Source of the DNA: a virus
Direction: 5' to 3' (one strand)
Length of the DNA stretch: 64,000 nucleotides
UHGV virus genome: UHGV-0015805
The notes under the pieces are model-generated. The model saw only the letters and a list, made by a program, of their open reading frames with translations. It had not been told where the DNA came from and ran no database searches. Made by a program: the position numbers and the translations under genes. Below are positions 1-64,000 of this stretch, in pieces. How positions within the stretch are numbered: the first letter of the stretch is position 1; each line of letters begins with the position of its first letter.

Positions 1-27
1 CGAGGACGATAATTGAAGGAGAGAAAA

Positions 28-1083
28 ATGAAAGATAACATTGTTTATCTCGATAACGCCGCAACGACAATGCCAAAATTTTTCGCTGTACGGGGCGACA
101 ACCTGTGGGGCAATGCCAATACACCCTATGCTATAAACGAGCGTCAGACGCTAAAAAAATGCCGTTTACGGCTACATGAATTGCTTGACACAGGTGGCAA
201 GGGCAAATTTATCTTTACAAGATGCGCAACAGAGAGCGTTGAGATGCTCGGACGGCTGTGGGATGGTTTGATTTGCACCGATGCAAAAGAGCATGACAGC
301 GTATGGGATGTCGCTCAGAAATCGCCGTTGAGGCTTGTGTCATTGAGATTTTGGCAGCGCGTTAATCAAATGACTGGCGATGTGTTTGAGAACCCTTGGT
401 TCCTGCCAAAAAGAACAGATGATTCATGTCTGGACGAATATGATTTTAACGGTTGTGATTTAACTGCCGCAATTGGTAAAGTTGACTGTTCGCAGAAGAA
501 ACTTAAATATGACGCTTGTTGGTTCAGTGGGCATAAGTTCCATGGACCACATATTGGCGTGCTGTGGTTATGTGATGAGTTGTGCAAGAGGTTTGAATTG
601 TCAGACGACCCGAATAACAACTATGGCATTCTTCACGGCACTCCTGATGTTGCATCAATTTCTGCCATGGTGTCTGCCTTTGAATGGGCGCAGGATATTG
701 CGGGCAATCGTGAAGCGACCTATAAGGGATTTGTCGATTATTTCCTCAAAGAGGTTATTAAAGTGACAGACGATTGTGCGTTTGTACTTGGCGGACATGG
801 AGAAAATAAGACAGACGCAATCAATGCTGTTTATCTTTCTGGCATTAACGCGGACGCATTGCAGCAATATCTCTCTACAAAAAATGTCTATGTCGGTTCA
901 GGAGCGTCGGCATGCTCTGCCAAACATGACTACCGCGTTTTGTGTGACGGCTATGGTTACTCAAAAGAAACCGCCGAAGAAACTATCAGAATTTCATTTA
1001 GCCGATATACAAAAAAGTCCGATATTGACGCACTGGTATCAGGAATTTCAGATTTTTACAAAAATTTTTGTAAAACCTATTGA
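28..1083 (+). CDS. NifS/IscS-like cysteine desulfurase homolog (class V aminotransferase fold), shortened and divergent
   Basis: Motifs YLDNAATT, FTRCATES, SGHKFHGP (PLP-lysine) and SGASACS (active-site Cys) line up with IscS. About 45 aa shorter than canonical, with a deletion in the central region. RBS GAAGGAG before the ATG at 28. Confidence 0.55.
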   Translation: MKDNIVYLDNAATTMPKFFAVRGDNLWGNANTPYAINERQTLKKCRLRLHELLDTGGKGKFIFTRCATESVEMLGRLWDGLICTDAKEHDSVWDVAQKSPLRLVSLRFWQRVNQMTGDVFENPWFLPKRTDDSCLDEYDFNGCDLTAAIGKVDCSQKKLKYDACWFSGHKFHGPHIGVLWLCDELCKRFELSDDPNNNYGILHGTPDVASISAMVSAFEWAQDIAGNREATYKGFVDYFLKEVIKVTDDCAFVLGGHGENKTDAINAVYLSGINADALQQYLSTKNVYVGSGASACSAKHDYRVLCDGYGYSKETAEETIRISFSRYTKKSDIDALVSGISDFYKNFCKTY

Positions 1084-1108
1084 CAAATCAATTTATTTGC
1101 AGTATAAT
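1080..1108 (+). promoter_or_regulatory. sigma70/SigA-type consensus promoter (TTGACA-17-TATAAT, TG-extended)
   Basis: ttgacaaatcaatttatttgcagtataat read directly; it starts the early operon. Confidence 0.6.
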
Positions 1109-1138
1109 ACAATCAACAAATCAAAGGAGGCATGAATA

Positions 1139-1339
1139 ATGCGAGATTGGAAAGACCATTTGTGGGCGGCAATCCTAATGATTCTGATTGTGGTTATACT
1201 GCTTATCAGTTATCAAGTCGAACAATCCGAGAAAAAGGCAAACAAGTACAGTTACAAATACACTGCACAAGCCACAGAAGTTCAGCAAGAATGTATAAAT
1301 ATGCAGAAATTTATGTATAATTATGAGGTGAAGGCATGA
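1139..1339 (+). CDS. small single-pass membrane protein
   Basis: Hydrophobic stretch AAILMILIVVILLISY; RBS AAGGAGG 8 nt upstream. Confidence 0.4.
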   Translation: MRDWKDHLWAAILMILIVVILLISYQVEQSEKKANKYSYKYTAQATEVQQECINMQKFMYNYEVKA

Positions 1340-1971
1340 AAGCAGAGAAACTTTATCCGATTATTTCTAAGTGGGAAGAACAGTGGAAGCGGGATTGCGG
1401 CGGAATGTTAAGTCCCGGCGTTGCAACTGAATTTGCCCTTTTGAAGGAAGACCTTGAAAAAGAAATGCGGGATGCAGCAGCTAAGCAAGGCGGAGTAAGG
1501 AGCGTCTACAATGCTGCTAATGCAATTATCAAGAATGCAAAGAAATGCTATCCGGGCAAGCCCAATATCCACGGCATGTATGAGGACGAAAAACAGTACG
1601 GAGAGACTGTTTATTGTGTATGTGATGGATATTCTGCCGTTCGATTCAAAAAGGAATTGCCGCTTGAGCACATTCCTAATGACGTTGGCGAGCCTTTTCA
1701 TCTCAAAAATATTGTCAAGAAGCCCGATGGTGCGCAGCAAATTGTCCTACCCGATATTGCAGATATTAAGGTATTTTGCAAAACATGCGACAAAGACGAC
1801 CTGTTCTGTCTCGATGAAGAATTGGATATATATGTAAATCCGAATTATCTTGCAAACATTATGGGTTGTTTGCCTAATGCAACCGCATATGCAAGAGATG
1901 GTGTTTCGGCTATTTATTTTGAGGCTGAAAATGGTGATGGTGTGTTGATGCCTGCGAGGCCGAAGAAATGA
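1336..1971 (+). CDS. hypothetical protein
   Basis: ATGA overlap with the upstream gene; 211-aa ORF with no recognised motif. Confidence 0.45.
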   Translation: MKAEKLYPIISKWEEQWKRDCGGMLSPGVATEFALLKEDLEKEMRDAAAKQGGVRSVYNAANAIIKNAKKCYPGKPNIHGMYEDEKQYGETVYCVCDGYSAVRFKKELPLEHIPNDVGEPFHLKNIVKKPDGAQQIVLPDIADIKVFCKTCDKDDLFCLDEELDIYVNPNYLANIMGCLPNATAYARDGVSAIYFEAENGDGVLMPARPKK

Positions 1972-2005
1972 ACAGGGCGTAATGTTTGCAAAAGGAGGTG
2001 ATACT

Positions 2006-5000
2006 ATGCTCAAAAACTATTGTGTCTATCATTTACATACAGAGCAATCTTTGCTTGACAGCTGCACAAACTATAAGCTGTATGTAGACAAGGCCAAAAA
2101 GCTTGGTCGGACAGCGATTTGCTTTACTGAACATGGCAATCTGTACTCATGGGTAGAGAAAAAGATGTATTGCGATGAACAAGGCATTAAGTATCTGCAC
2201 GGTGTTGAGTGCTATCTCACCAAGTCGCTTTACGAATATCCTGATGTGCCTGACGAATGGTACGAAGAACATCTTGGCATGGATGAAAAGGACGTGCAAG
2301 CAGAACTTAATGAGATGCTTGAAAACAACAAACGCAAAGTGCGTGACAATTACCATACCATCCTTATTGCAAAAAATTATGATGGTGTAATGGAACTTAA
2401 TAGGCTGTGCTCACTGTCTACACAGCCCGACCATTTCTATTACAAGCCACGATTGACATTTAACGAGTTTTTAGCTATCAGCCCCAATGTTATCAAAATT
2501 TCTGCCTGCCTTGCATCCCCATTAAATAAGATGCGCAAGGGCGAAACCGATATTGACGAGCGGTTGTTACGAGCATATGATTATTATGAAATTCAGCCGC
2601 ACATTAACAGTGAAGAGCAGAAAGAATATAATCTATGGCTTGTTAAGATGTCCAAGAAATATGGCAAGCCACTGATTGCTGGAACGGACACACATAGCTT
2701 GAATCAATATAAGGCTGAATGCCGAACCATTCTTCAGCTTGCAAAGAAGATTGAATTTTCTAATGAGGACGAATTCGACCTAACATATAAAAGTTATGAC
2801 GAACTTGTTGATATGTTTGCCAAACAGGGAGTACTTGACGAGCAGACATACATTGAAGCCATCAATAACACAAATGTTATGGCAGACAGCGTTGAGCCGT
2901 TTGAGCTTGATGCTGCGTTAAAATATCCTATTCTTTATGGAGAACAGGACGAAGCAATGCTCTGGAAGGTACTTGGTGATAAGCTTGTAGATAAAGAAAA
3001 ACGCGGCGTAATCGACCGCAAGGATCGTCAAGCATATGTTGATCGCATCAAAGAAGAAATGCGTGTTCTTAAAAAAATCGGCATGACTGGCTTTATGCTG
3101 TTTATGTCCGAGATGATTTCTTGGTGTTGGGAAAATAACATTCCAGTTGGATTTTGCCGCGGCTCTGTTGGCGGGTCGATGGTGGCGTATATCAGCGATA
3201 TAATTGATGTAAATCCATTTACTTGGCATACAATGTTTGCGCGCTTTGCTAATGAACACCGTACTGAAGTGGGTGACATCGATGTAGATATAAGTCCAGA
3301 CCAACGGTACCTTGTATATGATTATATCATTAACCGCTTCGGAAAAGAAAAGACTGCATATATTCTTGCAAGCGGGACAGTTAATGACAAGGGTTGTATT
3401 GACGAGATAGGACGCGCGTTGGCTTATCGTGATGAAAATTCGCCATATACGCTTGCGAAAATAAAAGAGATTAAACAGGAATATGCCGCAGACTCCGATA
3501 AAGCAAGGCGCGATTATCCTGATTTATTCTATTACTTTGACGGACTAAACGGAACGGTTGTGTCACAGTCCATGCATCCTGCAGGAATTGTAGCAAGTCC
3601 GATTAATCTAATTGATAACTATGGCTGTTTTATCAACAATGAGGGCAAGCAGGTCATGTATATCAACATGGAAGAAGTTCACGAGACGGGGCTTGTTAAG
3701 TATGATATTTTGGGGCTGCGCAATGTTCAAATCATTCGTGATACATGCGCATTAGCCGGAATACCATATCCAAAATCTCATGAAATCAATTGGAATGATA
3801 ATGCTGTGTGGAAAGATATGGTAAAATCGCCCGTTGGGATATTCCAGTTCGAGTCCGATTTTGCCTTCAAGAGCTTGCAAAAAATGTCCCCACATAGTAT
3901 TAACGACATGTCATTAACAAATGCTGCTCTAAGACCGTCTGGCGAAAGTTATCGTGAGCGGTTGTTTAACAAAGAAGTTAATCATAATCCGTCCGAACAA
4001 ATTGATGAACTATTGGCAGATAACTATGGCTATCTTGTATTTCAGGAAGATGTCATTAAATTTCTACAAGACATATGTGGGTTAAGCGGGTCTGATGCAG
4101 ACAATGTGCGCCGGGCTATTGGGCGCAAGCAAGTTGACCGCCTGCAAAAGGCATTGCCACAAATTTTTGAGGGGTATTGCAATAAGTCTGAAAGGCCTCG
4201 CAATATTGCAGAACAAGAAGCTAAAACATTCCTACAAATTATTGAAGATAGCAGCAATTATATGTTTGGTTATAACCATAGTACGGGTTATTCAATGATT
4301 GGATATACATGTGCATATTTACGCTATCATTATCCAATCGAGTTCTGTACGGCATTGCTCAACAATGCAAATAATGATGATGATTTAACAAATGGAACGG
4401 CGCTTATTAAGCAGCTTGGCATTAAATTAAGACCGCCTTTGTTTCGTCATTCTCGGTCAACATATTTTTGCAACAAAGATGATAACACAATCTATCAAGG
4501 ATTAGATTCAATCAAACATATGTCGTCGGATGTTGCAGAAAGCCTGTATCTTCTGCGAGATAAGCAGTTCAAAAATTTCATTGATTTTTTGTTTTGTATG
4601 CAATACCTGCCAGTCAAGCCCGATAGCCGACAGCTTGATATATTGATTAAAATCGGCTATTTTTCCGAGTTTGGCAAAGCAAGGGCGTTGCTCGAGGGCG
4701 TGCGCGTATTCAATCTTTTTTATAAATCTAAGACAATAAGGCTTGACAAATGGATTGAGATGTGCTATAATATAGACGTGTTAAGGCAACACGCCGAAAA
4801 AATGACCGATAAGACGGCAAGCGGCATTGACAACTATGCTTTAATTCTTGCAATTCTTAAGCAAGAAAGTATGCCTAAGACGACCATTGTGGACATGCTG
4901 AGATGGCAAGCTGAATTTTTAGGTTATGTTGACGGTCATGATTCAAAGCGAGACATAAATGACTGGCTTGTGCTTGACAGTAAAACCACTAATTACGGTA

Positions 5001-5215
5001 TTGCGTGGTTAAGGTTATACAACCTACAACATGGAGTTGAGCGTCAATATAAGTGCAATAAAAAATGGTGGGCAACACATCAATGCAAATCGGGCGATAT
5101 AATCAAAGCCGTGCTTGACAATGTGCCTAAATGGACGAAAAATTCTGATGGCAAATTTATTAAGACGAACGAGACAGAAGTGCAAGTTAAATGTTTTAAG
5201 GTATTGGAGGAATGA
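2006..5215 (+). CDS. dnaE: DNA polymerase III alpha subunit (DnaE-like, N-terminal PHP domain)
   Basis: YHLHTEQSLLDS PHP motif; GFCRGSVGGSMVAYISDIIDVNPF matches the PolIII alpha palm motif GxGRGSAAGSLVAY; about 1070 aa; RBS AAGGAGGTG. Confidence 0.85.
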   Translation: MLKNYCVYHLHTEQSLLDSCTNYKLYVDKAKKLGRTAICFTEHGNLYSWVEKKMYCDEQGIKYLHGVECYLTKSLYEYPDVPDEWYEEHLGMDEKDVQAELNEMLENNKRKVRDNYHTILIAKNYDGVMELNRLCSLSTQPDHFYYKPRLTFNEFLAISPNVIKISACLASPLNKMRKGETDIDERLLRAYDYYEIQPHINSEEQKEYNLWLVKMSKKYGKPLIAGTDTHSLNQYKAECRTILQLAKKIEFSNEDEFDLTYKSYDELVDMFAKQGVLDEQTYIEAINNTNVMADSVEPFELDAALKYPILYGEQDEAMLWKVLGDKLVDKEKRGVIDRKDRQAYVDRIKEEMRVLKKIGMTGFMLFMSEMISWCWENNIPVGFCRGSVGGSMVAYISDIIDVNPFTWHTMFARFANEHRTEVGDIDVDISPDQRYLVYDYIINRFGKEKTAYILASGTVNDKGCIDEIGRALAYRDENSPYTLAKIKEIKQEYAADSDKARRDYPDLFYYFDGLNGTVVSQSMHPAGIVASPINLIDNYGCFINNEGKQVMYINMEEVHETGLVKYDILGLRNVQIIRDTCALAGIPYPKSHEINWNDNAVWKDMVKSPVGIFQFESDFAFKSLQKMSPHSINDMSLTNAALRPSGESYRERLFNKEVNHNPSEQIDELLADNYGYLVFQEDVIKFLQDICGLSGSDADNVRRAIGRKQVDRLQKALPQIFEGYCNKSERPRNIAEQEAKTFLQIIEDSSNYMFGYNHSTGYSMIGYTCAYLRYHYPIEFCTALLNNANNDDDLTNGTALIKQLGIKLRPPLFRHSRSTYFCNKDDNTIYQGLDSIKHMSSDVAESLYLLRDKQFKNFIDFLFCMQYLPVKPDSRQLDILIKIGYFSEFGKARALLEGVRVFNLFYKSKTIRLDKWIEMCYNIDVLRQHAEKMTDKTASGIDNYALILAILKQESMPKTTIVDMLRWQAEFLGYVDGHDSKRDINDWLVLDSKTTNYGIAWLRLYNLQHGVERQYKCNKKWWATHQCKSGDIIKAVLDNVPKWTKNSDGKFIKTNETEVQVKCFKVLEE
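4743..4771 (+). promoter_or_regulatory. consensus promoter-like element inside the dnaE coding sequence
   Basis: ttgacaaatggattgagatgtgctataat, same architecture as the intergenic promoters. Confidence 0.3.
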
Positions 5216-5383
5216 AAGAATATATTTGTGTAGCAATGCGTGGTAGACCGATTGAAAATCCGTCGTTACGAGTTGCTGGGCTTCCAACTAAGCAGCGCCT
5301 TGAGCCAAATTTTGATTGTGTCAACACACTGTCAACAGTATGCAAAGACAATATGATATTGGAGATTGTCCAAGATGAGTAAA
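5211..5383 (+). CDS. small hypothetical protein (57 aa), translationally coupled to dnaE
   Basis: ATGA overlap with the dnaE stop; GGAGG RBS just upstream. Confidence 0.25.
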
Positions 5384-5528
5384 ATTATGCATCTTGTCTA
5401 TGATGATTATAACGGCAACCTATATGGGCACATAGACTATATTGGTACTATCACGGCACATGGCTGTGGATGCAAGGCGATGCGCAACGGAATAAAAATA
5501 ATCGAAGTAATAATGGAGGATGATGACA

Positions 5529-6335
5529 ATGAGCAAACCGTATGAACTTGTTAATTTTTGCGAAATTGATAAATTCGCAACTAAGTCATATTGTGCGGTG
5601 CATGATGTAGACCCGAGCAAGAATCTTGGCGATATTACCAAGGTGGATGAGAACGAATTGCCTGAGTTTAATTGCATCTTTGGTGGTTCGCCTTGTCAAG
5701 ATTTTAGCGTTGCCGGTAAAGGTGCTGGCTCTATGTGGAAATGCCATGAATGTGGGCATGAGTACAACCCTATTACTATGCACTGGTCTAAGCGGCATAT
5801 CTGTCCTGAATGTGGTAGCGACCAGCTTGATAAGACGCGCTCATCTTTGCTTGTTGAATGGCTGCGTGTAATTCGAGCCAACAAGCCAAAGTGGGGTATT
5901 TATGAAAACGTGAAGAATATCACAGGCAAAAAGCATCGAGCCACATTCGACTTATTCGTTAAGGAACTCGAAGAATATGGCTACAATGTATATTGGAAAG
6001 TGCTTAATGCCAAAAATTATGGAGTCCCGCAAAATCGCAACCGCGTGTATGTTGTCATTGTACTGAAAGAGTTGGACAACGGCAAGTTTGAGTTCCCCAA
6101 GCCGTTCGATAATGGCGTTCGATTAAAAGATGTGCTTGAAGATGCGGTCGATGAAAAATATTATGTCGAAACCGATGCCTCCCAGGAGTTAATCGATGAA
6201 CTTGTCGAAAGTGGTAGACTCGACAAGGTAGCAAGCAATACGGTTCGTACAGGGGGGCGCAACGGCCCGATAGGCGACAGACACAATTGGGATGCTGTTG
6301 CAGTTAGGGCGAACGAGGCACATCAAAATCGATAG
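5529..6335 (+). CDS. DNA (cytosine-5) methyltransferase, part 1: motifs II-VIII plus N-terminal half of the target-recognition domain, with a zinc-ribbon insert; motif I absent here
   Basis: EIDKFA, GGSPCQDFSVAGKG (motif IV PCQ), ENVKN (VI) and QNRNRVYVV (VIII). CHECG...CPECG inserted between IV and VI. Ends at an in-frame TAG (6333-6335). Confidence 0.75.
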   Translation: MSKPYELVNFCEIDKFATKSYCAVHDVDPSKNLGDITKVDENELPEFNCIFGGSPCQDFSVAGKGAGSMWKCHECGHEYNPITMHWSKRHICPECGSDQLDKTRSSLLVEWLRVIRANKPKWGIYENVKNITGKKHRATFDLFVKELEEYGYNVYWKVLNAKNYGVPQNRNRVYVVIVLKELDNGKFEFPKPFDNGVRLKDVLEDAVDEKYYVETDASQELIDELVESGRLDKVASNTVRTGGRNGPIGDRHNWDAVAVRANEAHQNR

Positions 6336-6383
6336 ACTTTACGACATGTTGTTTCACAAAATCACGCAGGAGGATTAAAGAGA

Positions 6384-6704
6384 GTGGACATTGACACGCA
6401 AAACAAAAAATATCGCCTTAGACGGCTAACAGAAAAAGAATGCTGGCGTTTGATGGATTTTACAGATGAGCAGTTTGATAAAGCAAAGGATGCAGGACTG
6501 TCTGATACGCAGCTCTACAAGCAGGCTGGCAACAGCATTGTTGTTGGAGTGCTTGAGCAAATTATGGGCAATTTGTATGATGCTATGCCGTATTTGTTTG
6601 ATGATTTGAAAGTGGGCAGCTATTTTAGCGGCATTGGAGCGTTTGAAAGTGCGTTGGACAGAGTATATGAAAAGAAACGAAAAAAAAGGGGGGGGGGGGA
6701 CTAA
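6384..6704 (+). CDS. DNA (cytosine-5) methyltransferase, part 2: motifs IX-X followed by a C-terminal motif I (circular permutation)
   Basis: RRLTEKECWRLMDF (IX) and QAGNSIVVGVLEQI (X), then LKVGSYFSGIGAFESAL, which is a motif I FxGxG SAM loop. GTG start with AGGAGG RBS. Same reading frame as part 1. Confidence 0.7.
   Translation: MDIDTQNKKYRLRRLTEKECWRLMDFTDEQFDKAKDAGLSDTQLYKQAGNSIVVGVLEQIMGNLYDAMPYLFDDLKVGSYFSGIGAFESALDRVYEKKRKKRGGGD
6680..6699. repeat. A8 G12 homopolymer tract at the 3' end of the methyltransferase
   Basis: cgaaaaaaaagggggggggggg read directly at 6680-6699. Confidence 0.9.
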
Positions 6705-6707
6705 CCA

Positions 6708-6938
6708 ATGAAACATTGTTATGGCTTTTGTGCGTCTGAATGTATATTAGGACAATGCCCACAAGCATTGGCACAATCATGTGATTGGTATACAGATATG
6801 GGATTTGATGTTCCAAAATCATGCAGGGATTGTTGGTACAATACAGGGCAATGTGAGGACTGTGTGTTTATAGGCAGCGAACAATGTGAATATCCGAACA
6901 AAGAAAAGAAAATCGTGATTAAGGAGGTCAAAGAATAA
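6708..6938 (+). CDS. small Cys-rich protein
   Basis: 14 Cys in 76 aa. Confidence 0.4.
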   Translation: MKHCYGFCASECILGQCPQALAQSCDWYTDMGFDVPKSCRDCWYNTGQCEDCVFIGSEQCEYPNKEKKIVIKEVKE

Positions 6939-7219
6939 TGCAAGAAATAAAGCCCTGCCCTTTCTGTGGAAATCCAAAGGTTAAGCTTGTAAAGAACGCC
7001 AGCTTTTATACATTTTCATATGGTGACAAATATATAGAGCGTGTTAAATATTCTGTGCGATGCGGAGTGTGCTATGCAAGAGGTGGACTTGCAAGCGGGC
7101 TTGTTGGGGATTATGGCAATTGCGAAAATGATGTTCCAGCGCCATATCGAAATAAAATTGCCACTGACGAAGAGCTGCAGGCAAAAGCAATTGAATTGTG
7201 GAATGAGAGGATTGAATAA
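6938..7219 (+). CDS. Lar-family restriction-alleviation-like zinc-finger protein
   Basis: MQEIKPCPFCG...VRCGVCYARG matches the Lar-family CPFCG/CxxC pattern; strong RBS AAGGAGG. Confidence 0.5.
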   Translation: MQEIKPCPFCGNPKVKLVKNASFYTFSYGDKYIERVKYSVRCGVCYARGGLASGLVGDYGNCENDVPAPYRNKIATDEELQAKAIELWNERIE

Positions 7220-7620
7220 TGGATGCTGTTAAATTTCTCGAAGAAAAAGACAGGATGTGCAGATTTTATGAAACATGTTCGAAATGCCCTTGTTTTTACA
7301 AGTCCGGCATCGCTGTGAATTGCATACTTGCTAATGGGTTGTCTTTAGCAAAAAACAAAGAACAAGTCGCCATTGTTGAAAAATGGTCTGCCGAACATCC
7401 TCGTAAAACAAGACAAAGTGTATTTTTGGAGCAGTACCCCGAGGCAAAAGTAGATAAGAGCACCGGCGTGCTTGTTCTTTGCCCCGCAGCGTTAAAGAAA
7501 GAATACAGAGATGATAGAGGTGCTTGTAATGCATACTGCATCGAAAGTAATGCATACTGCATCGAAAGCGGCATTTGCGCTGATTGCCGCCGCAAGTTTT
7601 GGATGCAGGAGGTAGAATGA
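7219..7620 (+). CDS. Cys-rich hypothetical protein containing an in-frame tandem duplication
   Basis: NAYCIES NAYCIES, encoded by a 21-bp tandem repeat. Confidence 0.45.
   Translation: MDAVKFLEEKDRMCRFYETCSKCPCFYKSGIAVNCILANGLSLAKNKEQVAIVEKWSAEHPRKTRQSVFLEQYPEAKVDKSTGVLVLCPAALKKEYRDDRGACNAYCIESNAYCIESGICADCRRKFWMQEVE
7527..7568 (+). repeat. 21-bp perfect tandem duplication (2 copies)
   Basis: taatgcatactgcatcgaaag x2. Confidence 0.8.
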
Positions 7621-7763
7621 TGAAGCTAACTATTATCTTCAAAGATGAGTTTGAGGAACATATGAAAAGGCAATTTGGGTCTTTCACGAATCCGCAGGTA
7701 TATAACGTGAAGTCTATACGCATTGAACGTGGGTATCTATACTCTACTACGGTTTGTTAGTAT
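7617..7763 (+). CDS. small hypothetical protein (48 aa)
   Basis: ATGA overlap with the upstream gene; AGGAGG 5 nt upstream. Confidence 0.25.
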
Positions 7764-7810
7764 ATGGATGATATTGCCAGAGTTTACTGTGAGTGAGAGG
7801 AGGGCTAATA

Positions 7811-8125
7811 ATGGCTGAATATATTGATAAAAATGCGTTGTTTAAAGACCTTAACGATAAATATGAATGCAAAGACACTGAATGCTGGGATGTTAGTTAT
7901 ACTTTTGGCTTTGAGAGTGCCATAGGTGTAGTAAGCAAAGCATCACCACTTAATGTTGCAATTGTTAAACATGGACAGTGGATTGAGGACCACGAGTATC
8001 TCAAATGCTCAGAGTGCGGCGTGATGGTTATGGATGCGTTTTTTGATGATATTGAGGATTGGAATTACTGTCCCAACTGTGGAGCAAAAATGGAGGACGG
8101 AGCAGCAGACAACGAGACTGATTAA
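7811..8125 (+). CDS. zinc-ribbon hypothetical protein
   Basis: CxxC...CPNCG; RBS GAGAGGAGG. Confidence 0.45.
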   Translation: MAEYIDKNALFKDLNDKYECKDTECWDVSYTFGFESAIGVVSKASPLNVAIVKHGQWIEDHEYLKCSECGVMVMDAFFDDIEDWNYCPNCGAKMEDGAADNETD

Positions 8126-8213
8126 TGCGGATACTGCAGCTGCTTTCGCTGAGAACTGCGGAGCAACCTTTGTGGCAAAAAGATTAGCAGACAGTAATGT
8201 CTTTCCGGAGGTT

Positions 8214-8360
8214 GTGGTGCGATGTAAAGATTGCCAAAATCGCGGCACGATTTTCTGCCCTGTTGTGCATGAAACATTGGGCAGTGGATTAGTAGACTAC
8301 ACATCAGATGATGGTTATTGTTGGCATGGGAGTCCAATATTGGAGGGAGATAAACAATGA
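8214..8360 (+). CDS. small Cys-rich hypothetical protein (GTG start)
   Basis: GGAGG then GTG; CKDCQ...C...C; the next gene overlaps its stop as ATGA. Confidence 0.25.
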   Translation: MVRCKDCQNRGTIFCPVVHETLGSGLVDYTSDDGYCWHGSPILEGDKQ

Positions 8361-8617
8361 AAAGAATCCTCGGCGTTAATTACGAACACGGCAAAGTAAT
8401 TGGCGTAACAATTGATGGGCTAAATGATTGTAGTGGTAATGACAGTGCTTATTTCAAACGGTTAGAGCTTGCTGAGTGGAAAGATGATGAAAACTCTGCT
8501 AATTGTAAAGTATGCGGTAGATGTGGACGTGATGTTTCAATTGTCGATGCAGGTCTTTACTGTTGCAATTGTGGTTCAAAAATGTATAAAACAGACGAGG
8601 AGGTGGGCGAACCTTGA
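8357..8617 (+). CDS. zinc-ribbon hypothetical protein
   Basis: CKVCGRCG...CCNCG. Confidence 0.45.
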   Translation: MKRILGVNYEHGKVIGVTIDGLNDCSGNDSAYFKRLELAEWKDDENSANCKVCGRCGRDVSIVDAGLYCCNCGSKMYKTDEEVGEP

Positions 8618-8874
8618 CAACGAACATTAACAAAATCAACACAAAAACATACTTACCAAAGACTGTAACAGCACAAAGTGACGATAAATATTCATCAAAA
8701 CCTTGTGCTCACCGTTTGCCATGTGGCGTGTGTCGGCTTACAAATGCAATGTGCTCATTTGTTTCTTTACAACCAAGTTATATTTCTTGTAATGATACTG
8801 TACACACTAACGGATTCGGACAAACAATCATATGTAGCTCGGATGCAGATAATCATGCCAAAAGTGCTAACTAA
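8614..8874 (+). CDS. Cys-rich hypothetical protein (TTG start)
   Basis: RBS GAGGAGGTG before a TTG start; Cys-rich. Confidence 0.3.
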   Translation: MTTNINKINTKTYLPKTVTAQSDDKYSSKPCAHRLPCGVCRLTNAMCSFVSLQPSYISCNDTVHTNGFGQTIICSSDADNHAKSAN

Positions 8875-9052
8875 CGATTCAGATGTTCGCATTGGTGCAT
8901 TTCAATTCTCCGATAGAAAAAATCCGTGCCTGTGCGTCGAGAAAGGAAATCAATGCGTTGTATATGGACATTTTATTGATTCTGATAGGGCAGACGAATT
9001 TATGCACGAACTGGCATTGTTTTTAGGAATTAAGGAAAGGAAGGATGAATAA
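8855..9052 (+). CDS. hypothetical protein
   Basis: ORF in the alternate frame with protein-like composition; start uncertain. Confidence 0.25.
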   Translation: MPKVLTNDSDVRIGAFQFSDRKNPCLCVEKGNQCVVYGHFIDSDRADEFMHELALFLGIKERKDE

Positions 9053-9055
9053 GAT

Positions 9056-9688
9056 ATGAGTAGGGCAATTATGATTCTTGGCGCAAGCGGTTCTGGAAAA
9101 ACAACCAGTCTTGAAAAACTTGACCCTAAGCAAACGTTCTATATCGACGCTGATGGTAAGGGGTTGAGTTGGAAAGGGTGGCGAACGCAGTACAACAAGG
9201 AGAATAAGAATTATTTTCGATGTGATGCGCCCGAGCAAATTTTTTCTTTGATGCAACAAATTGATGAGAAGCAAAAACAAATTAAATTCCTTGTCATTGA
9301 CACACTCAATGGGTGCATGGTTGCGGACGAAATGCGAAGAGCCAAAGAAAAGACATACGACAAGTGGATGGACCTTGCACAGAGCGTGTATGGCATTGTA
9401 GACTATGCGAACAAAATGCGCGATGATTTAACGGTCATTCTTGTAGGGCATACTCAAACAAGCGAGGACGGTTTTACTTGTATGCTAACTAATGGGCGCA
9501 AGTTAAACAAGATTTGCTTGGAAAGCAAGATGACTACTGTGCTACTATCCCGAATCAACGAGAATGGCGAGTATGTATTTGAAACACGGGCAAAGAACAG
9601 TACGGCAAAAACACCCCGGGGTGCATTTGATACTGATGAAATTCCAAATGACATCACACTTGTGATTGATGCGCTGAAGGATTTTTAA
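9056..9688 (+). CDS. P-loop ATPase, Sak4-like (RecA-fold phage recombination/annealing ATPase)
   Basis: Walker A ILGASGSGKTT; about 210 aa; directly upstream of the SSB-like partner, as in Sak4/DUF669 pairs. Confidence 0.55.
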   Translation: MSRAIMILGASGSGKTTSLEKLDPKQTFYIDADGKGLSWKGWRTQYNKENKNYFRCDAPEQIFSLMQQIDEKQKQIKFLVIDTLNGCMVADEMRRAKEKTYDKWMDLAQSVYGIVDYANKMRDDLTVILVGHTQTSEDGFTCMLTNGRKLNKICLESKMTTVLLSRINENGEYVFETRAKNSTAKTPRGAFDTDEIPNDITLVIDALKDF

Positions 9689-9696
9689 TAAAATGC

Positions 9697-9725
9697 TTGA
9701 CAGTTTGATGTTTTCGTGATATAAT
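9697..9725 (+). promoter_or_regulatory. consensus promoter (TTGACA-17-TATAAT, TG-extended)
   Basis: ttgacagtttgatgttttcgtgatataat. Confidence 0.6.
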
Positions 9726-9831
9726 ATAAACAGAGGTTAGAATAAGGTTGCAAACTTGTTCTATTTGGGGCAAGGTGCTTACTCCGCCTTGCCCACTCTA
9801 AACAATTTTCTTGAGTAAGGAGAATGTAGAT

Positions 9832-10515
9832 ATGAAAAAGGGATGTCATCCATCGAACTTTATTGATATGACAGGATGGAAAATGTGGGAGCACGGAGTT
9901 ACAGACAGTAGGATAATCGTGATTTGTGAAGCTGCAAAAACAAATAGTAAAAAAGTACGATGGAAATGTATGTGTGCATGTGGCAATCCACGGGTGTTTA
10001 TCGTAGATGGAACTGGTTTGCGATTTGGAAATACATTATCCTGCGGATGCATAAAGAAGGAAAGATGCCATAAAACGCACGGTGAATCAAAAAGCAAATT
10101 ATATAATGTCTGGTGCGCAATGATAAAAAGGTGTAATAACCCACACGACCATGACTATGGGAGATATGGCGGGAGAGGAATAGGCGTTGCCTCTGAATGG
10201 AGGGATTATAAACCATTTCGCGATTGGGCAATTGCGAATGGATATAAAGAAGGACTTGAGCTTGACCGCATAGACAATGACGGAAATTATTGTCACGATA
10301 ATTGTAGATGGGTGACACATCAAGAACAATGTTGTAACAGAAGTTCTAATGTTTGGATTCAATATATGGGAAGAAAATGGTCCGTTGCAGAGTGCTCAAA
10401 ACGAACAGGAATAGCAGAAGAAACTATACGAGCGAGGGTTAAAAATGGATGGACTCCTGAGGAAATTTTCTCAGTGCCATGTAAAACAAAAAGAAAGAAA
10501 GGTAAAGTATTATGA
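9832..10515 (+). CDS. HNH endonuclease with N-terminal zinc-finger DNA-binding module
   Basis: LELDRIDNDGNYCHDNCRWVTHQEQ HNH motif; N-terminal CACGNPRVFIVDGTGLRFGNTLSCGC module, shared with the endonuclease at 55973-57028. Confidence 0.7.
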   Translation: MKKGCHPSNFIDMTGWKMWEHGVTDSRIIVICEAAKTNSKKVRWKCMCACGNPRVFIVDGTGLRFGNTLSCGCIKKERCHKTHGESKSKLYNVWCAMIKRCNNPHDHDYGRYGGRGIGVASEWRDYKPFRDWAIANGYKEGLELDRIDNDGNYCHDNCRWVTHQEQCCNRSSNVWIQYMGRKWSVAECSKRTGIAEETIRARVKNGWTPEEIFSVPCKTKRKKGKVL

Positions 10516-11123
10516 AGAAAATTAGCGGGTACGACAAAATTCAAGAAAGCGGCATGTTTAAGAAGCTTGCACCGGGTGGTTATATTGTCAAGTTGCTTGA
10601 TGCTACAGATGTTCCAGAGAAGGAATATTTAAGAATTTCATTTGATGTGTGCGAAGGGGACAATAAGGGTTTTTTTGCAAGTGAATACAAAAACGATACA
10701 AGAGAAGACAAAAAATGGCCCAACGCAGGCACATTTATTCGCTCGTACAAAGAAAAGGCGTTGCCGATGCTTAAAGGCTTTACGGTTGCCGTCGAAAAGT
10801 CAAATTCTGGATATGTGTGGAATTTTGACGAAAAGTCATTAAAGGGGAAAATCGTTGGATTAGTGTTGGGCGAAGAAGAGTTTGTCAATAGTGTGGGAAA
10901 GCTTCGTACCCGCACATATGTAGAATCCGTTCGTTCCGTTGATTCTATTCGCAAAGGCGACTTCACAATTCCTGCTCTTAAAACGCTTGACCCGAGCAAG
11001 GTTGCAAATGCAAAGAAAGAAGAAAATTTTGTGGATCCTTTTTCGGATAGCCCCGCTCAGACAGCAACGCCTGCTCCTGAAGCAAATCCGTTTGACGATT
11101 CCGATTCTAATCCTTTTGCCTGA
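10512..11123 (+). CDS. DUF669-like single-strand-binding-type protein with acidic C-terminal tail
   Basis: Sits next to the Sak4-like ATPase; C-terminus ...NPFDDSDSNPFA resembles the SSB acidic tip (DDDIPF). Confidence 0.5.
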   Translation: MKKISGYDKIQESGMFKKLAPGGYIVKLLDATDVPEKEYLRISFDVCEGDNKGFFASEYKNDTREDKKWPNAGTFIRSYKEKALPMLKGFTVAVEKSNSGYVWNFDEKSLKGKIVGLVLGEEEFVNSVGKLRTRTYVESVRSVDSIRKGDFTIPALKTLDPSKVANAKKEENFVDPFSDSPAQTATPAPEANPFDDSDSNPFA

Positions 11124-11128
11124 AACAC

Positions 11129-11563
11129 ATGAAAACCGAAGTAATGTTTTCCTCTGCCACAGATGAATGGGCAACGCCACAGAACTTGTTTGACGAATTA
11201 GACAAAGAGTTCCGCTTTGAACTTGATGTGTGTGCAAACGAAAGCAACCACAAGTGTGACAAGTATTACACCAAAGAGCAAGACGGGCTGCTAATGCCAT
11301 GGATTGCCGATGGTGCGATATGGTGTAATCCGCCTTATGGTAGGGAGATAGGCAATTGGGTAAACAGAGCGTGGCACGCATCCGCTGATGCAACGGTTGT
11401 AATGTTCTTACCCGCACGGACTGATACCAAGTGGTTTCATGACTATATCTACAAGAAACCAAATGTTGAAATTCGATTCATCAAAGGTCGCCTTAAATTT
11501 GGAGACAGTAAGAATTCTGCGCCGTTTCCGTCTATGATTGTGGTCTTTAGACCGTTTAACTAA
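11129..11563 (+). CDS. phage N6-adenine DNA methyltransferase (phage Dam family)
   Basis: DEWATPQNLF...LDVCA...WCNPPYG (NPPY catalytic motif), typical of the phage N-6-adenine-methyltransferase family. Confidence 0.75.
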   Translation: MKTEVMFSSATDEWATPQNLFDELDKEFRFELDVCANESNHKCDKYYTKEQDGLLMPWIADGAIWCNPPYGREIGNWVNRAWHASADATVVMFLPARTDTKWFHDYIYKKPNVEIRFIKGRLKFGDSKNSAPFPSMIVVFRPFN

Positions 11564-11582
11564 ATAAAGGGGTAAATGCGGT

Positions 11583-12221
11583 ATGAACAAATTTGTTGCT
11601 TGCGGGAAGCTAATAGAATTTGTCTGCCGCATTTATTCTACCCATATCAATGTAAAAACAGCACTTGATATAAACGGGCAAATAATCCAAACATCACAAA
11701 CAAGCAGTCGTAAGTGGAATGCAGATGAATGCCGGGCGGTGTTTGATATATTGCCTAACCTACATCCAAAAGTTGACGGCGTTGTTTATAATGTTGATAA
11801 ACCCTATTTTTTTTGCCGTAGAGCGCATGAAATCAGTAGGGTTATAGTTGGTGGCAATATCAACGAATGGCGCAATACAGTGTATTTTAATGCCAAATAC
11901 ATGCGTCTTATACAATCGTGCCAGCAACAAGACATGTTAGACATTCAAATTGACGGGCAGTGGGTGGATAATAACAGGCTACTAAATGTCTGTTATGATT
12001 CACCGAGAATATTTAATTTGCCAAAGCCCGCGGGAATAAGCGACAAAATATGTCGGTTATCTGTCGGCTATAATTGCGGATTTACAGTCAAGGGAAATAC
12101 TGTACTTGTGCATGACGGTGGAATATGGGTTAAGTCCGTTGAAGAAACTGACTTATGTTTCACCGAATCACAAGTTGATAATTATCTGCTTGAATATGAA
12201 ATTATTTCGGAAGAAAAATAA
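11583..12221 (+). CDS. hypothetical protein
   Basis: 212-aa ORF. Confidence 0.45.
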   Translation: MNKFVACGKLIEFVCRIYSTHINVKTALDINGQIIQTSQTSSRKWNADECRAVFDILPNLHPKVDGVVYNVDKPYFFCRRAHEISRVIVGGNINEWRNTVYFNAKYMRLIQSCQQQDMLDIQIDGQWVDNNRLLNVCYDSPRIFNLPKPAGISDKICRLSVGYNCGFTVKGNTVLVHDGGIWVKSVEETDLCFTESQVDNYLLEYEIISEEK

Positions 12222-12235
12222 TTCCAAAATAGGGG

Positions 12236-12264
12236 TTGACAAATTGTTTGATATGTGATATAAT
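12236..12264 (+). promoter_or_regulatory. consensus promoter (TTGACA-17-TATAAT, TG-extended)
   Basis: ttgacaaattgtttgatatgtgatataat. Confidence 0.6.
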
Positions 12265-12293
12265 GCAGGCAACAAATAAATGGGAGGACTTAG

Positions 12294-12770
12294 ATGCCAT
12301 CCAAAGTTAAATGCCGTCAATGTGGCAAACAAGTAGATAAATCTACTGCAATTGAAATCAAGCCGAGAATATATGTGTGCTCTGAGCAGTGCTATAATGA
12401 ATGGCAATTATCACATGAACAAAAAAGCAAGCCCGTTGCAGAAAAATCCCCAATGCGGAAATTAACGGATTATGTGCAGTCCTATGCGCCAAATACGGCA
12501 TGGGTCAAATTCGGGGCTAATGTGCAGCGTATGTGCAAAGACGGCATGACGGTTGCTGGCATTCACTATACATTGTGGTATATGCGAGAACATGAAAAAA
12601 TGCAGCTTGACGGAGACGGGCTTGGACTTGTTCAGTGGTATTATGATGCAGCTAAGAACTTCTATCAATGGCAACAGCGCATGAAACAACAAGTATCAAG
12701 CTGGCAACAAACAGACAATACTGCCGTAAAAATACAACAAAGCAATGCGAATGAGGAGGTATTCAGATGA
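12294..12770 (+). CDS. hypothetical protein with N-terminal zinc ribbon
   Basis: CRQCGK...CSEQC; RBS GGAGG. Confidence 0.45.
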   Translation: MPSKVKCRQCGKQVDKSTAIEIKPRIYVCSEQCYNEWQLSHEQKSKPVAEKSPMRKLTDYVQSYAPNTAWVKFGANVQRMCKDGMTVAGIHYTLWYMREHEKMQLDGDGLGLVQWYYDAAKNFYQWQQRMKQQVSSWQQTDNTAVKIQQSNANEEVFR

Positions 12771-13165
12771 AATACAAGGTATGCGGATTGTGCGAGAATA
12801 CTGACGGACTGTGCTATACGACTGACCCGCCTCAATATAAATGCCGGGTAACGGGGCAGTTTCATAAATTCGACGATGATTGCAATGTTGAAACAAAAAA
12901 GGACGCATTTGGATGCAATGCTAAATTGCTGACATGGCGCAGTATAAAGGACGATGTTCCGCCCACGGATGAAGAGGTGCTTGTTTGCTTTTATGATGAG
13001 CAGTCGGGCGAATACGGCTCTTGCGTGGTTGCATATTATACAAATGACGATGAAACGCTCGAGGAGTTTGAATGCCCCGTATGGTGGACCGCAGACCGCA
13101 ATTACATTGTAGACAATACAGACAAATGGGCGCACATTGAAAAGCCTGAGGTGCCTAATGTATGA
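12767..13165 (+). CDS. Cys-rich hypothetical protein
   Basis: ATGA overlap with the upstream gene. Confidence 0.4.
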   Translation: MKYKVCGLCENTDGLCYTTDPPQYKCRVTGQFHKFDDDCNVETKKDAFGCNAKLLTWRSIKDDVPPTDEEVLVCFYDEQSGEYGSCVVAYYTNDDETLEEFECPVWWTADRNYIVDNTDKWAHIEKPEVPNV

Positions 13166-14651
13166 TTTTACAGCGGCAAGGTTGTTGTTGGGATGCTTAA
13201 TTCAACGCCCAAACCTTTCTGTGAATGACAAATATCCGCTCAACAAAAAAGATTTTTCTGAACAATTATTCCATCTGCGGCTATATCAAGCAATTCACGC
13301 TCTTGCTCAAAGAGGAGCAAATAGCATATCTGCAATGGAATGTTATAATCTCTGTAGGGGCAATCAGGCAGTAAAAGAGTTGTTCGACTCAAACAATTTG
13401 TCGGCATTCATTGAGACAGTATCGAAGGTTGCAGATGTAAACAATTTTGCCCTGTATTATTCGACTGTCCGCAAATGCAGCTTAATCAATGCGTTCAAAG
13501 AGGCGGGATTCGACACGGCTAAGTTTGAGCAGGACATAAGCAAATACACAGAAGAAGAAATTTCAAGCCACTTTCTGTCACAAGCCGAAAAAATTTCAAG
13601 GGAGTTTAAGTGCGGGGCAGAAAGAGAAGAATATCTTGCTGGTGCAGATTTCATTGCAACAAAGAATAAATTCAAGGAATCGCCCGATTATGGACCATCT
13701 TTTCAGTCGCCGTATTTGAACAGCATATACAGGGGGCAAAGCGGGCTGATCTTAAGAGCGGGCAAAAGTGGCTTTGGCAAATCTGTACAGTCCATGGGCG
13801 ATGTGTGCAAATGCTGTTGCAAGGAATATTGGGACGATGAATTAAAACAATTTGTTCCTAATAAGTCCGCTGTTGGTCCAGCACTATTCATCAATACCGA
13901 AATGGACTTGCGGAAAGAGCTTGACCCACTTATTATTGCTTGGATAAGTGGCGTATCTCGAGGCAAAATCAAGGACGGATATTACTGCGGCGATGAAGAA
14001 GAACGAGTTGAACGAGCCGCGCAGATATTGCTTGATAGTAAGTTATACATTGTTGACGACCCATGCTTCACTACAACAAGCATTGTTTCGACCATAAAAG
14101 AATACAAGAACATTCACGGCATTAAGCTTGCCTGTTTTGACTATATACAGAATAATGGCTTTGTTGCAAGTGAAATTGCAGGCGAGACCAAAATTCCACA
14201 AAGAGAAGATATGGTGTTGCTTGCATTGACAGATAGGTTGAAGCAAGTACAGCGAATGTGTGACATTCCTGTTTTGACCTCTGTGCAAACAAATGGCATG
14301 GAGGACACAATGAAATATCCGACCGAGGCTTGCTTAGCCGGGTCTAAAGGGCAAATCCGCAAGACTGATGCAACAATGGTTATATTGCCACCTAAGCAGG
14401 ACGAACTTGATATATTTGATATGGCTAAGAGCAATCCTAATCTTGGAATTGACGAAAATGCGGTCTGTAATACAGTGACGCATATTCTCAAAGGCAGAAA
14501 TAGCAAGTTCCCGCGGCATGTTAAAATATATCAACAGGTCAATTATGGCACAGGCAGAACGCATGACTGGTTTGCTACAGACAAGGACGGTAATCAGGTC
14601 GACGGACTGCAGGGGCTGTTAATTGAATGTGATGGGAGGAAACAAATATGA
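13158..14651 (+). CDS. replicative DNA helicase, DnaB-like
   Basis: DnaB-N-like AARLLLGCLIQ; Walker A AGKSGFGKS; Walker B/H2 CFDYIQ; about 500 aa. Confidence 0.65.
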   Translation: MYDFTAARLLLGCLIQRPNLSVNDKYPLNKKDFSEQLFHLRLYQAIHALAQRGANSISAMECYNLCRGNQAVKELFDSNNLSAFIETVSKVADVNNFALYYSTVRKCSLINAFKEAGFDTAKFEQDISKYTEEEISSHFLSQAEKISREFKCGAEREEYLAGADFIATKNKFKESPDYGPSFQSPYLNSIYRGQSGLILRAGKSGFGKSVQSMGDVCKCCCKEYWDDELKQFVPNKSAVGPALFINTEMDLRKELDPLIIAWISGVSRGKIKDGYYCGDEEERVERAAQILLDSKLYIVDDPCFTTTSIVSTIKEYKNIHGIKLACFDYIQNNGFVASEIAGETKIPQREDMVLLALTDRLKQVQRMCDIPVLTSVQTNGMEDTMKYPTEACLAGSKGQIRKTDATMVILPPKQDELDIFDMAKSNPNLGIDENAVCNTVTHILKGRNSKFPRHVKIYQQVNYGTGRTHDWFATDKDGNQVDGLQGLLIECDGRKQI

Positions 14652-14816
14652 ACGATATGGTTCGTGCAACAATTCAGAGCTTGATTGATGAATTATATAT
14701 TAAATGGGGCTGCGACCCTGCATATTGTGTTGATAATACAATTGAAGGCAAGAAAGCAAAGATTGATGCCTATATTATTGAATGGCTAAAGGCGCATTTA
14801 GATGATGAGGTGTAAC
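14648..14816 (+). CDS. small hypothetical protein (56 aa)
   Basis: ATGA overlap with the helicase stop. Confidence 0.25.
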
Positions 14817-14875
14817 AATGCAATACATGGGCGGTAAGAGCCGCATATCTAAACAAATTTCGGAGGTTTTGAACA

Positions 14876-15587
14876 ATGCGTTATCTTGGTGGCAAGAGCA
14901 GAATTGCCAAACAGGTTGCAGAAGCGCTGAATTCTGCGCTGAGAGAGAGAGAGAGAGAGAGTATTTGTAAGCCTGTTTTGTGGCTCTTGCGCCGTTGAAT
15001 CAAAGGTGGACGCAGACATTAAAATTCTCAATGACAAGCATTCCTATCTCATTGCTATGTGGCAAAGGCTGCAACAAGGATGGCGACCGCCATATGCCGT
15101 AACAAAGGAAGAATATTATGCAATTAAAGCCAATATGAACGCCAATCCAGCATTAACCGGGTTTGTTGGCTTTGGATGTTCTTTCGGCGGAAAATGGTTC
15201 GGTGGTTATGCAAAGAGCGACAAGAAACGCAACTATTGTATGAATTCAAGAAATTCAGTGTTAAAAGATTTGCCGGGGTTGCAGGGCGCAACTTTTACTT
15301 GTCTCGACTATAAAGCCGTACCGATCCCAGATGGAGCGGTTGTATATTGTGACCCGCCTTATGCCAATACAACAGGATATAGTACGGGCGCTTTTAACAG
15401 CGACGAATTTTGGGAATACATGCGCCAATTATCTAAACGGTGCGATGTGTATATTTCCGAAGAACAAGCGCCCGGTGATTTTGAATGCATATGGGAACAA
15501 GAGTTAACGCGTTGGATTGATAGGAATAAATCTAATCAACCAAAGAAGATTGAAAAATTATTTAAGTATAAAGGAGGATGTATGTAA
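14876..15587 (+). CDS. D12-class N6-adenine DNA methyltransferase (Dam); reading frame interrupted inside a (GA)10 tract, so OFF as assembled
   Basis: Frame 2 gives N-terminal MRYLGGKSRIAKQVAEALNSAL, then (GA)10 encoding RERERE. Frame 0 continues VFVSLFCGSCAVE (FxGxG-type motif)...VYCDPPYANTTGY (DPPY). The two parts are out of frame by +1. Confidence 0.7.
14941..14960. repeat. (GA)10 dinucleotide simple-sequence repeat inside the Dam ORF
   Basis: gagagagagagagagagaga read directly. Confidence 0.95.
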
Positions 15588-15979
15588 TGAATATTAAAGA
15601 ATACAAAAGCGCGATAGAAACTCTTTATAAAGATATGTGCGAAAACGCAGACCTTGCAACAAAGCAATTTCGAGGACGGTCAAATTCCACATTAAACACT
15701 GAATGGGGACGCGGATATATGGACGCGCTCGAAACCGTGCTCAAAATTTTGGACGATGTTAAGGTTGTTAAACCGCGAACAAAGAAGCGCGAACCCATGG
15801 AAATTCAGCTTGATTATATTGAAGACCTCTATAATTTCGAGGAAATTTATTTTGGCGAAAAGCCCTCGCGCGAACGAAAGAAAGAGTTATTTGAGCAACA
15901 AATTCAGTGTGTAATTGACATCTGTAAAGAATATTACCGCCCCTATGATTTAGTAAGCATAGATGAATTAGATGATTGA
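15587..15979 (+). CDS. hypothetical protein
   Basis: GGAGG 9 nt upstream; start overlaps the Dam stop. Confidence 0.45.
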   Translation: MNIKEYKSAIETLYKDMCENADLATKQFRGRSNSTLNTEWGRGYMDALETVLKILDDVKVVKPRTKKREPMEIQLDYIEDLYNFEEIYFGEKPSRERKKELFEQQIQCVIDICKEYYRPYDLVSIDELDD

Positions 15980-17030
15980 CATTCAATCTATCAAATCGCG
16001 CCTCACAAGCGATGATATTATTGCTGTTATGGATGGCATGGGCATACCATTGGTATCGGCAAATAATCAATATCAATTGTATCCAAGTTGCTGCCACCAC
16101 ACAGATTGGCAAAATCATAAAGCAAAGCTCTATGCGTACAATGATACAAAAATGCTACATTGCTATTCGTGCGGCGAATCCTTTGATATATTTGGCATTG
16201 TTCAAAAAGTAAGGCAATGCAATTTTCAATCTTCTATTGCATATATATGTGAAATTCTGCATATAAATCCCACAGAAAATGTGCAGAAAGAAAATGTCGA
16301 TAATTGGCAGTCAGACCTTGGCAGATGGATAAAAGGCGGTGATGAATCTGAAACAGTTGAAATTCCAACATATGACAAAAGTGCAGTTGAGCTGTTTGAC
16401 CGATTATATCCGCAAGACTGGTTGCAATATGGAATTTCTGCGGACACAATGGACAAGTTCGGCATAGGTTGGTATGGGCGAAAGGCATGCATAACAATTC
16501 CTGTATGGCAAGGCGATAAGCTCGTCGGCATACGCGGAAGATATATGCGGACACAAGACACAGAAAGGGGTAAATATCGCCCTGTAAGCGATTTAAGCGG
16601 ACGTGTATATAAATACCCTACCAATGCTGTTCTGTACGGTTACAACGAAAATAAATGGCAAATACAGCGGTCTAAAACGGTGTGGCTTGTCGAAGCAGAA
16701 AAGACCGTCTTAAAATTTGACACATGGGGCATAAATAATGCCGTTGCGGTATTCGGCTCTAATATATCAAAACGGCAAATTCAAATGCTTATTGAGTTGG
16801 GTGTAAACAATGTAATACTTGGATTTGATTCGGACTACAAACAAATTGGCGATGATGATTACAAGCTATTCATTGAAAAGACTAAGCGGACAATTGCTAA
16901 GCTACGTCCATTCTTTTCGGTTGAGGTCTTTTATAATTGTTTGGGTTTTAATGCGCACAAGTTTTCCCCAACAGATTATACAAAAGAACAATTTGATGAA
17001 TTATGCAAACATATGGTAAAGGTGAATTAA
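15972..17030 (+). CDS. DNA primase (CHC2 zinc finger plus TOPRIM)
   Basis: CCHHTDWQNH...HCYSCGESFD (CHC2); WLVEAEKTVLKFD...GFDSD (TOPRIM E and DxD). Confidence 0.75.
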   Translation: MIDIQSIKSRLTSDDIIAVMDGMGIPLVSANNQYQLYPSCCHHTDWQNHKAKLYAYNDTKMLHCYSCGESFDIFGIVQKVRQCNFQSSIAYICEILHINPTENVQKENVDNWQSDLGRWIKGGDESETVEIPTYDKSAVELFDRLYPQDWLQYGISADTMDKFGIGWYGRKACITIPVWQGDKLVGIRGRYMRTQDTERGKYRPVSDLSGRVYKYPTNAVLYGYNENKWQIQRSKTVWLVEAEKTVLKFDTWGINNAVAVFGSNISKRQIQMLIELGVNNVILGFDSDYKQIGDDDYKLFIEKTKRTIAKLRPFFSVEVFYNCLGFNAHKFSPTDYTKEQFDELCKHMVKVN

Positions 17031-17031
17031 A

Positions 17032-19218
17032 ATGATTGATGTGAAATGTATTATAACAAGAAAGGTATATGATAGCGGTGAGGGCTATCGGGTCTATTCA
17101 TGCCGACCTGTCGAAGCAGAAAAGACCGATGAGCTTGAGCTGAATAAATACGGTGACTTTACACTTTCTATCAATCAGACCACATTTGCCATTGGAAACA
17201 CAATTCATGTTTGTGTTGAAAAGGACGAGCTTTCAAAATATCCCGGCTCATATAAGTTTGTATCCTATTACAACCAAATAGGCGCGGACATTTCGCCAGA
17301 AACAGCTAAACAAATAATGTGCAACTTTATGACAGAATCTCAGGCAATCAGCATTATTGATGCATATCCCGACTTTATTCGATTGATTCTCGATGATAAA
17401 ACCGATGAAATTGATATAAAAAAAATCTATGGCGTCGGCAAACATCGGTTGGCCCTTTATCAAAGAAAAATCAAAGAACATTGTAAGGAAATTGCATATG
17501 CCCCGATTTGTTATAGGTGGAACATTAAAGATATAAGGCTTGTTTCGGGCAGATTTGAAAGCCCACAAGAATTTGAGTCTGCGGTCAATTCTGCCCCATA
17601 TGCCGCATTGATTGATAAATGTGAGTGCGGCTTCACAGAAGCGGACAAAACAATCCTCAGAAACAATAGAGAATTGCGGTCGTCTGAAGAACGGTGCCTA
17701 TATGCTTGTTTGCATGAATTAAAACAAAATGAATTAAACGGCAGTACAATTATGTCAACCGCTGAACTTGCGCACATTATTTTTGATAAATATAATGCTT
17801 GTTACGATAAGTTGGTTGATGTTGTTAAGCGGTCGAGTAAGATTCATTATAATGATGCAAGCAAGTCCGTTGCCCGCGAATCAACATATCAGAGCGAACG
17901 GGCTGTTGCACAGATATTGCTTGAAAAAATAAAAAAACCGTCAAAACTCTATATTGAACTCGATAAATACAGAGAAATTGACGGGATTACATTGACAGAT
18001 GAGCAGTTAAGTGCGGTGGATATGGTCGCAAATAACAGCGTATGCATGCTGAATGGTTATAGCGGCTCTGGTAAATCGACAAGCACAAAGTCAATTGTTC
18101 GCATGCTTGAGGACTGTAACAAGACATATACATTGCTCGCCCCCACGGGGATTGCGTCTCGTGTGTTGTCCAAAGCAACTGGGCGTAAAGCCCAAACAAT
18201 ACATATGTTCCTTGCGACAAATGAAGAAGCGGGAGATTATGTATTGATAGACGAGTGCTCGATGCTACCGATTGATTTAGTCGCTACATTACTGCAATCC
18301 CCACAATTGAACAAAGACACCAACTTGATATTTGTCTGTGATAATGCGCAGTTATTATCAATTTCTTGCGGCAATTTTGTGCAGGATGTTATTGATAGTG
18401 GATTAATACCTCGTGTGTCGTTGTCTAAAATTTTTAGATACAAGACAAGCGGTATTATTACAGAAGTAACAGATGTACGAAATGGCGAACACAGCAATCT
18501 AACTAACGCATATGCGGACTATTCATTTGTCCAAATTGCGGACGAGCCAATGCAGCAAGTTTCTGCGGCTTATGATAAATTCTTGTCTATGGGGTATACA
18601 AAGGACGATATATTGCTTTTATGCCCCTACAACAAGTCTAAAATTGGCTCTACGGCGATTAACGCATATATGCAGGACAAGTATAATCCCTATGAAGAAA
18701 CGGGCTTCAAAGCGCAAAAAAATGGCATTAGAATGCATGACCGCGTAATCAACAAGAAAAACAATTATCATGTAATTGCCTGTTCGTGGTCTGAGGACGA
18801 GCAAGAATATGTGGACGGCGGGCAAATGTTTGTTGCCAACGGTGACATAGGAGAGGTAGTACAGTATCAAAACAACGACAACGAACAGTATTTAATTATT
18901 CGATTTGGCGACCGATATGCAAGATTTGAGCCGTCAGATATATTAAATCTGCAATTGGCGTACTGTATATCCTGTCATTCATCGCAGGGCTGTCAGGCAA
19001 AAGCGGTCATTTGTATATTTGACCGCATGCATCAAGCCCTTGTAACGCGCAATTTGCTCTATGTGGCGATGTCCCGGGCGCAAGAACAATTGTGTGTAAT
19101 CGGTGATTATAACACTATTGTTTGTGGGATTTCAAAGCAAGAAAATCTTGAAAGAAAAACTTTTTTGAAAAACATGTTGACAAATCCGCAAGAATATGAT
19201 ATTATATTGTCAATATGA
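17032..19218 (+). CDS. RecD-like (SF1) DNA helicase
   Basis: Walker A NGYSGSGKST, Walker B VLIDECSML, C-terminal CISCHSSQG (cf. TIHKSQG). Confidence 0.7.
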   Translation: MIDVKCIITRKVYDSGEGYRVYSCRPVEAEKTDELELNKYGDFTLSINQTTFAIGNTIHVCVEKDELSKYPGSYKFVSYYNQIGADISPETAKQIMCNFMTESQAISIIDAYPDFIRLILDDKTDEIDIKKIYGVGKHRLALYQRKIKEHCKEIAYAPICYRWNIKDIRLVSGRFESPQEFESAVNSAPYAALIDKCECGFTEADKTILRNNRELRSSEERCLYACLHELKQNELNGSTIMSTAELAHIIFDKYNACYDKLVDVVKRSSKIHYNDASKSVARESTYQSERAVAQILLEKIKKPSKLYIELDKYREIDGITLTDEQLSAVDMVANNSVCMLNGYSGSGKSTSTKSIVRMLEDCNKTYTLLAPTGIASRVLSKATGRKAQTIHMFLATNEEAGDYVLIDECSMLPIDLVATLLQSPQLNKDTNLIFVCDNAQLLSISCGNFVQDVIDSGLIPRVSLSKIFRYKTSGIITEVTDVRNGEHSNLTNAYADYSFVQIADEPMQQVSAAYDKFLSMGYTKDDILLLCPYNKSKIGSTAINAYMQDKYNPYEETGFKAQKNGIRMHDRVINKKNNYHVIACSWSEDEQEYVDGGQMFVANGDIGEVVQYQNNDNEQYLIIRFGDRYARFEPSDILNLQLAYCISCHSSQGCQAKAVICIFDRMHQALVTRNLLYVAMSRAQEQLCVIGDYNTIVCGISKQENLERKTFLKNMLTNPQEYDIILSI
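19177..19205 (+). promoter_or_regulatory. promoter-like element (TTGACA-17-TATTAT) in the 3' end of the helicase gene
   Basis: ttgacaaatccgcaagaatatgatattat. Confidence 0.4.
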
Positions 19219-19233
19219 AAGGAGGGTGCAGTT

Positions 19234-19548
19234 ATGAACTATGCCGACAAAGCGTTTGACAAAGCAAAATATTACAAGTACGAGCGAACAACAAACAGGG
19301 GCGAAAACAAATCGAGGAAAGACCGCGTTGTAAGAGAGCACTATACAGTGCATGAATCGGGAATGCGCAATCTTGCTGAGGCTATCCTTAAAAGTGCTAT
19401 TGTAGATGTGCAAGACAATAGCCTTCGGCTTAAAGCAGATGTCCGTGATTTTGCAATGGGCAAAGAAAAGATTTGGTGCAGGACATTATGCCAAATCAGC
19501 CATATTGACTACAATGCATATAAAGAGCGCGTTAAGGAATTGTTATGA
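19234..19548 (+). CDS. hypothetical protein
   Basis: RBS AAAGGAGGG. Confidence 0.4.
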   Translation: MNYADKAFDKAKYYKYERTTNRGENKSRKDRVVREHYTVHESGMRNLAEAILKSAIVDVQDNSLRLKADVRDFAMGKEKIWCRTLCQISHIDYNAYKERVKELL

Positions 19549-19751
19549 ATATGTATTACAGAATTTATTTAGGAGATTTCAAGAAGAATGATTTTCTTGT
19601 TATGTTCTCGTCGGACGAAAAGAGCAATAACCTAATTCCTCAAAAGGGCGAAATTTTGCAGATTGATGGTGAATTATATATCGTTAAATGCGTTCTGCAT
19701 GATTATGACCTTGAAGAAACAGATATTTTCGTTGATAGATATGAGGAGTGA
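19545..19751 (+). CDS. hypothetical protein
   Basis: ATGA overlap with the upstream gene. Confidence 0.35.
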   Translation: MNMYYRIYLGDFKKNDFLVMFSSDEKSNNLIPQKGEILQIDGELYIVKCVLHDYDLEETDIFVDRYEE

Positions 19752-19768
19752 GATAACTGGAAATTAAA

Positions 19769-20281
19769 ATGTTAAAACACCCGACCGATGAGGACTGGGC
19801 ATTTGTTAAGACCTGTGCATTAAACACAATTGGCAAGAAGGCAACAACATTGCCAACAGACGAATGGAAGAAAAAGATTCTACGGGCTGAGCACAGCCCA
19901 ATTCGGACTCTTTGGTTTGCATTTGAAATGCATATTCCATCGTGGGTGAGTGTGCATTATATCCGGCATAATGTTGGCTGCTCCCATTTTGTGCAATCAC
20001 AGCGAAATGACAGACAGTCCAATTATGACCGCAATAAAGCCCCACAGGACGCAGAAGTAAGCCATATCATGGTTGTTAATGCTCAGGCACTAATCAATAT
20101 GGCGCATAAACGGCTGTGTGGCGTAGCGGCAAACGAAACTCGCGCCGTCATGAGAGAAATTGTCAAGCTTGTATTGCAGACAAATCCCGAATTCAAAGAA
20201 ATGCTTGTTCCGCAATGTGTATACAAGAACGGCAAGTGTGATGAATTTTATCCATGTGGGTACAATGGCGGTCGAAACTAA
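19769..20281 (+). CDS. ThyX-like (flavin-dependent thymidylate synthase fold) protein, short, with altered active-site motif
   Basis: EHSPIRTLWFAFEMHIPSWVSVHYIRHNVGCSHFVQSQR aligns with ThyX HETPFEH...FRHR..SxxxSGRY. RHR is replaced by RHN; 170 aa against about 220. Confidence 0.45.
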   Translation: MLKHPTDEDWAFVKTCALNTIGKKATTLPTDEWKKKILRAEHSPIRTLWFAFEMHIPSWVSVHYIRHNVGCSHFVQSQRNDRQSNYDRNKAPQDAEVSHIMVVNAQALINMAHKRLCGVAANETRAVMREIVKLVLQTNPEFKEMLVPQCVYKNGKCDEFYPCGYNGGRN

Positions 20282-20291
20282 AATAAAAAAT

Positions 20292-20331
20292 GGGGAACAT
20301 TTAATAGCTTAATTGCTATCTTGTGTTCCCC
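20292..20331. terminator. bidirectional hairpin between convergent early (+) and late (-) transcription units
   Basis: ggggaaca ...24 nt... tgttcccc, flanked by A-run and T-rich sequence. Confidence 0.5.
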
Positions 20332-20340
20332 GTAATTATA

Positions 20341-21252
20341 TTAAGTTGAAGCGGAGGGCGTTGCCCAAGTCAATGTTCCGTCTGCTCCAACAGTTAATAC
20401 TTTGCCCGCATCTTCAGCAGTCCATGCAGGAAGTGCAACATAATTGTTTGTTTTGAGATATCCAATATCGATAGCGTCGTTATCGTCGGTTGGCCCTGCT
20501 GTCAACTTTAGCTTGCCAACCATTGTCCCGCCTGATTTAAGCAATGCGGATGCTTGAAGCGCATTTGTCTTTCCGTCAGAATATTCTTTGGTTACAGCAT
20601 GATTAGACGCAGTAGGCGCGCCAACACTAATTGCTACATACTCAGACTGCGTGTCTGCTTTAACAAATGCAGCAGTACCGTCTGTTGCGCCAGTCAATCT
20701 TGGTGCGTTTGTGCCTGTTGCCTCAATTGTTGCGCCGATATATAAAGGCGCCGGACCATCTGTGCTGATTTTATGAGCATTGATAATTGCATGCTCATTC
20801 ATGTTGAGGTCTGTGTCAATTAGCCCATCACTACCAAGCAAACTGTGGTCGTCTACATATTTCTTTGTAGCTGCGTCTTGGTCTGCCGTCGGGTCAAGTA
20901 GGTCTGTAATCTTGTGGTTGTTTAAGCTTGTCTCGGACTCAATTGCAAGACCTGTGTTGGTATTGCTAATCGAATGCACGCTGACGATAGACTTTCCATT
21001 CATGTTAAGATTGCCAGTCATGGGAACTGTACCGTCCGCCTTGAAATCACCGTTACTCCCGCCACCGCCTTGACTTGCTTGCTTAATCCATCCGCTACCT
21101 TCAGCATACTTATAAACATCGCCCGTGTCTATCTCATAGAACTCGTCGGCATTGTTTGCTTTAATGTCTGCCTTGTTATCCGTGCTAAGCCCGCAATATT
21201 CAGCATATCTTTTATTTTCATAAAATGCAGGACGCTCTAATGTAATCGCCAT
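20341..21252 (-). CDS. tail fibre / host-recognition-type structural protein
   Basis: Last gene of the late operon; shares an N-terminal domain with the adjacent ORF; Gly/Thr-rich. Confidence 0.4.
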   Translation of the reverse strand: MAITLERPAFYENKRYAEYCGLSTDNKADIKANNADEFYEIDTGDVYKYAEGSGWIKQASQGGGGSNGDFKADGTVPMTGNLNMNGKSIVSVHSISNTNTGLAIESETSLNNHKITDLLDPTADQDAATKKYVDDHSLLGSDGLIDTDLNMNEHAIINAHKISTDGPAPLYIGATIEATGTNAPRLTGATDGTAAFVKADTQSEYVAISVGAPTASNHAVTKEYSDGKTNALQASALLKSGGTMVGKLKLTAGPTDDNDAIDIGYLKTNNYVALPAWTAEDAGKVLTVGADGTLTWATPSAST

Positions 21253-21533
21253 TAAATCACCTCCAATGCATTTGGTTGTTCAACCCATTGCTTAGAATCG
21301 GCATCATAAAGAAAATATTTACTTGTATCAATTTCTTTGAATGCCGTTCCATTATCAACATTCTGCGGCTTCTCGTCCGTAGACAGCCCGCTGAATCTTG
21401 CGCATCTGGGCGGCTCATAATAAGCAGGGCGAATTAAAGTAATCAATAAATCGCCTCCTTGTAAATTGTAAAAATTAAAGAGCCCGCAATTAAGCAGGCT
21501 CTTTTTGATTGTTGAAAATCCACATACCAACAT
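21252..21533 (-). CDS. small protein paralogous to the N-terminal domain of 20341-21252
   Basis: LIRPAYYEPPRCARFSGLSTDEKP aligns with LERPAFYENKRYAEYCGLSTDNKA. Confidence 0.4.
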   Translation of the reverse strand: MLVCGFSTIKKSLLNCGLFNFYNLQGGDLLITLIRPAYYEPPRCARFSGLSTDEKPQNVDNGTAFKEIDTSKYFLYDADSKQWVEQPNALEVI

Positions 21534-22005
21534 ATGACGCGCAAAATTCGTTTATATCCGAATATGCATATTCCGTCATGTCATAATTGCCATAGAAAAT
21601 CGGCTCTTGCTCCTCGAACATTTGCAAATATCGTGCATCATTCGCAAGGTTGTTTTTCAGCGCGATATAATGCCCGTATTCATGACAAAGAGCAATAAGC
21701 ATGCGCTTTTCGGTCGATTCTTTTATGCGGATTTCTTTGTGCTTTGGTATAATCTCGCCGTCTTCGCGATAATGCGAAATAAACTTGATTTTGTATTCTG
21801 CCGTCAGTTCTGCATATTCATCATTGCCGACAAGCTGTTTGAATTGTTCAAGCGTCTTCGGCTTTTCTGTTGTCGATGGGAACAAGCTAATGATTGCTCC
21901 CGATACAAGGAACAGCACAAAGAATATTGCAAAGCTGATTAGAAATGTTTTACGCATTTTCTTTCTTATAGTAATACAATCCATTGTCGAGGAAATTAGA
22001 GCCAA
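21490..22005 (-). CDS. membrane-anchored HExxH metallopeptidase-like protein
   Basis: N-terminal TM helix FLISFAIFFVLFLVSGAIISLF; CHEYGHY (HExxH). Confidence 0.4.
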   Translation of the reverse strand: MALISSTMDCITIRKKMRKTFLISFAIFFVLFLVSGAIISLFPSTTEKPKTLEQFKQLVGNDEYAELTAEYKIKFISHYREDGEIIPKHKEIRIKESTEKRMLIALCHEYGHYIALKNNLANDARYLQMFEEQEPIFYGNYDMTEYAYSDINEFCASYVGMWIFNNQKEPA

Positions 22006-23578
22006 TTACAATTGTACCTGCCTTATTAACAGCCAAACTGTTAATTTTCACAGATGTTTGTTGGATTGACCAATTTATTCCGTCGTCACTTGCTGCAAAA
22101 TTATTCCCATAATGAGCGATAAATCTTCCATCAAAAAACACGCACGAGCCAAACGGGACTGTTGCATCAGCAGTTCCAGCAATGCTCCAATTCACACCAT
22201 CGCTGCTATATGCCACTTCTGTTCCGCTTCCTTTTATAACATAAACGCCATTTCCGTAAGAAATAAATGTAGACGAAGTGCGCAAAGTATAGGTGGTATA
22301 TTCAGGGAATGTTATCGTTGCAGTGTGAGCCGCCCAGTTGGTTGCATCTTCAGATATCCAAAACTTGTTTGTGCCATTTTCAAATAGAAAATACTTATCA
22401 TTCGCCAATCCGCCATACGCGTTTAGCACATCGATGGTGCTAAGCTTTGCGTTAAAGCGAGCTGAACTTATCAACGCACGCACAGGACGATAGCCGGAAA
22501 TCCAAGATGTAGAATTCGCAGACATATCGCCAGATATTGTAGTTGCATAATCTTCATATGCAACACTGTTTACTGGCGAGAGCCATGCAAAAGCGCCTGT
22601 TTGAATATTTTTTGAAAATCCACCAGTAATAGAGTAATAGGTCGTGCCAGATACATAATTTGACGTCCAAATTATACTAAGCTCTCGCTTGCCAACAGAC
22701 AACGCGCTCGGAGCATTAAGATGCACATCTGATTGCTTCTTGCCAGTATTTTCTATGTCCCAAGATTCTCCGTCTGTTGATTTTAAGTGATAAATACTAC
22801 TTACCGCTCCCGATATCGCAGGAATTGCAAGAACATGAAAAGAGTCATCTTCACTATCGATAACTGCATTCGTAAACTTTTGACTGTCGGTATCTATTTG
22901 CTGCGAGGTAAACGAAATCTTTTCATACTGCAATACAATATCATCGCTTGCGCTTGCAATAATCCCAATTTCTCCTGAAACCGCGTTAATTGTGATAACG
23001 CCGTCAGCATATGCCGTGCTTGTAATGTCCGCGCCGCCCATTGTCACGGTTACGGTTGCGCCATTCATTGTATATCCCGCTTCTGCGGTCAATGTTGCAG
23101 TATAAGCAGAACCCTTGCGCACGCTCGTTGCGCTGTTGCTGCTTGTGCAGTTTGTCAGCGTATTTGTGACGCTGTAAAAGATATTTGTATAATCTTCTAC
23201 ATTCGACGCATCGCTGTCTTGGAAATTTGTTCCAATAGCAGTTGCCTTAAATTGAAAGTCGCTCTCGGGCAATCCAACCGCAGTCAAATCAAGCTCTAAT
23301 TGGTCGGACGGCAGAGTCCCATACAATTCAAAATCGCCGCCATCAACGCTCACGTAGCCATTATATCCAGTTACAAAAGCGCCGTTATCGGTATTAGGAA
23401 TGATGGTTAATGTATCGCCAGTTATTTTGATTTCTGGCGCGTAGAGCTTTGGTTGTTCTCCTCCGCCGCCTTGGTTAAGAGGGCACAAAATCGGTCTGCC
23501 AAATTCGTCCTTGCGGATTTCATAATCTTCAGAATCTACAAGATATTCTCCGCCAGGGACCTTGAACAATTTGCCCAT
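21950..23578 (-). CDS. structural protein with BNR/sialidase-like repeats
   Basis: SSDGVNWS and SDDGINWS (SxDxGxxW BNR motifs). Confidence 0.45.
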   Translation of the reverse strand: MGKLFKVPGGEYLVDSEDYEIRKDEFGRPILCPLNQGGGGEQPKLYAPEIKITGDTLTIIPNTDNGAFVTGYNGYVSVDGGDFELYGTLPSDQLELDLTAVGLPESDFQFKATAIGTNFQDSDASNVEDYTNIFYSVTNTLTNCTSSNSATSVRKGSAYTATLTAEAGYTMNGATVTVTMGGADITSTAYADGVITINAVSGEIGIIASASDDIVLQYEKISFTSQQIDTDSQKFTNAVIDSEDDSFHVLAIPAISGAVSSIYHLKSTDGESWDIENTGKKQSDVHLNAPSALSVGKRELSIIWTSNYVSGTTYYSITGGFSKNIQTGAFAWLSPVNSVAYEDYATTISGDMSANSTSWISGYRPVRALISSARFNAKLSTIDVLNAYGGLANDKYFLFENGTNKFWISEDATNWAAHTATITFPEYTTYTLRTSSTFISYGNGVYVIKGSGTEVAYSSDGVNWSIAGTADATVPFGSCVFFDGRFIAHYGNNFAASDDGINWSIQQTSVKINSLAVNKAGTIVIGSNFLDNGLYYYKKENA

Positions 23579-23582
23579 CTAA

Positions 23583-25019
23583 TCACTCCTTTGCATATAA
23601 ATTAAATTCGAGCGTAAATGTTTTGTCATTTAACTTCTTATATTTTTGCGTTTTTATGTCAGAAAAATAAGACTTTGTATAAGCGTCCATTGTGTCGAAC
23701 GGTAGTCTTGATGCAGAGATACCGCCCATTTGCGATAGCATCGCCTGTATCTGCGCAATTGGAACGGACATAACCTCTGCGGTATCGTCTACTATCTGTA
23801 CAACAGACCAACCTGCGGGCAAATTCAAGTTGCCGTATGCCCACGTTGGATTTAATTGCTGTAAGAATGCGGACTGCAATGTCTGGGCAGAATCGCTCTT
23901 TGCGACCATCCCATCAAGAGTATTAAACAAGCCCAAGAAGAACTGACTTGTCACTCCATATGCAGGAATAACATTAAAGCATCCACAGGCATCTCCACCG
24001 TCGCCCTGATACATTACATATCCATTGTCCCACGTCGGCATAGAGCCAGTCGGGTCTTGCAAATTATATGCGGTTGTTACTGGGTCTCCATCTGCAACTG
24101 CGGGACCAAAAACATATGGCATACGAATCTTGTCTCCAATCACTACATTGTTTGAAGATTGTTTTTCGGTATACCATTTAATATAATCTCGTGGTTCCAT
24201 AAACAGAGGAGATCGGAAATTGTTACTCCATTCTGCGCTGTTTACACTACGCAATATTGCCGATTTTAACCCGGCGAATGTTTTCGCATCGCTTGTCTGA
24301 AAAGCAGGTATGTCACACACATGGTCGGAATCAACGAAATATGCCTTGCTCGCCCCACTGAACACATTGTTAAACTGCGTTACATAATTTGTCATTAAAT
24401 CCGAAGCGTATGAGTCTACTTGCGTTGCAACATCCGTCGATATGAAATTTATGTAAATTATCATATGCTCAAATCCATCGTCAGCCCAAGAGAAAGCCGC
24501 TGCAGGGCTATAAATTCTGCATTCCAACCTATCAGGCGTTGCAATAACAACGCCGTTTCCTGTCGCGTCTCCAAAGTCGCGCAACGCATTGTAATCTGCC
24601 CCTGAAGAAGATGCGTCTAACGTGCCCACAATTCTTTCCCCTGTAGCATTGTGGGCATAATATCCTTTTGCAAGTGTAGCTGGCGTTACAGTATCATAAG
24701 AAATATCAATCAATGTAACACCGTTCACTTCGACTTTAGAGACCGCGGCATCTGCCGTTGCCTGAAAAACCATAAGCGCCCAAAGTTCCTTAGTCGGCAA
24801 AGTGTCGAATGTCAATTTCTTAAACGCCGTATTGTTCCATGTCCCACTATCATATGCGAGAGTGCATGTGGAGCCATTGCAATATCCGAGATATCTTGCG
24901 GCATCTTCCTTCTGAACAAGCAGCTTGTCGAAATGTTGCCCGTTCGATGTGAACCCGATTTCAAAGCTTAGGCTCTCAGTTGTAAATGTCAGTCTGTCTT
25001 TCCAAGTCCAAGATAACAT
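23583..25019 (-). CDS. hypothetical structural protein
   Basis: 478-aa ORF in the tail-fibre region. Confidence 0.45.
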   Translation of the reverse strand: MLSWTWKDRLTFTTESLSFEIGFTSNGQHFDKLLVQKEDAARYLGYCNGSTCTLAYDSGTWNNTAFKKLTFDTLPTKELWALMVFQATADAAVSKVEVNGVTLIDISYDTVTPATLAKGYYAHNATGERIVGTLDASSSGADYNALRDFGDATGNGVVIATPDRLECRIYSPAAAFSWADDGFEHMIIYINFISTDVATQVDSYASDLMTNYVTQFNNVFSGASKAYFVDSDHVCDIPAFQTSDAKTFAGLKSAILRSVNSAEWSNNFRSPLFMEPRDYIKWYTEKQSSNNVVIGDKIRMPYVFGPAVADGDPVTTAYNLQDPTGSMPTWDNGYVMYQGDGGDACGCFNVIPAYGVTSQFFLGLFNTLDGMVAKSDSAQTLQSAFLQQLNPTWAYGNLNLPAGWSVVQIVDDTAEVMSVPIAQIQAMLSQMGGISASRLPFDTMDAYTKSYFSDIKTQKYKKLNDKTFTLEFNLYAKE

Positions 25020-25032
25020 TTAATCGCCCCTC

Positions 25033-25533
25033 TCACATGGTAATTGTGGCAGTAAGTCCGCCACCATCATTTATAGATTCTGAGTACGATGCGGAAGAGC
25101 CTGCCTCTAATGTGCCTGCAACTCCAAGCACGGTAACGCCCTGCCTAATATTTGCCGGAATAATCTTGGCAGATTCAGTATCCGTAATTTTTGCAGTTCC
25201 GCCTGAATAATATCCCTCTGCGACCGATTTTGCAGACAGGTCGGATATTTCAATGTTTGCCTCGCCGTTGTTCGGCAAAGAGCCATATAATTTCCGCCCC
25301 TTTGAATATGCGGTCTTGTTCACGAGAATATCAAGGTCCGTTGCGGTTGCGTCATTGGTATTTGTGAGAGACTCAATCCCAGAAACATATTCGTCAGGGA
25401 ACGAGATGAGAGTTACGCCGCCAGTTTTTTGGCGAATAGCAGTAGCGACCTTAGAAAGGTCAACACTATCGACTAAATATTCTGCCATCAGAAACTCACC
25501 CCATTTGCATTGGGCACAGTAGCCGCAGACCAA
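25033..25533 (-). CDS. hypothetical (fibre-associated) protein
   Basis: ORF; start ambiguous. Confidence 0.3.
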   Translation of the reverse strand: MVCGYCAQCKWGEFLMAEYLVDSVDLSKVATAIRQKTGGVTLISFPDEYVSGIESLTNTNDATATDLDILVNKTAYSKGRKLYGSLPNNGEANIEISDLSAKSVAEGYYSGGTAKITDTESAKIIPANIRQGVTVLGVAGTLEAGSSASYSESINDGGGLTATITM

Positions 25534-25826
25534 ACGCCGTCTACTACGCGCAAAAACTTGCCGTTGTCTGCGGCTGTCACAGCAACAGCAGACATAGCAG
25601 ACACATCCGACGCCGATAATGTAACAGCGCCCGTCTTATTGTTTACGCTTGCAACGGGGGCGCTTGTTAAATAGTCTGTCCCAGCAACAGCAGAAGAGAT
25701 GTTGCCGTTTCCATCACCTTTAAGCAAGCCAGAGACAACAACCTTGTCCTGTTTTGCATCAACATCTTGTTTCCGCGGAATTGATAAAGCATCAACATAT
25801 AAAGATAAGTTTTTCAAAATTATCAT
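25488..25826 (-). CDS. hypothetical protein
   Basis: ORF. Confidence 0.3.
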   Translation of the reverse strand: MIILKNLSLYVDALSIPRKQDVDAKQDKVVVSGLLKGDGNGNISSAVAGTDYLTSAPVASVNNKTGAVTLSASDVSAMSAVAVTAADNGKFLRVVDGVWSAATVPNANGVSF

Positions 25827-25897
25827 CTCCTTGCTTGTTTAAGAAAGTGCACCCCGCCCCGTTGTAAAGACGGGATGCAATAACATTGTTTGTTAAA

Positions 25898-27646
25898 TTA
25901 GCCGATAATAACAACGCGGTAGGTGTTAGCCGTCAAAGTACCAGTGCCATTAATAGTAATGGTAACATTGCCATTAGAAGCAACAGTAACATCGGTCATG
26001 ACCATAGCGCCACTGGCGACCTCATACACCTGAACGGTAACAGGGGTGGTAACGCCATGAGTGGCCTGAGCGATAGTCCAAGTGAAAGCGCCACCAGATG
26101 CGGTCAGAGCCGTATTCTGAGCGGTGTATTTCTTCAGACCAGCGGGCAGAGCTTGCCAAGTAGGCGCACCAGTGCCAGAAGACACCAGATACTGGCCATT
26201 GGTGCCAGCGGCAGTAGGAGCATAGAAGCTGGGCGTCTTGGTGGCAGTGCCATTCAGAGTGATAGTGTTGGCAGTAGCGCCAGCATCAATACCAGCCAGC
26301 TTGGTGAAATCAGCGCTGGACAGAGCACCGTCCGCAGTACCAGAAGCAGCGCCCATCTTAATGCCATCAGTACCGACGCTCAAGCCATTGCCAGCAACAA
26401 CCTTGGCAGACACTTCATTTGTGTCGCTAATGGTGATACCATTGCCAGCCGTATACGCATCAACAAGGTCAGCAACATTGATATATACAGGCGCAGTCTG
26501 GTTCTGCAACACCAGCTTCAGGTATTTGCCCTCGGGCTGACCAGCGGGATTCTCAACAATCTCGCCGCTTTCAACAAACAGGTCTTTGGGGATGTTGATA
26601 GCCTCGCCAACATTAGTGCCATCCTTGGTCAGGTGGTAAACCGCGGCATAATCAGTACTGGTTGCATCTTTCGTCAGGCTGTATACAGGCACATTGACTG
26701 TGGGAGCAGTAACCTTCAGACCAGCGTCGCTCAGCGTGGCGATGTTGCCCTCTGCGGGGTCAAGCTTAATGCCGACAGTGGGAGCGGTGGTAGTGCCGCC
26801 GACAGTGATGCCGCCATTGGTAGTAGCTGTCACAGATGCGACCTTCTCTTCAGCCAGAGTCTCGGCAGCAGCAGCATCAGCAGACGCCTGAGTAGCAAGA
26901 GCCTTTACGCCATACAGAGACAGCGTATCTTTATCATCCGTAGTCTGCCCCAGTTCCGCAGCGCCAATAGCAGCAGGGGTGATGGCCACAGCCTCAACGG
27001 CGGTCACATGCCCTGCGGCATCGACCGTAACTTTTGCCACATGGCTTGCATCGCCAGTAGCACCAACAGTTACGCCTGACAGAGCGTGCCCAATAGTAAG
27101 CGTTTTGCCTGTACCGTTCACATCAACCCACTTATTGCCCGTAGCCATGGTAATAGTGTCGGTCTTAGCGGTTGCGGCAATGGTTGCATCATCTGCCTGT
27201 CCAGCCACAGCTGTAACTGCTTCGCTCTGCTTTTTAACTGCAACATTGCTAAATGCGTTCTGGTTAACTTCGCCACCGCCAGCAACAGCATTCTTGACTG
27301 CCGTGTCAAGTGCTTTCAGTGCCGCTTCGACGGTCATGTCGGCAGATACATAGCCATCCTCAACGGGCGTATACCCAGCAAGGGTAAGCCCGATAACATT
27401 AGTAGTAGTTACATTGCCCGTTCCATCCAAACCAGTGATAACAGCGCCAGTAGTGCTGCCCTGATTATAAACAACGCCGACAGGTCCCCAAGCAGTGCCG
27501 TTATAGCGATAAATAAATTTATCTGAGCTATTGTAGTAAATCTGACCTTCCTTCGGAGAGGCGGGGGCTGTGCTCAGAGGCTGAATCACGGCGTTCTGGA
27601 GTTCGTTCTGTAAAAGGTTAATTGATGCAAGATATTTAATTGCCAT
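25898..27646 (-). CDS. tail fibre / receptor-binding protein, compositionally atypical (high GC, Ala/Gly/Thr-rich)
   Basis: N-terminal GQIYYNSSDKFIYRYNGTAW motif common in Firmicutes phage fibres. A sampled 60-nt stretch is about 58% GC, against about 37% elsewhere. Confidence 0.55.
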   Translation of the reverse strand: MAIKYLASINLLQNELQNAVIQPLSTAPASPKEGQIYYNSSDKFIYRYNGTAWGPVGVVYNQGSTTGAVITGLDGTGNVTTTNVIGLTLAGYTPVEDGYVSADMTVEAALKALDTAVKNAVAGGGEVNQNAFSNVAVKKQSEAVTAVAGQADDATIAATAKTDTITMATGNKWVDVNGTGKTLTIGHALSGVTVGATGDASHVAKVTVDAAGHVTAVEAVAITPAAIGAAELGQTTDDKDTLSLYGVKALATQASADAAAAETLAEEKVASVTATTNGGITVGGTTTAPTVGIKLDPAEGNIATLSDAGLKVTAPTVNVPVYSLTKDATSTDYAAVYHLTKDGTNVGEAINIPKDLFVESGEIVENPAGQPEGKYLKLVLQNQTAPVYINVADLVDAYTAGNGITISDTNEVSAKVVAGNGLSVGTDGIKMGAASGTADGALSSADFTKLAGIDAGATANTITLNGTATKTPSFYAPTAAGTNGQYLVSSGTGAPTWQALPAGLKKYTAQNTALTASGGAFTWTIAQATHGVTTPVTVQVYEVASGAMVMTDVTVASNGNVTITINGTGTLTANTYRVVIIG

Positions 27647-27666
27647 AAATTATACACCATCCTAAA

Positions 27667-28119
27667 TTAGTTAAGATATGCTTTGCCACTAAATGCGGTC
27701 GAAAAAGCAATTGTAAGATTGTTCAGGTCGATATATTCGACACTACCAACAACAACAGTATCAGCACTGTCTACTGTGGTCACAGACGGATATTTGCCGA
27801 GATTGTGCTGAATTTCCCACACAGACTCAGCGGATGCTTGTGTAAACACAAATGTCTTGTCGCCGTCACCGCTTCCACTCGTGGGCTTTAATGTCCTGTC
27901 AGGTTGAATGATATAGAGGTCGGCAGATGCTTCGCCTACAACTACAATTTTTTGACCGTAGTAATAGACAGTATTAGACGAGCCAGGTGCTTCAGCCGTG
28001 GCTGCCGCAGCAACAGCTTCATCATAACTATTGAAATACGCATTGTATTCAACGGGCAATGCCGCAGTCATAGCTAACGGCACTGAAAAGTTTAGCTTTG
28101 GAAGATTTGCAATTGCCAT
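27667..28119 (-). CDS. hypothetical structural protein
   Basis: ORF. Confidence 0.4.
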   Translation of the reverse strand: MAIANLPKLNFSVPLAMTAALPVEYNAYFNSYDEAVAAAATAEAPGSSNTVYYYGQKIVVVGEASADLYIIQPDRTLKPTSGSGDGDKTFVFTQASAESVWEIQHNLGKYPSVTTVDSADTVVVGSVEYIDLNNLTIAFSTAFSGKAYLN

Positions 28120-28133
28120 ATTGACCTCCTTTC

Positions 28134-30536
28134 TTAAATGGTAACGGTATATTTGTTCACAGTATCGTTGGCTTTTGCAAAGTCAATTCGATATACTTTA
28201 TAGTTAATCGCGGTATAGCTAGCCGCGCCTTCAACATTCACAGTAGACGCAGTAAATGCAGCGGTTATGTCTGCATTAAGCCCGTTTACATCTTTGATGG
28301 ATGTAACATTGCGCAATGTGGCTGGATATGCAATTACAACAGACTCTGCCCCAACAGGCACATTGACGGTAAATGTGTTGCCATTTGCCAATGCTTTGCC
28401 AGATTTCTGAGCCAAGCCGCGAATAGACGCGCTACTAATTGCTGTGGACTTGTCGGCAAATGTCCCATAGAAACTATTGCGATAACCACTAATAATGCCC
28501 GTCTGAGCAGTTTTAGTTGCGCCCTTAATCTGTCCCGCTGTATACGGTTTATTAAGCGCCGTGACAGGAATTTGCCCATCGCTGTATGTACCACTGACGG
28601 TAATTCGATATGCCGAACCATCAGGCACAATATATGCCGCGAATGTGCCCGATTGCGCATCTTTTGTTTCTGCCGTAACATTGTTGCTTACAGACCATGT
28701 GGTAATAGCCGCGCCTGTCGGAGTCGGACCATATTCATATTTGCCCGCATTAAATGTCGCGCTATAAGCAGGCGTGACACTTGTGCCGACCTCATATGCC
28801 TTAGCAGTGGCGCTTGATACAGTTACGGTGGGTTGTGTAATGGTCGGATTCTTATCTTCGCTGTATGCATCGTTCAGTATATCAAGCCAAGACTTATTGT
28901 CCGCTGGAACTGTAACTTTGCCACCAGTGGGTACATACTTGCCAAACTGGTAAGTAAATACAAGGTCGCCACTGAACATAACCTTGTCGGCAGAAATGGT
29001 ATCGATAGAAGAACCCGGCTTAACCCACAAATTGCCGTCAGCATCGACGCCAACGGCAGATGTCATATCATCAGTCTTTGGCTCGGCTTTAACCCCGCCC
29101 AGCGTATCGGCTGTCGCGACAGGCAACTCGTATTGTTCTGGAATTGTCGGCTTGTCCGTTAAATCGTCATAAGAGCCGCTGAAATTGCTTGTGCCAGCGC
29201 CAATGTTTGCTCTTGCTTGCGCCTTTTCTTCGTCAGTAAAAGACTGGCTAAACACGCCCACATATTGCGACAAATCAACGCCGTTAGTGCCAGCGTTAAT
29301 CCACAACTGACTTGCCTCAGAATAGATATACAGGATTTTATCATTATCCATGTCGGTAATGGTTAAAATCAATCCATCCCAATTCTTAGGCTGACGATCA
29401 TAGTTGTCAACAATATATTGTGTAGCTACTGTCTGAACAGTATCTTTCGTGGCGTTGATTACTTCATCTTTGTTGCGAATTTGAACTGCAGTAATATCTG
29501 CAAGCTCGGCTTTTGTAGCATATGTGTTTGCAATATTGTTTCCATCCGCATCACCAGTTGCACGGGCAACTACGGTTGTTCCGTCTGTAAGATTACTCGA
29601 TAGTTGGTCGAGATTTTCTTGCACTTGCGCAATAGCGTTTGCCTGTGCCGTAGACACTGGCTTATCTTCATCGGATGTATTATCAACATTGCCAAGCCCA
29701 ATATCCGCCTTAGATAATTCGATGACGCCCGTTTTGCTATTGACAGACTGTACGGGTGCAGCACTTGCGGCTTGCTCTTTATTCACATATCCCGCATCAT
29801 TAGTCAGTTGACTAACATTTACAGGGATGTCAGACGTTTTTGCATAATCCGCCAATGCATCTTCTGTGATGAACCCGTTGTCATTTTCAAGCTCAGATGT
29901 CTTTGTCGGAATCGTCGGTCGATTGATAAGGCTGTTATAGTTGCCGTCAAAATCGCTCGTTCCTGCTCCAATATTTTCACGCGCCTGTTGTTTCTGCTCG
30001 TCGGTTAAGGACTGCTCGGCATATTTAACAGACTGCGTTTCAACAGCGCCTGTAAGCCCGTCTACGCTTGTCACAGGATACGGTGGAGGATTGTCGGCAC
30101 TATATTGCTTTACATTGTCAAGATTCCCAAGTCCAACAGTGTTTTTATCAATGGATAATTCGGCAATTTTATCAACAATTGGTTGCTCAATGCCGTTAAT
30201 TTTGATTGCCGTAATTGCACCATCGCCACCGCCTTGGACTTCAGCCCAATAGATATTCTTGCCATCATTTGTCAAATACCAACCCTTGGTATCTTCGCTG
30301 ATTTCAGGCAATGTCCCATCAGGCAACGGAACAGTGCTTTCTTCATACTTGCGTGTTGTCGGATTCCATATCATCCAATAGCCGTTTGTCCCAGGCGTAG
30401 GCGGATGATTATTGATGTCTGTAATTGTCCGCTCTATCTGATAGAACTCACTTGGCAGGGCGTTGTTACAATCGCAGTGCTTTTGAGTGGGTTTCTTGCA
30501 ATTCTTTTTGTTGCTTGCTTTGCTGTTGTTTGCCAT
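28134..30536 (-). CDS. tail fibre protein with phage tail-fibre repeats
   Basis: Two copies of KQQARENIGAGTSDF / KAQARANIGAGTSNF (tail-fibre repeat motif); 800 aa. Confidence 0.6.
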   Translation of the reverse strand: MANNSKASNKKNCKKPTQKHCDCNNALPSEFYQIERTITDINNHPPTPGTNGYWMIWNPTTRKYEESTVPLPDGTLPEISEDTKGWYLTNDGKNIYWAEVQGGGDGAITAIKINGIEQPIVDKIAELSIDKNTVGLGNLDNVKQYSADNPPPYPVTSVDGLTGAVETQSVKYAEQSLTDEQKQQARENIGAGTSDFDGNYNSLINRPTIPTKTSELENDNGFITEDALADYAKTSDIPVNVSQLTNDAGYVNKEQAASAAPVQSVNSKTGVIELSKADIGLGNVDNTSDEDKPVSTAQANAIAQVQENLDQLSSNLTDGTTVVARATGDADGNNIANTYATKAELADITAVQIRNKDEVINATKDTVQTVATQYIVDNYDRQPKNWDGLILTITDMDNDKILYIYSEASQLWINAGTNGVDLSQYVGVFSQSFTDEEKAQARANIGAGTSNFSGSYDDLTDKPTIPEQYELPVATADTLGGVKAEPKTDDMTSAVGVDADGNLWVKPGSSIDTISADKVMFSGDLVFTYQFGKYVPTGGKVTVPADNKSWLDILNDAYSEDKNPTITQPTVTVSSATAKAYEVGTSVTPAYSATFNAGKYEYGPTPTGAAITTWSVSNNVTAETKDAQSGTFAAYIVPDGSAYRITVSGTYSDGQIPVTALNKPYTAGQIKGATKTAQTGIISGYRNSFYGTFADKSTAISSASIRGLAQKSGKALANGNTFTVNVPVGAESVVIAYPATLRNVTSIKDVNGLNADITAAFTASTVNVEGAASYTAINYKVYRIDFAKANDTVNKYTVTI

Positions 30537-30919
30537 TAACTCTGAGCCTCCTCTTGGCAGTTACATACGCCAATGAGGCTGTTGTTGACCCACCCATTGA
30601 ATATTTCGCTGTGATAAACTCGACCGTCATTATTGATTCCTCGAAGTTGCATGGCATATCTTCCGCTGTATGGCAACATATCAGATGTAAGCAATGCCGA
30701 ACAAATATTTCCACTGCGCCGCAAATTGATAATATTAAAATGCTCATCTCCACAGCAACACTGCTCATTTGCATAATCAATGTCGAGCTTGTAATTCCAC
30801 GATTCATCAGTGTCTACCGCCACAGTAATCATATCAACGCCATTATTTGCCTCAAATCCAATGTTGCGCGTGTCTTGCGTTACCTTTGTGCCATCAAGCG
30901 TAATATTCACATCAACCAA
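30536..30919 (-). CDS. hypothetical protein
   Basis: ORF. Confidence 0.4.
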   Translation of the reverse strand: MVDVNITLDGTKVTQDTRNIGFEANNGVDMITVAVDTDESWNYKLDIDYANEQCCCGDEHFNIINLRRSGNICSALLTSDMLPYSGRYAMQLRGINNDGRVYHSEIFNGWVNNSLIGVCNCQEEAQS

Positions 30920-30957
30920 CTCCTTTCCTATATATTAAGGCAAAAATATTGCCATTG

Positions 30958-32322
30958 TTATTCATTCAAGACCTTAATATCATATAGCGCGCCGACCTTT
31001 TTAACCCAAATCGAATGAGGCATATCAACAGATGCGCTCTCAATTGTCTCTGACCTAATAACATATGGATATGCCGCTTTTGCAGACCATGCTTTCAGAA
31101 CAGCATAACTATAAGCCTTTTCTGTTTCGGACTGCGTTGTTGTCGCCATTGTTTTCAGAATAGCAAGTAAATCATCGCTCGGATTTTCTTCAAATAAAAT
31201 ATCGCGGCTTGTAACGCTCCATGTACCAGTATCATATGCCAATGTCGAGCCAGCCGATCTAATATATCCAATATATTTATGTCCGTCCGCATCGTGCTGA
31301 ATATTAAGCTTGGTATATTCAACACCGTTTGCTTGAAATTTTATATCCCAATTAAGATTAGTCCCTGGTGCAGGAAATGTTGGTGTTGCATTCCAAGTCC
31401 ACTGCAAAGGCGGATGCTTAACAACTTGCTCTTGCCAATAAACTTCTACCTTGTCGCCATTGATATTGGAACAAGTAACAATCGGTGTTGTATCGCTCGA
31501 AACAAATGAATGCCCCCAAATCTGCAATGTCCAATCTTCGGGTAAAACATATCCTTTATTCCATTTGACCCACTGATTTGGATATAGCATCAATTCGCCA
31601 TCTCCAAATTCAAGCGGAACTTTATTTGTTTCGCCCGGAATGCTCGACAGATTGCTTTGAATGCGGATATAGCCGCCTTTACATACATTTTCCAAAGAGA
31701 AATATTTATATGCAGTCGGCTCAGTAAATTGCACAAAAAATGTCTGACTTCCAGTGCTAATCTGTGTCCCATACTTTGTCACGCCCAAGCATTCAACAGA
31801 ATAAGACTGCCCGCTTCTTAACCCAGTAAATTGATAGGTTATTCTGCTTGTATCAGATGCGGCATATTGCGTCTTACTTGTAGAAATTAACACGCCCGTA
31901 CTGTCATATAAGTTAAACAGATAAGTTGCCAACGGCTCATTTTGGTCTTGTGCATATTCAACGACCAAATTAACTTGGCTTGTTGAAATAGTCGAATCAA
32001 CAGACAAATTAAATGACGGTGTTGAATAACATCTAAGCAAGACCTTGTTCGATTCTGCCGATTCTTCGCCCGCAAGATTATATGTCTTGACAGACGCAAC
32101 ATAAACAGTTCCATTGTTCAATGTTCCTGCGGGAATTGTATGGGAATAATCCTGTGTTGTGACCTTTTGAGCATAGACTTCTGACAAATCCGATTGTTTC
32201 AGAATCGTCAATTTATTAGCCTGTACTTGGTCGCCACCAGCAGGGACAGTAAATTCAATCTCTTGCGCATTGCTTGCATCAAATGCAACAGGGGCAATCA
32301 AATATGGCGTTTGTAATGCCAT
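30958..32322 (-). CDS. baseplate/structural protein
   Basis: 454-aa ORF. Confidence 0.4.
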   Translation of the reverse strand: MALQTPYLIAPVAFDASNAQEIEFTVPAGGDQVQANKLTILKQSDLSEVYAQKVTTQDYSHTIPAGTLNNGTVYVASVKTYNLAGEESAESNKVLLRCYSTPSFNLSVDSTISTSQVNLVVEYAQDQNEPLATYLFNLYDSTGVLISTSKTQYAASDTSRITYQFTGLRSGQSYSVECLGVTKYGTQISTGSQTFFVQFTEPTAYKYFSLENVCKGGYIRIQSNLSSIPGETNKVPLEFGDGELMLYPNQWVKWNKGYVLPEDWTLQIWGHSFVSSDTTPIVTCSNINGDKVEVYWQEQVVKHPPLQWTWNATPTFPAPGTNLNWDIKFQANGVEYTKLNIQHDADGHKYIGYIRSAGSTLAYDTGTWSVTSRDILFEENPSDDLLAILKTMATTTQSETEKAYSYAVLKAWSAKAAYPYVIRSETIESASVDMPHSIWVKKVGALYDIKVLNE

Positions 32323-32849
32323 TAAATCACCCCAATCAAAGCAATTAGGCTACCGCCTGCGCCACTTCCAGTAGAACCCCAAACATTGAGCCCCCCAGTT
32401 TCACCAAGGTCATTAGGTTGATGTCGAACAACATTCACAACGCATTTTACAGATGCCGCGCCCCACTCAGAAGCAAAGCCTTTTGCTGTATTGCCATTAA
32501 AATACATGGGCGCAGTGTTTATGATTGTTCCGTCGGTCGTTTTGACTGTTGCAACAACGCAACTATATTTTAATAAATCGGGCGCCGTAAGAACCACGGC
32601 ACTTCCACCGCCAGCAGCATTATAATATAACCGTTGATTCGGCTTAGCTGGCAACGCCTTGTTTTTGAGTGTACTAATATCCTGCGCATTCTTTGTTATT
32701 TGTTCCGAAACAGCAGGCGGCACGGTTGGATATAAATTGCTATACGCTCCATCTGTTCTCAGCTTAATTTGTACTTCATAATTTGCCATATGTCCGCCCC
32801 CTCTCAAATAATTCCATAGATTGAATATACAATTGCATATGAAACGCAT
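32322..32849 (-). CDS. hypothetical protein
   Basis: ORF. Confidence 0.4.
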   Translation of the reverse strand: MRFICNCIFNLWNYLRGGGHMANYEVQIKLRTDGAYSNLYPTVPPAVSEQITKNAQDISTLKNKALPAKPNQRLYYNAAGGGSAVVLTAPDLLKYSCVVATVKTTDGTIINTAPMYFNGNTAKGFASEWGAASVKCVVNVVRHQPNDLGETGGLNVWGSTGSGAGGSLIALIGVI

Positions 32850-33541
32850 GTGCTTTGGCTAACTCTTGTTGTTCTGAAATCAACGCCGGTAGATGTGCGC
32901 TTAGCATATGCATAATAGCCCTTTTGACCCTCTTGGTTTGCATAGTTATAAATATATGCACAACCACTATTGTTATCTGTGTCTAAGTAAATAACCGCAT
33001 CACCCGCCGATGTTCTTAAAACAATCAGGCTGTAATCGCTAATATTGTCAATTACAGCGCTTCCAACATCTGTGTTAAGCCCATCCTTAAGCAACACATT
33101 TGTCTGAACAGACGGCGTCAAATCAGTCAACTCCGCAATGTCAGCAGTTTGTGCATCAATCTTTGCTTGAACTTTGGGCGAAATCTTACAATAGCACGGA
33201 TTCCATTGTGTGCCATCGTGCTCATACAGCTGCACGGATTGAAAATCGTCATTCTGCCAGTTTGTATAAACAAATTGCAGGCTTCCTTTTGTTCCCGATG
33301 TTGGTACTTGAAACGACGGCTCATCAAGTCTATACTCTGGAAAGTTAATGTCCTCTCGCTCTTCGGCTTCAACTATCTTTGTGGCAAGGTCATTAAATAC
33401 ACTTGCATTAACAACCTTGTCATCTAATGCAGTATCAGACAGCATGGCAATTGCCGTATCATAATCAGCGGCAATCCATTTCGTTTTAAAATCGTCTTGC
33501 GCCTGTTTATTCGTAAAGCTTATATCTTGATATTTTACCAT
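32804..33541 (-). CDS. hypothetical protein
   Basis: ORF. Confidence 0.4.
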   Translation of the reverse strand: MVKYQDISFTNKQAQDDFKTKWIAADYDTAIAMLSDTALDDKVVNASVFNDLATKIVEAEEREDINFPEYRLDEPSFQVPTSGTKGSLQFVYTNWQNDDFQSVQLYEHDGTQWNPCYCKISPKVQAKIDAQTADIAELTDLTPSVQTNVLLKDGLNTDVGSAVIDNISDYSLIVLRTSAGDAVIYLDTDNNSGCAYIYNYANQEGQKGYYAYAKRTSTGVDFRTTRVSQSTCVSYAIVYSIYGII

Positions 33542-33861
33542 CAGACCTCACCTACAATCTGGAACCAATAATCGCCCTCTTCTTGCCCAAGAGGCTCTGT
33601 TTCAGAACAAATAATTGCAGGCGACCATCTGTCTGCGTAGTATTTTTCAAGCGCAGTCAACGCATCAAGCATATCATTTAACAGGCTCGCTGTAATAATC
33701 TTTTTGTCATAGTCCGTAATTTGCAGGAGAATGTTTCTTGCTTCTGCAAAATTGCCCGTCTGCATAAGCGCTTGAAATTGGCTTAGTTTGCTTGCGTCCG
33801 CCGCCGTAATGTCTTGCATTGTCGGGAATGTATCAATGTCGTTAGGAAATTTTGTAGCCAT
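33541..33861 (-). CDS. hypothetical protein
   Basis: ORF. Confidence 0.4.
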   Translation of the reverse strand: MATKFPNDIDTFPTMQDITAADASKLSQFQALMQTGNFAEARNILLQITDYDKKIITASLLNDMLDALTALEKYYADRWSPAIICSETEPLGQEEGDYWFQIVGEV

Positions 33862-33864
33862 ATA

Positions 33865-35328
33865 TTACACCTCCTCATAATACGGATAATATGCAATCAT
33901 TTCAATTTTCATTTCTGAAATCTCGCCATAATCGACCGAAAACGATTTAATCATCCATTGTTTTTCTTCTGTTTCGTCTCTTAATGCGTGAGAAACAAGA
34001 ATATTCACATCAAGCCAAGGAATAGGGACTACAGATAACGCAACCGAATCTTTAAGTCTACATTTCCAGTATAGTTCAAGCTGCGCCCGCTCTTTTGCCA
34101 ATTCGTCCGAAATGATGTTGTCATAATCGCCACCCGACAACACAACTCGAATAATGCCATTATCATATATATTAAACGGACTTTGTCTGTTGGTTTCCCG
34201 CACTACGGCATGAGCCTGAAGCCCGCCTAAATACAGCCAATACCAGTTGCCCGCAAATTTATGAATATGCATCACATGATAGCCCGCTTCAAGTCGCAAA
34301 ATATTCTCGTCCGCGCCATTGACTATATAGAACTCTCTTGGGTCTTTAGAGTTAGTGACGCTAACCCTAATACCACCCCAAACATTGGGCGGCTCAAATG
34401 CGGACTCAAGATTAAATGCAATCAATGTATATTCGGGCAATGTAGAATCAGACAATGATGGTATCGTTAGAACGATAGTCCCCTCTGATTCTGTTGCAGT
34501 TATTTCGGTCGGATAGTTATCGGTCGAATGCGTCTTGCCATACACCTCAATTGTATTCTTGACTTCTTCAAACGAAACATCGTTTGATTCGGAAATCAAT
34601 ATATCATCCCACAAATCATCAGTAACCGCAATTGCTTCGTTTGCTCCACTTGGTATTCTGTTGTAATGGAACGTTCCGTTTACATCAAAATACATTTGAT
34701 AATTAGGAACAATATCCCGCAACTTTGAAAGCATGTCATATACTGTTCCGCCCTGTTCGACCTGTATATCATACGGCACTTCTTGTACGCCACCGAGGTC
34801 ATTTACACATTCATCTACAATATAGCTTGTAAAGCCGCTCATTTCAAGCAATTGTATAATTGCCCCACGAACATCAGAGCCTTGTGGCACAACTGTCGGA
34901 ATACCCTCAAGATTGCCGTTTCTAAGCCCCGTCATTTTTGCCATAAGGTCAACGCCCTTGAACGACAGCTCATTTGTTGATGCATCATACTGCCACGTCG
35001 GCTCATTGATTAAGTATATGCCTTGATTATACCACTGTATTTTGCCCGTGTAGGCGTTTTCATAGCCGACATATGGTTGTATATACCTATTCAGCCAAAT
35101 GCCACCCTCTGGCGAAATATCCACTGTATCGTCTGTTATAACCATAGACACATCACAGTTGCGCCTTAAATCGCTATCGGCATCGACCGAAACCGAACAT
35201 TTGGTCAAATGCCCCGTAATATCTCTGATAACATTGTAGTCAAAATCAAGCAGGTCAATCCTCAGATATTTATTGATATATGGTTGCTTTAAGATATCAT
35301 AATCTTCGCTCTTAATATCAATCGCCAT
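33865..35328 (-). CDS. tail-associated protein (Tal / minor structural protein-like)
   Basis: Size and position downstream of TMP/Dit fit a Tal. Confidence 0.45.
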   Translation of the reverse strand: MAIDIKSEDYDILKQPYINKYLRIDLLDFDYNVIRDITGHLTKCSVSVDADSDLRRNCDVSMVITDDTVDISPEGGIWLNRYIQPYVGYENAYTGKIQWYNQGIYLINEPTWQYDASTNELSFKGVDLMAKMTGLRNGNLEGIPTVVPQGSDVRGAIIQLLEMSGFTSYIVDECVNDLGGVQEVPYDIQVEQGGTVYDMLSKLRDIVPNYQMYFDVNGTFHYNRIPSGANEAIAVTDDLWDDILISESNDVSFEEVKNTIEVYGKTHSTDNYPTEITATESEGTIVLTIPSLSDSTLPEYTLIAFNLESAFEPPNVWGGIRVSVTNSKDPREFYIVNGADENILRLEAGYHVMHIHKFAGNWYWLYLGGLQAHAVVRETNRQSPFNIYDNGIIRVVLSGGDYDNIISDELAKERAQLELYWKCRLKDSVALSVVPIPWLDVNILVSHALRDETEEKQWMIKSFSVDYGEISEMKIEMIAYYPYYEEV

Positions 35329-35331
35329 ATA

Positions 35332-36243
35332 TCAGCCCTCCTTTGGAATCAGCCCCGCATCCTGCAAGTCGTCCTCTGAATTAACGTCCCCAATTTCGGT
35401 CCAGCCCGCATCAACTGTAATTGCCCCTCTTCCATAACTGTTATCATATGAAATTGTCGGCGGAGTTGTAATAATACACAACCACTCTCTGCCATTGTCA
35501 TCTTTCAGCACTTTCGGCTTCTTGTTGGTTAAGAATGCCTGCAATGCTTTTTCAGCCTGCGCCACTTTGCGACCATCCATATATCTGGTTGCTTCAAAAT
35601 CAGCAGGCACAACTCTTGTAGATACCGAGCCCGTCTGATAATTGGTCAATGCATTAGATACAACAACGGGATATCTTCTGCCATAGGGCGTGAATGTGCC
35701 TATCTGCTGATTTGTGTTTGTTTCGCCAAAAGATACGCCGTAATACATGCGAAAAGCGGTCTCAGAATCGCACAAAAACACACCTTTGAAATTGGAAAGA
35801 ATTGTCTCTGTAATTTGCGTTCCTTCTGTACTTCCCGACACAGGAATAAATTGATATTCATACTCAACGCCATTTGCGGTCAATGCGTCAATAAATGCTC
35901 CGCCAAGTGAGGACGGGTCGTTCTTAATATCAATTACTTTGATTGTAATCCAATCATATGTTCCGACAGGAGCACGACGAATAACCATCTTGTCAATATC
36001 AAAAATAATCCTCGTAACACTGCCCGCCGAAATATTATCATCGAAATCGCAGTCCATGATTGTATCAACATCCCATTCAAGCGGAATGTCAAACGACGGC
36101 TCTTTATCCACATTCTTGCTTACATGCAGATGTGAAAATGTGCCTGCTTGAATTTTCGTCTTTGTGATGTTGTTTACATCTGTCGGAATAGGGTCTATAC
36201 TATTCCCATCGGAGCAAAAATTATACCCCAAAAAAGAAATCAT
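35332..36243 (-). CDS. distal tail protein (Dit)-like
   Basis: About 300 aa, positioned between TMP and Tal. Confidence 0.4.
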   Translation of the reverse strand: MISFLGYNFCSDGNSIDPIPTDVNNITKTKIQAGTFSHLHVSKNVDKEPSFDIPLEWDVDTIMDCDFDDNISAGSVTRIIFDIDKMVIRRAPVGTYDWITIKVIDIKNDPSSLGGAFIDALTANGVEYEYQFIPVSGSTEGTQITETILSNFKGVFLCDSETAFRMYYGVSFGETNTNQQIGTFTPYGRRYPVVVSNALTNYQTGSVSTRVVPADFEATRYMDGRKVAQAEKALQAFLTNKKPKVLKDDNGREWLCIITTPPTISYDNSYGRGAITVDAGWTEIGDVNSEDDLQDAGLIPKEG

Positions 36244-36316
36244 TTAATTACTTGCTCCTTTCATAAGCCCGAACAAAGGGCGAGACTATGCCCGCCCTCG
36301 TTGAGCATTGTATATA

Positions 36317-37198
36317 TTATTTTCTGCCGCCACCAAAGTTCTTCAGCAAATCTGCAAGGTGCTTGACCTTTTTGGACTGTGCAATCCAGTATTCAGGGCT
36401 GTTCATTGCGCCCTGCTCTTTCATGTAATTGCATGCTTCATCAACCGTCTTGGAACGACCAATGCGATAATTAAATGTATTGTTAATCTGAATAAACAAT
36501 TCAGGCAACCACTTAACATTATCAAGTTGGTTAATCCAATAGGTCGGAGATGCCATGAAGCCCTTTTCTGCCAGTTCGAGAACGGCAAGTGCAGCGTCGG
36601 CGATATAGCAGATATTACCATCGGTATTAGCCGTAATTCCGTTCGGGCTAACAGGACCTTTCTGCCACATAATCATTGCATCATACTGCGGCTTAGCCTC
36701 ACCGTACTGTGCCACCCACAGCGGATACTTAATGCGCTCGGCATAGAGCTTATTTCTCAAATGGTCGGGATTTGTATACAGCATAGGCAGATAGCCAGCA
36801 TCTTCACAGATTTTCATAAATGCATTGCAAGATTCGGTCAGCTGCGTTCTGTTCTGACACAGCAACGCCGTGTTGTTATAATTTTCACAGTCAAGAGCTA
36901 CATAAGACACATACTGTGCATACGGCTTAATCGCTTTCAAAAACTGCTTAGCTTCCTGCTTTGCTTCCTGCACATTGAATGCACAAAGAAAATGATAGAA
37001 GCCAATAGGCAGATGAGCATTGATACATTTCTGTGCATGCTCGTCCATTTTTCTATCTTTGAAGAAGCTCCCATAACCGTTCAAATATCTGCCCTGCGAA
37101 GCCTTAATCATACACAGCTTAATTCCGTCCTGCTTCAGTGCATTTGCGTCATAAATAGTCTGATACAACGAAACATCAATTGCGTTCATATTTGCCAT
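36317..37198 (-). CDS. GH25 muramidase (lysozyme) with two C-terminal ~30-aa putative cell-wall-binding repeats
   Basis: IDVSLYQ, GFYHF, LWVAQYG GH25 motifs; repeats SPTYWINQLDNVKWLPELF and SPEYWIAQSKKVKHLADLL. Confidence 0.7.
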   Translation of the reverse strand: MANMNAIDVSLYQTIYDANALKQDGIKLCMIKASQGRYLNGYGSFFKDRKMDEHAQKCINAHLPIGFYHFLCAFNVQEAKQEAKQFLKAIKPYAQYVSYVALDCENYNNTALLCQNRTQLTESCNAFMKICEDAGYLPMLYTNPDHLRNKLYAERIKYPLWVAQYGEAKPQYDAMIMWQKGPVSPNGITANTDGNICYIADAALAVLELAEKGFMASPTYWINQLDNVKWLPELFIQINNTFNYRIGRSKTVDEACNYMKEQGAMNSPEYWIAQSKKVKHLADLLKNFGGGRK

Positions 37199-37219
37199 AA
37201 CTATTACCTCCGTTTATTC

Positions 37220-37459
37220 TTAAATAAGTATGAATGCTTGCGAAAAATCGCCCTGTGGGACGATTACTTTAACAACAGTGCCATCGACAAGGGCTGATGA
37301 GTTCCCGCCGTACACGGGCAATTTATATGCCTTGCCGTTGACAGTAATGTTTGTATTCAAAGAGAGGGTCACAATTCCATTGAAGATTTGTGTGCATTTT
37401 TGCATTTTTCTTTCAATCAGAATTGTAATTGCATCGAATAATTCTTTATACTCGTCCAT
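37220..37459 (-). CDS. hypothetical protein
   Basis: ORF. Confidence 0.35.
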   Translation of the reverse strand: MDEYKELFDAITILIERKMQKCTQIFNGIVTLSLNTNITVNGKAYKLPVYGGNSSALVDGTVVKVIVPQGDFSQAFILI

Positions 37460-37468
37460 TATACCCGA

Positions 37469-40450
37469 TTATCCCCTCTCGTAAGCATATTGAAGTGCAA
37501 GATTTTTCAGCCCGGTTACAAACTCTCTTGCATTTGTTACATTGGGCAATTCAAGGTTGTTGACATTCACAGTGGTGTTGCTGGAATTACCAAACTTAAA
37601 GCCCATTAAGCCCTTGAGCGCAGATACAAAATCACTCGGAGATGTGCTACCCCATGCAAACAAATTCTTAGTAACGCCGCTTGTAAGTATGCCGTCACCA
37701 CGATTAAGAATGCGCATTTCAGGACCGTTCTCTCCGACAAGGCTCATGCCGCCAGTTGCGCCAAGCGTGCCGTTTGCATAGCTCGACCACTTGCCTGTTG
37801 CGGCATCATAGGTCGAATTATCTTCAAGCAATTTGGCCAGCTCAACATTTGCATTATGCAACGCCTCGCGCTCGGCAGAGCTTGTAGATGTTGCCCACGC
37901 CGCGCTATTAGCTTGCATCTTGTCAAGAATGGTCTGTCTGACCTCTGCTTTTCTGCGAGCTTCAATGTCCGCCTTGCTTGCCTCTAAGCCTTTATTGCGA
38001 TTATATTCGTCAAGCTTTGCCTGCGCCGCAGATATTGCATCCGCATCTTGCACATACTGGAATCGACCGTCTTTATATACAAGCTTTTTCTGCTCTCTTG
38101 CCTTAGCCATTTCATCGAGCAGTTTTTCATATTCAATTTGGTCGGACAGGGCATCATTAACTTCTTCAAGCCGCGACAGTTCAGAATCATACTTTTCGTT
38201 GATTTTATCAACGGCGTCCTCGACCGACTTAGTTGATTCTTCGACCAACTCTTGCATGCGCTTCTTTTCATACGCATAAATCTTTTCAGAATATTGCCAA
38301 TATTCTTCTTGATATTTGGACTTGCCCTTAAAGAATTTATCGACCATTTCAGTAAGCTCAGCGTAATACTGCTCTTCTGTAATTTCGTCCATTGCAAGTT
38401 GATGGTCTTTATATGCAAGCCAATCTGTAAATGCTTTTTTGTAGGTGTCTGTGGCGGAAGATGCGGCGCTCGAACTGGAACTATATGTTGCGAGCAGTTG
38501 TTCCAGCCACGCAATTTCATCTTCGATATTTTTTATGTTCTGTTCTGCAGTGGCTACTAATGCGTCCTGTCGGGCTGCTTCAGCTTCGGCTTCTTCAGCT
38601 GTTGACAAAAGCTGTGTTTGCCCCATTAAACTCTGTCTTGTCCTGAATCTTAGTGCCTCTGCTTTTGCGGCTTCGGCGTGCGACAATGCCGTTTTCTGCG
38701 CCTGTAATTCCTCTTGTTTTTGCAATAGAACAAATTGCGTTAACTCCTTGCTTCCGCGCAACGCCGCCTTGCCTGCCGATGTCAACGCGCCCGCTTCGTC
38801 ATAAAGTAGGTCATTAAGCCCAGGCAACGCTTCGTCTAATGCTTCTTGCGTTTCAGATTGCAATCCGCCATAAGTATTATAGTCCTGAACTGCCTTATTT
38901 AATGCATTTTGTGCTTTTGCGAGATTGTCGACATTATCTCGCTGGGCTTTTGTTATTCCTGCATTTTTGCCTGCTTGGGTGTTAAGGTTTGCAACAGTTT
39001 CTCCGAGCGATTGAGCCGCAACATTGGCTCTTTCTAATTTTCCTTCCGCGTTTTCAATCGCCTCGTCATACTGCCTTATCTCTTCAATAGTAGCGCTAAC
39101 TTCTTTTGACATGAAGCTCGGGAATATCCCATATCGAAGAACATTCTCATAAAAGCGAATCAAATCGTCCGTGTCCATTAAAGAAACATCAACATCAAGG
39201 TTTTCGCCAAGCCCCGTTATATCAAATCCGAGCGCGTCTCTGTATCGTTTTAGCCTTTCTTGGAGCTCTTGCATCTCAGCGCGTAGTTTATCGCCTGCAG
39301 ATTCGCGAGATGCTTTTGACTCTATTATTTGCCCATAATAAGCCGTTTGCTTTTCTTGCAACGCCGCTTGAAGCGCCTCTTGCTTCATCGCTTCGATGCG
39401 TTTATAAATTGCACCAGTATCTTCTTTGATTTTACCAGTATGTTCGCCAATGCTGAGATTCAAGTCGGGGTAAATTTTATTAAGTTGGTCTACGGCGCTT
39501 TTATACTTATACGCCTCACTCGTAGACATATTCTCAACCTTGTTAAGGTCTTCAATTACCCCAACCAAATATTTTGCTTGTTCGGCATTCGCCTTAGCAA
39601 TATTTGTGGCATCTGTATAAGTGGCGTTAATTGTTTCTATGGACTTATTTATCTTGTTGATTGTGCCGTACTGCGCATCATAAGCATCTTTAACAAGCCC
39701 TATCATAACCGTTAGCGCCGCCATTGCAATGCCAACGACAGGCACAGACGCCTGCAATGCTTTTACGCCAGTTGTCGCGCCAGCCAAAACAGATGTAAAT
39801 GCTTTTATCGATTTTATTGCGACTGGAATGACTTGCGCAATAATTCCGCCGAGCCCAGTAAAAACGCCACTCAGCAAAACAAATTGTGTTAAAGTTCTGC
39901 CTGCTTCGGTGTTCAATACTTTTAACGCGCCATTAGCCAAATTAAGCAAAGACTTAACCAATTCGCTATCAATGGTTTTGTTTGCAAAATCTTCCCATGT
40001 TGCTTTTAATGCAGTTGTTTTTGCTTCAAGCGAATCAAGGACTTTTGCATTTTCTGCTGCGGCCGAACCCGAAGAATTGTATGCAAGCTCTGTTGCTTTT
40101 TGAACGCCCGAAAAGTTAGAAAGCAATGCAGCAAGATTCTGCGATTGCCTTGCTCCTGCCGCCTGTTGCAAGAAATAAGATTGCTCGTTCTTGCTAAGTG
40201 AATCCCACTTGGGGGCAAGGTCGGACATAACATCGTACAGCGACCTTAACTGCCCTGCCTCGTCTTTGACCGCAATTCCGTGCTTTGTATACCATGCAAG
40301 CAGGTTTTTACCTGTGCTTGATGATTCGTCTACAATTTGGTTAAAGCGACTCTGCACTGTAACAAGTGAGCGTGAAGCAGATGCCGCAGAACGAGTAATT
40401 TCGGTAATGCCAGTTAATACATAATTTATTTGCCAGAGGACGCCAACCCT
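37469..40450 (-). CDS. tape measure protein, 3' exon (frame open upstream of the GTG at 40357 to about 40450)
   Basis: LAWYTKHGIAVKDEAGQLRSLYDVMSDL matches the TP901-family TMP core continuation. Long coiled-coil, 960+ aa. Upstream frame stays open through the end of the intron ORF. Confidence 0.75.
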   Translation of the reverse strand, partial: RVGVLWQINYVLTGITEITRSAASASRSLVTVQSRFNQIVDESSSTGKNLLAWYTKHGIAVKDEAGQLRSLYDVMSDLAPKWDSLSKNEQSYFLQQAAGARQSQNLAALLSNFSGVQKATELAYNSSGSAAAENAKVLDSLEAKTTALKATWEDFANKTIDSELVKSLLNLANGALKVLNTEAGRTLTQFVLLSGVFTGLGGIIAQVIPVAIKSIKAFTSVLAGATTGVKALQASVPVVGIAMAALTVMIGLVKDAYDAQYGTINKINKSIETINATYTDATNIAKANAEQAKYLVGVIEDLNKVENMSTSEAYKYKSAVDQLNKIYPDLNLSIGEHTGKIKEDTGAIYKRIEAMKQEALQAALQEKQTAYYGQIIESKASRESAGDKLRAEMQELQERLKRYRDALGFDITGLGENLDVDVSLMDTDDLIRFYENVLRYGIFPSFMSKEVSATIEEIRQYDEAIENAEGKLERANVAAQSLGETVANLNTQAGKNAGITKAQRDNVDNLAKAQNALNKAVQDYNTYGGLQSETQEALDEALPGLNDLLYDEAGALTSAGKAALRGSKELTQFVLLQKQEELQAQKTALSHAEAAKAEALRFRTRQSLMGQTQLLSTAEEAEAEAARQDALVATAEQNIKNIEDEIAWLEQLLATYSSSSSAASSATDTYKKAFTDWLAYKDHQLAMDEITEEQYYAELTEMVDKFFKGKSKYQEEYWQYSEKIYAYEKKRMQELVEESTKSVEDAVDKINEKYDSELSRLEEVNDALSDQIEYEKLLDEMAKAREQKKLVYKDGRFQYVQDADAISAAQAKLDEYNRNKGLEASKADIEARRKAEVRQTILDKMQANSAAWATSTSSAEREALHNANVELAKLLEDNSTYDAATGKWSSYANGTLGATGGMSLVGENGPEMRILNRGDGILTSGVTKNLFAWGSTSPSDFVSALKGLMGFKFGNSSNTTVNVNNLELPNVTNAREFVTGLKNLALQYAYERG

Positions 40451-41853
40451 CTAAGCGATTCTTGAAAAAATATTTTATAAGAATTGTCCTTATCAAATAA
40501 ATAATAAGGTATTCTTATCAAAGGAATGTTGTTTTCTTTGCAATAAGCATCTTTTATCTTATCATGCCTTTTAGTGCTTTCAAAAGTTTTTTGAGCGCGC
40601 TCAAATGATATGCGATTAAAACAACACGGTTTATAGTGACCTTGTCCGTCTATTTCCACAAGAATGCCACCATCTACGATGTAGAAATCAAACGGTAACG
40701 GCAGTATATCCCTGCATTGATTTAATGAATATTGCCGCACATATTTAATATTAAGTTCTTGTAGAAGCTTTTCAAACATGTCCTCAAACCGCGACATGCT
40801 CTTAGCGCAAACAGAACACCTCGTTTTCCCATTTTGAAACGCCGCTATTGATGTATCAAATCGGTTGCCACATTCGCAAATAAACGAAAGGGATGTCAAT
40901 CTTCCACCTTGATACTCTTTGTCGTTGCAAAATCCAATACACTCTACGTTTGCGCCATGTGTACTTGCCCACCAATTCACATTGTAAATATAGTTCTTTC
41001 TATTTATCCGAACATCAAAACGAGACATTCCTTTGCCAGAATTTATTGCAGCTGCAGAAATAAATCCTCTATATCCTTCGGCGTCCTCGACCTCTACCCT
41101 TTGAGCATACTTTAAATCTCTCGTATCTTCATCAGATATTATCTTATAGCCGTGTGCGGATATCATCTCTCCGTATATTCTTTTTTGTCTTTTTGACGCC
41201 CGAACTTTTGTTGCGCATGACACGCAAACGAAACGATTTCTACAAGATATCTCGTATACTTTTTTACGAAATACATTTCCACAACCGCAACGAAGTTCAA
41301 TTATGGCGCACCCGTTTCGACCAGTTGACCACGAGACAAACTCAGTGGTCGGCGCACATTTTGACAAAAGAACACGCATATTATGCTCGATGTTTGCGTA
41401 ATTATATTTACCCCATATTGTTGGCGACTTACCAGCCTTTAAGTTGGAATAAGACGCATAACACCATATTCCGTCCTTTCTTTCGCAAAGCACATATTCG
41501 TTTGCATTGACATAATCACCAATTATTTTAAGTCCATGAGAGTTAAACAATTTTATAACTTCAGAATATTCTAATTTTTTCAAGAATCCTCCCTCTTTCA
41601 ATGGAGATTAGACCATATCTTTTTTACCTATGTTTCCCCGCGCTTGCGGGTATGCCTACTGAATTAGTAGGGCTTACTGGTCGTTGAACAGTTATCAATT
41701 ACCTATTGATAACTTGCTGCGGATTATCCAATCTCTATATTTGTTACTATACAGCAGTCATTACTTGCTCCACCGCATTATTACTAATACGGTTTAGTAT
41801 ATAGAGCTCTAAGGAACTTCCCGTCAATTTATAGGTTTTTAATTGACCTATTA
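40380..41853 (-). mobile_element. group I intron (with ORF) interrupting the tape measure gene
   Basis: Minus-strand core contains canonical Q element AATCCGCAGC and R element GTTCAACGACCAGTAAGCC. Flanking ORFs are consecutive pieces of one TMP domain. Boundaries approximate. Confidence 0.6.
40426..41601 (-). CDS. intron-encoded homing endonuclease, PD-(D/E)xK Vsr/DUF559-like C-terminal domain with zinc-finger N-terminus
   Basis: C-terminal FDFYIVDGGILVEIDGQGHY...KDAYCKENNIPLIRIPYY; several CxxC pairs; TTG start after AGGGAGG. Confidence 0.55.
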   Translation of the reverse strand: MKEGGFLKKLEYSEVIKLFNSHGLKIIGDYVNANEYVLCERKDGIWCYASYSNLKAGKSPTIWGKYNYANIEHNMRVLLSKCAPTTEFVSWSTGRNGCAIIELRCGCGNVFRKKVYEISCRNRFVCVSCATKVRASKRQKRIYGEMISAHGYKIISDEDTRDLKYAQRVEVEDAEGYRGFISAAAINSGKGMSRFDVRINRKNYIYNVNWWASTHGANVECIGFCNDKEYQGGRLTSLSFICECGNRFDTSIAAFQNGKTRCSVCAKSMSRFEDMFEKLLQELNIKYVRQYSLNQCRDILPLPFDFYIVDGGILVEIDGQGHYKPCCFNRISFERAQKTFESTKRHDKIKDAYCKENNIPLIRIPYYLFDKDNSYKIFFQESLRGLASSGK

Positions 41854-42168
41854 ACCTAAGCCAATGCTCTCTTCCATCGTATTTCCGCCAACAGACATTG
41901 CGGCAGACATATTTCCGAGGTTTCGAGCTAAATCTGCTGAAGAAACCGCCATATGGTTGCTGACATTATTGACGCTATCAATGATATGAGAAGATTCATC
42001 AGCAGCAATATTAAATGCCTTCATCTGGGCAATGATAAACTCAGATGCTTCACCCGCCGAAAGTTGCTCATCGGCGATATTTTGGTACATAGCGGCAACT
42101 TTTGCTAATTCCGCAGCATCGGTTTCATTGAACCCGGCTTTCGCAAATTCGGTTGCGCTTTCCACCAT
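41851..42168 (-). CDS. tape measure protein, middle exon (TP901-family core segment)
   Basis: ELAKVAAMYQN...SSADLARNLGNMSAAMSVGGNTMEESIGLG matches the TMP core; closed upstream by an in-frame TAA three codons before the ATG. Confidence 0.6.
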   Translation of the reverse strand: MVESATEFAKAGFNETDAAELAKVAAMYQNIADEQLSAGEASEFIIAQMKAFNIAADESSHIIDSVNNVSNHMAVSSADLARNLGNMSAAMSVGGNTMEESIGLG

Positions 42169-42181
42169 TTGGGACTTTTAT

Positions 42182-42415
42182 TCAATCTTTCTTGGAGTAA
42201 TCAATAAATCCCCAATCGTTATGCTCTTTTTCTTCTCTTCTGTACCGCTCGGACACCCGCCTATCTTCTTCTTCCCATTTTCTGTATTGTTCGGGATTAT
42301 TCTTCTTGGCAGCATCCTTATCAAAAGGAATTCCAAAAACAACATGCCTGAAGAAGCAAGCAACGCCATAGCAGACACAATAAAGCATCATCAAAGGAAC
42401 CGCAATTAACAACAT
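42182..42415 (-). CDS. small single-pass membrane protein encoded inside intron B
   Basis: MLLIAVPLMMLYCVCYGVACFF followed by a highly charged tail; own promoter and RBS AAGGTGGG. Confidence 0.45.
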   Translation of the reverse strand: MLLIAVPLMMLYCVCYGVACFFRHVVFGIPFDKDAAKKNNPEQYRKWEEEDRRVSERYRREEKEHNDWGFIDYSKKD

Positions 42416-42444
42416 AATCAAGCCCACCTTTCTTTGTTGATGCC

Positions 42445-42473
42445 ATTATAACACATAACTTTTAGATTGTCAA
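42445..42473 (-). promoter_or_regulatory. consensus promoter (TTGACA-17-TATAAT) on the minus strand inside intron B
   Basis: Minus-sense ttgacaatctaaaagttatgtgttataat. Confidence 0.5.
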
Positions 42474-42725
42474 TACCTTTTTCGAAATATTCTGGACTAT
42501 TTCTTCACCCTATTTAATTTGGAGGGGTCGAACTTATAAAGTCTCTTGACACATCCCTGTTCGGGACTTCGCGCCCAATCTACCATTGTTTGTCCCGAAC
42601 AATATACAATATTCGTGACAAATTGCACTTAGGTCTTTCGACCATATGCTATCCCGCTTATTTTTAACAGTTTCCCACATTCACACTTGGGCTTATTTCA
42701 TCCCTATGTTGTAGTTAAACAGGCT

Positions 42726-43193
42726 TTAGGTTTTACTGGGTTTTGAACAATTCTCTGTGCTGGTTTGCCATCCCATCACACGGGCTCCCGTCCATAGTTT
42801 ACCCGTCTTCGCAACTTCTGCTCCCATGTCGGTTAGCTTGCTCACATATTCGTCCATTGATTCGCCGGACAAATCTGTGACCTTTGCTAATTCGACCTGC
42901 GCGGCATTCATGGTGTAGACTTCAGAGACCATAGACTTAATAATATCTATGCTCTTCTCCATAATCATGTTCGCCGCTTGATATGTTAATTCAAAATTCT
43001 TCGCGCTGGACGAGGCTTCGTTCATGTTCTTCGACAGATTGCTTATTCCGTCAGATGCTTCCTTAGCCCCTTTTGCTTTGATATTGATATTGACATTTTT
43101 TGCCGCGTCATTCAATTTCTTTTGAATTTCGCTTGTACTTGTCTTTATCTCAATACCTACGCCAATATTCCAGCTCGTGTTTTTATTCGCCAT
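42726..43193 (-). CDS. tape measure protein, 5' exon (N-terminal segment); C-terminal ~20 codons probably intron-derived
   Basis: N-terminal TMP-like VELAKVTDLSGESMDEYVSKLTDMGAEVAKTGK; the ORF stop coincides with the conserved intron 5' motif cctaaagcct. Confidence 0.55.
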   Translation of the reverse strand: MANKNTSWNIGVGIEIKTSTSEIQKKLNDAAKNVNINIKAKGAKEASDGISNLSKNMNEASSSAKNFELTYQAANMIMEKSIDIIKSMVSEVYTMNAAQVELAKVTDLSGESMDEYVSKLTDMGAEVAKTGKLWTGARVMGWQTSTENCSKPSKT

Positions 43194-43207
43194 AATTCAC
43201 CATCCTT

Positions 43208-43705
43208 TTATTTATGAATTTGGCTCCAACCCAAAAGAATGGCATCGCTTATATCATCATCGTTCTTACTGCTTGACGGAGACACCCAATTCAAGTCCAG
43301 TCCGAACAATTCGTTGGCTTTCTCCACGGACTTCCTTTTAAGAACATCTCGCTTCGTGCCATCTCTTGTGCCGTCAAAAATTCCTATATCGCTACGCCAT
43401 TTCTGAGGAAGTACAAATTGAATCGGTACATGATGAGATGCGGCTATCCCAAGAACATATCCTTGAACAGCCCCAAGAATCATCAACACTTTAACATTTG
43501 CCGCCTTCAACGGCACTTCCTCTACGATTAACCTATCGGGTCGATAGGTCTTAATCAATTCAGACAATGGCGCACCTTCATGTGTCAGCCTTTCTCGCCA
43601 ACTATCTCCCTCGGGCTTAATACAGCCATAATGAATGAGCTTATCTTCATTGAAAACCGCATATCCCGTGCAAGATGTGCTGCAATCCAGTGATAATGTG
43701 ATCAT
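43208..43705 (-). CDS. RuvC-like Holliday junction resolvase
   Basis: ITLSLDCSTSCTGYAVF (RuvC motif 1 with Asp), VEEVP (Glu), DDDISDAILLG (Asp pair). Confidence 0.55.
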   Translation of the reverse strand: MITLSLDCSTSCTGYAVFNEDKLIHYGCIKPEGDSWRERLTHEGAPLSELIKTYRPDRLIVEEVPLKAANVKVLMILGAVQGYVLGIAASHHVPIQFVLPQKWRSDIGIFDGTRDGTKRDVLKRKSVEKANELFGLDLNWVSPSSSKNDDDISDAILLGWSQIHK

Positions 43706-44214
43706 ACTTCATAGTGAGATTGCTCGGGGTATTTGCCCGTGAATTTATAGGCAAGCCCCGCCTGTCTCATTCCTTCCTCAACCCATTGTTTTAAGCGCCG
43801 CTTGCTTACATATTTGTCAAGCATGCCCCATGCATTTCTGCGCTTAGTCCAAAATCCGCGACCAAATATTCTGCCCGCCTTGCCTTCAAAGATAATGTCA
43901 GCAAGCGCATAGGCAATATCTGTACCGTCTATGGCAGATGTATGTTGCCCACGGTCTCTTGTCCTAATTTTGCTTGAATCATAAAAATGCGTGCTATATA
44001 ATGCGTCGGACTCAAATTTTTCTTCCGTTGACCATGCGTCAAGGAATTCAAATGTCCGCTCGTATACATCGGGGTGTCCCTTAGAATACACAGAGAAGCT
44101 TATCGCGTTCTTGTTATAGTCCGCAATTTTTTCTATTACATATTCAAGCACAGGCTTCAAGCGCTCTTTCATCTCGGCGCGTAATGCACCAAATGTGTTT
44201 ACGGTTTGGCTCAA
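43702..44214 (-). CDS. hypothetical protein (possible tail assembly chaperone position)
   Basis: ORF between the major tail protein and TMP. Confidence 0.35.
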   Translation of the reverse strand: MSQTVNTFGALRAEMKERLKPVLEYVIEKIADYNKNAISFSVYSKGHPDVYERTFEFLDAWSTEEKFESDALYSTHFYDSSKIRTRDRGQHTSAIDGTDIAYALADIIFEGKAGRIFGRGFWTKRRNAWGMLDKYVSKRRLKQWVEEGMRQAGLAYKFTGKYPEQSHYEV

Positions 44215-44573
44215 CCCTTTTTGCCCTTCTTTGTGCTATTATTAGGAGATTTCAGAGCCTTCTGCAATTTCGGCAGAAATTCGGTAGACAACTGCATAAT
44301 TGCCCGTGCAGTCGATTCGGTGTATTGCAATGCCTGACGAATCTGGTAATAATTCTTTACCTGTCCGCGCACATCATCAATCACGCCATCAATCAACAGC
44401 CGCTCATGCCCGACCTCAGCAATCTTATCTTGCCCAATATCGGTGCAATAGCAAAGCATAAGCATATCAATAATCTGTTGTCTATCGCTCCACACATTGC
44501 TTTTAACAACTTGGTCTACAATGTTCTGAATCTCCGCATATGTCAAATATTCTTTCGTAATATTATATTCCAT
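44211..44573 (-). CDS. hypothetical protein (possible tail assembly chaperone position)
   Basis: ORF. Confidence 0.35.
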   Translation of the reverse strand: MEYNITKEYLTYAEIQNIVDQVVKSNVWSDRQQIIDMLMLCYCTDIGQDKIAEVGHERLLIDGVIDDVRGQVKNYYQIRQALQYTESTARAIMQLSTEFLPKLQKALKSPNNSTKKGKKG

Positions 44574-44595
44574 TTATTCCGTGCTCCTGTTTAAT

Positions 44596-44961
44596 TCATC
44601 TAACTAAGGCGGTAATAATCGCTCCTGTTGCAGCTACAAGTGACGCAATCTGAATCCAATGCTCTTTTATCCACAACACCGCGTCGAGCTTGCCTTTATC
44701 ATCAACACGCCTAATAGCTTTTGTCAATGTATCAACATCGCCCTTAATGTCGCTGATTTGTTGTCCTTGTGTTGCCAAAGAGTCGCTGATTTTTGTCATT
44801 GTAATCTGCAAAGAAGATACCGCCTTATTCAAGTCGTCGCAGACCTGAATATTTTTATCAAGTAACTGCCCCAAATACGGTTGTGCCGTTTCAAGAGCCG
44901 TGACCCGATTTTCTACTTTTCCGAGCCGCCGTTCCAAATCTTCCATGTTGGCAACCGTCAC
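44596..44961 (-). CDS. coiled-coil protein with C-terminal TM helix
   Basis: C-terminal WIQIASLVAATGAIITALV. Confidence 0.4.
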   Translation of the reverse strand: MTVANMEDLERRLGKVENRVTALETAQPYLGQLLDKNIQVCDDLNKAVSSLQITMTKISDSLATQGQQISDIKGDVDTLTKAIRRVDDKGKLDAVLWIKEHWIQIASLVAATGAIITALVR

Positions 44962-45257
44962 TTTCCTATTTTGTATTCCCCACCACTTGTTTTTCTGAGC
45001 TTTACATATGGCGGAATTTTATCTAATGTATTTTTAACCTTAATAACAGTGTCCGCGTCAAGATAAACATACAAATAGCCCTTACGCTCATACGCCACTT
45101 TATTGTAGCCAATTGGCGCAGCTGCGCTCATCTTAACCTTACAATCTTTGGGCATTGATTTCATGGGCTTATAATCCTGTATTTTATCACAAAAATAAAC
45201 AAATGGGCATTTGTCATTTCGGGCTAAACACATATCTTTTTTATTAAATTCGCACAT
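44958..45257 (-). CDS. hypothetical protein
   Basis: ORF. Confidence 0.35.
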   Translation of the reverse strand: MCEFNKKDMCLARNDKCPFVYFCDKIQDYKPMKSMPKDCKVKMSAAAPIGYNKVAYERKGYLYVYLDADTVIKVKNTLDKIPPYVKLRKTSGGEYKIGK

Positions 45258-45268
45258 AATTAAAAAAT

Positions 45269-45299
45269 AGGGAGGAATTATTTATAATAACCCCTCCCT
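45269..45299 (-). terminator. hairpin terminator downstream of the major tail protein gene
   Basis: agggagg ...17 nt... cctccct with a T-run on the minus strand. Confidence 0.4.
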
Positions 45300-45307
45300 T
45301 ATTTTAT

Positions 45308-46366
45308 TTACTGCTCAACAGTAATATGCACAAATGCGGGGTCAACTTCCGTGCCAGTAAGCTTAACACTGACAACTGCATCGCCCGCAGTTGCTTTAGC
45401 GGTGATAACGCCAGTGTTTGCCCCAACAGTAACAGCAGAGCCAGAATCGACCGTAAAGGTCAGGTCTGCGTTATTCAGTTTCTTAGATGCGGTCATGCCA
45501 CCAAACACGCCATAAACATCAATGGTCGTGCTCGTGCTGACTTTCATGGTAACATCAGACGGAACGGGCGCAAGTGCGCGAACATTCGCTTTCCAGTCTG
45601 CGCCGAAGATTTCCTCAGTCATAGTGCCATAGTACGGATCCTCTTCGCAGCTGTCGCCCTCGTCAACTGCAAGTGCAGAGCCAGACAGGGAAATATTACC
45701 CACAGAAGAAGACGTGAGAGAAATCTCGTTCGAGCCATCCAACTGGAAGCTCGGAATGTCAACAATCAGTCTGCCATATTTTGTGGCGGAACCAACGTCA
45801 GCAGTCTCGCCGCTAAACAGGTCGTTCAGAAGCACAATGTGCACAACCTTCGGCACATACTGTGTCTTGATTTTAAGAGAACGCGCGTTTGCATTCTGAT
45901 AGAAATACTTAACACAATACTTGTCGCCAGCTTGCGCGCCACCAATGGTCAGAGTGCTACCTGTAACAGTACCAATGGTCCAGTTGGCATCAGCAGGCTT
46001 TTTATACCATGCGATAACAGAGCCGTCAAAAGCAACGGGCGCATTTGCAAGAGTAATCGTTCCGCCTGCAGCAACAGTTTCGCCAGTAGCAGCAGACTCA
46101 TAAAGAGTAATGCCGCCTTGGTTGATATCAACACCGAGGTTAAGCGCCATGTATTCAAGCGAGAACATAGCGTCAGTAATCGTCAGATTCAGAGCGCTGT
46201 CATGGAAGTATTTGCCCCAAAGCCCATTGGCAGCTCCTGCTCTAACTTCCTCATTCTCAATGGCGAAATTGAATGTGCTTTCGGTAAGCGTCTTGCATAC
46301 TGCAATCAGCTCATTGTTTGCAAACAGCAATGCTCTTGCAACCCCAGCAAGAAATTTCTTAGCCAT
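45308..46366 (-). CDS. major tail protein with C-terminal Ig-like (Big_2-type) domain
   Basis: Lies upstream of the chaperone-like ORFs and TMP; C-terminal TFTVDSGSAVTVGANTGVITAKATAGDAVVSVKL Ig-like; followed by a terminator. Confidence 0.45.
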   Translation of the reverse strand: MAKKFLAGVARALLFANNELIAVCKTLTESTFNFAIENEEVRAGAANGLWGKYFHDSALNLTITDAMFSLEYMALNLGVDINQGGITLYESAATGETVAAGGTITLANAPVAFDGSVIAWYKKPADANWTIGTVTGSTLTIGGAQAGDKYCVKYFYQNANARSLKIKTQYVPKVVHIVLLNDLFSGETADVGSATKYGRLIVDIPSFQLDGSNEISLTSSSVGNISLSGSALAVDEGDSCEEDPYYGTMTEEIFGADWKANVRALAPVPSDVTMKVSTSTTIDVYGVFGGMTASKKLNNADLTFTVDSGSAVTVGANTGVITAKATAGDAVVSVKLTGTEVDPAFVHITVEQ

Positions 46367-47211
46367 TATATTCCTCCTATATTATTTTTATTTAGGAAAT
46401 TGTCAAATTTGCTTTGCATCTCATTCCCATAAGACGCATCGTTTGTAACAGCCCGAATTGCCGAACTGCCACCCATAGACCGTGTGTAAGCATCCACATC
46501 GGTAATATATGAATCAAATGCCCCGCGCTTCTTCCGATAGACCCAGTGGTCAATATCTCCACCACCAAAAGCCGCTATGGAGGTCGTTGCGATATATTGC
46601 ACTTCACCGACAACTTCGGCAAAAACCAGCGAGAATTCCCGCATAGTCATTTCTTTTATGTCGGCGCGTTTAATCCCTGTGTGTGATGTTAGAATCGCCA
46701 TCTTGCGCTCAGTGTTCGGAATTTCAAGATTTTTATTCCTTAATTCGTCAGTCTCGCGCATAGCCTTCTTAAAATCTGGGTCAATGTATCTATCGTCATA
46801 ATCAACGAAGTTTTGATATAAAATTATTTTTGAAATGTCGTCAAACTGTTGGCAACTGATAGTTATGTCAAGATCACTATCGCGTATTGCGGGCTTGCCC
46901 CTTTTATCCAATATAATCTGCGGATTTTTTATCCCTAAACAAATCGCACAAATTGTCCCCAAATTAAGGGGATAGACATTCGATTGTGGGAATAAAACAT
47001 CTGTCAAAAATTTCAAATAAGGCATCTGAATTATCTCAACAGACGGGCTTGAGTTCTTATCAATCATGAGAATTTGCGCGCAAGTTGTAAATAATTCACT
47101 GTGCTTCATCTTGACTGGCGTAATAAGAACTTCTTTGCCATCGCCCAAATCATACGGAACAGGCTCATCAAATTGAAAGTATTGTTCCCGCAATATTTCG
47201 CGGTCAATCAT
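46366..47211 (-). CDS. hypothetical structural protein
   Basis: ORF. Confidence 0.4.
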   Translation of the reverse strand: MIDREILREQYFQFDEPVPYDLGDGKEVLITPVKMKHSELFTTCAQILMIDKNSSPSVEIIQMPYLKFLTDVLFPQSNVYPLNLGTICAICLGIKNPQIILDKRGKPAIRDSDLDITISCQQFDDISKIILYQNFVDYDDRYIDPDFKKAMRETDELRNKNLEIPNTERKMAILTSHTGIKRADIKEMTMREFSLVFAEVVGEVQYIATTSIAAFGGGDIDHWVYRKKRGAFDSYITDVDAYTRSMGGSSAIRAVTNDASYGNEMQSKFDNFLNKNNIGGI

Positions 47212-47782
47212 CGCAGCCCTCGTCTATGCCTGTATCGCCCATATTCGTTGCCAAATACAGTACATAGCCAGTGAATGTCTTTTGATTTCCGACCACAGAC
47301 TTTGCCCCGCAATAGCGAGATAAATCATCGTCAAGCATAAGTTTGCCAACCCCGCCAATTGTCACGCCATTAAGTACGGACAAGATGGAATTGATAAAAA
47401 CATCACCCCTTGCAACAGGAATGCCGTTATATTCGACCAACGACATTTGCCCGCCATAAAGGAAATCAAAGGCATAAATAACAGAGGATACATACGCCCC
47501 CTCGGGCTGAACCATATAGTCATACAGTTTGAACACACATTTTGATTGAGGTAATGCGTCCTCAATCAAATTTGTTAGAAAAATGCTATACTTTTCTTGC
47601 GGACCACTTCGCCAAAGCATGTCAAGCTTTTCACTTGTTGTTAAATTTGGCTTGTTCAGCGCATCATAATCGTTGTATTTTAGCATCTTCCACAAATTTT
47701 CGGCTTCGACCGATTTATCTGTTGCAAGATAATTGATAATGTTGTATAATGAAGGCGGCAATGCAGCCAAGCTATTAAACAT
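47204..47782 (-). CDS. hypothetical structural protein
   Basis: ORF. Confidence 0.4.
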   Translation of the reverse strand: MFNSLAALPPSLYNIINYLATDKSVEAENLWKMLKYNDYDALNKPNLTTSEKLDMLWRSGPQEKYSIFLTNLIEDALPQSKCVFKLYDYMVQPEGAYVSSVIYAFDFLYGGQMSLVEYNGIPVARGDVFINSILSVLNGVTIGGVGKLMLDDDLSRYCGAKSVVGNQKTFTGYVLYLATNMGDTGIDEGCDD

Positions 47783-47794
47783 CTAACCCCCTCC

Positions 47795-49072
47795 TTATCC
47801 AAACATTCCTACGGTCTTAACGGCAAAAACTTTCTCGGCGGAAATGTCCGTTCCTGTAATTTTTGCCGATACGGTCATTTCGATAGGTTGCTTTGCAATC
47901 TTCTTGCATATCATAAGATATTTTAAATCGTCGATTTTATCAATCGCAACAAATTCTCTGTCCGCATCAGCAATTGCAACAACCACATCTTCTAAGTCCG
48001 TTCTTGTCACGCCAGCATATTCAACAGCAATGTTAAACGAAATATTATCATTCTGCCGAATCTTTTCAAACAGCGGGTTTGTAACAATGTTTGCCGATTG
48101 TTTTTCAATATCGGCTATCATCACAGTGATAGATGCCGACACATTTTCATTGCCACTGAGCTGCGCCGTAATAGTGGCAGAGTCGCCCACTGCGCCAACG
48201 GCAGCATATTGCCCGTTCTCGTCAATTGTAACAACGCTTGTGTTGCTGGACGACCATTTGATGTTGCGCTCAACTTCTTCTCCATTCAGCACGACTGTCG
48301 CGGTCAATTTTGCGCCTGCACCAGTCACGACCGAAATATCATCAGAATTGATAGAAATACTGTAATCAAACTTACCATTGTCTGCAATCTGCGTGTCAAT
48401 GTTATCTCCATCATGCAACTCATCGAGATAAAGGTCTAAATAAAGCAGCGAAGGAATACCCTCATCTGCATTATTCAGTGCATTTTGATACGCATTAAGC
48501 TTAAATACACGAGCACCGATAATATATCTTGTATTCAGCCTTAACAGCCGCCAAGTTTCTTCAGAGCCCTGCACCATAACAGTTAAGTGATTGTTCGGCG
48601 TAATAACATATCTGCCGACCTGATTCATTGGAGAGCCAGCATCATATTCAACAATACAAGGCATGCTAACCACAGCGCCGTTCAGCGGGTCAATAATTCT
48701 CAACGCATTATTGCATCTGCGAATATTCACCGCTTTGGGCAAGCCGCCAAATGGGTTAGAGCTTGTAGCAAGCCAAGTGTTGCCGTCAAATTTATATTGC
48801 AATCCGCGTGGTACTCTGTGATAAATATCCTTAAAAATGAGCTTCAAGAAATCACGAGCGTCTCTTGCACCACTCGTTACATCGTCAACCGTAGTGTCAA
48901 TCCACGCCTCAATAGGATAAAAATCTTCCGAGCCAATGTCCCACTGTTCAAGCAACGCTCCGCCATTTGCGGGCGATAAAGCAGATGTATTGTCCCACTG
49001 GTCGTCAATAAAAGCCTGCATTAAGTCCCTATATTGATTGTTCGGTGTGGCTGTGTAATACTGCAATGCCAT
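47795..49072 (-). CDS. structural protein with Ig-like (Big_2) domain
   Basis: SVVTIDENGQYAAVGAVGDSATITAQL. Confidence 0.4.
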   Translation of the reverse strand: MALQYYTATPNNQYRDLMQAFIDDQWDNTSALSPANGGALLEQWDIGSEDFYPIEAWIDTTVDDVTSGARDARDFLKLIFKDIYHRVPRGLQYKFDGNTWLATSSNPFGGLPKAVNIRRCNNALRIIDPLNGAVVSMPCIVEYDAGSPMNQVGRYVITPNNHLTVMVQGSEETWRLLRLNTRYIIGARVFKLNAYQNALNNADEGIPSLLYLDLYLDELHDGDNIDTQIADNGKFDYSISINSDDISVVTGAGAKLTATVVLNGEEVERNIKWSSSNTSVVTIDENGQYAAVGAVGDSATITAQLSGNENVSASITVMIADIEKQSANIVTNPLFEKIRQNDNISFNIAVEYAGVTRTDLEDVVVAIADADREFVAIDKIDDLKYLMICKKIAKQPIEMTVSAKITGTDISAEKVFAVKTVGMFG

Positions 49073-49075
49073 GTA

Positions 49076-49318
49076 TTACACCTCCCTATCACCAATCAAA
49101 TGAAAAACTACTGCCCTCACAGTATCGTGCGAAACATCGTGCCCCATCTCATGTAACCCACGAACGGTCGCATAAGACTCTAAATCACCTTGCCCGCGCA
49201 ACTTTACGCACAAGCGAGACAAATACTTCAAATATGCCACAAATTTTTCATCTGTGTCAGCATCTTCAAACAGCCCCAAAATTTTATAGAAAGCGTCTGC
49301 TCTTTTATCTTTGCTCAT
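49076..49318 (-). CDS. hypothetical protein
   Basis: ORF. Confidence 0.35.
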   Translation of the reverse strand: MSKDKRADAFYKILGLFEDADTDEKFVAYLKYLSRLCVKLRGQGDLESYATVRGLHEMGHDVSHDTVRAVVFHLIGDREV

Positions 49319-49327
49319 AACGCCTCC

Positions 49328-49759
49328 TCATAAATCTATGCTGTCTAAATTTGCCGCAAGATATGCATTTATCTGTCTTGCATTTTCTTCGCGCAGTTTG
49401 TCGATAACATTCTGTTTTTCTTTGAAATTTTGGGCTTCACTGTTAAATACAAATGATGAATTACTCTTTAATTTCAAAGCAATCTGCGCAGCATTGTTGT
49501 TTTCTCTCTGCCACCAAGTAATGACAAAGAAATTGGCAAGAATAGAAACTTCCTGCTCATTCAGGTCTGCAATAAACGTCCGAGCTTCCTCGTCGTATTG
49601 CAAAGACTTTAAGCATTCATAGAACTGCGGGACCGCAACCATAAGCAATCCGTCGCAATATTTTTCAAACCCGTCAATGCTTGAATCAAAGAGCTTTTTT
49701 AGCTTATAATCTTCAATGACTGCAAGCGCACGGGTCTCAATCGTGTCAAATGAGGTCAA
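49328..49759 (-). CDS. hypothetical (head-tail connector region) protein
   Basis: ORF. Confidence 0.35.
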   Translation of the reverse strand: MTSFDTIETRALAVIEDYKLKKLFDSSIDGFEKYCDGLLMVAVPQFYECLKSLQYDEEARTFIADLNEQEVSILANFFVITWWQRENNNAAQIALKLKSNSSFVFNSEAQNFKEKQNVIDKLREENARQINAYLAANLDSIDL

Positions 49760-50398
49760 TTATTTCACCTCGTTCTCGTCCGCTCCAACATCTGCCAAAA
49801 AGTCAATTTTGCTCAGTCTGCCAATCTGTTGCGTGATGTTCGCGTCGACCTCTTCGCCATTAGAGACCTTTTCAAGAATCATATTCTCGATAATGCCCTT
49901 CTGAGAATCCGAGCAATTCTTGTATGTTTCAATAATGCTCTTTGCGTCCAACTCAAACAAATGCGACAAATCAGCATCAGAAAGCAAATATCTGTACACC
50001 TCGGTCAGATTATGTTGTTCAACAAATTCTGCGTCGGCAATATAAACACTGCCGCTTCTAATGCATTCACTCATATTGTTTACAATGATTGCCGCTTCGG
50101 TCTCAAGAAAATCACGGTAGTTAAACTGCCCCTCGATTTTCCAAATCATCGTGCCACGCAGAACAAGCGTTCCTGGCACAAGATTAACAAATCGAATGGT
50201 CTTTGTTTTGGTGTTTTGCGGTGCTTCAGCCGCTTGCACTGCGTAAGCAACTGGCGCAGGCTGTGCTTTCAAAGCCTCCTGCATTGCCGCAATTTGAGCC
50301 TGTAATTCCTTTACCTGTTTTTCAAGCAGGGCAGATGTGTCATTGGCGGTTTTATTCGTAGTCTTGGGCTTGTTAGACCCAGTGGTTTTTCCTGCCAT
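49760..50398 (-). CDS. hypothetical protein with N-terminal coiled coil
   Basis: ORF. Confidence 0.4.
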   Translation of the reverse strand: MAGKTTGSNKPKTTNKTANDTSALLEKQVKELQAQIAAMQEALKAQPAPVAYAVQAAEAPQNTKTKTIRFVNLVPGTLVLRGTMIWKIEGQFNYRDFLETEAAIIVNNMSECIRSGSVYIADAEFVEQHNLTEVYRYLLSDADLSHLFELDAKSIIETYKNCSDSQKGIIENMILEKVSNGEEVDANITQQIGRLSKIDFLADVGADENEVK

Positions 50399-50473
50399 GT
50401 TTATCTCCTTTTATTCCATTTGTTCTTAAATATACAGGAGCGGACTATTAAGCCCGCCCCTATAATGCATTAC

Positions 50474-51328
50474 TTACTGAATGGTATAAACGCCAGCATA
50501 AGCAGAAGAAGCATATGCAAACGCATAGCTGATTCTCTGCGTGAAGTTGCTGGTGATGTCGGCATTCATATAGAAATCATTGCTGTTCGTCAGTTTCGTA
50601 GACAGAACGCCCTTCAGCAGTTTGTCCTGAGACGGAGAAACAACATAAATCTTGTTGTCGGGCAGAACGAGCTGACCGTCAGCGCCAACAGCGTTGTCAA
50701 GCTTCAGCACATCAAAGCCCATGATGCTTCTCATAAGCTCAACCTTGCCGTCGCCTTCGCCATCAACATTCAGACGATAGCCAGAAGTGCTGTCAGGGAT
50801 AACATTCATAAGAGCAGTAGCAGAGCCTGCGAACACAGGACGCACACCGCCATTGCGATACTGCACAGTTTCGCCCATCTTGACAAGCGTCTTGAGGTCG
50901 AACGCGCCAGTAACACTCAGAGCACCTGCAGGAATGGTAGCCAGACCAGCAGTCAGAATGTTCAGAGCATCGCCATACATTGCGGCATTGATGGACGCCA
51001 CAACCCACATCAGCATTTCGCCAATATCTTCCTTGCCCGCAAGAACATTGTACATCTTAGCAAAGACTGTAACAATGCGTTCCTCGGGAGCAACAGTCAC
51101 ATCGGTGGAATAACCGTGCTGTCTAAACGAGGTCCTTTCAGAACGCCCACCTTTTGAAATCAAGTAGTAGCCTCTTGCAGGCACGCGGAACTTAACCACA
51201 TCACCAGCGTTTTCAGTACGCATGTCAGCGAACAGGTTAAACTGCGGCAGAATGGTCTGCGGAATAATTGCACGGACGGTCGCATTTGCAATCGAAAGTG
51301 CAGCAATAATGTTCACATAAAGGCGCAA
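50474..51328 (-). CDS. major capsid protein (HK97-fold-like); frame open ~26 codons upstream of the TTG, possibly a 3' exon
   Basis: About 285 aa, position after the scaffold-like gene; upstream frame open back to 51400. Confidence 0.45.
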   Translation of the reverse strand: MRLYVNIIAALSIANATVRAIIPQTILPQFNLFADMRTENAGDVVKFRVPARGYYLISKGGRSERTSFRQHGYSTDVTVAPEERIVTVFAKMYNVLAGKEDIGEMLMWVVASINAAMYGDALNILTAGLATIPAGALSVTGAFDLKTLVKMGETVQYRNGGVRPVFAGSATALMNVIPDSTSGYRLNVDGEGDGKVELMRSIMGFDVLKLDNAVGADGQLVLPDNKIYVVSPSQDKLLKGVLSTKLTNSNDFYMNADITSNFTQRISYAFAYASSAYAGVYTIQ

Positions 51329-52775
51329 CCCCTTATGCAGTCTTGTTTCCGTGCGAAACAGACCTCTCGTATTTTCATACGATGTTCAGACTATATCTTC
51401 TTCTTATATATCAATTCTTAAATAATGATGCTCAGTATCGACCAAATACTGCACCCCTTGTTTAATTTGTTCTTTTGTGGGGACATTTCCCTTGCTCAAA
51501 AACCTCAAGACTTTTATCCCTTTGCGCATAGAATAAAAGTCTCTGCGTTTGTCTTGTTCTTTTTTGTTTTTGTGCCAAAAATACCCATCAAATTCAACAT
51601 CAATTTTAACATCACCAATAACAAGTAGACAATCATAAATCACTTTATCAAACGGATAAGATGGGAAGCAATTTTCTTCTCCATACATTTCAATCAAAAG
51701 AGCCACCATTTCTTTCTCTGCTTTAGAGCTTGGGATGGTCCCATTGTTAATCATTGTCGCCCAGGATTTATGTCGCACCTCTGGACTCGATTGGGAACTT
51801 TCACCGCCATATCTCTCAACGCAAGTTTTCTTGGCTTTTTTAATTACCCCATCTGATTTAGCAGGGTTGTCTACTCCATATTTCTCAAGACATGTTTTCT
51901 TAATTTTGTTCTGAATTTCTGGCGACTGCGAAACATTATTAACGCCATACTTTTTTATAATGGTATTTTTTGCCTTTTCTTTGAATTGTTGAACATGAAA
52001 CGGCGCAACAGCCCCATATCTTTCGCGCATAGTACGACTTGCTTTTTCTTTAACCTCTTTGTTTCCAAGCGAACACTCGATCCCATATTTTTTAATGTTT
52101 GTCCGTTTTATTTTTTCGGCAAATCTCGGAGACTGAATCGCTGCTACAACGCCATATTTAGTTTTCATAGTTTCACGCATTTTAATATTGCCACAGTCTT
52201 TACAAGCAGATTTATTGGATTCTTTTATGGAGCTATAATAGTTGTCTATAGTCTTTGTGAAAATTTTATGGCAATAGTCACATTCTACTTGTATTTTCTC
52301 TTTTGAACCATGGGTAACAAGTTCTGCTGGAACCTCTATCCAATCTTTACAACTCGTAAATGTATATCCAATAGACTCATAATATTTACGATTATTTGGA
52401 TTCCATTTAATTTTTATGTATTGCCCTGGTACAATCATAATATCACTCAATTCTTGGTCTGTTTTTGATATATAAGAGTTACATTTTTCTTCCCGCATTA
52501 GCTTCGGGTTTTACTCCCCCTCAAGGGGATAGTCGTTGGGGGTTTCTCATATGCATTTGTCACATTTTATAGTGCATCAATACACTTAGAGCTTTCCCTG
52601 CGAAAGACCCATTTACATTCACTTAGGATTTAACCATATGAATATCCTCTAACTTTTTTCTGTTTTCACAGCCATTCAGCTTGCCTTTTCAAGCTACTGT
52701 TTAGGCATAGAGGCTTTAGGGATTCAACGCATTTAACGTAAAGTCTTTACATTTTGCAATATAAAGAGGGCTTCA
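51329..52775 (-). mobile_element. group I intron-like element with endonuclease ORF upstream of (or splitting) the capsid gene
   Basis: Minus-sense CCCAACGACTATCCCCTTGAGGGGGAGTAA (R element plus P8-like hairpin); cctaaagcct shared with intron B. Boundaries approximate. Confidence 0.45.
51404..52498 (-). CDS. homing endonuclease, Vsr/DUF559-like PD-(D/E)xK C-terminal domain with tandem KYGV repeats
   Basis: IDVEFDGYFWHKNKKEQDKRRDFYSMRKGIKVLRF; repeated KYG..N.SQSPE..K.K.T motifs. Confidence 0.55.
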   Translation of the reverse strand: MREEKCNSYISKTDQELSDIMIVPGQYIKIKWNPNNRKYYESIGYTFTSCKDWIEVPAELVTHGSKEKIQVECDYCHKIFTKTIDNYYSSIKESNKSACKDCGNIKMRETMKTKYGVVAAIQSPRFAEKIKRTNIKKYGIECSLGNKEVKEKASRTMRERYGAVAPFHVQQFKEKAKNTIIKKYGVNNVSQSPEIQNKIKKTCLEKYGVDNPAKSDGVIKKAKKTCVERYGGESSQSSPEVRHKSWATMINNGTIPSSKAEKEMVALLIEMYGEENCFPSYPFDKVIYDCLLVIGDVKIDVEFDGYFWHKNKKEQDKRRDFYSMRKGIKVLRFLSKGNVPTKEQIKQGVQYLVDTEHHYLRIDI

Positions 52776-53015
52776 AATTCTTACCCACTGAACAGACGGA
52801 TGGTTAATCCACGCATCCTGCTCAAGCCCTTCACGAGCAACGCCAGACTTGCGCTCAACCTCAGACATAAAAGCGGTCTGAAGCAGACCCTTCTTCTCAG
52901 AGGAGCGCTCTTTATCTACAACATAAGACATTGCTGCTTCATAGAAATCAGTGTTCCCAGCAGCAAACTTAATCAGTTCTTGATTCGTCAGCATATTATA
53001 ATATTCTCCTTTCAA
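52773..53015 (-). CDS. hypothetical 80-aa protein (candidate 5' exon of the capsid gene)
   Basis: ORF ends just upstream of the intron-like region. Confidence 0.3.
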   Translation of the reverse strand: MKGEYYNMLTNQELIKFAAGNTDFYEAAMSYVVDKERSSEKKGLLQTAFMSEVERKSGVAREGLEQDAWINHPSVQWVRI

Positions 53016-53025
53016 AGTTTCTTAA

Positions 53026-53577
53026 TTAGTGATAGTTCGCCATGCAGCGCAGGAGAACAGCGGGAACTTCCTCGAAACCGCACTTAATGGTCGTCAGACC
53101 CTCAATGCGGAAGTAAGCGCCAGACTCAGGAGCATCAGCTGCGGGTGCAGCATACTTGCCGTCAGCAGCAGGAGCAACATACTTGCCAATGTCGCCAACT
53201 ACGGGCAGAGTGCCAGCGGCAAACAGTTCTTTAGTGATTTCAAAGCAGTCAACACCGCCCATGACAGCCCGCAGGCTCATCGGCTTGCCAGCTTCATTGT
53301 AGAAGTAGCGCGGGTCGTCGTGAATCTGCGTCTCGAGCGTGTAACCAAGCTCGGGGCTCTCAACGAGCCAAACATTATCAGCGCCAGCCGTTGCGGGCTT
53401 AACCGCATAGTCGTAACCCTGCACTGCGCCAGTAGTCGCATTCTTGCGAATGCCATCAAGAGTGACAAGCTGACCATTATCAAGGTCGCCGTCTGCATAT
53501 ACGCCGCACATAGTCAGCGCATCATTGTCCCACGCCATCAAGTGCGAGGAAATCAGAATGCCATGATTCTTAGCCAT
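53026..53577 (-). CDS. hypothetical head protein
   Basis: ORF. Confidence 0.4.
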   Translation of the reverse strand: MAKNHGILISSHLMAWDNDALTMCGVYADGDLDNGQLVTLDGIRKNATTGAVQGYDYAVKPATAGADNVWLVESPELGYTLETQIHDDPRYFYNEAGKPMSLRAVMGGVDCFEITKELFAAGTLPVVGDIGKYVAPAADGKYAAPAADAPESGAYFRIEGLTTIKCGFEEVPAVLLRCMANYH

Positions 53578-53595
53578 ATTATTTAATCTCCTATC

Positions 53596-55257
53596 TTAAT
53601 AATTTTCTTTGATTCTGTCCCATACATTCATGGTAGACATATCTTTCTTTTGAATTTCAATCGGTTTAGAGAAAGCGAAGATTTTATCTGCGTCTTTCTT
53701 TGCCGCCTTTTTGAACGCATTAAAGCACTGTGCCTTAACCTTATTACCAAAAGCATCAATCTCGTCCTTGCCACAAGCAAGTCCCTCGGCACGCAGTTCC
53801 TGATATTTGTCGGCATCAAGATAATCCTTGACTTCATCCAAAATATCTTCAACGCGCTTAGCAATCTCTTTTTCTTCAATCGCCGCCTTGTATGCTTTCA
53901 GTTCGTCAAGCTCTTTTCTCAACTCGTCGATTTCGGCATCTTTCTGCATAATAATTGCGTCTTTTTCGTCGGGCTCATCTTCAGACTTGCCCTCTTCACC
54001 CATGAGATGTTTGAACTCTTCAGGGCAAGAGAACCGCTTAATATCATCGGTTTCGACAAACTCAATGTCAACTTTGACCATTTCATCGTCCATGAACAGC
54101 CCATCTTCCGTATAGCTAAAATTGATACGGAATCTGTCGCCGTCATCATTTCTGACAATCACAAACTTTTTATTATCCTGTTCAAAAATGCCGTCAATGT
54201 ACCAACGCCAATCATAATTTCTTGCACGAAGCTCATCATTGATTTTCGTCCACATAAGATTGAGGTCAACAGCCGCAAATGCAACTTCTTTGCTCATTTT
54301 TTCATCGTCCTCCTTTCCCTCTTCGTTCAAATCTAATTCATCATAGATTTCTTTTAATTTATTCAAAACCTCCTGCTCGTCATTCTGTTTAGCATAAGCC
54401 AAAGCAGAAGCAAGAGCACGAGTTGAATAACGCCATTCGCCGTCGAACAGCCCCATTACGGGGTAGCCAAGCTTAGTCACCTCTCTGTCCTCCCAGCCTT
54501 CCTCAAGATTGAGACAGACCTTTGGTGCGAGAGATTTATAATTCTTCTCTTTAATCAAATCTTGCTTGGCCTTGTTTCCATCCCACTCACCAGTATAAAC
54601 GGCGTCTTTAGAAGTGTTGATGGGATGAGATACATATTTCTTTTCAGCCATAGATTGTTTCCTCGTTTCAACAAATTTGGTTAGATTAGATACGGCATTT
54701 GTAGCACTGGCAAAATAAGCATCAGCCTCTTCTGCTGTGAACCGCACCATCTGTATATCTGCATCAGGACATGAACCGTTCACCTTTTTCCCAAGACAAG
54801 TTAGTCCAAAGATATCAAATGCTATAACCTCATGTTCGTCATCATCTTCTGTGTCAACTGTCATTTCCACAGAACTATTACGCAAATTGTCAAATTCAAA
54901 AATATCGTTAAAATCTTTTCCATATTTTTTACTGACAACCGAATAAGCATATGCCTTGGTCACACCTGCATCTTCAACAAACTCAATGTCTTGTTCTATA
55001 GGAAAATAGCCATATATAATTTCATCGTATTCATGACTCATTGCATCGCCAAATCGCACCTTAGCCACAAGGAAATTGCCAAGAATGGTGCCAGCATATT
55101 CCCGCAATACATCATCGTTAATGTTCAGCTCGTGTGCGTTTGGTTTGGTGCTAAGAAAGCAACACTTATACACGGCGAATTTATGCTCTGGATAGGCATC
55201 TGTCCAATGAGGAATTTCTACGGCGTCCTCCATTTGAAACCTTACATTTTTTCTCAA
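53596..55257 (-). CDS. head morphogenesis protein (protease/scaffold-like, C-terminal coiled coil)
   Basis: 553 aa; acidic coiled-coil C-terminal half; position after the portal. Confidence 0.35.
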   Translation of the reverse strand: MRKNVRFQMEDAVEIPHWTDAYPEHKFAVYKCCFLSTKPNAHELNINDDVLREYAGTILGNFLVAKVRFGDAMSHEYDEIIYGYFPIEQDIEFVEDAGVTKAYAYSVVSKKYGKDFNDIFEFDNLRNSSVEMTVDTEDDDEHEVIAFDIFGLTCLGKKVNGSCPDADIQMVRFTAEEADAYFASATNAVSNLTKFVETRKQSMAEKKYVSHPINTSKDAVYTGEWDGNKAKQDLIKEKNYKSLAPKVCLNLEEGWEDREVTKLGYPVMGLFDGEWRYSTRALASALAYAKQNDEQEVLNKLKEIYDELDLNEEGKEDDEKMSKEVAFAAVDLNLMWTKINDELRARNYDWRWYIDGIFEQDNKKFVIVRNDDGDRFRINFSYTEDGLFMDDEMVKVDIEFVETDDIKRFSCPEEFKHLMGEEGKSEDEPDEKDAIIMQKDAEIDELRKELDELKAYKAAIEEKEIAKRVEDILDEVKDYLDADKYQELRAEGLACGKDEIDAFGNKVKAQCFNAFKKAAKKDADKIFAFSKPIEIQKKDMSTMNVWDRIKENY

Positions 55258-55292
55258 TGTTCATCCTCCTTTCCTCAAGGATAGCAAATATA

Positions 55293-55472
55293 TTAAAGCT
55301 CAATGCCGTTATCGGCACAGAACTTCAACATCTTTTTAGTGCGCTTGAACCACAAGCTACCATCATCATCTTTCCACTCAGGAATGTTACCTGCCTGATG
55401 CGCCATAAACGCCAAATTGCCATCAAGGCATACATATTTACTCACATCGGCAGGTGTGCCAAGTAGAATCAT
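55293..55472 (-). CDS. small protein, paralog copy 2 of 57195-57380
   Basis: MILLGTPADVSKYVCLDG...DGSLWFKRTKKMLKF against MIILGSPKDDELDQYICLDG...DGFLWFKRTKKLLRF. Confidence 0.45.
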   Translation of the reverse strand: MILLGTPADVSKYVCLDGNLAFMAHQAGNIPEWKDDDGSLWFKRTKKMLKFCADNGIEL

Positions 55473-55473
55473 G

Positions 55474-55989
55474 TTAGTTGGACTCCTTGAGAATCCAGAA
55501 GTCAGGAACATCGTGGTCATAAGCGCCGATTCTTTCATCGCCATAAATGACCATCTTATCATTGAGCAAAATTACCTGCTCGACGATTTCATTTACATCC
55601 TCCAGCATATCCAGCAAATCGGCATAAACATGGATATCGTTGTTATCAAGCGCAATTTTGCATGCGCCCATAAACATTATCTGGAAATCAATGACGCGTC
55701 GTTCAACCTCAGCAATAATGTCGCTGGCTCTGTCATAATCCTCAGCGCCACTTGGCGTCTCGCCATAGATGACGGCGATATTATAGCGCTCAAGGCATCT
55801 CTCTGCGATTTTATCTGCCAGCGCTAACGGCCAATGGGCAATCCCGTGATGGATTAAATTTGCAGACTGATTGCAAGCAAATTTTACACCTAAGACCGAA
55901 ACGCACCTATCTGTAACTCTGTTGAGAACAAAGCACTGTTTGATTAACTCCATAAGAGCGGACTGTGTGTTATTAGATACAATCGTCAT
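55474..55989 (-). CDS. hypothetical protein (cargo of the endonuclease cassette)
   Basis: 171-aa ORF. Confidence 0.4.
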   Translation of the reverse strand: MTIVSNNTQSALMELIKQCFVLNRVTDRCVSVLGVKFACNQSANLIHHGIAHWPLALADKIAERCLERYNIAVIYGETPSGAEDYDRASDIIAEVERRVIDFQIMFMGACKIALDNNDIHVYADLLDMLEDVNEIVEQVILLNDKMVIYGDERIGAYDHDVPDFWILKESN

Positions 55990-57028
55990 TGGAATTATCT
56001 CCTAATATATTATTTATTTTTGCCTTAAAAGAACCATCCATAATTTCAACATAGCTCAACGCAAGATATTTATAGCCACAAGATTTGGCATATTCCATTT
56101 TATAGTTATCACGCCATTGCAAATCTTTTAGCCATTCGCCTTGCGTCTTGTCTCCAAGCCAACACTTTGGAGCACATGGCAAATAATGCTGTATGCCATG
56201 CACCTCTATAATAATATTGTGCCCTACTATTTCATTATCAAACGGCATTCTACTGCCCGTATTCGGATTTATTGGTACAATAGCGCAAGCGTACTCATGC
56301 AATGTCTGCAACCCAAGACACTTATTGATATAGTGTTTAACGGCAAGCTCTATGCTTGAATCGGTCATCTCGCCCAGGCAATCAGGGCACATTAAATCAT
56401 AAACCCTTGAATATAAAGCAAGTGCACTTGTCTTATATTCCTTTCCGCACTTAGGACATATAATATAAACGTCCCTATGGCTTTTTGCAGTAAGCTCATT
56501 CGGAGCGCGGTCGTTTTTGTCACTCCAAATATTAGAAAGTTCTACGTCTGGATATTTAGATATCAACGAATCCATTAAGCTACCATTTTCTCTTATTGAA
56601 TTTAACGACCTTTTGTACGCAACATATTCCTTTATAGATTTGAACCCATGCTTCTTACACTCATTACACGCCGTTATCTTGCCAGATGTCAAATCATATA
56701 CAGCCACTTCAATGGTGTTCCCACATTTGCATCTACACTTCCATAAAAATCCATTCTTAGTAACTATATATGTGTTCTCGATTGCGACTAATGTCCCAAA
56801 TGTTCTGCCTTGCAAATTGGCCGTTCGTCTTATGGATGAATCTTTATCTCTAATGCACCCACAGCTAAGAGATGCTCCGCTTTTAAGGTGTGTGCCCATA
56901 ACAGATTTAATATTGCCACACGAACATCTACATATCCATCTAATATGCCCAGCAGAGTTCTCTTCGTCCTTATGCAATACTTGCCATTCTCCAAATTCCA
57001 GCCCAGTCAAATCTTTGAATTTCCCCAT
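55973..57028 (-). CDS. free-standing homing endonuclease (Vsr/DUF559-like nuclease C-terminus; N-terminal zinc-finger module shared with the early HNH protein)
   Basis: IIIEVHGIQHY...WRD (PD-(D/E)xK-like); CSCGNIKSVMGTHLKSGASLSCGC and CKCGNTIEVAVYDLTSGKITACNEC; RBS GGAGG. Confidence 0.55.
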   Translation of the reverse strand: MGKFKDLTGLEFGEWQVLHKDEENSAGHIRWICRCSCGNIKSVMGTHLKSGASLSCGCIRDKDSSIRRTANLQGRTFGTLVAIENTYIVTKNGFLWKCRCKCGNTIEVAVYDLTSGKITACNECKKHGFKSIKEYVAYKRSLNSIRENGSLMDSLISKYPDVELSNIWSDKNDRAPNELTAKSHRDVYIICPKCGKEYKTSALALYSRVYDLMCPDCLGEMTDSSIELAVKHYINKCLGLQTLHEYACAIVPINPNTGSRMPFDNEIVGHNIIIEVHGIQHYLPCAPKCWLGDKTQGEWLKDLQWRDNYKMEYAKSCGYKYLALSYVEIMDGSFKAKINNILGDNSNDDCI

Positions 57029-57194
57029 ATAATATCAACCTCCGTTAAAAGTTAATATTAAGCGGTAATCCAAGTATTAACGGTACTTGAAAACACCCGT
57101 CGGTGCTGTCCCGCTGTTCATCCTCATTCAAGCATCTCACGGCTTGCATATTCCCAAATAAAACCTTTTGATGTTTTTCGCTTTCCTTAATATA

Positions 57195-57380
57195 TCAAGG
57201 CTCATAACTAATATCCGCTAAAAACCTCAATAACTTTTTAGTGCGCTTGAACCACAGAAAGCCGTCAGCGTCTTTATACTTAGGCGGGATTCCTGCGGCA
57301 TGTGCACCATTCGCAATAGGTCCGTCGAGACAGATATACTGGTCAAGTTCATCGTCTTTTGGACTTCCAAGAATAATCAT
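57195..57380 (-). CDS. small protein, paralog copy 1
   Basis: See 55293-55472. Confidence 0.45.
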   Translation of the reverse strand: MIILGSPKDDELDQYICLDGPIANGAHAAGIPPKYKDADGFLWFKRTKKLLRFLADISYEP

Positions 57381-57396
57381 ATCTTACCCCTGCTTC

Positions 57397-58965
57397 TTAA
57401 TCGGCATACAATTCGCGGCTTGCCTCGGTCGCAGCATCTACCGCTCCTTCTTCGCGCGGTCTGCCACCTTCTGATTCCTGCGAAGTTGTATTGATGTTTA
57501 CCATAAGTTGGCTATATTGCTCAAGCCATCCAGTGTTCTTGCTCTCTCTCAAAGCCGCCTCAAACAATGCGGGGTTCTGCCCTAAAACAGATGCCCAAGC
57601 AGATGGCGGCAAAACAATGCCCCTGTCTGCCAATTTGTTAATTTGGTCAAATCTTTGAGTGCGATCATATCTATATGTCGCGCCGTCAAATGTAAACTTG
57701 AACTTATACTTCTTTGTCATTTGATTAACAAAGAAATCCATAAAGTTGTTAAACTGTGCATACATTGGACGCATGGTTTGATAAACTTCGTTCTGTTGCG
57801 CCTCAAGTTCCGCCGCGCTTACTCTGTCAGTAGAATAAATAACGCGACTAATGCCAGTGCCACTTGCAGCAGTTGTAGCAACCTGGTCTTTATACATGTC
57901 GCCGTTTTTATCCTCAAACTGGAACAGTTTGTTATCTTCGGTCGGCATTGCCCCCAATTTAACAAGAGAACCGAATCCCGCCTTTGCCTTTGCCATAAGC
58001 TGCCCAAGCAGTTTAAGGTTAATTGCAAACTGGTCTTTTTGTTCGCCCGATTTTGCACCATCATAAAGCCTGATTGTGCCGACAAGAATTGCATATGCAG
58101 AAATCAGGTCTTTATTATATTGCAGGCGCTCAACTTCTTCGTCTCGAAGAATATTCTTGACAAAAGATGCCAAGAACGGTACGGGAGAAAATGTTGATGG
58201 GTCCATTTTGAAAGTATAGGCTCCAAGAACAGGTGACGCATCTGCCCACAAAGCATATGTGCCAGTTCGCTTATTTAATGGCGCAGACGGTTTATAATCA
58301 ATGCCAGGAGATTCCATGACTCGCTCATACATCTTGCGTACAGCGGGGTCAAATTCGCCAATGTCGACGCCCGGTTGCATAAAGTATGTCATGTCCATTG
58401 AGTAAAGTAAGCCCTTTTCCCAATAGCCCGTAATCATACATCTGTCCTGCGGCATCATCTGCAATGCATACCGCATTTTCTTATTGCCATTGCCAGGCTT
58501 TGATTTGCGGAACCATGTGAAATATGTTTCGCGCCGCATAACATTCATCAGAACATTATGGAATTCTTTCTTGTAATCAAAGTTAAGAAGAAAGTCCTCG
58601 ACCCGCGCTTTATCTTTTACATATTCAGCGCTTTCATAGTCCGCCTTTGTATATGCATTTGTGCACACATAAGACAGGTCAAGCGCCAAAGAATTTACAT
58701 AAGAATACAGGGTGCGCTTGAATATCATGTTGAATTGAGCCGCGAACTCATTATACATTTGCAGATTTTCAGGACACGAATTAAAATCAACCAATGCCTT
58801 TTGAATGGCATCATAAGACGGGACGCCTTTTATTGTATTCAAATTCTGCAAAAGTTCATTTGATAAAAATGGCGAATAGTAATTAGAATCCATAAAGGCA
58901 AGCCCCTCAGAAAACTTTATAATGTCCTCAAGCTCTTCTCTTTCAAGCCTTTCTTTTCCGTTCAC
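57397..58965 (-). CDS. portal protein
   Basis: 522 aa immediately downstream of the terminase; GTG start with RBS AAGGAGGTG. Confidence 0.55.
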   Translation of the reverse strand: MNGKERLEREELEDIIKFSEGLAFMDSNYYSPFLSNELLQNLNTIKGVPSYDAIQKALVDFNSCPENLQMYNEFAAQFNMIFKRTLYSYVNSLALDLSYVCTNAYTKADYESAEYVKDKARVEDFLLNFDYKKEFHNVLMNVMRRETYFTWFRKSKPGNGNKKMRYALQMMPQDRCMITGYWEKGLLYSMDMTYFMQPGVDIGEFDPAVRKMYERVMESPGIDYKPSAPLNKRTGTYALWADASPVLGAYTFKMDPSTFSPVPFLASFVKNILRDEEVERLQYNKDLISAYAILVGTIRLYDGAKSGEQKDQFAINLKLLGQLMAKAKAGFGSLVKLGAMPTEDNKLFQFEDKNGDMYKDQVATTAASGTGISRVIYSTDRVSAAELEAQQNEVYQTMRPMYAQFNNFMDFFVNQMTKKYKFKFTFDGATYRYDRTQRFDQINKLADRGIVLPPSAWASVLGQNPALFEAALRESKNTGWLEQYSQLMVNINTTSQESEGGRPREEGAVDAATEASRELYAD

Positions 58966-58986
58966 ACCGCACCTCCTTTCTGTCCA

Positions 58987-59967
58987 TTAATATACAAGTT
59001 GTAAATCGTCAATATCATAATCTTCATCGTCATTGGTCAGGCGTTTATTCCATTCCATTTCGATTTTATCGATTACAATATTGACATAAGACATAACAAC
59101 AACGCGGTCTTTGGTCGCCTTATTGTCTTCTTTAAGATATAGATTGTCTCCCTTTATTTCTGTGTTAAGCTTGATTGCTTCCTGAATAAGCAGGTCTGTC
59201 TCGCCATAAGGGGCAAGCTTGTCTGCTAATTCTTCTGAGGTCAATTTGAAGTATTCGCCCGAATCTTCAAGCTCTTGCTGTTTGTCCGCCATAGATACAA
59301 GCATCTTTATGTCGTTACATTCAAGATGCTTTCTAAGTGCAAGCCACCAAACACCATTCTTTTGTGCCGAGCCCTGTGCAGGAATAATGCATGGGACAGC
59401 ATCTTTATCAACCGTCCGCATACGCAAATCGGCAAGCTTTGATTCTGTTACGAGGTGATAGTTAAAATTCTGAGCGACTGTCAATCCTCGTGAATCCCAC
59501 ATATAGCCGCGCCTTGGATGCGTCCTTTTTTCGGTCATAAGGTTATATAGTGTTTCGCCGCCCGCTCTAAGGTCGTTTACAATAAAGTCTGCGTTATAGT
59601 CCCAAAACAGCTCTCTAACGCGCCATTGCGCGCCTGTACTGTCTGAGGCGGGCCATTGTTCCATATATTCAAGACTACGGATGAACCGACCGTTTTTCCA
59701 GACAGCCGACCAGCACTCAATAATTGTATTATCGTTGCCGTATCCCGTCTTAAATGTTGTGTTCGCAAATGCGTAGTCAACGCCAACAAGCCGTATTTCG
59801 TCCGCTTGTTTTTCTCTGAACGGCGGCTTTGTGTTCGCCAATACCTGTGTATCGGTAGGCGGAACATATGCCTCTGGAATTTCTTGATTGTCCTTAAAAT
59901 TCTTTAGGCTAAAGAATGCACCTTCGGGACTACCCTGTGTTTCATTTTCCATCTCCATTGAAAACAT
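58987..59967 (-). CDS. terL: terminase large subunit, 3' exon (RNase H-like nuclease domain)
   Basis: IRLVGVDYAF first catalytic Asp motif; about 320-aa nuclease-domain-sized ORF. Confidence 0.65.
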   Translation of the reverse strand: MFSMEMENETQGSPEGAFFSLKNFKDNQEIPEAYVPPTDTQVLANTKPPFREKQADEIRLVGVDYAFANTTFKTGYGNDNTIIECWSAVWKNGRFIRSLEYMEQWPASDSTGAQWRVRELFWDYNADFIVNDLRAGGETLYNLMTEKRTHPRRGYMWDSRGLTVAQNFNYHLVTESKLADLRMRTVDKDAVPCIIPAQGSAQKNGVWWLALRKHLECNDIKMLVSMADKQQELEDSGEYFKLTSEELADKLAPYGETDLLIQEAIKLNTEIKGDNLYLKEDNKATKDRVVVMSYVNIVIDKIEMEWNKRLTNDDEDYDIDDLQLVY

Positions 59968-61185
59968 TTTTTTAAACTATTTTTTTTGAGGTTAATTATA
60001 TATATTGCCAGTGAAATCCATATGCGATCCGTTGTTGCCCGCGACAACACTTGGAAATTGAGGACGGGTCCTTGTTCAAGGCACGACCCGCCTCAGCCAC
60101 GGATTCATAAGTAACTCCCGTTTCGACACACATCAGCTTCTTCCCACCAATGTTAAGATGTGCAATCCGCGATTGATCTCGCATCTCCTCTGTCCAAATT
60201 CGATTTTTATTATATCTTCTAAGATGCTCTTTTACGCTTTCTGGACATTTGTGCCCTACTCCGTTCCTCTTACCTTTCATCCTCTCCGACCTACGACGGC
60301 ATATTTCTTCCGAAAGCTTCCATGTTTTGCCTTTTACATTTTGGTTGCCCATTATACTTTGGCTTATTTTATTTCTTGTTTCTTCGGAATGTTTTTTGCC
60401 GAACATGTGATTATCTTTCCCGCATTTTATTTGTTCCGGGTGTTCTTTAAAACGTTTTTTAGCTATTTCGCTCATTCTCTTCTTGTCTTCTTCTCTGTGA
60501 CGATATCCTTTTGTGCTTTCTGCTATCGGACATATATTGTATCCGACATCTCTGTCGGCACTATCATAAAAATCTATCCAATACTGCTCGCGTTGTGTTA
60601 AATTTTCGTGCGATACGCCTCTTTCCAACACTTCAACACTAAAGTTATCAAATCCATACTTTTTAATAGCCATGCAGATACGCCTATTTGTATCTTCGCG
60701 TAAGTATTGTTTCATACGAGTATAAAAATCCACCGTCTGCCCGACATAAACCTTCCCGTTTATTAGGTTTCGCCATAAATAAATGCAACTAAAAGAAAAT
60801 TTCTTTTTATCATTAACCTCAAAAATATTCATGCTATAAAATCCTTCCTGCAATAAAGATTATTATTCAAGAACAAATGGGGTAATTTGTTCGTTTGCAG
60901 ACGAACAAAAACAATTTGCAACTTGCTGTCCCCCATTGTTCTTTTAAGCACAGGTCGCTACTCCTCGTTTCTCTCGTTTTTTTGAGAGACTGCATGTTTC
61001 CATGCAGATAAGACTATATCTTCACTTTGCTTTTATGCAAAGGCATACCACTTCCACAACCAATCGCTTGTTGTGTACTCCCTTACGGGATAGTCGTTGA
61101 ACGTTCCTCTATTCAAAGCTTCGCTGCTGATTGCCCAATTTTTATCATTTTCTCGCATATCACACTTAGCCTTATTTCATGCTTA
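59968..61185 (-). mobile_element. group I intron with GIY-YIG endonuclease ORF splitting the terminase large subunit gene
   Basis: Minus-sense AATCAGCAGCGAAGC (Q-like) and GTTCAACGACTATCCCGTAAGGGAGTAC (R element plus GNRA hairpin). ATPase and nuclease domains lie in separate ORFs on either side. Boundaries approximate. Confidence 0.6.
59996..60832 (-). CDS. GIY-YIG homing endonuclease (I-TevI-like, NUMOD repeats)
   Basis: IYLWRNLINGKVYVGQT..F..R...Y GIY-YIG motif; repeated H..E.R.KIS motifs; C-terminal DNA-binding module. Confidence 0.8.
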   Translation of the reverse strand: MNIFEVNDKKKFSFSCIYLWRNLINGKVYVGQTVDFYTRMKQYLREDTNRRICMAIKKYGFDNFSVEVLERGVSHENLTQREQYWIDFYDSADRDVGYNICPIAESTKGYRHREEDKKRMSEIAKKRFKEHPEQIKCGKDNHMFGKKHSEETRNKISQSIMGNQNVKGKTWKLSEEICRRRSERMKGKRNGVGHKCPESVKEHLRRYNKNRIWTEEMRDQSRIAHLNIGGKKLMCVETGVTYESVAEAGRALNKDPSSISKCCRGQQRIAYGFHWQYI

Positions 61186-62067
61186 TGTTGTAGCTGATAA
61201 AACTCTAAGGGTGTTCCAGCAATTCAATATGTTTAATGCGAACCTTTTCAAATCCGCTTTGGACATTTTCTTCTTTGCCTTTCGGTAGTCCGCCCATGTT
61301 CGGCTTCCTTCTTGAATTGCAGTATAAATGTCCTCTGCCATAGGAATGTACTTCTCGTGCTTTGATGTATAATAGCCCTCAACGCATTTTCTGTATTCTC
61401 TGATAAACCATTCCCACTCATACCGAGTAGATGAAATATAGCAAGATTTTGCTGCCTTTATCCACCTATCTGTTTTATACTTAGGGTCAAGTGTAAATGG
61501 CGCAGGACGCTCATGCCCCATTGGCTCAAATACTGAGTCAAGAATTGCTTTCTTCAGCAATCGCGTCTCTTCATATATCGTAAATGTAGAACGCATACCA
61601 CGGGCGTTTTCAGAACACACAGCGACCGTTGTCGTTGATTCATTTAATGTGTTCGTTAAGACGAAAACACCCTCATCAAGCATTTTAACTGTCAAATAGC
61701 CCTTCTCATACAAATACTTCAAATATGGCGAATATTTCTTAATGATTTCTTTTATCATCTTATCTCTTACAAGTCTTGCGGACTGCGGGATAGAAGATGA
61801 TGTAACAACAATTTCTGAATGCGGATATAAACTCATTGCACAAAATGCAGCAACGCCAACAATAAAAGACTTCGCCGTTGAACGAGACGAAAAATCCCAA
61901 TATTCGTCGGCAACGCCGATCATGTGCAATTTCAGCTTCTGCACAGGATATAGCTTAATACCAAGGACCTCTTCAGCAAATAAGTCCCAATTCCTGCGAT
62001 AATAAGTTATCCACTTTTTGACATTTTCGGACTTGCGGAATTGTTCGTTTTCTCTTGCGGTCGGCAT
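61183..62067 (-). CDS. terL: terminase large subunit, 5' exon (ATPase domain)
   Basis: LYPVQKLKLHMI and SSRSTAKSF (Walker A-like), typical of the TerL N-terminus; last residues probably intron-encoded. Confidence 0.65.
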   Translation of the reverse strand: MPTARENEQFRKSENVKKWITYYRRNWDLFAEEVLGIKLYPVQKLKLHMIGVADEYWDFSSRSTAKSFIVGVAAFCAMSLYPHSEIVVTSSSIPQSARLVRDKMIKEIIKKYSPYLKYLYEKGYLTVKMLDEGVFVLTNTLNESTTTVAVCSENARGMRSTFTIYEETRLLKKAILDSVFEPMGHERPAPFTLDPKYKTDRWIKAAKSCYISSTRYEWEWFIREYRKCVEGYYTSKHEKYIPMAEDIYTAIQEGSRTWADYRKAKKKMSKADLKRFALNILNCWNTLRVLSATT

Positions 62068-62957
62068 TACAACTGCTCCTTAGGAATATTGGGGTAGTTC
62101 TTCGTCCCCGCAATCATATTCTGCATTGACCGCATCCAATCATTATATATTTTCTCATAGCCCTTAACATCCTTATACCGCTCCTCATCCGTCAATTCAG
62201 CAGGCTCAGTATTCTCAAATTTCCATGCCAAGTGGTCTATGTATCTATCTTCGTCCGATTTTGTATTGTCTCTGAAATCATCTATGCGCAACAATTTCAT
62301 CCATTTCAGGATTTCATCAGTTGTAGATTTTGTTTCTTCGCCCGCTTCGCTTTCTTTCTTAAAGCGCAAATTGCATTTGCATAAAGACCTATATGCCTTT
62401 TCCGCCGAAACAGATATGGCTTCGAGGTCGCGCGTGTAGTCCAAATATTCTCTTTCAAGCCAATCCCAATCATCGGCTGTATAATCGCCCCAACGCGCTC
62501 TATACTTGTTTGCGTCTGCGAGATGGCGGTCAATATCCTTAACTTCGCCACCAACGCCCGTCTTTATCATGTCGGACAACATGGCATCTGATTGCCAAAA
62601 GCCCTCATATACGCGATTTAAGTTAGCAAGCGAAATCAAGTAGAATGTGATTAAATCACCCGTTTTGTCGTTTTCATACATTTCAGATGCAGCATACCAC
62701 GCCTCCAAAATGAACGGAACGCCCATCTGCGCCAAAACAAGCCACAGTGCCGCCATCGGCTTTTCTACCTTATCTGTGTAGTCTTTAAGTAATCTTTTGC
62801 CACACCTGCGGCACACAAAAAATTGCATGTTGGGAACGGATGTCGTTGAGTAAAAATCGCTTATTGGCTTTCTTGACCCACAGGCAACGCACAGCCGCAC
62901 ATTCCTGCTATCCGCCCTAATGCTTTTGGTCGGAGCTTTCTTTTTTGCTGTCGGCAC
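62067..62957 (-). CDS. putative terminase small subunit (N-terminal zinc ribbon)
   Basis: Sits directly upstream of terL with a TAATG overlap; CVACG...CRRCG. Confidence 0.35.
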   Translation of the reverse strand: MPTAKKKAPTKSIRADSRNVRLCVACGSRKPISDFYSTTSVPNMQFFVCRRCGKRLLKDYTDKVEKPMAALWLVLAQMGVPFILEAWYAASEMYENDKTGDLITFYLISLANLNRVYEGFWQSDAMLSDMIKTGVGGEVKDIDRHLADANKYRARWGDYTADDWDWLEREYLDYTRDLEAISVSAEKAYRSLCKCNLRFKKESEAGEETKSTTDEILKWMKLLRIDDFRDNTKSDEDRYIDHLAWKFENTEPAELTDEERYKDVKGYEKIYNDWMRSMQNMIAGTKNYPNIPKEQL

Positions 62958-62983
62958 CGCCCCACCTCCATTTATTCAATTGC

Positions 62984-63008
62984 AAAAGAAAGAAGAGCGA
63001 GAAAACCC
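62984..63008 (-). terminator. hairpin terminator upstream of the packaging genes
   Basis: Minus-sense gaagagcgggttttctcgctcttc followed by tttcttttg. Confidence 0.4.
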
Positions 63009-63019
63009 GCTCTTCAAAC

Positions 63020-63856
63020 TTAATTCAAATAGTATATCTTATTCAATTCTCGTCCAAGCTCGCTGTACAATGCGAAGTAAGCGCCCGCACGAGAATTCTT
63101 TAGAATCTTCTTAGCGTATGTGTCCGTTCCACAAATTGACGGCACACGAATAACTTCGCGGTTTCCAACCGCTCCGACACCAGCCGCCTTTGTTTCGCTT
63201 CTATGCAAGTGTCCTGCATACAGGCAGTCAATCTCAATGTCATACAGATTTTCATAATAATCCATAAGACTTACAAGGTCGCCTGTCTCGCCATGAGCGA
63301 ACAACAAGTTCGACCCATAAAGATTAGTAAAGAAAACATCACCATAAGGCTCAACATTCACGCCATAAACATCAACAAGCCTCAAATCCATAAAAGCATG
63401 AATAACCTTTGCGAGCGATTCTTCTGGAAATTCAGGCGTCTGTGTCAATACTCTTGACACATCATGGTTACCGGAAATGATGGCGAACCGAATCGGAACG
63501 CCAAGCCGCTTATTCGCTTCTACGAGCCACTGGCTCATAAATTCAGCAAACTCAATAGTAGAATCAATAACTCCATGCCGCAACTTCTGAAGCGAACTCA
63601 TGCGCAGAATGTTCTCAACGGCATCGCCCGCACTGACCACGAACAACTGGTCGTAATCAAAGCGGTCGTTTTCCATCATTGCAAGCAAATGCCACATTCG
63701 TGTCTTGAACACATCTTTGTCGTACTTATTAACGGTCTCGCCGTAAAGCCCCTTAATTTCAAAGGTCGAATCAAAATGCTCATCAGAAATAATCAACAGC
63801 CCTGTTGTTTCAGCGGGATAGGTATAATCCATGTGAACGGGCTGAATCTTCGGCAA
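63020..63856 (-). CDS. calcineurin-like metallophosphoesterase; ORF continues upstream beyond the window end
   Basis: ISDEHF, GDAVE, GNHD and GHLH motifs; the frame stays open upstream to position 64000. Confidence 0.6.
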   Translation of the reverse strand: MPKIQPVHMDYTYPAETTGLLIISDEHFDSTFEIKGLYGETVNKYDKDVFKTRMWHLLAMMENDRFDYDQLFVVSAGDAVENILRMSSLQKLRHGVIDSTIEFAEFMSQWLVEANKRLGVPIRFAIISGNHDVSRVLTQTPEFPEESLAKVIHAFMDLRLVDVYGVNVEPYGDVFFTNLYGSNLLFAHGETGDLVSLMDYYENLYDIEIDCLYAGHLHRSETKAAGVGAVGNREVIRVPSICGTDTYAKKILKNSRAGAYFALYSELGRELNKIYYLN

Positions 63857-64000
63857 CTTGCCAATTGCTTCTTCAATCTGTTCCGTCAGAAGCTCTTGCC
63901 TTGCAACCTTTCTGAAGTATTCTTGGTGCTCGAGATTCGCAGTTTCAATCTTCTTGCGCTCTTTGATTAGTGCGTCAGTAGCATCTTTGAGTTCGTCAAT

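Follow-up and report, generated by a model that had tools for sequence, protein, structure and literature searches.

C5 cytosine methyltransferases (MTases) are regarded as the most uniform of the DNA MTases. The plant DRM methyltransferases are C5 MTases with a rearranged order, in which motifs VI–X come before I–V; they are eukaryotic, are cut at another site and occur in a context unrelated to the phage locus described here. For bacteria, the available parts of the literature record one natural C5 MTase permutation, cut in the variable region (PMC5944983; 10.1101/2023.12.13.571470). Its natural representatives, M.BssHII, M.Alw26I, M2.Eco31I, M.Esp3I and M2.BsaI (‘type H’, zeta or topology F), are described in the same portions of these sources as running from motif X into motif I within a single polypeptide, an arrangement that uses the closeness of the native termini; their chain begins and ends within the variable region (IX-X-I...VIII). 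This variable-region type was the only one brought up by a scan of 20,677 REBASE entries (PMC5944983, section 17). According to the available text of PMC5944983, ten permuted topologies engineered from M.MpeI and M.SssI give active enzyme and fragment pairs complement each other, and the many active topologies made from M.MpeI, M.SssI and M.HaeIII include N termini near motifs II–III. These are laboratory constructs, and that text describes a cut between motifs II and III (class B), not a natural cut between I and II. It also presents M.AquI (alpha, beta), by way of its refs 45 and 46, as two polypeptides split in the variable region, the second carrying IX–X. M.AquI has the canonical order, motif I in the first subunit and no extra open reading frames (ORFs) for target-recognition domains (TRDs).

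Apart from two further, shorter matches to other phage MTases, the sole DNA matches to the locus in a phage collection are the MTases of the Bacillus phages SPR, phi3T, rho11s, H2 and SPbeta (71–73% over 170–177 nt), and the collection holds no close cultured relative. These enzymes have the canonical I–X order in one polypeptide, and the descriptions available for them report no G runs, free-standing TRD ORFs or TRDs outside VIII–IX. Phase-variable precedents include the mod and hsdS phasevarions and the polyG receptor-binding genes of Campylobacter Fletchervirus; further contingency loci occur in T2/T4 and as a polyG in the methylase gene of Bordetella phage BPP-1 (10.1101/2025.10.21.683753; PMC4889913).

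Here we analyse a window of 64,000 nt from the virus genome UHGV-0015805. With a probability of roughly 70%, in our estimate, it encodes a permuted, split orphan MTase of Bacillus-phage descent that assembles from two parts, and whose relatives switch TRDs through G runs. The phage would be an SPbeta-like gut phage, and its C5-cytosine DNA MTase an orphan (anti-restriction) enzyme that has the multispecific MTases of Bacillus phages (SPR, phi3T, rho11s, H2) as its ancestors. Like those enzymes, it is phage-borne without an adjacent restriction gene, and TRD types known from their tandem arrays occur (‘KQGNRVYDS...GG...SLY’ and ‘IKRVYS..G.SPTL.TM..G..EPK’); the phage in the window also has SPbeta-like YonG and YonD genes.

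Layout of the locus

The locus consists of four overlapping or adjacent ORFs, followed by a Cys-rich gene:

5212–5382, + strand: ORF a, 56 aa, predicted free-standing TRD module
5375–5545, + strand: ORF b, 56 aa, predicted free-standing TRD module, called as a gene in identical contigs
5529–6335, + strand: part 1, 268 aa, motifs II–VIII, zinc ribbon and one TRD
5547–5579, + strand: motif II, part 1
5682–5720, + strand: motif IV (GGSPCQ), part 1
5742–5813, + strand: zinc-ribbon insert CxxC-x17-CxxC, between motif IV and the TRSSL helix
5895–5918, + strand: motif VI (ENV), part 1
6021–6056, + strand: motif VIII (QNRNR), part 1
6234–6293, + strand: TRD of part 1
6252–6257, + strand: G6 run, coding the Gly-Gly of ‘RTGGR’ in the part 1 TRD
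6333–6335, + strand: TAG, the stop codon of part 1, sharing the reading frame of part 2
6368–6373, + strand: AGGAGG Shine-Dalgarno of part 2, 10 nt ahead of GTG 6384
6384–6704, + strand: part 2, 106 aa, motifs IX, X and I with a basic, Gly-rich tail
6411–6461, + strand: motif IX, part 2
6513–6554, + strand: motif X, part 2
6570–6605, + strand: 12-aa linker between X and I, part 2
6606–6665, + strand: motif I strand, loop and helix, LKVGSYFSGIGAFESALDRV, part 2
6680–6699, + strand: A8G12 homopolymer pair, coding the ...KKRGGG tail of part 2
6708–6938: downstream Cys-rich gene, ATG at 6708, 8 nt past the end of A8G12

The ORFs are tightly packed. In the sequence ATGA, the start codon of ORF a and the stop codon of the gene for DNA polymerase III alpha overlap; ORF b shares 8 nt with ORF a and 17 nt with part 1. 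Part 1 has GGAGG 9 nt 5′ of its ATG and a further in-frame ATG upstream at 5520, giving a product of 268–271 aa; it shares one reading frame with part 2. The AGGAGG of part 2 sits in sequence that codes for ‘AGGL’ of a TRD in relatives, where ...NAGGLMQV... is followed shortly by an ATG, and part 2 occurs in short and long forms.

Two independent assemblies, L001 (Logan ERR7745414) and L002 (ENA Hadza), are 100% identical to the window over 3.4–5.6 kb, TAG included, and the sole difference in a third, L003 (ERZ27286945), is A9G14 for A8G12, with the same TAG. The Hadza NODE_293 assembly stops 78 nt beyond A8G12. Every element of the original prediction (the motif order, the TAG, the AGGAGG-GTG signal and the A8G12 tract) was found in place, while its survey of the locus had overlooked the upstream TRD mini-ORFs and the predicted TRD switching by G tracts across the family.

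Motif order in the window and its family

Part 1 matches the Pfam PF00145 profile with an E value of 1.2e-46 (160.1 bits; cut-off 22), and part 2 matches profile positions 270–322, which span IX–X, at 40.2 bits against the same cut-off. All C5 MTase motifs are present across both parts (FSGIG, CEID, SPCQ, YENV, QNRNR, RRLTEKECWRLMDF and GNSIV) and align to M.HhaI. By profile and motifs, the locus is predicted to be an active C5 cytosine DNA MTase. The canonical I-to-X order in one polypeptide is absent; the order is II–VIII, TRD, stop, IX, X, I, as alignment to the m5C MTase profile bears out.

The N terminus of part 1 has no motif I. Its top homologues all begin ‘MSKPYELVNFCEID’, and its alignment to the rho11s MTase starts at rho11s residue 27. 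In part 2, residues 9–64 correspond to rho11s 438–493 with 61% identity, and residues 75–94 correspond to rho11s 4–23 with 65% identity. Relative to rho11s, motif I has been cut out and pasted exactly, the cut falling between residues 23 and 27. Put in front, the C-terminal piece makes the sequence colinear with M.HhaI 17–92 (motifs I, II and IV) and raises the Pfam score from 200.3 to 214.9 bits (+14.6). FSGIGAFE had been proposed as motif I from the letters alone, and its alignment with motif I of M.HhaI and rho11s after re-ordering, together with the gain in Pfam score, identifies the C-terminal piece of part 2, at the level of sequence, as a true motif I. Identity to the SPR/phi3T/rho11s/H2/SPbeta MTases is 31–32% for part 1, 59–61% for IX–X and 57–65% for motif I; in blastp against the SPR/phi3T/rho11s group, part 1 reaches an E value of 6e-46 and part 2 one of 6e-20.

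Part 1 also carries an insert that matches Zn_ribbon_8 with an E value of 1.2e-5, which is under the cut-off of that model. The insert occupies the position of the catalytic loop of M.HhaI, and its four Cys are invariant among 30 single-chain relatives. It is missing in L027 and P0490 and, in contrast to the window, in the Bacillus phage MTases, where rho11s and H2 show a 32-residue gap.

The permuted order extends far beyond the window. Part 2 homologues number 854 scored sequences, and all 15 examined in detail end in IX-X-I. A phmmer search with part 2 of 1.84 billion representatives gave 7266 matches; nearly all of the best 150, which are cluster representatives, extend through motif I, and the IX-X-I end is common to >100 clusters at 50% identity. 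Related viral loci with both parts run from II to X-I in 58 of 58 cases, 27 of them as a single ORF and 31 split. Some of the single-chain members, which are 390–620 aa long, come from Coprococcus, Mediterraneibacter gnavus and Coprobacillus (NCBI entries), and an N-terminal motif I was found in no family member examined. The presence of the II...X-I order as one ORF in many relatives marks it as a real protein topology, and the permuted, split layout appears to be common to thousands of uncultured phages. A circular permutation with a C-terminal S-adenosylmethionine (SAM) loop had been predicted; that order is kept across a large family that includes single-chain members.

Structure prediction for a single-chain relative with a more diverse alignment (P0455) gave an AlphaFold model with a mean pLDDT of 80.6 and a pTM of 0.80, whose closest structures are M.HhaI, M.MpeI and M.HaeIII. 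Its C-terminal strand (377–382) and helix (388–395) reach pLDDT 94–96, and judging by this confidence score the C-terminal strand would dock in the beta-1 slot. The model of a 521-aa relative built from a shallow alignment (P0242) has a pLDDT of 51, with the motif I segment below 50.

We propose that motif I (FxGxG; the first Rossmann strand-loop-helix) was removed from the N terminus and attached, through a linker of ~12 residues, to the motif X helix at the C terminus, beside which it lies once the protein has folded. This would yield the order II–VIII, TRD(s), IX, X, I, in a single polypeptide in many relatives; in the clade of the window, the variable region would have been fragmented, here into four expressed ORFs. 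Parts 1 and 2 would assemble non-covalently, as in M.AquI, with part 2 contributing the SAM loop, the motif X helix and motif IX.

Compared with the M.BssHII type, the cut lies between motifs I and II instead of in the variable region. The original prediction called the arrangement unfamiliar among C5 MTases, and the available text of PMC5944983 and 10.1101/2023.12.13.571470 agrees. A literature search covering few subscription-journal papers, in which absence is not proof, turned up no description of a II...X-I topology. A second natural topology, abundant among phages of the gut and prophages of Lachnospiraceae and related groups, would mean that the fold naturally tolerates a cut beside the SAM loop, and that thousands of enzymes are overlooked or wrongly described by annotation pipelines and by classifications built on motif order. 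Naturally split, permuted enzymes may also be useful starting points for split-methyltransferase tools.

The TAG codon and rival accounts of the split gene

The locus resembles M.AquI in having two ORFs, the second with its own initiation signal. We favour an enzyme of two polypeptides because the TAG appears to be an ordinary stop, with part 2 probably initiated at its own AGGAGG-GTG. Suppression or recoding of the TAG would instead join parts 1 and 2 as one 391-aa chain. Both ORFs are in frame, TAG terminates just 1 of 64 large ORFs in the 64-kb window (part 1 only), and the 16 codons from TAG to GTG correspond by homology to stretches that code for protein in relatives (‘VSQNHAGGLKR’ in P0126), all of which is compatible with read-through. 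However, the window contains no tRNA genes; the rest of the genome, most of it covered, has only tRNA-Ile(TAT) and tRNA-Phe(GAA), with no suppressor tRNA found; and no other gene of the window is interrupted by an in-frame TAG. Furthermore, the two parts of split relatives are mostly in different frames, part 1 ending there in TAA, TGA or TAG, and part 2 comes with a separate Shine-Dalgarno and start, its internal start signals being conserved in relatives. TAG recoding was rejected on the lack of a suppressor tRNA and of another TAG-split gene, and we consider read-through highly improbable. The in-frame position of part 2 past a single TAG, with its own AGGAGG-GTG, had been noted from the sequence as a sign of either two subunits or nonsense suppression; the layout is kept in relatives, whose other frames and stops favour two subunits, and suppression loses ground for want of a suppressor tRNA.

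A decaying pseudogene, left inactive after a nonsense mutation, deletions and the rearrangement of TRD fragments disrupted a once-intact MTase, would account for a gene in four pieces, a TRD array far shorter than that of relatives, an alternative frame past G6 that is a stub, and a homopolymer tail. Against this, the catalytic motifs are all intact, the start signals and the overlapping, coupled ORFs are retained, and the identical layout recurs across many contigs and samples. Every piece also has a low dN/dS, with 0.03–0.05 for part 1, 0.02–0.06 for part 2, 0.10–0.16 for ORF a (versus L095 and L004) and 0.05–0.07 for ORF b, that is, 0.02–0.16 over all four ORFs, at saturating synonymous divergence. 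This makes decay decidedly improbable. The same purifying selection on the C-terminal piece counts against a chance fusion, in which FSGIGAFE would be the 5′ leftover of a truncated second MTase gene. Permutation through duplication and deletion would include such a stage, and the ORF ends almost directly after motif I; yet the piece and its ‘AMPYLFDDLK’ linker are kept in the 15 part 2 homologues examined (of 854) and in >100 clusters at 50% identity, the family members examined have no N-terminal motif I, and the segment is modelled at pLDDT 94–96 in P0455, leaving a leftover very hard to credit. Still less credible is an artefact, in which TAG, split or G12 are sequencing or assembly errors in what is really a canonical I–X gene. 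Poly-G is a known Illumina artefact, and the Hadza NODE_293 contig ends soon after the tract, but independent assemblies from different samples agree base for base except for the tract length in L003, the split site is not at a homopolymer, and single-chain relatives prove the permuted order. At the level of assemblies, an artefact was rejected on this concordance.

TRD modules and G tracts

In the window, part 1 contributes a single TRD, and two further modules form separate upstream ORFs; the tandem VIII–IX array in one chain, present in single-chain relatives, is absent. Alone, ORFs a and b have no Pfam match; in the phage collection, ORF b has no tblastn match, and two lemur-gut viruses are the only matches of ORF a. 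Both are predicted TRD modules by their homology to parts of longer MTases, and both are under strong purifying selection. P0402 and the Dulem virus 39 MTase carry the ORF a type (‘A-M-R-G-R...QRLEP...NTLSTV.KDN’) between VIII and IX, and P0401 and P0427 carry it after motif I. The ORF b type (‘VYDDYN...IGTIT...NGIKIIEV’) is fused in frame behind motif I in L032 and L036 and comes after the first TRD in P0035; the C terminus of ORF b is the ‘MEDDDNEQ’ linker normally found ahead of motif IX. For a TRD that is free, or placed after motif I or before motif II, any route to the DNA-recognition position would be hypothetical.

Our frame analysis of related loci points to G runs as a source of variation in these modules. 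The + strand of the window contains only two runs of at least six G, both in the MTase locus, and related loci contain 100 runs of at least G6 in 178 kb of MTase loci versus 13 in 484 kb of flanks. In sequence, G runs of the clade look concentrated at the MTase locus, at the Gly-Gly sites of TRD modules; in the single-chain clade these Gly-Gly sites are present too, but their codons form no G runs. Run lengths differ between related loci in 13 of 38 G runs versus 0 of 109 A/T runs, and some of the variation in G-run length from one assembly to another may stem from Illumina or assembly error. Three loci (L004, L005 and L006) differ solely at two tracts. In L013–L022, four homologous tracts range from G5 to G9, giving ON, alternative-TRD or OFF states; at the tract homologous to the window's G6, G7 leads to TRD A, G5 to TRD B and G6 to a stop. 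L004 has G10 at the homologous position, where two frames each encode an alternative TRD; in the window the alternative frame past G6 is only a 29-codon stub. Across split loci, 57 of 183 homology-defined frame changes fall at runs of at least G5; G tracts as the sole source of frame changes were rejected, and slippage is therefore not the only cause of array fragmentation.

As in known contingency loci, coding G runs in these relatives shift the frame by their length and vary between isolates (10.1101/2025.10.21.683753; PMC4889913). Known loci toggle a whole gene or a receptor-binding protein, whereas the relatives' tracts sit inside single TRD modules, and one of them selects between two overlapping TRDs. 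A literature search that covered few subscription-journal papers, and in which absence is not proof, found nothing on G-run-switched TRDs in phage MTases. In close relatives, slippage of G runs on the Gly-Gly codons of TRD modules would set which TRDs are in frame, and phage populations with mixed methylation specificities could result, facing host restriction systems. In the window itself switching is not evident: frame analysis found no length of either G tract that switches a TRD, so phase variation is a property of the relatives and not of this genome, which would have lost most such tracts and has G6 in the ON frame.

A broader view of the family is more speculative, and we regard it as possible but doubtful. 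The MTases would form a modular, combinatorial specificity system, in which TRDs act at non-canonical sites behind motif I or ahead of motif II, or as free 56-aa subunits, in the manner of HsdS in Type I enzymes; slippery G runs would give one phage population many methylation specificities together, hedging against restriction by the host, and the chain ends that the permutation puts between motifs I and II would offer an extra attachment site. TRDs outside VIII–IX, free modules and G-run switches make the use of interchangeable TRDs by one core testable. They suggest a route by which phages may vary protective methylation, with relevance to host range and to the arms races of phages with restriction in the gut.

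The A8G12 tract was also proposed to be prone to slippage, and its length does vary. A coding homopolymer that differs in length between close genomes is present here (A8G12 versus A9G14), as it is among relatives, and the A9G14 variant of L003 adds 3 nt and keeps the frame. The link to MTase function is weaker than the original prediction implied, because the MTase product is unchanged by any A8G12 length save for its last few residues: every G12 run length leads to a stop within 13 codons, and no frame runs through the tract into further TRDs. In our main reading, A8G12 still slips, altering the tail only, and would probably be the ribosome-binding stretch of the next gene.

That the tract is a ribosome-binding or regulatory stretch of the Cys-rich gene at 6708–6938, with slippage incidental, is compatible with a split, permuted MTase and taken by itself is a serious possibility, if somewhat short of even odds. 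The tract ends 8 nt from ATG 6708 and stands where L004 has ~125 nt of intergenic DNA, in which AAGGAG lies at an equal distance from the next gene; no tract length lengthens the MTase, and the lone variant keeps the frame. A G run fits a canonical Shine-Dalgarno poorly, however, and L032 and L036 have a G run in the linker after motif I that leads to more TRD modules. Because the G run of these two relatives follows motif I, the position of A8G12 may be inherited from the MTase locus.

Motif order and the identity of motif I

A permuted, two-part C5 cytosine methyltransferase had been predicted at this locus. Re-reading the window, together with Pfam, bears out its coordinates, motif order, TAG, AGGAGG-GTG signal and A8G12 tract; the two-part layout is correct for parts 1 and 2 but overlooked two upstream ORFs that encode target-recognition domain (TRD) modules.

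Features of the methyltransferase locus
5212-5382, + strand: first upstream ORF, 56 aa; TRD module 'CVAMRGRP...QRLEP...NTLSTV.KDN'
5375-5545, + strand: second upstream ORF, 56 aa; TRD module 'VYDDYN...IGTIT...NGIKIIEV'
5529-6335, + strand: part 1, 268 aa; ATG start with GGAGG 9 nt upstream
6333-6335, + strand: TAG stop of part 1
6368-6373, + strand: AGGAGG Shine-Dalgarno sequence of part 2
6384-6704, + strand: part 2, 106 aa; GTG start 48 nt past the TAG, in the frame of part 1
6680-6699, + strand: A8G12 tract, encoding the part 2 tail EKKRKKRGGGD

Part 1 opens with motif II ('YELVNFCEID'), followed by GGSPCQ (IV), a CxxC-x17-CxxC insert, YENV (VI), QNRNR (VIII) and a short TRD, 'SNTVRTGGRNGPIGDRHNWD', and matches PF00145 with an E value of 1.2e-46. 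Part 2 matches profile positions 270-322 only and comprises motif IX, motif X, a 12-residue linker, 'LKVGSYFSGIGAFESALDRV' and the tail. Two independent assemblies of other samples (L001, Logan ERR7745414; L002, ENA Hadza) are base-for-base the same as the window, TAG included, and a third (L003, ERZ27286945) differs solely in having A9G14 in place of A8G12. Because these assemblies agree, the locus features are not assembly errors, a concern raised with the original prediction for the TAG and G12; tract length alone differs. One independent assembly of this genome, Hadza NODE_293 (ENA contig, 84,550 nt), ends at window position 6777, 78 nt beyond A8G12; the tract may have caused difficulty in coverage or assembly, or a circular genome may have been opened there arbitrarily.

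Residues 9-64 of part 2 correspond to residues 438-493 of the methyltransferase of Bacillus phage rho11s (61% identity) and residues 75-94 to rho11s residues 4-23 ('LRVMSLFSGIGAFEAALRNI', 65% identity), and the alignment of part 1 begins at rho11s residue 27. Relative to rho11s, the sequence reads as cut cleanly between residues 23 and 27, with the first piece pasted onto the other end. With the C-terminal piece put first, phmmer aligns 'YFSGIGAFESALDRV..YELVNFCEIDKFA...SPCQDFS' colinearly with M.HhaI residues 17-92, and the Pfam score rises from 200.3 to 214.9 bits. On these alignments the C-terminal piece of part 2 is motif I, the S-adenosylmethionine loop; profile alignment gave no ground for denying FSGIGAFE this identity.

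The predicted II...X-I permutation is shared across the family, single-chain members included. Each of the 11 best-matching part 1 homologues that were read begins at motif II, and all 120 listed are between 234 and 415 aa long; among 854 scored homologues of part 2, the ending '...FSGIGAFESALDRVYEKK' is common to all 15 read. Motif II is first and motif I last in all 58 IMG/VR loci fetched with both parts, and 27 of these carry II to I as one uninterrupted ORF (for example, 521 aa in L038 and 397 aa, without the zinc ribbon, in L027). Many such single-chain proteins, 390-620 aa long, exist, among them NCBI entries named 'DNA (cytosine-5-)-methyltransferase' from Coprococcus, Mediterraneibacter gnavus and Coprobacillus; some lie on contigs of up to 1.8 Mb, which places those genes in prophages. 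An unfiltered phmmer search of 1.84 billion cluster representatives, with part 2 as query, yielded 7266 matches, and nearly all of the best 150, each representing a separate 50% cluster, extend through motif I. The permutation is a family trait rather than a local accident, and we put the probability that this is a true C5-methyltransferase family, permuted so that motif I comes last, at about 90%.

The AlphaFold model of a single-chain relative, P0455 (mean pLDDT 80.6, pTM 0.80), has M.HhaI, M.MpeI and M.HaeIII as its closest structural matches. The strand (377-382) and helix (388-395) at its C-terminus have pLDDT 94-96, and we infer that in this model the strand sits in the beta-1 slot, because otherwise only that strand would be missing from the sheet.

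Plant DRM enzymes are rearranged in a different way. In a scan of 20,677 REBASE entries (PMC5944983) and a 2025 classification that recognizes two m5C topologies, C and F (10.1101/2023.12.13.571470), all recorded natural bacterial permutations are cut in the variable region, whereas the present family has motif I last. Within these sources the arrangement is, as first suspected, undescribed. Engineered permutants tolerate cuts near motifs II-III (PMC5944983). The window enzyme is related to multispecific phage methyltransferases and would work as they do, but differs from them in topology, subunit structure, zinc ribbon and TRD placement. Since related enzymes and natural and engineered permutants exist, it is a variant rather than a new kind of system, with chemistry predicted to be ordinary; its topology and TRD organization are unexpected for a specialist and testable at once.

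A probable two-polypeptide enzyme and additional TRD modules

The layout around the TAG had been taken to suggest either a two-subunit enzyme or nonsense suppression. Read-through would join parts 1 and 2, and TAG is rare as a stop, ending just part 1 among the 64 window ORFs of at least 100 aa (TAA 40, TGA 23); the 16 codons after it also resemble coding sequence of relatives. However, the window contains no tRNA genes, and of the 20.6 kb of genome beyond it, about 18 kb hold only tRNA-Ile(TAT) and tRNA-Phe(GAA) (3538-3611 and 4191-4277 on L099, a contig of this genome outside the window), while no second TAG-interrupted gene or sign of TAG recoding was found in the window. In relatives, moreover, the frames of the two parts occur in any combination, part 1 ends in TAA, TGA or TAG, and part 2 keeps its start and Shine-Dalgarno sequence, with ATG directly after 'AGGL'. 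Read-through is not supported, and two polypeptides are the better reading, for which M.AquI and engineered permutants whose fragments complement each other (PMC5944983) are precedents. The window's version is probably an active two-polypeptide enzyme.

The DNA polymerase III alpha gene and part 1 flank the two upstream ORFs, and each ORF overlaps its neighbour. Modules of the first type occur in homologues between motifs VIII and IX (P0402, Dulem virus 39 enzyme) or after motif I (P0401, P0427); those of the second follow the first TRD (P0035) or are fused in frame after motif I (loci L032, L036). Compared with relatives at saturating synonymous divergence (pS 0.4-0.65), the two ORFs have dN/dS of 0.02-0.16, a range shared by the catalytic core (0.02-0.05) and part 2 (0.02-0.12), and are therefore not debris. 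Their order is shuffled among close relatives (L095, L096). The family thus has three TRD sites: the canonical VIII-IX region, behind motif I, and ahead of motif II, the last either fused (P0109) or as separate ORFs; the latter two sites coincide once the protein is folded. That TRDs which are free or attached at a terminus act as functional specificity modules is a tentative suggestion.

G runs

Both + strand runs of G6 or longer in the window lie inside the methyltransferase locus. Across 58 loci, 100 such runs occur in 178 kb of methyltransferase locus versus 13 in 484 kb of flanks, and the split clade accounts for all in-locus runs except one (L063). The Gly-Gly sites of these runs are also encoded in the single-chain clade, but there by GGT, GGA or GGC, with GGG at 3 of 133 codons and without any run; in the window outside the locus, GGGGGG encodes 1 of 77 Gly-Gly pairs. 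At the level of assembly consensus, as distinct from reads, the runs are unstable: three contigs of one phage (L004-L006) differ solely by G11/G12 and G8/G9, seven related genomes (within L013-L020) have four homologous tracts of lengths 5-9, and run length differs between related loci for 13 of 38 G runs versus 0 of 109 A/T runs of at least 6, these pairs being non-independent.

In the relatives' homologue of the window's G6 tract, G7 leads to a '...RGSLDRHQWD' TRD, G5 to an overlapping alternative TRD ('...ANTLLARDYKGFGNQ') and G6 to a stop; both products are found as database proteins (P0001 versus P0005 and P0007). At three further tracts in relatives the module is complete at G7 only. Judged from assembled sequence, these lengths and frame outcomes are the pattern of contingency loci, which in phages are known from receptor-binding and T-even genes and as polyG in a Bordetella phage methylase (10.1101/2025.10.21.683753); the literature searched held no description of such tracts inside individual TRDs. 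Only 57 of 183 homology-defined frame changes fall at a run of G5 or longer, and we give even odds to relatives using G-run slippage to vary TRD content.

The switching system is reduced in the window, where G6 is in the ON frame and its alternative frame gives a stub. A8G12, predicted to be slippage-prone, does vary in length, but every length tried in the window yields nothing beyond a different short tail. The tract stands in for about 125 nt of L004, including the stop region and the next gene's AAGGAG, and ends 8 nt upstream of that gene's ATG; it may now be mainly that gene's ribosome-binding stretch.

Phage context and insertions in relatives

The phage is tailed and SPbeta-like, about 84.6 kb, from human gut samples, and encodes a tape measure protein, Sak4, a DnaB-like helicase and an exonuclease V/Dda-like helicase.

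Other features in the window
6708-8125: series of small Cys-rich ORFs containing numerous CxxC pairs, 3' of the methyltransferase
6938-7219: Lar-like restriction alleviation gene among these (phrog_599, PF14354)
11129-11563: Dam-family gene, 144-aa ORF (PF05869 match to the product in an identical contig)
53596-55257 and 62067-62957, - strand: weak YonD_N and YonG_N Pfam matches (identical contig)
59996-60853, - strand: GIY-YIG and NUMOD3 homing-endonuclease-like ORF (product in an identical contig, L101 12126-12962)

The methyltransferase belongs to an early, tightly packed operon with the Lar-like gene and, some 4.4 kb further along, the Dam-family gene; the early region therefore holds at least two methyltransferases plus Lar. 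No restriction enzyme gene adjoins the methyltransferase, and a protective, anti-restriction role would fit. The YonD_N and YonG_N matches suggest an SPbeta-like structural module and agree with SPbeta-group ancestry of the methyltransferase.

Several relatives (P0004, P0012, P0017, P0268, P0427 and L096 2501-3748) carry an intein, with Hint_2 and Intein_splicing Pfam matches, exactly at catalytic motif IV ('GGSPC' / 'QDFS'); the window gene has none. P0444 (629 aa) has an in-frame insertion of about 210 residues between motif I and the usual C-terminal tail; by eye these residues look like an HNH/AP2-type homing endonuclease ('HNGY' and 'VDHINRN' motifs). An S-adenosylmethionine synthetase adjoins the permuted locus in L007 (1905-2945) and L095 (4219-5271), and L007 has a second PF00145 gene at 760-1518. 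The phage genome also encodes an integrase outside the window (L099 6315-7151).

Follow-up and report, generated by a model that had tools for sequence, protein, structure and literature searches.

The phage analysed here appears to carry an accessory DNA-modification set in its early/replication module, consisting of a D12 adenine methylase gene organised as a contingency locus, a split and permuted C5 cytosine methylase and an NPPY adenine methylase accompanied by a Lar-family protein. We assign this reading a probability of about 0.6. The C5 cytosine methylase, the Lar-family zinc-ribbon protein, the phage-type NPPY adenine methylase and the D12/Dam-type adenine methylase are encoded between positions 5212 and 15587 of the window (the whole 64 kb stretch of DNA that was analysed; all features below are on its + strand). 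They are located within the replication module, in the same orientation as the polymerase, helicase and primase genes. The source phage is uncultured, comes from the human gut and has the SPbeta-like markers YonG/YonD in a genome of about 84.6 kb; its host is probably a member of Bacillota.

A preliminary description had listed three methylases and a Lar-like protein in this region, and Pfam/TIGR profile matches and motifs bear out all of them. Pfam and PHROG scans revealed no further anti-restriction gene in the interval. Observations beyond that description are an in-frame TAG in the C5 gene, the up1 and up2 cistrons, a duplication at the 5' end of the D12 gene and its OFF frame in the window. 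Long simple repeats in the whole 64 kb are limited to an A8G12 and a (GA)10 tract: (GA)10 is the sole dinucleotide run of more than 4 units, and G runs of at least 6 on the + strand are restricted to G12 (6688-6699) and G6 (6252-6257). In dinucleotide-preserving shuffles, (GA)8 is expected 0.00 times and G10 0.02 times.

The D12 gene, its two starts and its GA repeat

The D12/Dam-family body (VFVSLFCGSCAV...DPPY...) occupies 14961..15587 in frame 0, scores 30.1 bits on PF02086 (cut-off 22), has DPPY at 15351-15362 and is intact, with no in-frame start in the window. The (GA)10 repeat (14941..14960) precedes it, after the N-terminal GGK motif and before the FxGxG motif. The 5' end of the gene is duplicated and the copies have diverged: copy 1 of the N-terminal segment (MQYMGGKSRISKQISEVLNNA; 14818..14875) begins with ATG1 (14818) in frame 1 and copy 2 (MRYLGGKSRIAKQVAEALNSAL; 14876..14940) with ATG2 (14876) in frame 2. 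Since the segment is present twice, with the ATGs 58 nt apart, the two starts are one frame out of register. The GGAGG serving ATG2 is located inside copy 1, and the frame in which copy 2 is translated from ATG1 is also open, yielding the linker SWWQEQNCQTGCRSAEFCA.

According to frame simulation, an enzyme of 235-239 aa starting at ATG 14876 results when n = 2 mod 3, a putative enzyme of 253-259 aa starting at ATG 14818, with the out-of-frame copy 2 as linker, when n = 0 mod 3, and n = 1 mod 3, which includes n=10 of the window, gives no D12 enzyme (OFF). Over n = 6-16 the simulated products are 253, 255, 257 or 259 aa long via ATG1 and 235, 237 or 239 aa long via ATG2, all other cases being OFF. 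The AlphaFold model of the ATG1 isoform, with its 19-residue out-of-frame linker, is uninformative, with a pLDDT of 52.

The earlier proposal that this methylase is under repeat control agrees well with genomes of the same lineage, where n is 8, 9, 10 or 13 and the gene is ON or OFF by frame. The repeat number is 9 in L171, 10 in the window and L173, and 13 in L170 and L172, with 3.1 kb of flanking sequence free of mismatches; L001 and L169, which belong to the same lineage as the window, have n=8 and are ON via ATG2. In L171 (n=9) ENA annotates a 255-aa gene from ATG1. D12 products of the predicted length classes co-occur in three 90%-identity clusters, and catalogued product lengths imply n = 6-15. 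The contigs listed from public assemblies include about 20 that are ON via ATG1, 15 that are ON via ATG2 and 17 that are OFF, so the states are roughly equal in number. Judged from its sequence, the D12 gene is a contingency locus with repeat-controlled ON and OFF states. Lineages without the repeat (L002-L007, L011, L012, L017) have a plain continuous D12 gene.

Tract-length variation is seen here as differences between assemblies and might be produced by assembly or sequencing errors. Short-read platforms call long poly-G poorly, and several public contigs terminate exactly at the tracts. We nevertheless consider such an artefact very improbable. Dinucleotide repeats of 16-26 nt are usually resolved well, and the same lengths turn up again in samples and pipelines independent of one another (JGI and OCLD data for n=8, three cases for n=10, two for n=13). 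The D12 lengths in protein collections match the predicted series exactly, and at one poly-G tract of the C5 relatives the difference between G6 and G7 is accompanied by the expected shift of the reading frame.

Alternatively, repeats, frame changes and the in-frame stop could all be degenerative, with C5 and D12 being pseudogenes in the course of being lost; indeed, an in-frame start for D12 is missing from the window, where C5 is interrupted as well. This kind of decay seems unlikely, as the D12 body is 100% identical in the OFF window and the ON L001, with no second lesion, and ON and OFF states are about equally frequent. The dual-start layout, with its 58-nt offset and open alternative frame, is also maintained in relatives at 68-82% identity (L008, P0124).

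Under the contingency-locus reading, the length of the (GA)n repeat presumably changes by slippage during replication. At the DNA level the resulting mixture is observed directly, across genomes. Since the class of n decides whether D12 is ON or OFF, we infer that the phage population would also be mixed for methylation, consisting of genomes that carry the D12 m6A mark and genomes that do not.

A 5' coding repeat that shifts the frame is shared with the SSR-controlled bacterial Mod methylases (Type III, Type I and Type IIG; phasevarions), whose loci have ON and OFF variants within populations as D12 has across genomes. Unlike them, D12 is an orphan Dam-family enzyme encoded in a phage replication module without a restriction partner. 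In lic1 of H. influenzae, ATGs in different frames allow more than one repeat class to be translated. The D12 locus likewise has starts in different frames, but here both stem from a 58-nt duplication, now diverged, of the N-terminal motif itself and give two isoforms plus an OFF state. In the literature searched, no repeat-switched orphan methylase of a phage is described.

The permuted and split C5 methylase

The C5 methylase would be made as two polypeptides: motifs II-VIII and part of the target-recognition domain (TRD) belong to an N-fragment, motifs IX, X and I to a C-fragment. The 268-aa N-fragment ORF (5529..6335) is recognised by the profiles PF00145 (E 1.2e-46) and TIGR00675 (E 1.7e-49) and contains motif II ELVNFCEID (5544-5570), motif IV GGSPCQDFS (5682-5708), a CxxC...CxxC zinc-ribbon insertion (5742-5813), motif VI ENV (5901-5918), motif VIII QNRNR (6030-6050) and the TRD part SNTVRTGGRNGPIGDRHNWD (6234-6293), and it ends at the in-frame TAG (6333-6335) which interrupts the gene. 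The C-fragment (6384..6704; 106 aa) starts with GTG, aligns with the end of PF00145 (profile positions 270-322) and contains motif IX (6420-6461) and motif X QAGNSIVV (6522-6545), followed by motif I YFSGIGAFESAL (6621-6656) with its helix. The order II..X, I, read across 5529-6335 and 6384-6704, therefore indicates circular permutation, as the preliminary description had it. Every cistron of the C5 cassette is preceded by a Shine-Dalgarno (SD) site; that of the C-fragment is AGGAGG (6368-6373), with the GTG 10 nt after it. The C-fragment product is recorded on 5 contigs.

Two 56-aa cistrons lie upstream. The ATG of up1 (5212..5382) overlaps the PolIII-alpha stop, just after a GGAGG, and its product corresponds to one TRD module (VAMRGR...QRLE...NTLSTVCKDNMILE). 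In BLASTP it is 50% identical to residues 551-591 of P0006 and 40% identical to the canonical TRD region of P0104, and its length is 56 aa in 9/9 cluster variants. The product of up2 (5375..5545) is TRD-like (YDDYNGNLYGHIDYIGTITAHGCG...IKIIE); in relatives the equivalent module is located after motif I, in another frame.

The II..X, I order was found in at least 85 IMG/VR loci, 55 of which have it as a single continuous ORF, and throughout the protein-search candidates (at least 8000, among the matches listed). For the continuous relative P0016, AlphaFold models the motif-I strand (384-389) and helix (395-409) at the C-terminus with pLDDT >90, within a core that finds its best structural match in M.HhaI (E 4.5e-16). 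By its motif order, the C5 enzyme thus belongs to a large family with motifs II-X followed by I. This order was absent among natural enzymes in a 2018 REBASE survey (PMC5944983), and the literature searched contains no report of it for natural enzymes.

The natural permuted C5 methylases (M.BssHII, M.Alw26I, M2.Eco31I, M.Esp3I, M2.BsaI) and engineered M.MpeI/M.SssI also have the same fold with moved termini. In every natural case of the survey the cut falls in the variable region (IX, X, I-VIII; PMC5944983), whereas the enzyme studied here is cut between motifs I and II. Permutants engineered to have their new termini close to the N-terminal motifs are active, also in split form, as are permuted and split fragments of M.MpeI (PMC5944983); judging from the numbering, the cp35/cp33 variants probably correspond to the I/II cut site. 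M.AquI consists of two polypeptides, divided within or close to the variable region (PMC5944983). By analogy with its subunits and with the engineered split permutants, the two C5 fragments may associate. M.EcoHK31I is another two-polypeptide C5 methylase with a break in or near the variable region. Our enzyme resembles both in having two subunits and differs in that its C-terminal piece carries motif I too and that there are extra TRD-only cistrons.

Tandem short TRD modules between motifs VIII and IX are also found in the phage-borne C5 methylases of Bacillus phages SPR, phi3T, rho11s and SPbeta, and over motifs IX-X the SPR enzyme shows 64% identity. In contrast to the SPbeta group, the enzyme described here has a C-terminal motif I, a zinc ribbon after motif IV, a split into cistrons and TRD-like modules outside the VIII-IX interval too, while its sister clade has a poly-G tract in each module. 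It may be regarded as a zinc-ribbon-bearing permuted relative of the multispecific SPbeta-group methylases.

Two facts at this locus favour the decay explanation: the window C5 locus derives by deletion from an L162-like one, and the entire cassette is absent in the close relative L164. On the other hand, the splitting stop is located at the identical codon in L162, as TAA, and in P0004. The dN/dS values against L162, which cover the entire path to L162 and not only the time since the deletion, are 0.074 for the N-fragment and 0.088 for the C-fragment, and by this measure both cistrons are under purifying selection (about 0.08). Despite this signal, the window C-fragment may be poorly expressed or inactive, because it has lost the TRD and the ATG, both present in L162, and depends on a GTG start.

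Poly-G tracts of the C5 locus

The A8G12 tract (6680..6699; A8 6680-6687, G12 6688-6699) spans the final codons of the C-fragment, of which G12 falls within the last five, and the expected SD position of the next gene. Variants are A9G14 in L163 (99.95% identical), G12 in L166, G10 in L165 and GATGGGGGAA in L162, homopolymer lengths of 12-14 being prone to error in short-read assemblies. At all simulated G-tract lengths motif I is retained and only the tail and the stop position change, so A8G12 is not an ON/OFF switch for the C5 methylase. The preliminary description had ascribed hypermutable tracts to two of the methylases; both tracts are hypervariable among near-identical genomes, but only the GA repeat acts as a switch. 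A8G12 length would only alter the C-terminal tail and the stop site relative to the next start codon.

The G6 tract (6252..6257) lies at the Gly-Gly codons of the TRD, and both alternative frames in the window reach a stop quickly. The homologous tract of relatives is G6, G7, G8 or G11 and determines the TRD tail of the N-fragment. Close relatives have 2-8 poly-G tracts within their target-recognition modules, and the window C5 locus is, from this comparison of sequences, a reduced and split version of a more elaborate one. Hypermutable poly-G tracts are also present in receptor-binding genes of Campylobacter phages, where they generate heritable phenotypic mixtures. Here DNA-modification genes rather than host recognition are targeted, and the clearest switch is a dinucleotide, not poly-G.

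Frames could also be mixed in each cell at the RNA level, by polymerase slippage on G12 or (GA)10 or by ribosomal frameshifting, making the DNA state minor. Homopolymer runs of at least 9 are a known cause of transcriptional slippage, and group-A relatives have a start-less -1 frame ORF after the C5 stop, reachable only by a frame change. However, heritable DNA length differences are seen directly, dinucleotide repeats are not classical sites of transcriptional slippage, and the two-start layout of D12 would make no sense unless the outcome depended on the frame of the DNA. There is little probability, in our estimate, that the RNA level dominates.

The Lar-like protein, the NPPY methylase and the likely purpose of the set

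The set would be rounded off by the NPPY adenine methylase, which is intact, and the Lar-family protein; both had been correctly recognised from their motifs. The 93-aa Lar-like protein (6938..7219; CPFCG at 6956-6970, CGVC at 7061-7072) scores 35.1 bits on PF14354 (cut-off 28.6), also matches PHROG 599 and is slightly below the cut-off of TIGR03655 (38.5 against 39.6 bits). The phage-type N6-adenine methylase (11129..11563; NPPY residues at 11327-11338) scores 112.6 bits on PF05869 and is free of repeats; like the Lar-like protein it is marginally below the NCBIfam cut-off. The Rac prophage protein Lar and lambda Ral are similarly small zinc-ribbon PF14354/TIGR03655 proteins; compared with the profile, the protein described here has an insertion of about 35 residues. 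To our knowledge, Lar activity has been demonstrated only for the E. coli protein on EcoKI-type systems.

By analogy with known phage orphan methylases and Lar, an anti-restriction, bet-hedging purpose is a reasonable inference. Progeny DNA would be marked against Type I and Type II restriction, and the unmarked fraction would survive methylation-dependent (Type IV) nucleases. The methylases might instead serve the phage or lysogen itself, in replication, packaging or lysis-lysogeny control or as a prophage-borne phasevarion altering host expression. Tyrosine recombinase and HU-like protein genes are located upstream of the window, so the phage may be temperate, and bacterial phase-variable methylases work as regulators. 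PamA, a prophage-encoded Dam-like methylase, changes host traits in S. aureus (review PMC13076061). We regard a regulatory role as possible though doubtful: one third of genomes are OFF, a poor fit to an essential regulator, and the Lar-family gene beside the C5 cassette points to restriction systems. The replication-module location, co-orientation and strong consensus promoters likewise fit lytic-growth expression.

Both putative promoters were identified as consensus matches only. A perfect sigma-70 consensus (TTGACA-17-TATAAT with TG; 4743..4771), about 470 nt 5' of the C5 cassette, is a candidate promoter for this cassette, the Cys-rich ORF and the Lar-like gene. Another perfect sigma-70 consensus (12236..12264) is located 5' of the operon containing DnaB and the D12 gene. 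The Cys-rich ORF (6708..6938) encodes 76 aa, follows the C5 cassette and precedes the Lar-like gene.

Genomic setting of the four genes

The first 20 kb of the window constitute a replication module on the plus strand, and the genes of the C5 methylase, the Lar-family protein, the NPPY adenine methylase and the Dam-family adenine methylase D12 all lie within it. The same strand codes for PolIII-alpha (1982-5215), an AAA_24 ATPase (9056-9688), an HNH endonuclease (9811-10515), DnaB (13137-14651), primase (15972-17030) and a RecD-like helicase (17032-19218). Among the remaining ORFs of the interval, Pfam and PHROG scans returned the HNH endonuclease, the AAA_24 ATPase and zinc-ribbon proteins, but no additional anti-restriction gene. 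No near-identical DNA was found among isolated phages; in public assemblies of human gut samples the same genome is present as ~84.6-kb contigs, of which a Hadza sample contributed one. The closest cultured relatives include Enterocloster phage PMBT24, with which DnaB shares 32% identity, and the N-terminal fragment of the C5 methylase reaches at most 44% identity with cultured relatives. The host may belong to the Lachnospiraceae or Erysipelotrichaceae.

The Lar-family gene (6938-7219, plus strand; PF14354, PHROG 599) scores 35.1 bits with Pfam PF14354 (cut-off 28.6), has an E-value of 1.2e-8 with PHROG 599 and is marginally below the cut-off with NCBIfam TIGR03655 (38.5 versus 39.6 bits). 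Both cysteine pairs of the CxxC...CxxC zinc ribbon are there, and together with the curated Pfam cut-off this assigns the predicted product to the family. Its predicted activity would be that which defines the family, relief of restriction together with stronger modification by a Type I system. The NPPY gene (11129-11563, plus strand; NPPY at 11327-11338) scores 112.6 bits with PF05869 (cut-off 28.1) and again falls marginally short of the NCBIfam equivalog TIGR01712 (96.3 versus 97.05 bits); profile and motif identify it as a putative phage N6-adenine methylase. Both genes had been named in the preliminary description, and its observation of four such genes accompanied by repeats was confirmed as a whole. 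The A8G12 tract at 6680-6699 (plus strand) and the (GA)10 repeat are the only long simple repeats in 64 kb, far more than shuffled sequences yield (0.02 expected matches to G10 and 0.00 to (GA)8).

In the best-supported reading, this gene set would modify progeny DNA through three activities, one for m5C and two for m6A, complemented by a Lar-type protein. The main rival is a regulatory or lysogen-directed role of the methylases, in view of the integrase in the genome. An HU-like gene and the SPbeta-like markers YonG and YonD are present as well.

Several other features of the module deserve mention. Its first ORF (13-1083, plus strand) is a class-V aminotransferase or cysteine-desulfurase-like one (PF00266), and the match of a short ORF at 19769-20281 (plus strand) to ThyX (PF02511) is confined to the C-terminal part of the latter; each of the two may have a link to nucleotide or DNA modification. 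Four sites match TTGACA-17-TATAAT at 12 out of 12 positions (1080-1108, 4743-4771, 9697-9725 and 12236-12264, plus strand), all in the early region and on the coding strand. Homing endonuclease genes (HNH, GIY-YIG) vary between near-identical genomes of this phage, as seen when window 9811-10515, L160 1178-1900 and L182 11236-12072 versus L183 11117-12073 and 15038-15796 are compared (L-numbers denote related loci or contigs from public assemblies).

Three-state GA repeat of the D12 methylase gene

The body of the D12 gene (VFVSLFCGSCAV...DPPY; PF02086; 14961-15587, plus strand) is read in frame 0 and scores 30.1 bits with PF02086 (cut-off 22) and 57.5 bits with NCBIfam TIGR00571 (cut-off 114.85). 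It directly follows the (GA)10 repeat (14941-14960, plus strand), upstream of which the 5' end of the gene is doubled: the ATG at 14818 (MQYMGGKSRISKQ...) opens frame 1 and the ATG at 14876 (MRYLGGKSRIAKQ...) opens frame 2. The two start codons are 58 nt apart, each is preceded by a Shine-Dalgarno site, and a frame-0 TGA is located just 5' of the repeat, so that the order is two starts, (GA)n and the body. GGK, the FxGxG-type AdoMet motif and DPPY all exist in the window but, at n = 10, not in one frame, the two GGK copies being in frames 1 and 2; in the contigs L001, L169 and L171 they share a common frame.

Simulation of n from 6 to 16 gives three outcomes. With n = 2 mod 3 an enzyme of 235, 237 or 239 aa is read from the second ATG; with n = 0 mod 3 an enzyme of 253-259 aa is read from the first ATG, with copy 2 translated in a different frame as an open linker of 19 residues; with n = 1 mod 3, as in the window, no enzyme results and the gene is OFF. 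All three states are present among public contigs. Among contigs whose flanks agree over 3.1 kb without a mismatch, n is 9 in L171 (where ENA annotates a gene of 255 aa), 13 in L170 and L172, and 10 in L173 as in the window. For L001 and L169, which belong to the same lineage, n is 8 and the gene is read through from the second ATG. The one metagenome scan contributed a single (GA)8 locus. The D12 locus thus carries the signature of an SSR contingency locus: the repeat sets the frame and ON and OFF alleles occur between otherwise identical genomes, which bears out the repeat control proposed earlier for this gene (n = 8, 9, 10 and 13 across identical flanks).

An assembly or sequencing artefact as the source of these differences is poorly supported. 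In three 90%-identity clusters of the protein collection there are products of 250-259, 235-239 and 176-207 aa, size classes for which the listed counts give ~20, ~15 and ~17 contigs, respectively, and the RE or ER runs in the clustered products imply n from 6 to 15. Gene decay is likewise poorly supported: OFF genomes have an undamaged D12 body, relatives at 68-82% identity (L008 and the related protein P0124) retain both the offset of 58 nt and the open alternative frame, and repeat-free lineages have a plain D12 gene. The doubled start would raise the ON fraction from one third to two thirds if the longer isoform is active; the AlphaFold model of this isoform, with a mean pLDDT of 52, is uninformative on its activity.

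Phase variation of methylases by repeats is a classic bacterial strategy. The locus described here is a phage analogue, a repeat device on orphan methylases with all three states in population data. In the best-supported reading the D12 mark would be found only in part of the population, and hedging against both methylation-sensitive and methylation-dependent host nucleases would be a sensible rationale for this. The device suggests that phages may hedge between hosts that cut unmethylated DNA and hosts that cut methylated DNA. This bears on host range and on the persistence of gut phage populations. Methylase genes that look "frameshifted" in virome assemblies, and contigs that break at tracts of this kind, may likewise reflect biology and not error.

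Permuted and split C5 methylase

The C5 methylase is encoded by two plus-strand cistrons in the same frame: an N-fragment (5529-6335) ending at TAG 6333-6335 and a C-fragment (6384-6704) with a GTG start. The former contains the catalytic motifs IV (PCQ, 5682-5708), VI (ENV, 5901-5918) and VIII (QxRxR, 6030-6050), the latter the AdoMet-binding motifs X (GN, 6522-6545) and I (FxGxG, 6621-6656), a set that points to the C5 methylase family (PF00145 / TIGR00675). Instead of the canonical I-to-X order on one polypeptide, the predicted protein begins at motif II, and motif I (YFSGIGAFESAL) comes C-terminally, after motif X. The permutation noted in the preliminary description therefore holds, with the order II..X, I, and the gene is in addition split by the TAG. 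The same order was found in at least 85 IMG/VR loci, of which 55 have one continuous ORF of ~380-710 aa (555 aa in L130), and also across the best 8000 candidates of a protein search, whose source names are all generic.

In a 2018 search of REBASE every natural permuted C5 methylase was cut in the variable region (PMC5944983). In the M.BssHII-type enzymes motifs IX and X precede I-VIII (PMC5944983), whereas in the window the break lies between motifs I and II. Engineered permutants with new termini near the N-terminal motifs, as well as split versions, were active (PMC5944983). Our literature search found no report of the II..X, I order after the 2018 paper. The window enzyme is a natural example of an arrangement absent from natural enzymes in that survey, and its locus provides a scaffold already split by nature, as is wanted for targeted-methylation tools. 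Bastille-like Bacillus phages gave matches in which X is followed by I, but each of these consists of two complete genes lying in tandem in a single frame (Deep Blue 147/146), and they were rejected as permuted. In L167 (Bacillus phage Deep Blue 72660-77917) the two tandem C5 genes have one stop between them and are followed by a third truncated copy; such tandem genes show how a permuted gene could arise.

The fold was judged from an AlphaFold model of the continuous relative P0016. The core of this model, including the C-terminal strand 384-389 and helix 395-409, has a pLDDT of 85-97 and finds M.HhaI as the best structural match (E 4.5e-16). When the window is compared with L162, the N-fragment has a dN/dS of 0.074 and the C-fragment one of 0.088. 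Methyl transfer to cytosine C5 is a prediction, supported indirectly by dN/dS of 0.07-0.09 and by the P0016 core. Since the splitting stop occupies the same codon position in L162 (TAA) and in P0004, and N-fragments of 262-268 aa are abundant, it is not a fresh lesion.

TAA ends 41 ORFs in the window, TGA 21 and TAG a single one, this lone TAG being inside the C5 gene. As TAG ends none of the other 62 ORFs, its recoding is an attractive idea; read-through was nevertheless rejected, as the sister allele L162 has TAA at the same codon. Also counting against recoding, no in-frame TAG was found in another real gene, and in other parts of the genome a few long open stretches do end with TAG. The window and ~17 kb of the rest of the genome contain no suppressor tRNA, only tRNA-Ile(tat) and tRNA-Phe(gaa).

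The cassette is mosaic, as the adjacent 606 nt of PolIII are identical in the window and L162 while the cassette differs; in L164 it is absent altogether. Judged by comparison with L162, the window locus is a deletion derivative. It has lost an alternative-frame ARDYKG-type target-recognition domain (TRD) as well as one cistron for a TRD, and its C-fragment is without the TRD and the ATG present in L162; the start that remains for this fragment is GTG 6384, 10 nt after AGGAGG. Some C5 relatives (P0004, P0024, P0026, P0056 and P0098) contain an intein (PF14890/PF13403). In P0004, the one aligned, the insertion divides motif IV into GGSP and CQDFS, which places the catalytic cysteine immediately behind the intein.

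Poly-G tracts and TRD modules

The A8G12 tract is present as G12 in a 100% identical contig, as G10 in L165 and as A9G14 in a genome 99.95% identical over 6282 bases (~three differing positions); it is also the exact end of several public contigs. Exact-flank scans found no extra copies in viral contigs. In simulation, motif I is kept at any tract length, and only the last 3-17 residues and the stop position change (6702, 6709 with an ATGA overlap with the next start, or 6737). Cassette-free genomes have an ordinary GGAGG where the tract would be. For these reasons the tract is hypervariable yet does not switch the C5 gene, and the claim of two methyltransferases with hypermutable tracts stands insofar as both tracts vary, but not as an ON/OFF control of the C5 enzyme. 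It may instead tune how strongly the Cys-rich ORF that follows the cassette (6708-6938) and the Lar-like gene are translated. A different Cys-rich ORF (7219-7620), to which no function is assigned, contains an exact 21-bp tandem duplication (7526-7568), NAYCIES being encoded twice.

In the closest relatives of the window C5 gene, 2-8 poly-G tracts (G6-G12) are located where individual TRD modules encode Gly-Gly. The methylase region of these loci has 1.50 tracts/kb and the remainder 0.053/kb. The 55 genes with one continuous ORF use GGT GGC for these glycines and are practically free of tracts. In the tract that corresponds to the window G6, a length of G6 or G7 determines whether the N-fragment ends after DRHQWD or reads on into the ANTLLARDYKGFGN module.

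TRDs in the window comprise one partial module in the N-fragment and two upstream TRD-like cistrons, up1 (5212-5382) and up2 (5375-5545), each a single 56-aa module on the plus strand. up1 matches two relatives, P0104 in the canonical TRD region and P0006 in a module joined on behind motif I. In the multispecific C5 enzymes of the SPbeta group, a single protein has several TRD modules, arranged in tandem from motif VIII to motif IX. The continuous relatives L130 and P0104 have 4-6 TRD modules in the canonical place. In L130 (11600-11900) and L156 (6640-6900) a start-less ORF in the -1 frame right after the C5 stop contains two more TRD-like modules, and P0006 (residues 520-596) has modules of this kind joined in frame downstream of motif I; the permutation break thus has TRD modules on either side.

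We speculate, while regarding it as unlikely (somewhat less than one chance in five), that the C5 locus encodes a modular multi-cistron m5C enzyme with a combinatorial supply of TRDs, each module of the sister clade being switched by its poly-G tract. The TRDs would be provided as N-fragment tails, within the C-fragment or in the form of separate small proteins (up1, up2 and an additional cistron in L162). If so, the phage population would possess a heritable, shuffling repertoire of m5C specificities; taken together with the m6A switch and its three states, the phage would have a combinatorial system of epigenetic camouflage.

The loci L100 and L102 (IMG/VR 3300018430_000066 and 3300018427_000033) have eight TRD modules, each with a G7-G11 tract; stop codons and shifts of frame separate the modules. 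The first tract is G6 in one of the loci and G11 in the other. In L102 a single continuous ORF cannot be obtained by altering tract lengths alone. A G8 tract is also present in an unrelated 178-aa ORF of L162 (4685-4692), so poly-G tracts are not limited to methylase genes in this phage group.

Follow-up and report, generated by a model that had tools for sequence, protein, structure and literature searches.

A methyltransferase gene in the genome of phage UHGV-0015805 is divided among three reading frames at a GA repeat, which raises the question of whether it is broken, miscounted or switched by the length of its repeat. The sequence analysed is 64,000 nt long and is called the window here. 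The initial annotation, made from the sequence alone, described a D12-class methylase gated by the repeat and preceded by a duplicated start. After comparison with related contigs and more distant homologues, our reading is that the locus is probably a slipped-strand simple sequence repeat (SSR) contingency switch with three states (short, long and OFF) in a phage orphan D12-class N6-adenine methylase.

An orphan D12-class methylase gene in a phage replication module

The gene lies within a tightly packed operon, between a DnaB-like helicase gene and genes for a DnaG-like primase and a RecD-like helicase (Table 1), and its annotated place in a phage replication module was borne out. Around the gene, counts of promoters and terminators were not above shuffle expectation. 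No res or hsd partner was found beside the methylase gene in the window or its relatives. [quoted passage not shown] The phage carries further methylases, namely a C5 methylase and a PF05869 Dam. Stop-codon reassignment was considered because the neighbouring C5 methylase gene contains a TAG in its reading frame, but was rejected because long standard-code ORFs span the window. In relatives, poly-G tracts also occur in the C5 methylase gene.

Both reconstructed products of the gene matched PF02086 (MethyltransfD12) in a Pfam profile search, with 62.3 bits for the short fusion and 55.0 bits for the long fusion against a cutoff of 22, which upheld the proposed D12 class. The motifs followed the D12 order, i.e. 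an N-terminal YMGGK or YLGGK, then motif I (LFCGSC) and then DPPY. Motif I has a C in place of the last G of FxGxG, and its residues were invariant among the aligned homologues. The closest solved structures, those of T4 Dam, aligned from residue 29 onward (E = 1.5e-6). Since this alignment begins at the residue just after the tract, the repeat falls at the helix-to-strand-1 junction, and the insert at this site is of variable length among in-frame homologues. AlphaFold2 models built from shallow alignments had a mean pLDDT of 55 for the long isoform and 51 for the short isoform, and both were therefore too poor for use. GATC was depleted in the window (16 observed versus 183 expected), a depletion that does not identify the methylase target.

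Table 1. Features of the methylase locus and other genes of the window named in the text
Feature	Position	Strand	Sequence	Remarks
C5 methylase	5520..6704			
PF05869 Dam	11129..11563			
DnaB-like helicase	13137..14651			
Shine–Dalgarno of ORF1	14807..14812	+	GAGGTG	Read from sequence; 5 nt ahead of ATG 14818
Stop of upstream 55-aa ORF	14813-14815			
N-terminal module 1 (Q-type)	14818..14877	+	MQYMGGKSRISKQISEVLNN	ORF1 start, frame 1; D12 N-terminal YxGGK motif
ORF1	14818..14970		MQYMGGKSRISKQISEVLNN...	ATG 14818 (coordinate mod 3 = 1); stop TAA 14968-14970; 50 aa
Shine–Dalgarno of ORF2	14862..14866	+	GGAGG	9 nt ahead of ATG 14876; inside codons S-E-V of module 1
N-terminal module 2 (R-type)	14876..14941	+	MRYLGGKSRIAKQVAEALNSAL	ORF2 start, frame 2
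ORF2	14876..14998		MRYLGGKSRIAKQVAEALNSALRERERES...	ATG 14876 (coordinate mod 3 = 2); stop TGA 14996-14998; 40 aa
TGA in catalytic frame	14940..14942	+	TGA	Just 5′ of the tract; closes frame 0 upstream
Simple sequence repeat (GA)10G	14941..14961	+	GAGAGAGAGAGAGAGAGAGAG	Proposed switch; encodes (RE)n in fused products
Catalytic part, D12-class N6-adenine DNA methyltransferase	14961..15587	+	VFVSLFCGSCAVE...	Frame 0; Pfam PF02086; T4 Dam alignment
Motif I	14973-14990		LFCGSC	Catalytic frame 0
DPPY motif	15351-15362		DPPY	Catalytic frame 0
Stop of catalytic part	15585-15587		TAA	Catalytic frame 0
193-aa ORF	15006..15587	+		GTG start; reported by gene callers in the OFF state; without motif I
DnaG-like primase	15972..17030			
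553-aa ORF	53596..55257			PHROGs: no function assigned

Repeat length determines which start is joined to the catalytic frame

Two tandem N-terminal modules in different frames, a (GA)10 tract and a catalytic part in the third frame had been claimed for this gene; both YxGGK modules were confirmed in the sequence, and the tract and the frame-0 catalytic ORF were located. The spacing of 58 nt between the two ATGs puts the modules in different frames. Both ATGs are preceded by a Shine–Dalgarno sequence of their own, that of ORF2 being kept in all close relatives, and both ATGs lie upstream of the repeat, as in multi-start translational switches. At the DNA level, the two 58-nt module copies are identical at 36/58 positions, so the duplication is old and not recent. 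The repeat has the properties of an SSR contingency tract: it is uninterrupted, lies within a reading frame and has a unit length that is not divisible by three. It is the sole dinucleotide repeat of at least 5 units in the 64 kb, and the tract is therefore not a chance feature.

Recomputing the effect of adding or removing GA units reproduced the frame arithmetic of the initial annotation. With n mod 3 = 2 (8, 11 or 14 units), ORF2 is fused to the catalytic part, giving a short isoform of 235–239 aa. With n mod 3 = 0 (9, 12 or 15), ORF1 is fused, giving a long isoform of 255–259 aa in which the DNA of module 2, read in the ORF1 frame, forms a 22-aa linker. With n mod 3 = 1 (7, 10 or 13), neither ORF is fused. 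The window allele (n = 10) is in this last state and the gene is, as had been stated, OFF as assembled. The 193-aa ORF of the OFF state lacks motif I and is thus presumably inactive.

Close relatives carry short, long and OFF alleles

Other repeat lengths were indeed present in homologous phages, i.e. 6–16 GA units across about 20 contigs of close relatives with all three frame states, all of this variation lying between assemblies. DNA-pattern scans of IMG/VR and JGI gave 3 and 6 loci, respectively; most relatives were in Logan and ENA assemblies and were reached by exact protein look-up. Tract length was polymorphic on near-identical alleles (n = 8, 10 and 15). Outside the tract, the gene in the window (n = 10, OFF) differed at 0/750 nt from that of L001 (n = 8, short), at 1/750 nt from that of L101 (n = 15, long) and at 6/750 nt from those of L102 and L103 (n = 11, short). 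Relative to point substitutions, the tract is hypervariable. Catalytic domains identical or nearly identical to that of the window were found in an OFF product (P0121) and with n = 8 (P0124), n = 11 (P0123), n = 14 (P0126) and n = 15 (P0134). Four protein lineages each had long, short and OFF-type calls, and the distinct proteins comprised 15 long, 19 short and 20 truncated forms. Gene callers reported both fused protein types in real contigs, in keeping with a repeat-gated methylase with two alternative N-terminal starts, and the occurrence of relatives with all three states makes the switch look real and conserved.

To calibrate the switching rate, near-clonal pairs were sought; the only pairs of at least 98.6% identity had equal n (L102/L103 at 99.0% and L030/L033 at 98.6%), so switching is not fast enough to make each consensus different. 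The gene was also seen to be identical outside the tract although its flanks were only about 93% identical.

The same variation bears on whether the true tract is in frame and (GA)10 was simply miscounted. Some error is to be expected in dinucleotide repeats, and the consensus drawn from a mixed population can be arbitrary. However, P0121, which is identical to the 193-aa OFF product of the window, was present on 8 public contigs from NCBI, Logan and ENA. OFF lengths of 7 and 12+GG were found in other independent assemblies, among them L038 (n = 7), a contig whose label gives 340x coverage, and lengths from 6 to 16 cannot all miscount one true value. We therefore consider an assembly or sequencing artefact extremely unlikely.

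The double start and repeat recur in distant homologues

In Clostridia MAGs and isolates, genes that are 50–60% identical again had two modules, 55 or 58 nt apart (an offset kept in 34 loci), and a repeat at the same site, either G6–G11 or (GA)6 to (GA)17. Nine of these Clostridia loci had a second poly-G tract between the modules. Of 28 distinct haplotypes of the two-module locus, 27 paired a Q-type module (M-Q-Y-x-G-G-K) with an R-type module (M-R-Y-x-G-G-K), in either order. Homologues without the repeat (L104-L107, L050, L002 and L006) had a single start, i.e. the repeat and the double start co-occur. The two-module-plus-repeat design is thus conserved far beyond this phage, with turnover of the repeat type between GA and poly-G. 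Among GenBank phages, blastn with the locus gave only a 68% partial match to a Bacillus phage methylase and did not reveal a closely related cultured phage; a tblastn search with the 553-aa protein listed in Table 1 gave only 35–38% matches, to Enterocloster phages.

Long homopolymer tracts support RNA polymerase slippage in some systems, and the G9–G11 tracts of relatives could do so. If transcriptional slippage or ribosomal frameshifting restored the frame, enzyme would be made whatever the tract length, and the length of the DNA tract would be irrelevant. However, ribosomes are not known to slip on (GA)n tracts, and transcriptional slippage is known mainly for A/T runs. No frameshift-stimulating signal was seen at the locus, and recoding would leave unexplained both the two out-of-frame modules and the long frame that is kept open (see below). 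Recoding is, in our view, barely plausible.

Both modules are under selection and OFF alleles are otherwise intact

In related sequences, which are not phylogenetically independent, pN/pS of module 1 in the ORF1 frame was 0.10 (11 haplotypes) and 0.24 (27 haplotypes), with 11/18 variable sites at third positions, and pN/pS of module 2 was 0.24 in the ORF2 frame versus 1.33 in the ORF1 frame, and 0.34 in the ORF2 frame with 27-28 haplotypes. The ORF1 frame through module 2 was stop-free in 24/24 distinct haplotypes, again not independent of each other, whereas synonymous recoding gave a chance of 0.11–0.57 (mean 0.31) for this. By these comparisons, both N-terminal modules are under purifying selection as coding sequence, and the openness of the long frame is likewise selected; together this lends indirect support to the use of both starts. 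Amino acids are not conserved in the linker of the long isoform, and activity of this isoform is therefore only putative.

These data can be set against a plain ON/OFF switch in which a single start is real, only the short (ORF2) fusion works and long fusions are inactive by-products. Module 1 would then be a relic of the old duplication with, at most, a present role as an upstream leader ORF affecting ORF2 translation, since it carries the Shine–Dalgarno sequence of ORF2. The lack of constraint on the linker is in line with a single start, as is the rarity of the long state, which was the rarest in samples not chosen by protein type (0/9 DNA-pattern loci and 4/24 genome loci). The embedded GGAGG could account in part for conservation at the 3′ end of module 1, and docking of module 1 is without support from a usable structural model. 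However, the purifying selection on module 1 extends over its whole length and not just the Shine–Dalgarno sequence, and its full YxGGK motif is kept over about 50% protein divergence. An ORF1 frame that stays open through module 2 would be needless for a leader ORF, and in the two-tract variants L039, L047 and L059 both modules can be in frame. On balance, we regard a single real start as rather unlikely.

A decaying pseudogene or neutral microsatellite would imply that the methylase is dispensable and that the repeat drifts without an adaptive role. The allele in the window is OFF, as are 13/24 loci in bacterial genome assemblies, and redundancy with the C5 methylase and PF05869 Dam of the phage is possible. 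Against decay, all complete OFF loci (18/18) keep a catalytic ORF of 204–224 codons with DPPY and have no second lesion in about 600 nt, i.e. the OFF alleles are otherwise intact, as in SSR contingency loci. In addition, purifying selection on both modules is strong, the architecture persisted through changes of repeat type between GA and poly-G, and the repeat and double start occur together. Decay or neutral drift is therefore very unlikely.

A proposed three-state switch

In the slipped-strand switch that we favour, the N-terminal YxGGK helix is linked to motif I by a loop that contains the repeat, where normally only one frame in three would be productive. As the N-terminal module is present twice, each copy with its own ribosome-binding site, repeat length would instead select among three outcomes: n = 3k+2 would join the downstream R-type module to the catalytic domain (short), n = 3k would join the upstream Q-type module through the unconstrained 22-aa linker (long, about 252–259 aa) and n = 3k+1 would join neither (OFF). 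Replication slippage, presumably at a high rate within one population, would keep yielding phages whose DNA is either methylated or not, and two enzyme variants might carry out the methylation. The likeliest benefit would be bet-hedging between hosts that cut unmethylated sites and hosts that cut methylated sites, and in lysogens or carrier states the switch could also vary methylation of the host genome. We infer that both isoforms may be active, and that switching may confer a selective benefit and escape from restriction.

In a motif alignment, the Q/R residue of the modules is at the position of E. coli Dam K9, which helps to read the first base pair of GATC (PMC4417163). It is conceivable, though rather doubtful, that the Q-type and R-type modules are non-redundant and that the repeat toggles between no methylase and two methylases that differ in specificity or stringency, as a three-state epigenetic switch. 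Together with the poly-G tracts in C5 methylase genes of relatives, this would make the methylome of gut Clostridia phages combinatorially variable. As a prophage or in a carrier state, such a phage would bring commensal Firmicutes a mobile phasevarion. If confirmed, the switch would provide a testable model of phage hedging between methylation-sensitive and methylation-dependent host restriction. ‘Frameshifted’ phage methylases might then be switches and not errors or pseudogenes, which is a caution for annotators.

Comparison with known phase-variable systems

Nearly all known phase-variable methylases belong to Type I or Type III systems of bacterial pathogens. A phasevarion in the strict sense is a set of genes whose expression changes with the ON/OFF state of such a methylase. 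The phage locus resembles the Type III mod phasevarions of Haemophilus and Neisseria (PMC1557822; reviewed in PMC13076061) in having an SSR in the 5′ part of an N6-adenine methylase gene, with a length that sets the frame and is polymorphic among isolates. Whereas mod genes encode R-M subunits of bacterial pathogens and carry tetra- or pentanucleotide repeats, the phage enzyme is an orphan of the D12 class (Dam-like, alpha-order). In the Type III mod gene of H. influenzae, a distal and a proximal ATG precede the repeat in two different frames (PMC1557822), and the phage locus likewise has two start codons in separate frames ahead of its tract. In H. influenzae mod, however, the alternative ATG supplies only a different leader, with low or undetectable expression. 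In the phage locus, the repeat follows a conserved catalytic-fold element that is itself duplicated, with one copy per frame.

The lic1/lic2A-type translational switches of H. influenzae (Weiser et al. 1989) reportedly have several ATGs in different frames. As in these genes, multiple starts upstream of an intragenic SSR would give three expression states and not two. The lic genes differ in being bacterial LPS biosynthesis genes, and their alternative N-termini are not duplicated functional motifs.

Among phage contingency loci are homopolymers in T2/T4 agt and rIIA (PMC12633550), and the same paper cites a poly-G tract noted in a methylase gene of Bordetella phage BPP-1 that was reportedly never studied. 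Like the poly-G tracts of Campylobacter Fletchervirus receptor-binding protein genes (Sorensen 2021) and the homopolymers of T2/T4 agt and rIIA, the tract reported here is an SSR in a phage gene that would give heterogeneous progeny. T2 agt also encodes a DNA-modification enzyme with a role in evasion of host defence, and BPP-1 is an earlier case of an SSR within a phage methylase gene. In the Fletchervirus, T2, T4 and BPP-1 loci, the tract is a homopolymer and one start gives two states, whereas this locus has a dinucleotide repeat (poly-G in relatives), a duplicated module and three states, and its conservation extends over a large family of phages and prophages of gut Clostridia.

The orphan methylase of a Bibersteinia trehalosi group G prophage (PMC4996451) is similar in that SSR length and activity differ between strains. 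Its pentanucleotide SSR is 43 bp upstream of the ATG, so any effect would be on the promoter or leader; the link between SSR and activity is unclear, and the gene has neither an intragenic frame switch nor dual modules. T4 Dam and E. coli Dam (PDB 1yf3, 1q0s and 2g1p) share the Pfam family, the N-terminal [YW]xGGK, an FxGxG-like motif I and DPPY with the phage enzyme, but are only distantly identical, and neither has an SSR or a duplicated N-terminus.

Our literature search found no description of a D12 methylase from a phage or prophage that combines dual starts with an intragenic SSR, or of an out-of-frame duplication of a conserved N-terminal fold element that yields an enzyme in two of three repeat phases. 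Recognition of contingency loci in phages is recent: a 2025 preprint states that such loci had not previously been ascribed to phages, and lists earlier poly-G tracts that were never so designated. The phage locus extends the known phase-variable methylases and phage contingency loci with a duplicated, out-of-frame N-terminus, in a phage-borne, Dam-like orphan methylase whose repeat switch selection has apparently maintained in a wide family of gut Clostridia phages and prophages despite the change in repeat type.

A GA repeat separates two starts from the methylase catalytic domain

Apart from the (GA)n tract in the D12-class methylase gene, the 64-kb window contains no dinucleotide repeat of at least five units. 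Upstream of the tract, two start codons spaced by 58 nt each open a YxGGK N-terminal module (ORF1, module 1; ORF2, module 2). At the repeat number of the window (n = 10), both starts lead to early termination, with products of 50 and 40 aa. When the gene was rebuilt in silico with other unit numbers (n = 7–14), n mod 3 = 2 (8, 11, 14) joined the second start to the catalytic domain (short state, 235–239 aa), n mod 3 = 0 (9, 12) joined the first (long state, 255–257 aa) and n mod 3 = 1 (7, 10, 13) fused neither (OFF). The frame arithmetic and sequence description of the initial annotation, which had proposed a phase-variable gene with two starts that is OFF as assembled, were therefore correct.

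Both reconstructed proteins matched PF02086 (D12-class N6-adenine methyltransferase) at 62.3 and 55.0 bits, compared with a Pfam cutoff of 22. The nearest solved structures were those of T4 Dam (E = 1.5e-6), and the alignment starts exactly past the tract (...RVFVSLFCG vs NRFVDLFCGG). Therefore, the repeat sits where the N-terminal YxGGK helix meets strand 1/motif I, in a junction segment whose length differs among in-frame homologs.

Features of the methylase locus and its neighbours
Feature	Position	Strand	Details
DnaB-like helicase	13137–14651		5′ of methylase
Shine-Dalgarno of ORF1	14807–14812	+	GAGGTG
First start, ORF1	ATG 14818	+	opens MQYMGGKSRISKQISEVLNN...
Shine-Dalgarno of ORF2	14862–14866	+	GGAGG, inside codons of module 1
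Second start, ORF2	ATG 14876	+	opens MRYLGGKSRIAKQVAEALNSAL...
TGA closing catalytic frame on upstream side	14940–14942	+	
Repeat tract	14941–14961	+	(GA)10G, direct sequence reading
Catalytic part	3′ of tract to TAA 15585–15587		third frame; VFVSLFCGSCAVE...DPPY...
DnaG-like primase	15972–17030		3′ of methylase
RecD-like helicase	17032–19218		next after primase

All three states occur on essentially one allele

A protein search returned 3031 homologs. The majority of the close ones are repeat-free 231-aa proteins that have one start (...SAINKDTPFVSLFCG). A subset carries (RE)n at the repeat site and takes three forms: short, starting MRY...; long, with MQYMGGK..., then module 2 read out of frame, then (RE)n; and truncated, called from an internal Met or Val. 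Four lineages (90% cluster members) each contained all three forms. By our tally, the distinct proteins number 15 (long), 19 (short) and 20 (truncated), some truncated calls on short contigs being possible contig-end artefacts. At the DNA level, every close relative combined the two modules with a GA tract of 6–16 units, the length variation anticipated for homologous phages.

Outside the tract, the window gene differs from that of related locus L001 at 0/750 nt (n = 8, short), from L101 at 1/750 nt (n = 15, long) and from L102 and L103 at 6/750 nt (n = 11, short). Thus, what is essentially one allele is found with n = 8, 10, 11 and 15 and in all three states, and tract length changes much faster than substitutions build up in the rest of the gene. 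The closest genome pairs at hand had equal n within each pair; we infer switching within one population from the variation between assemblies. The methylases of L001 and L101 are this close to that of the window although the flanks are only ∼93% identical. A near-identical methylase in diverged flanks suggests that the gene has recently been exchanged among related phages or has swept through them.

An OFF gene could be a plain assembly error, and the initial annotation had raised this alternative. It is ruled out by the three states on one allele at different GA numbers, and is further opposed by an identical OFF product on 8 contigs from three sources and by L038, a contig labelled 340x coverage that is likewise OFF. 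A simple pseudogene, with (GA)10 fixed and no length-variable homologs, was also considered. This reading fails on the 6–16-unit range and was rejected, as an uninterrupted catalytic ORF (204–224 codons, with DPPY) was kept in 18/18 complete OFF loci, distant ones included.

Both N-terminal modules evolve under purifying selection

Among 11 close-clade haplotypes, which, like all those behind the pN/pS and open-frame statistics here, are phylogenetically non-independent, module 1 in its own frame had a pN/pS of 0.10, with third positions making up 11/18 variable sites, and module 2 in its own frame had 0.24, indicating purifying selection on both. In the ORF1 frame, where it forms the linker of the long isoform, the DNA of module 2 was unconstrained (pN/pS 1.33). 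Across all 27–28 dual-module haplotypes, the values were 0.24 (module 1) and 0.34 (module 2). The ORF1 frame across module 2 was stop-free in 24/24 distinct haplotypes; the chance of an open frame after random synonymous recoding of module 2 was 0.11–0.57 (mean 0.31). These observations all point the same way, to a first module that is translated, whose sequence matters and whose read-through to the repeat is kept. A preserved module 1 and open read-through are what a functional long isoform would require.

Residue 2 is Q in one module and R in the other, in either order, in 27/28 distinct dual-module haplotypes (Q-R 24, R-Q 3, R-R 1), and similarity is slightly greater within than between module types. 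In the motif alignment ([KRQ]-[WY]-x-G-G-K), residue 2 takes the position of E. coli Dam K9, which acts with Y138 to read the first GATC base pair, a contact that varies within the Dam family (PMC4417163). Speculatively, the two isoforms might differ in specificity; a single old duplication, since inherited, would account for the Q/R pattern equally well.

The two-module design persists through repeat turnover

In a wider scan of one genome per species, homologous genes 50–60% identical turned up in MAGs and isolates of Clostridia, among them Ruminococcus sp. YE282, Flintibacter muris, Acutalibacter caecimuris and Oscillospiraceae. They have two modules, spaced 55 or 58 nt, and a repeat directly before FVSLFCGS, which is either G6–G11 or (GA)6 to (GA)17. 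OFF was assigned to 13/24 loci, long to 4, both modules in frame to 3, short to 2 and ambiguous to 1; the remaining locus was single-start, repeat-free and ON. In nine loci, the modules are separated by a second poly-G tract, making states with both modules in frame possible. These double-repeat loci, on GTDB genome contigs (L039, L041, L042, L047, L053, L054, L055, L059 and L069), are ordered module 1, poly-G, module 2, poly-G, catalytic domain; L039 and L047 have both modules in frame (264-aa products). In L029, G9 follows an R-type module and (GA)11 a Q-type module.

Repeat-free homologs are single-start (L104–L107, L050, L002, L006). A more distant single-start clade has an in-frame proto-repeat, GAGAGAGAAAGT, which has grown to (GA)9, OFF, in two IMG/VR contigs that are identical across the region (L003/L004). 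The two-module design is old and outlives repeat turnover. A contingency locus under selection would be expected to look like this, with the repeat held at one position while its chemistry changes, and with repeat and double start found together.

Some lineages (L037, L028, P0125, P0148) have interrupted tracts, such as GAGAGAGAGGGAGAGAG and (GA)11AAGAAAGAGAGAG or, at the protein level, ...KRESERER... and ...RRERER.... Such interruptions would stabilise the present ON state, and resemble the 'locked' contingency loci of bacteria.

The methylase lies in the replication module of a gut phage

A DnaB-like helicase gene precedes the methylase and a DnaG-like primase gene follows it, with a RecD-like helicase gene next in line, in agreement with its earlier placement in a phage replication module. 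Other genes of the window code for a Pol III alpha-type polymerase, a portal protein and a tape-measure protein, and the product of ORF 53596–55257 (PHROGs: no function) resembles Enterocloster phage proteins (35–38%). Related contigs (50–97 kb) came from gut or faecal metagenomes. Therefore, the element is a tailed phage of gut Clostridia. At ∼20300, both GC skew and coding strand switch: replication and modification genes occupy the + strand before ∼20.3 kb, and the − strand after it carries the structural genes. Between the post-methylase small ORF and the primase, L101 (11300–12022) and L102 and L103 (both 11234–11956) carry a NUMOD4/HNH_3 homing-endonuclease gene (240 aa). This gene is absent from the window, where a 133-aa ORF directly adjoins the primase gene (15979/15972).

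A PF05869 'Dam' protein of a different family (putative adenine methylase; 144 aa, 112.6 bits) is encoded at 11129–11563, 3 kb upstream of the D12 gene. The gene for a C5 cytosine methylase (PF00145; 5520–6704) is split into two same-frame pieces, 5520–6335 and 6384–6704, with an in-frame TAG at 6333–6335 between them. Its G6 run (6252–6257) corresponds to G10 in L103, whose gene also contains G14 and G9 tracts, and an A8G12 tract (6680–6699) lies at its 3′ end, 9 nt upstream of the next ATG (6708). This gene may be a second repeat-controlled methylase. Relatives carry Mom, an N6_N4 methylase and a Lar-like gene. Across the whole window, several 4-bp palindromes fall far short of the number a Markov model predicts (observed vs expected: GATC, 16 vs 183; CTAG, 1 vs 59; GGCC, 16 vs 169; CCGG, 32 vs 152; ACGT, 28 vs 133), which suggests heavy restriction pressure; the additional modification genes of the window and its relatives are, with this avoidance, consistent with such pressure.

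Proposed mechanism and comparison with known systems

We propose that slipped-strand mispairing during phage replication would alter n, and that the phase of n would set which N-terminal module, if any, joins the catalytic domain. The out-of-frame module duplication would make two of three phases productive, each step of ±1 unit shifting the gene among short, long and OFF. The benefit is probably bet-hedging: varied genome methylation would prepare the phage for hosts whose restriction follows opposite rules, with enzymes cutting either unmethylated or methylated sites. The length variants on one allele, the intact OFF loci and the selection on both modules support the original interpretation in its essentials; the generality and elaborate build of the locus go beyond what could be seen at first reading.

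The term phasevarion needs a demonstrated regulon and historically belongs to a Type I or Type III context. The initial annotation had likened the gene to phasevarions; its repeat-switch design stands, but we do not apply the label since the locus lies outside that context and given what the term demands. Switching of methylases by simple sequence repeats is well known for Type I hsd and Type III mod genes, and few examples are of Type II (PMC13076061). As in Haemophilus influenzae mod, where the distal and the proximal ATG are in different frames (PMC1557822), the starts here lie in two frames. Unlike mod, where the proximal ATG gives little or no expression and adds only a leader (PMC1557822), here the N-terminal modules themselves are duplicated. 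Among phages, contingency loci include receptor-binding proteins of Campylobacter phages and, in a 2025 preprint, T2/T4; the same work mentions that a methylase gene of Bordetella phage BPP-1 contains a poly-G tract, as yet unstudied (PMC12633550). A Bibersteinia prophage has an orphan methylase with an upstream pentanucleotide repeat (PMC4996451). In our literature search, we came across no phage D12 methylase described as combining a repeat inside the gene with N-terminal modules duplicated out of frame. The locus is therefore a variation on the known phase-variable, or contingency, principle and not a new category.
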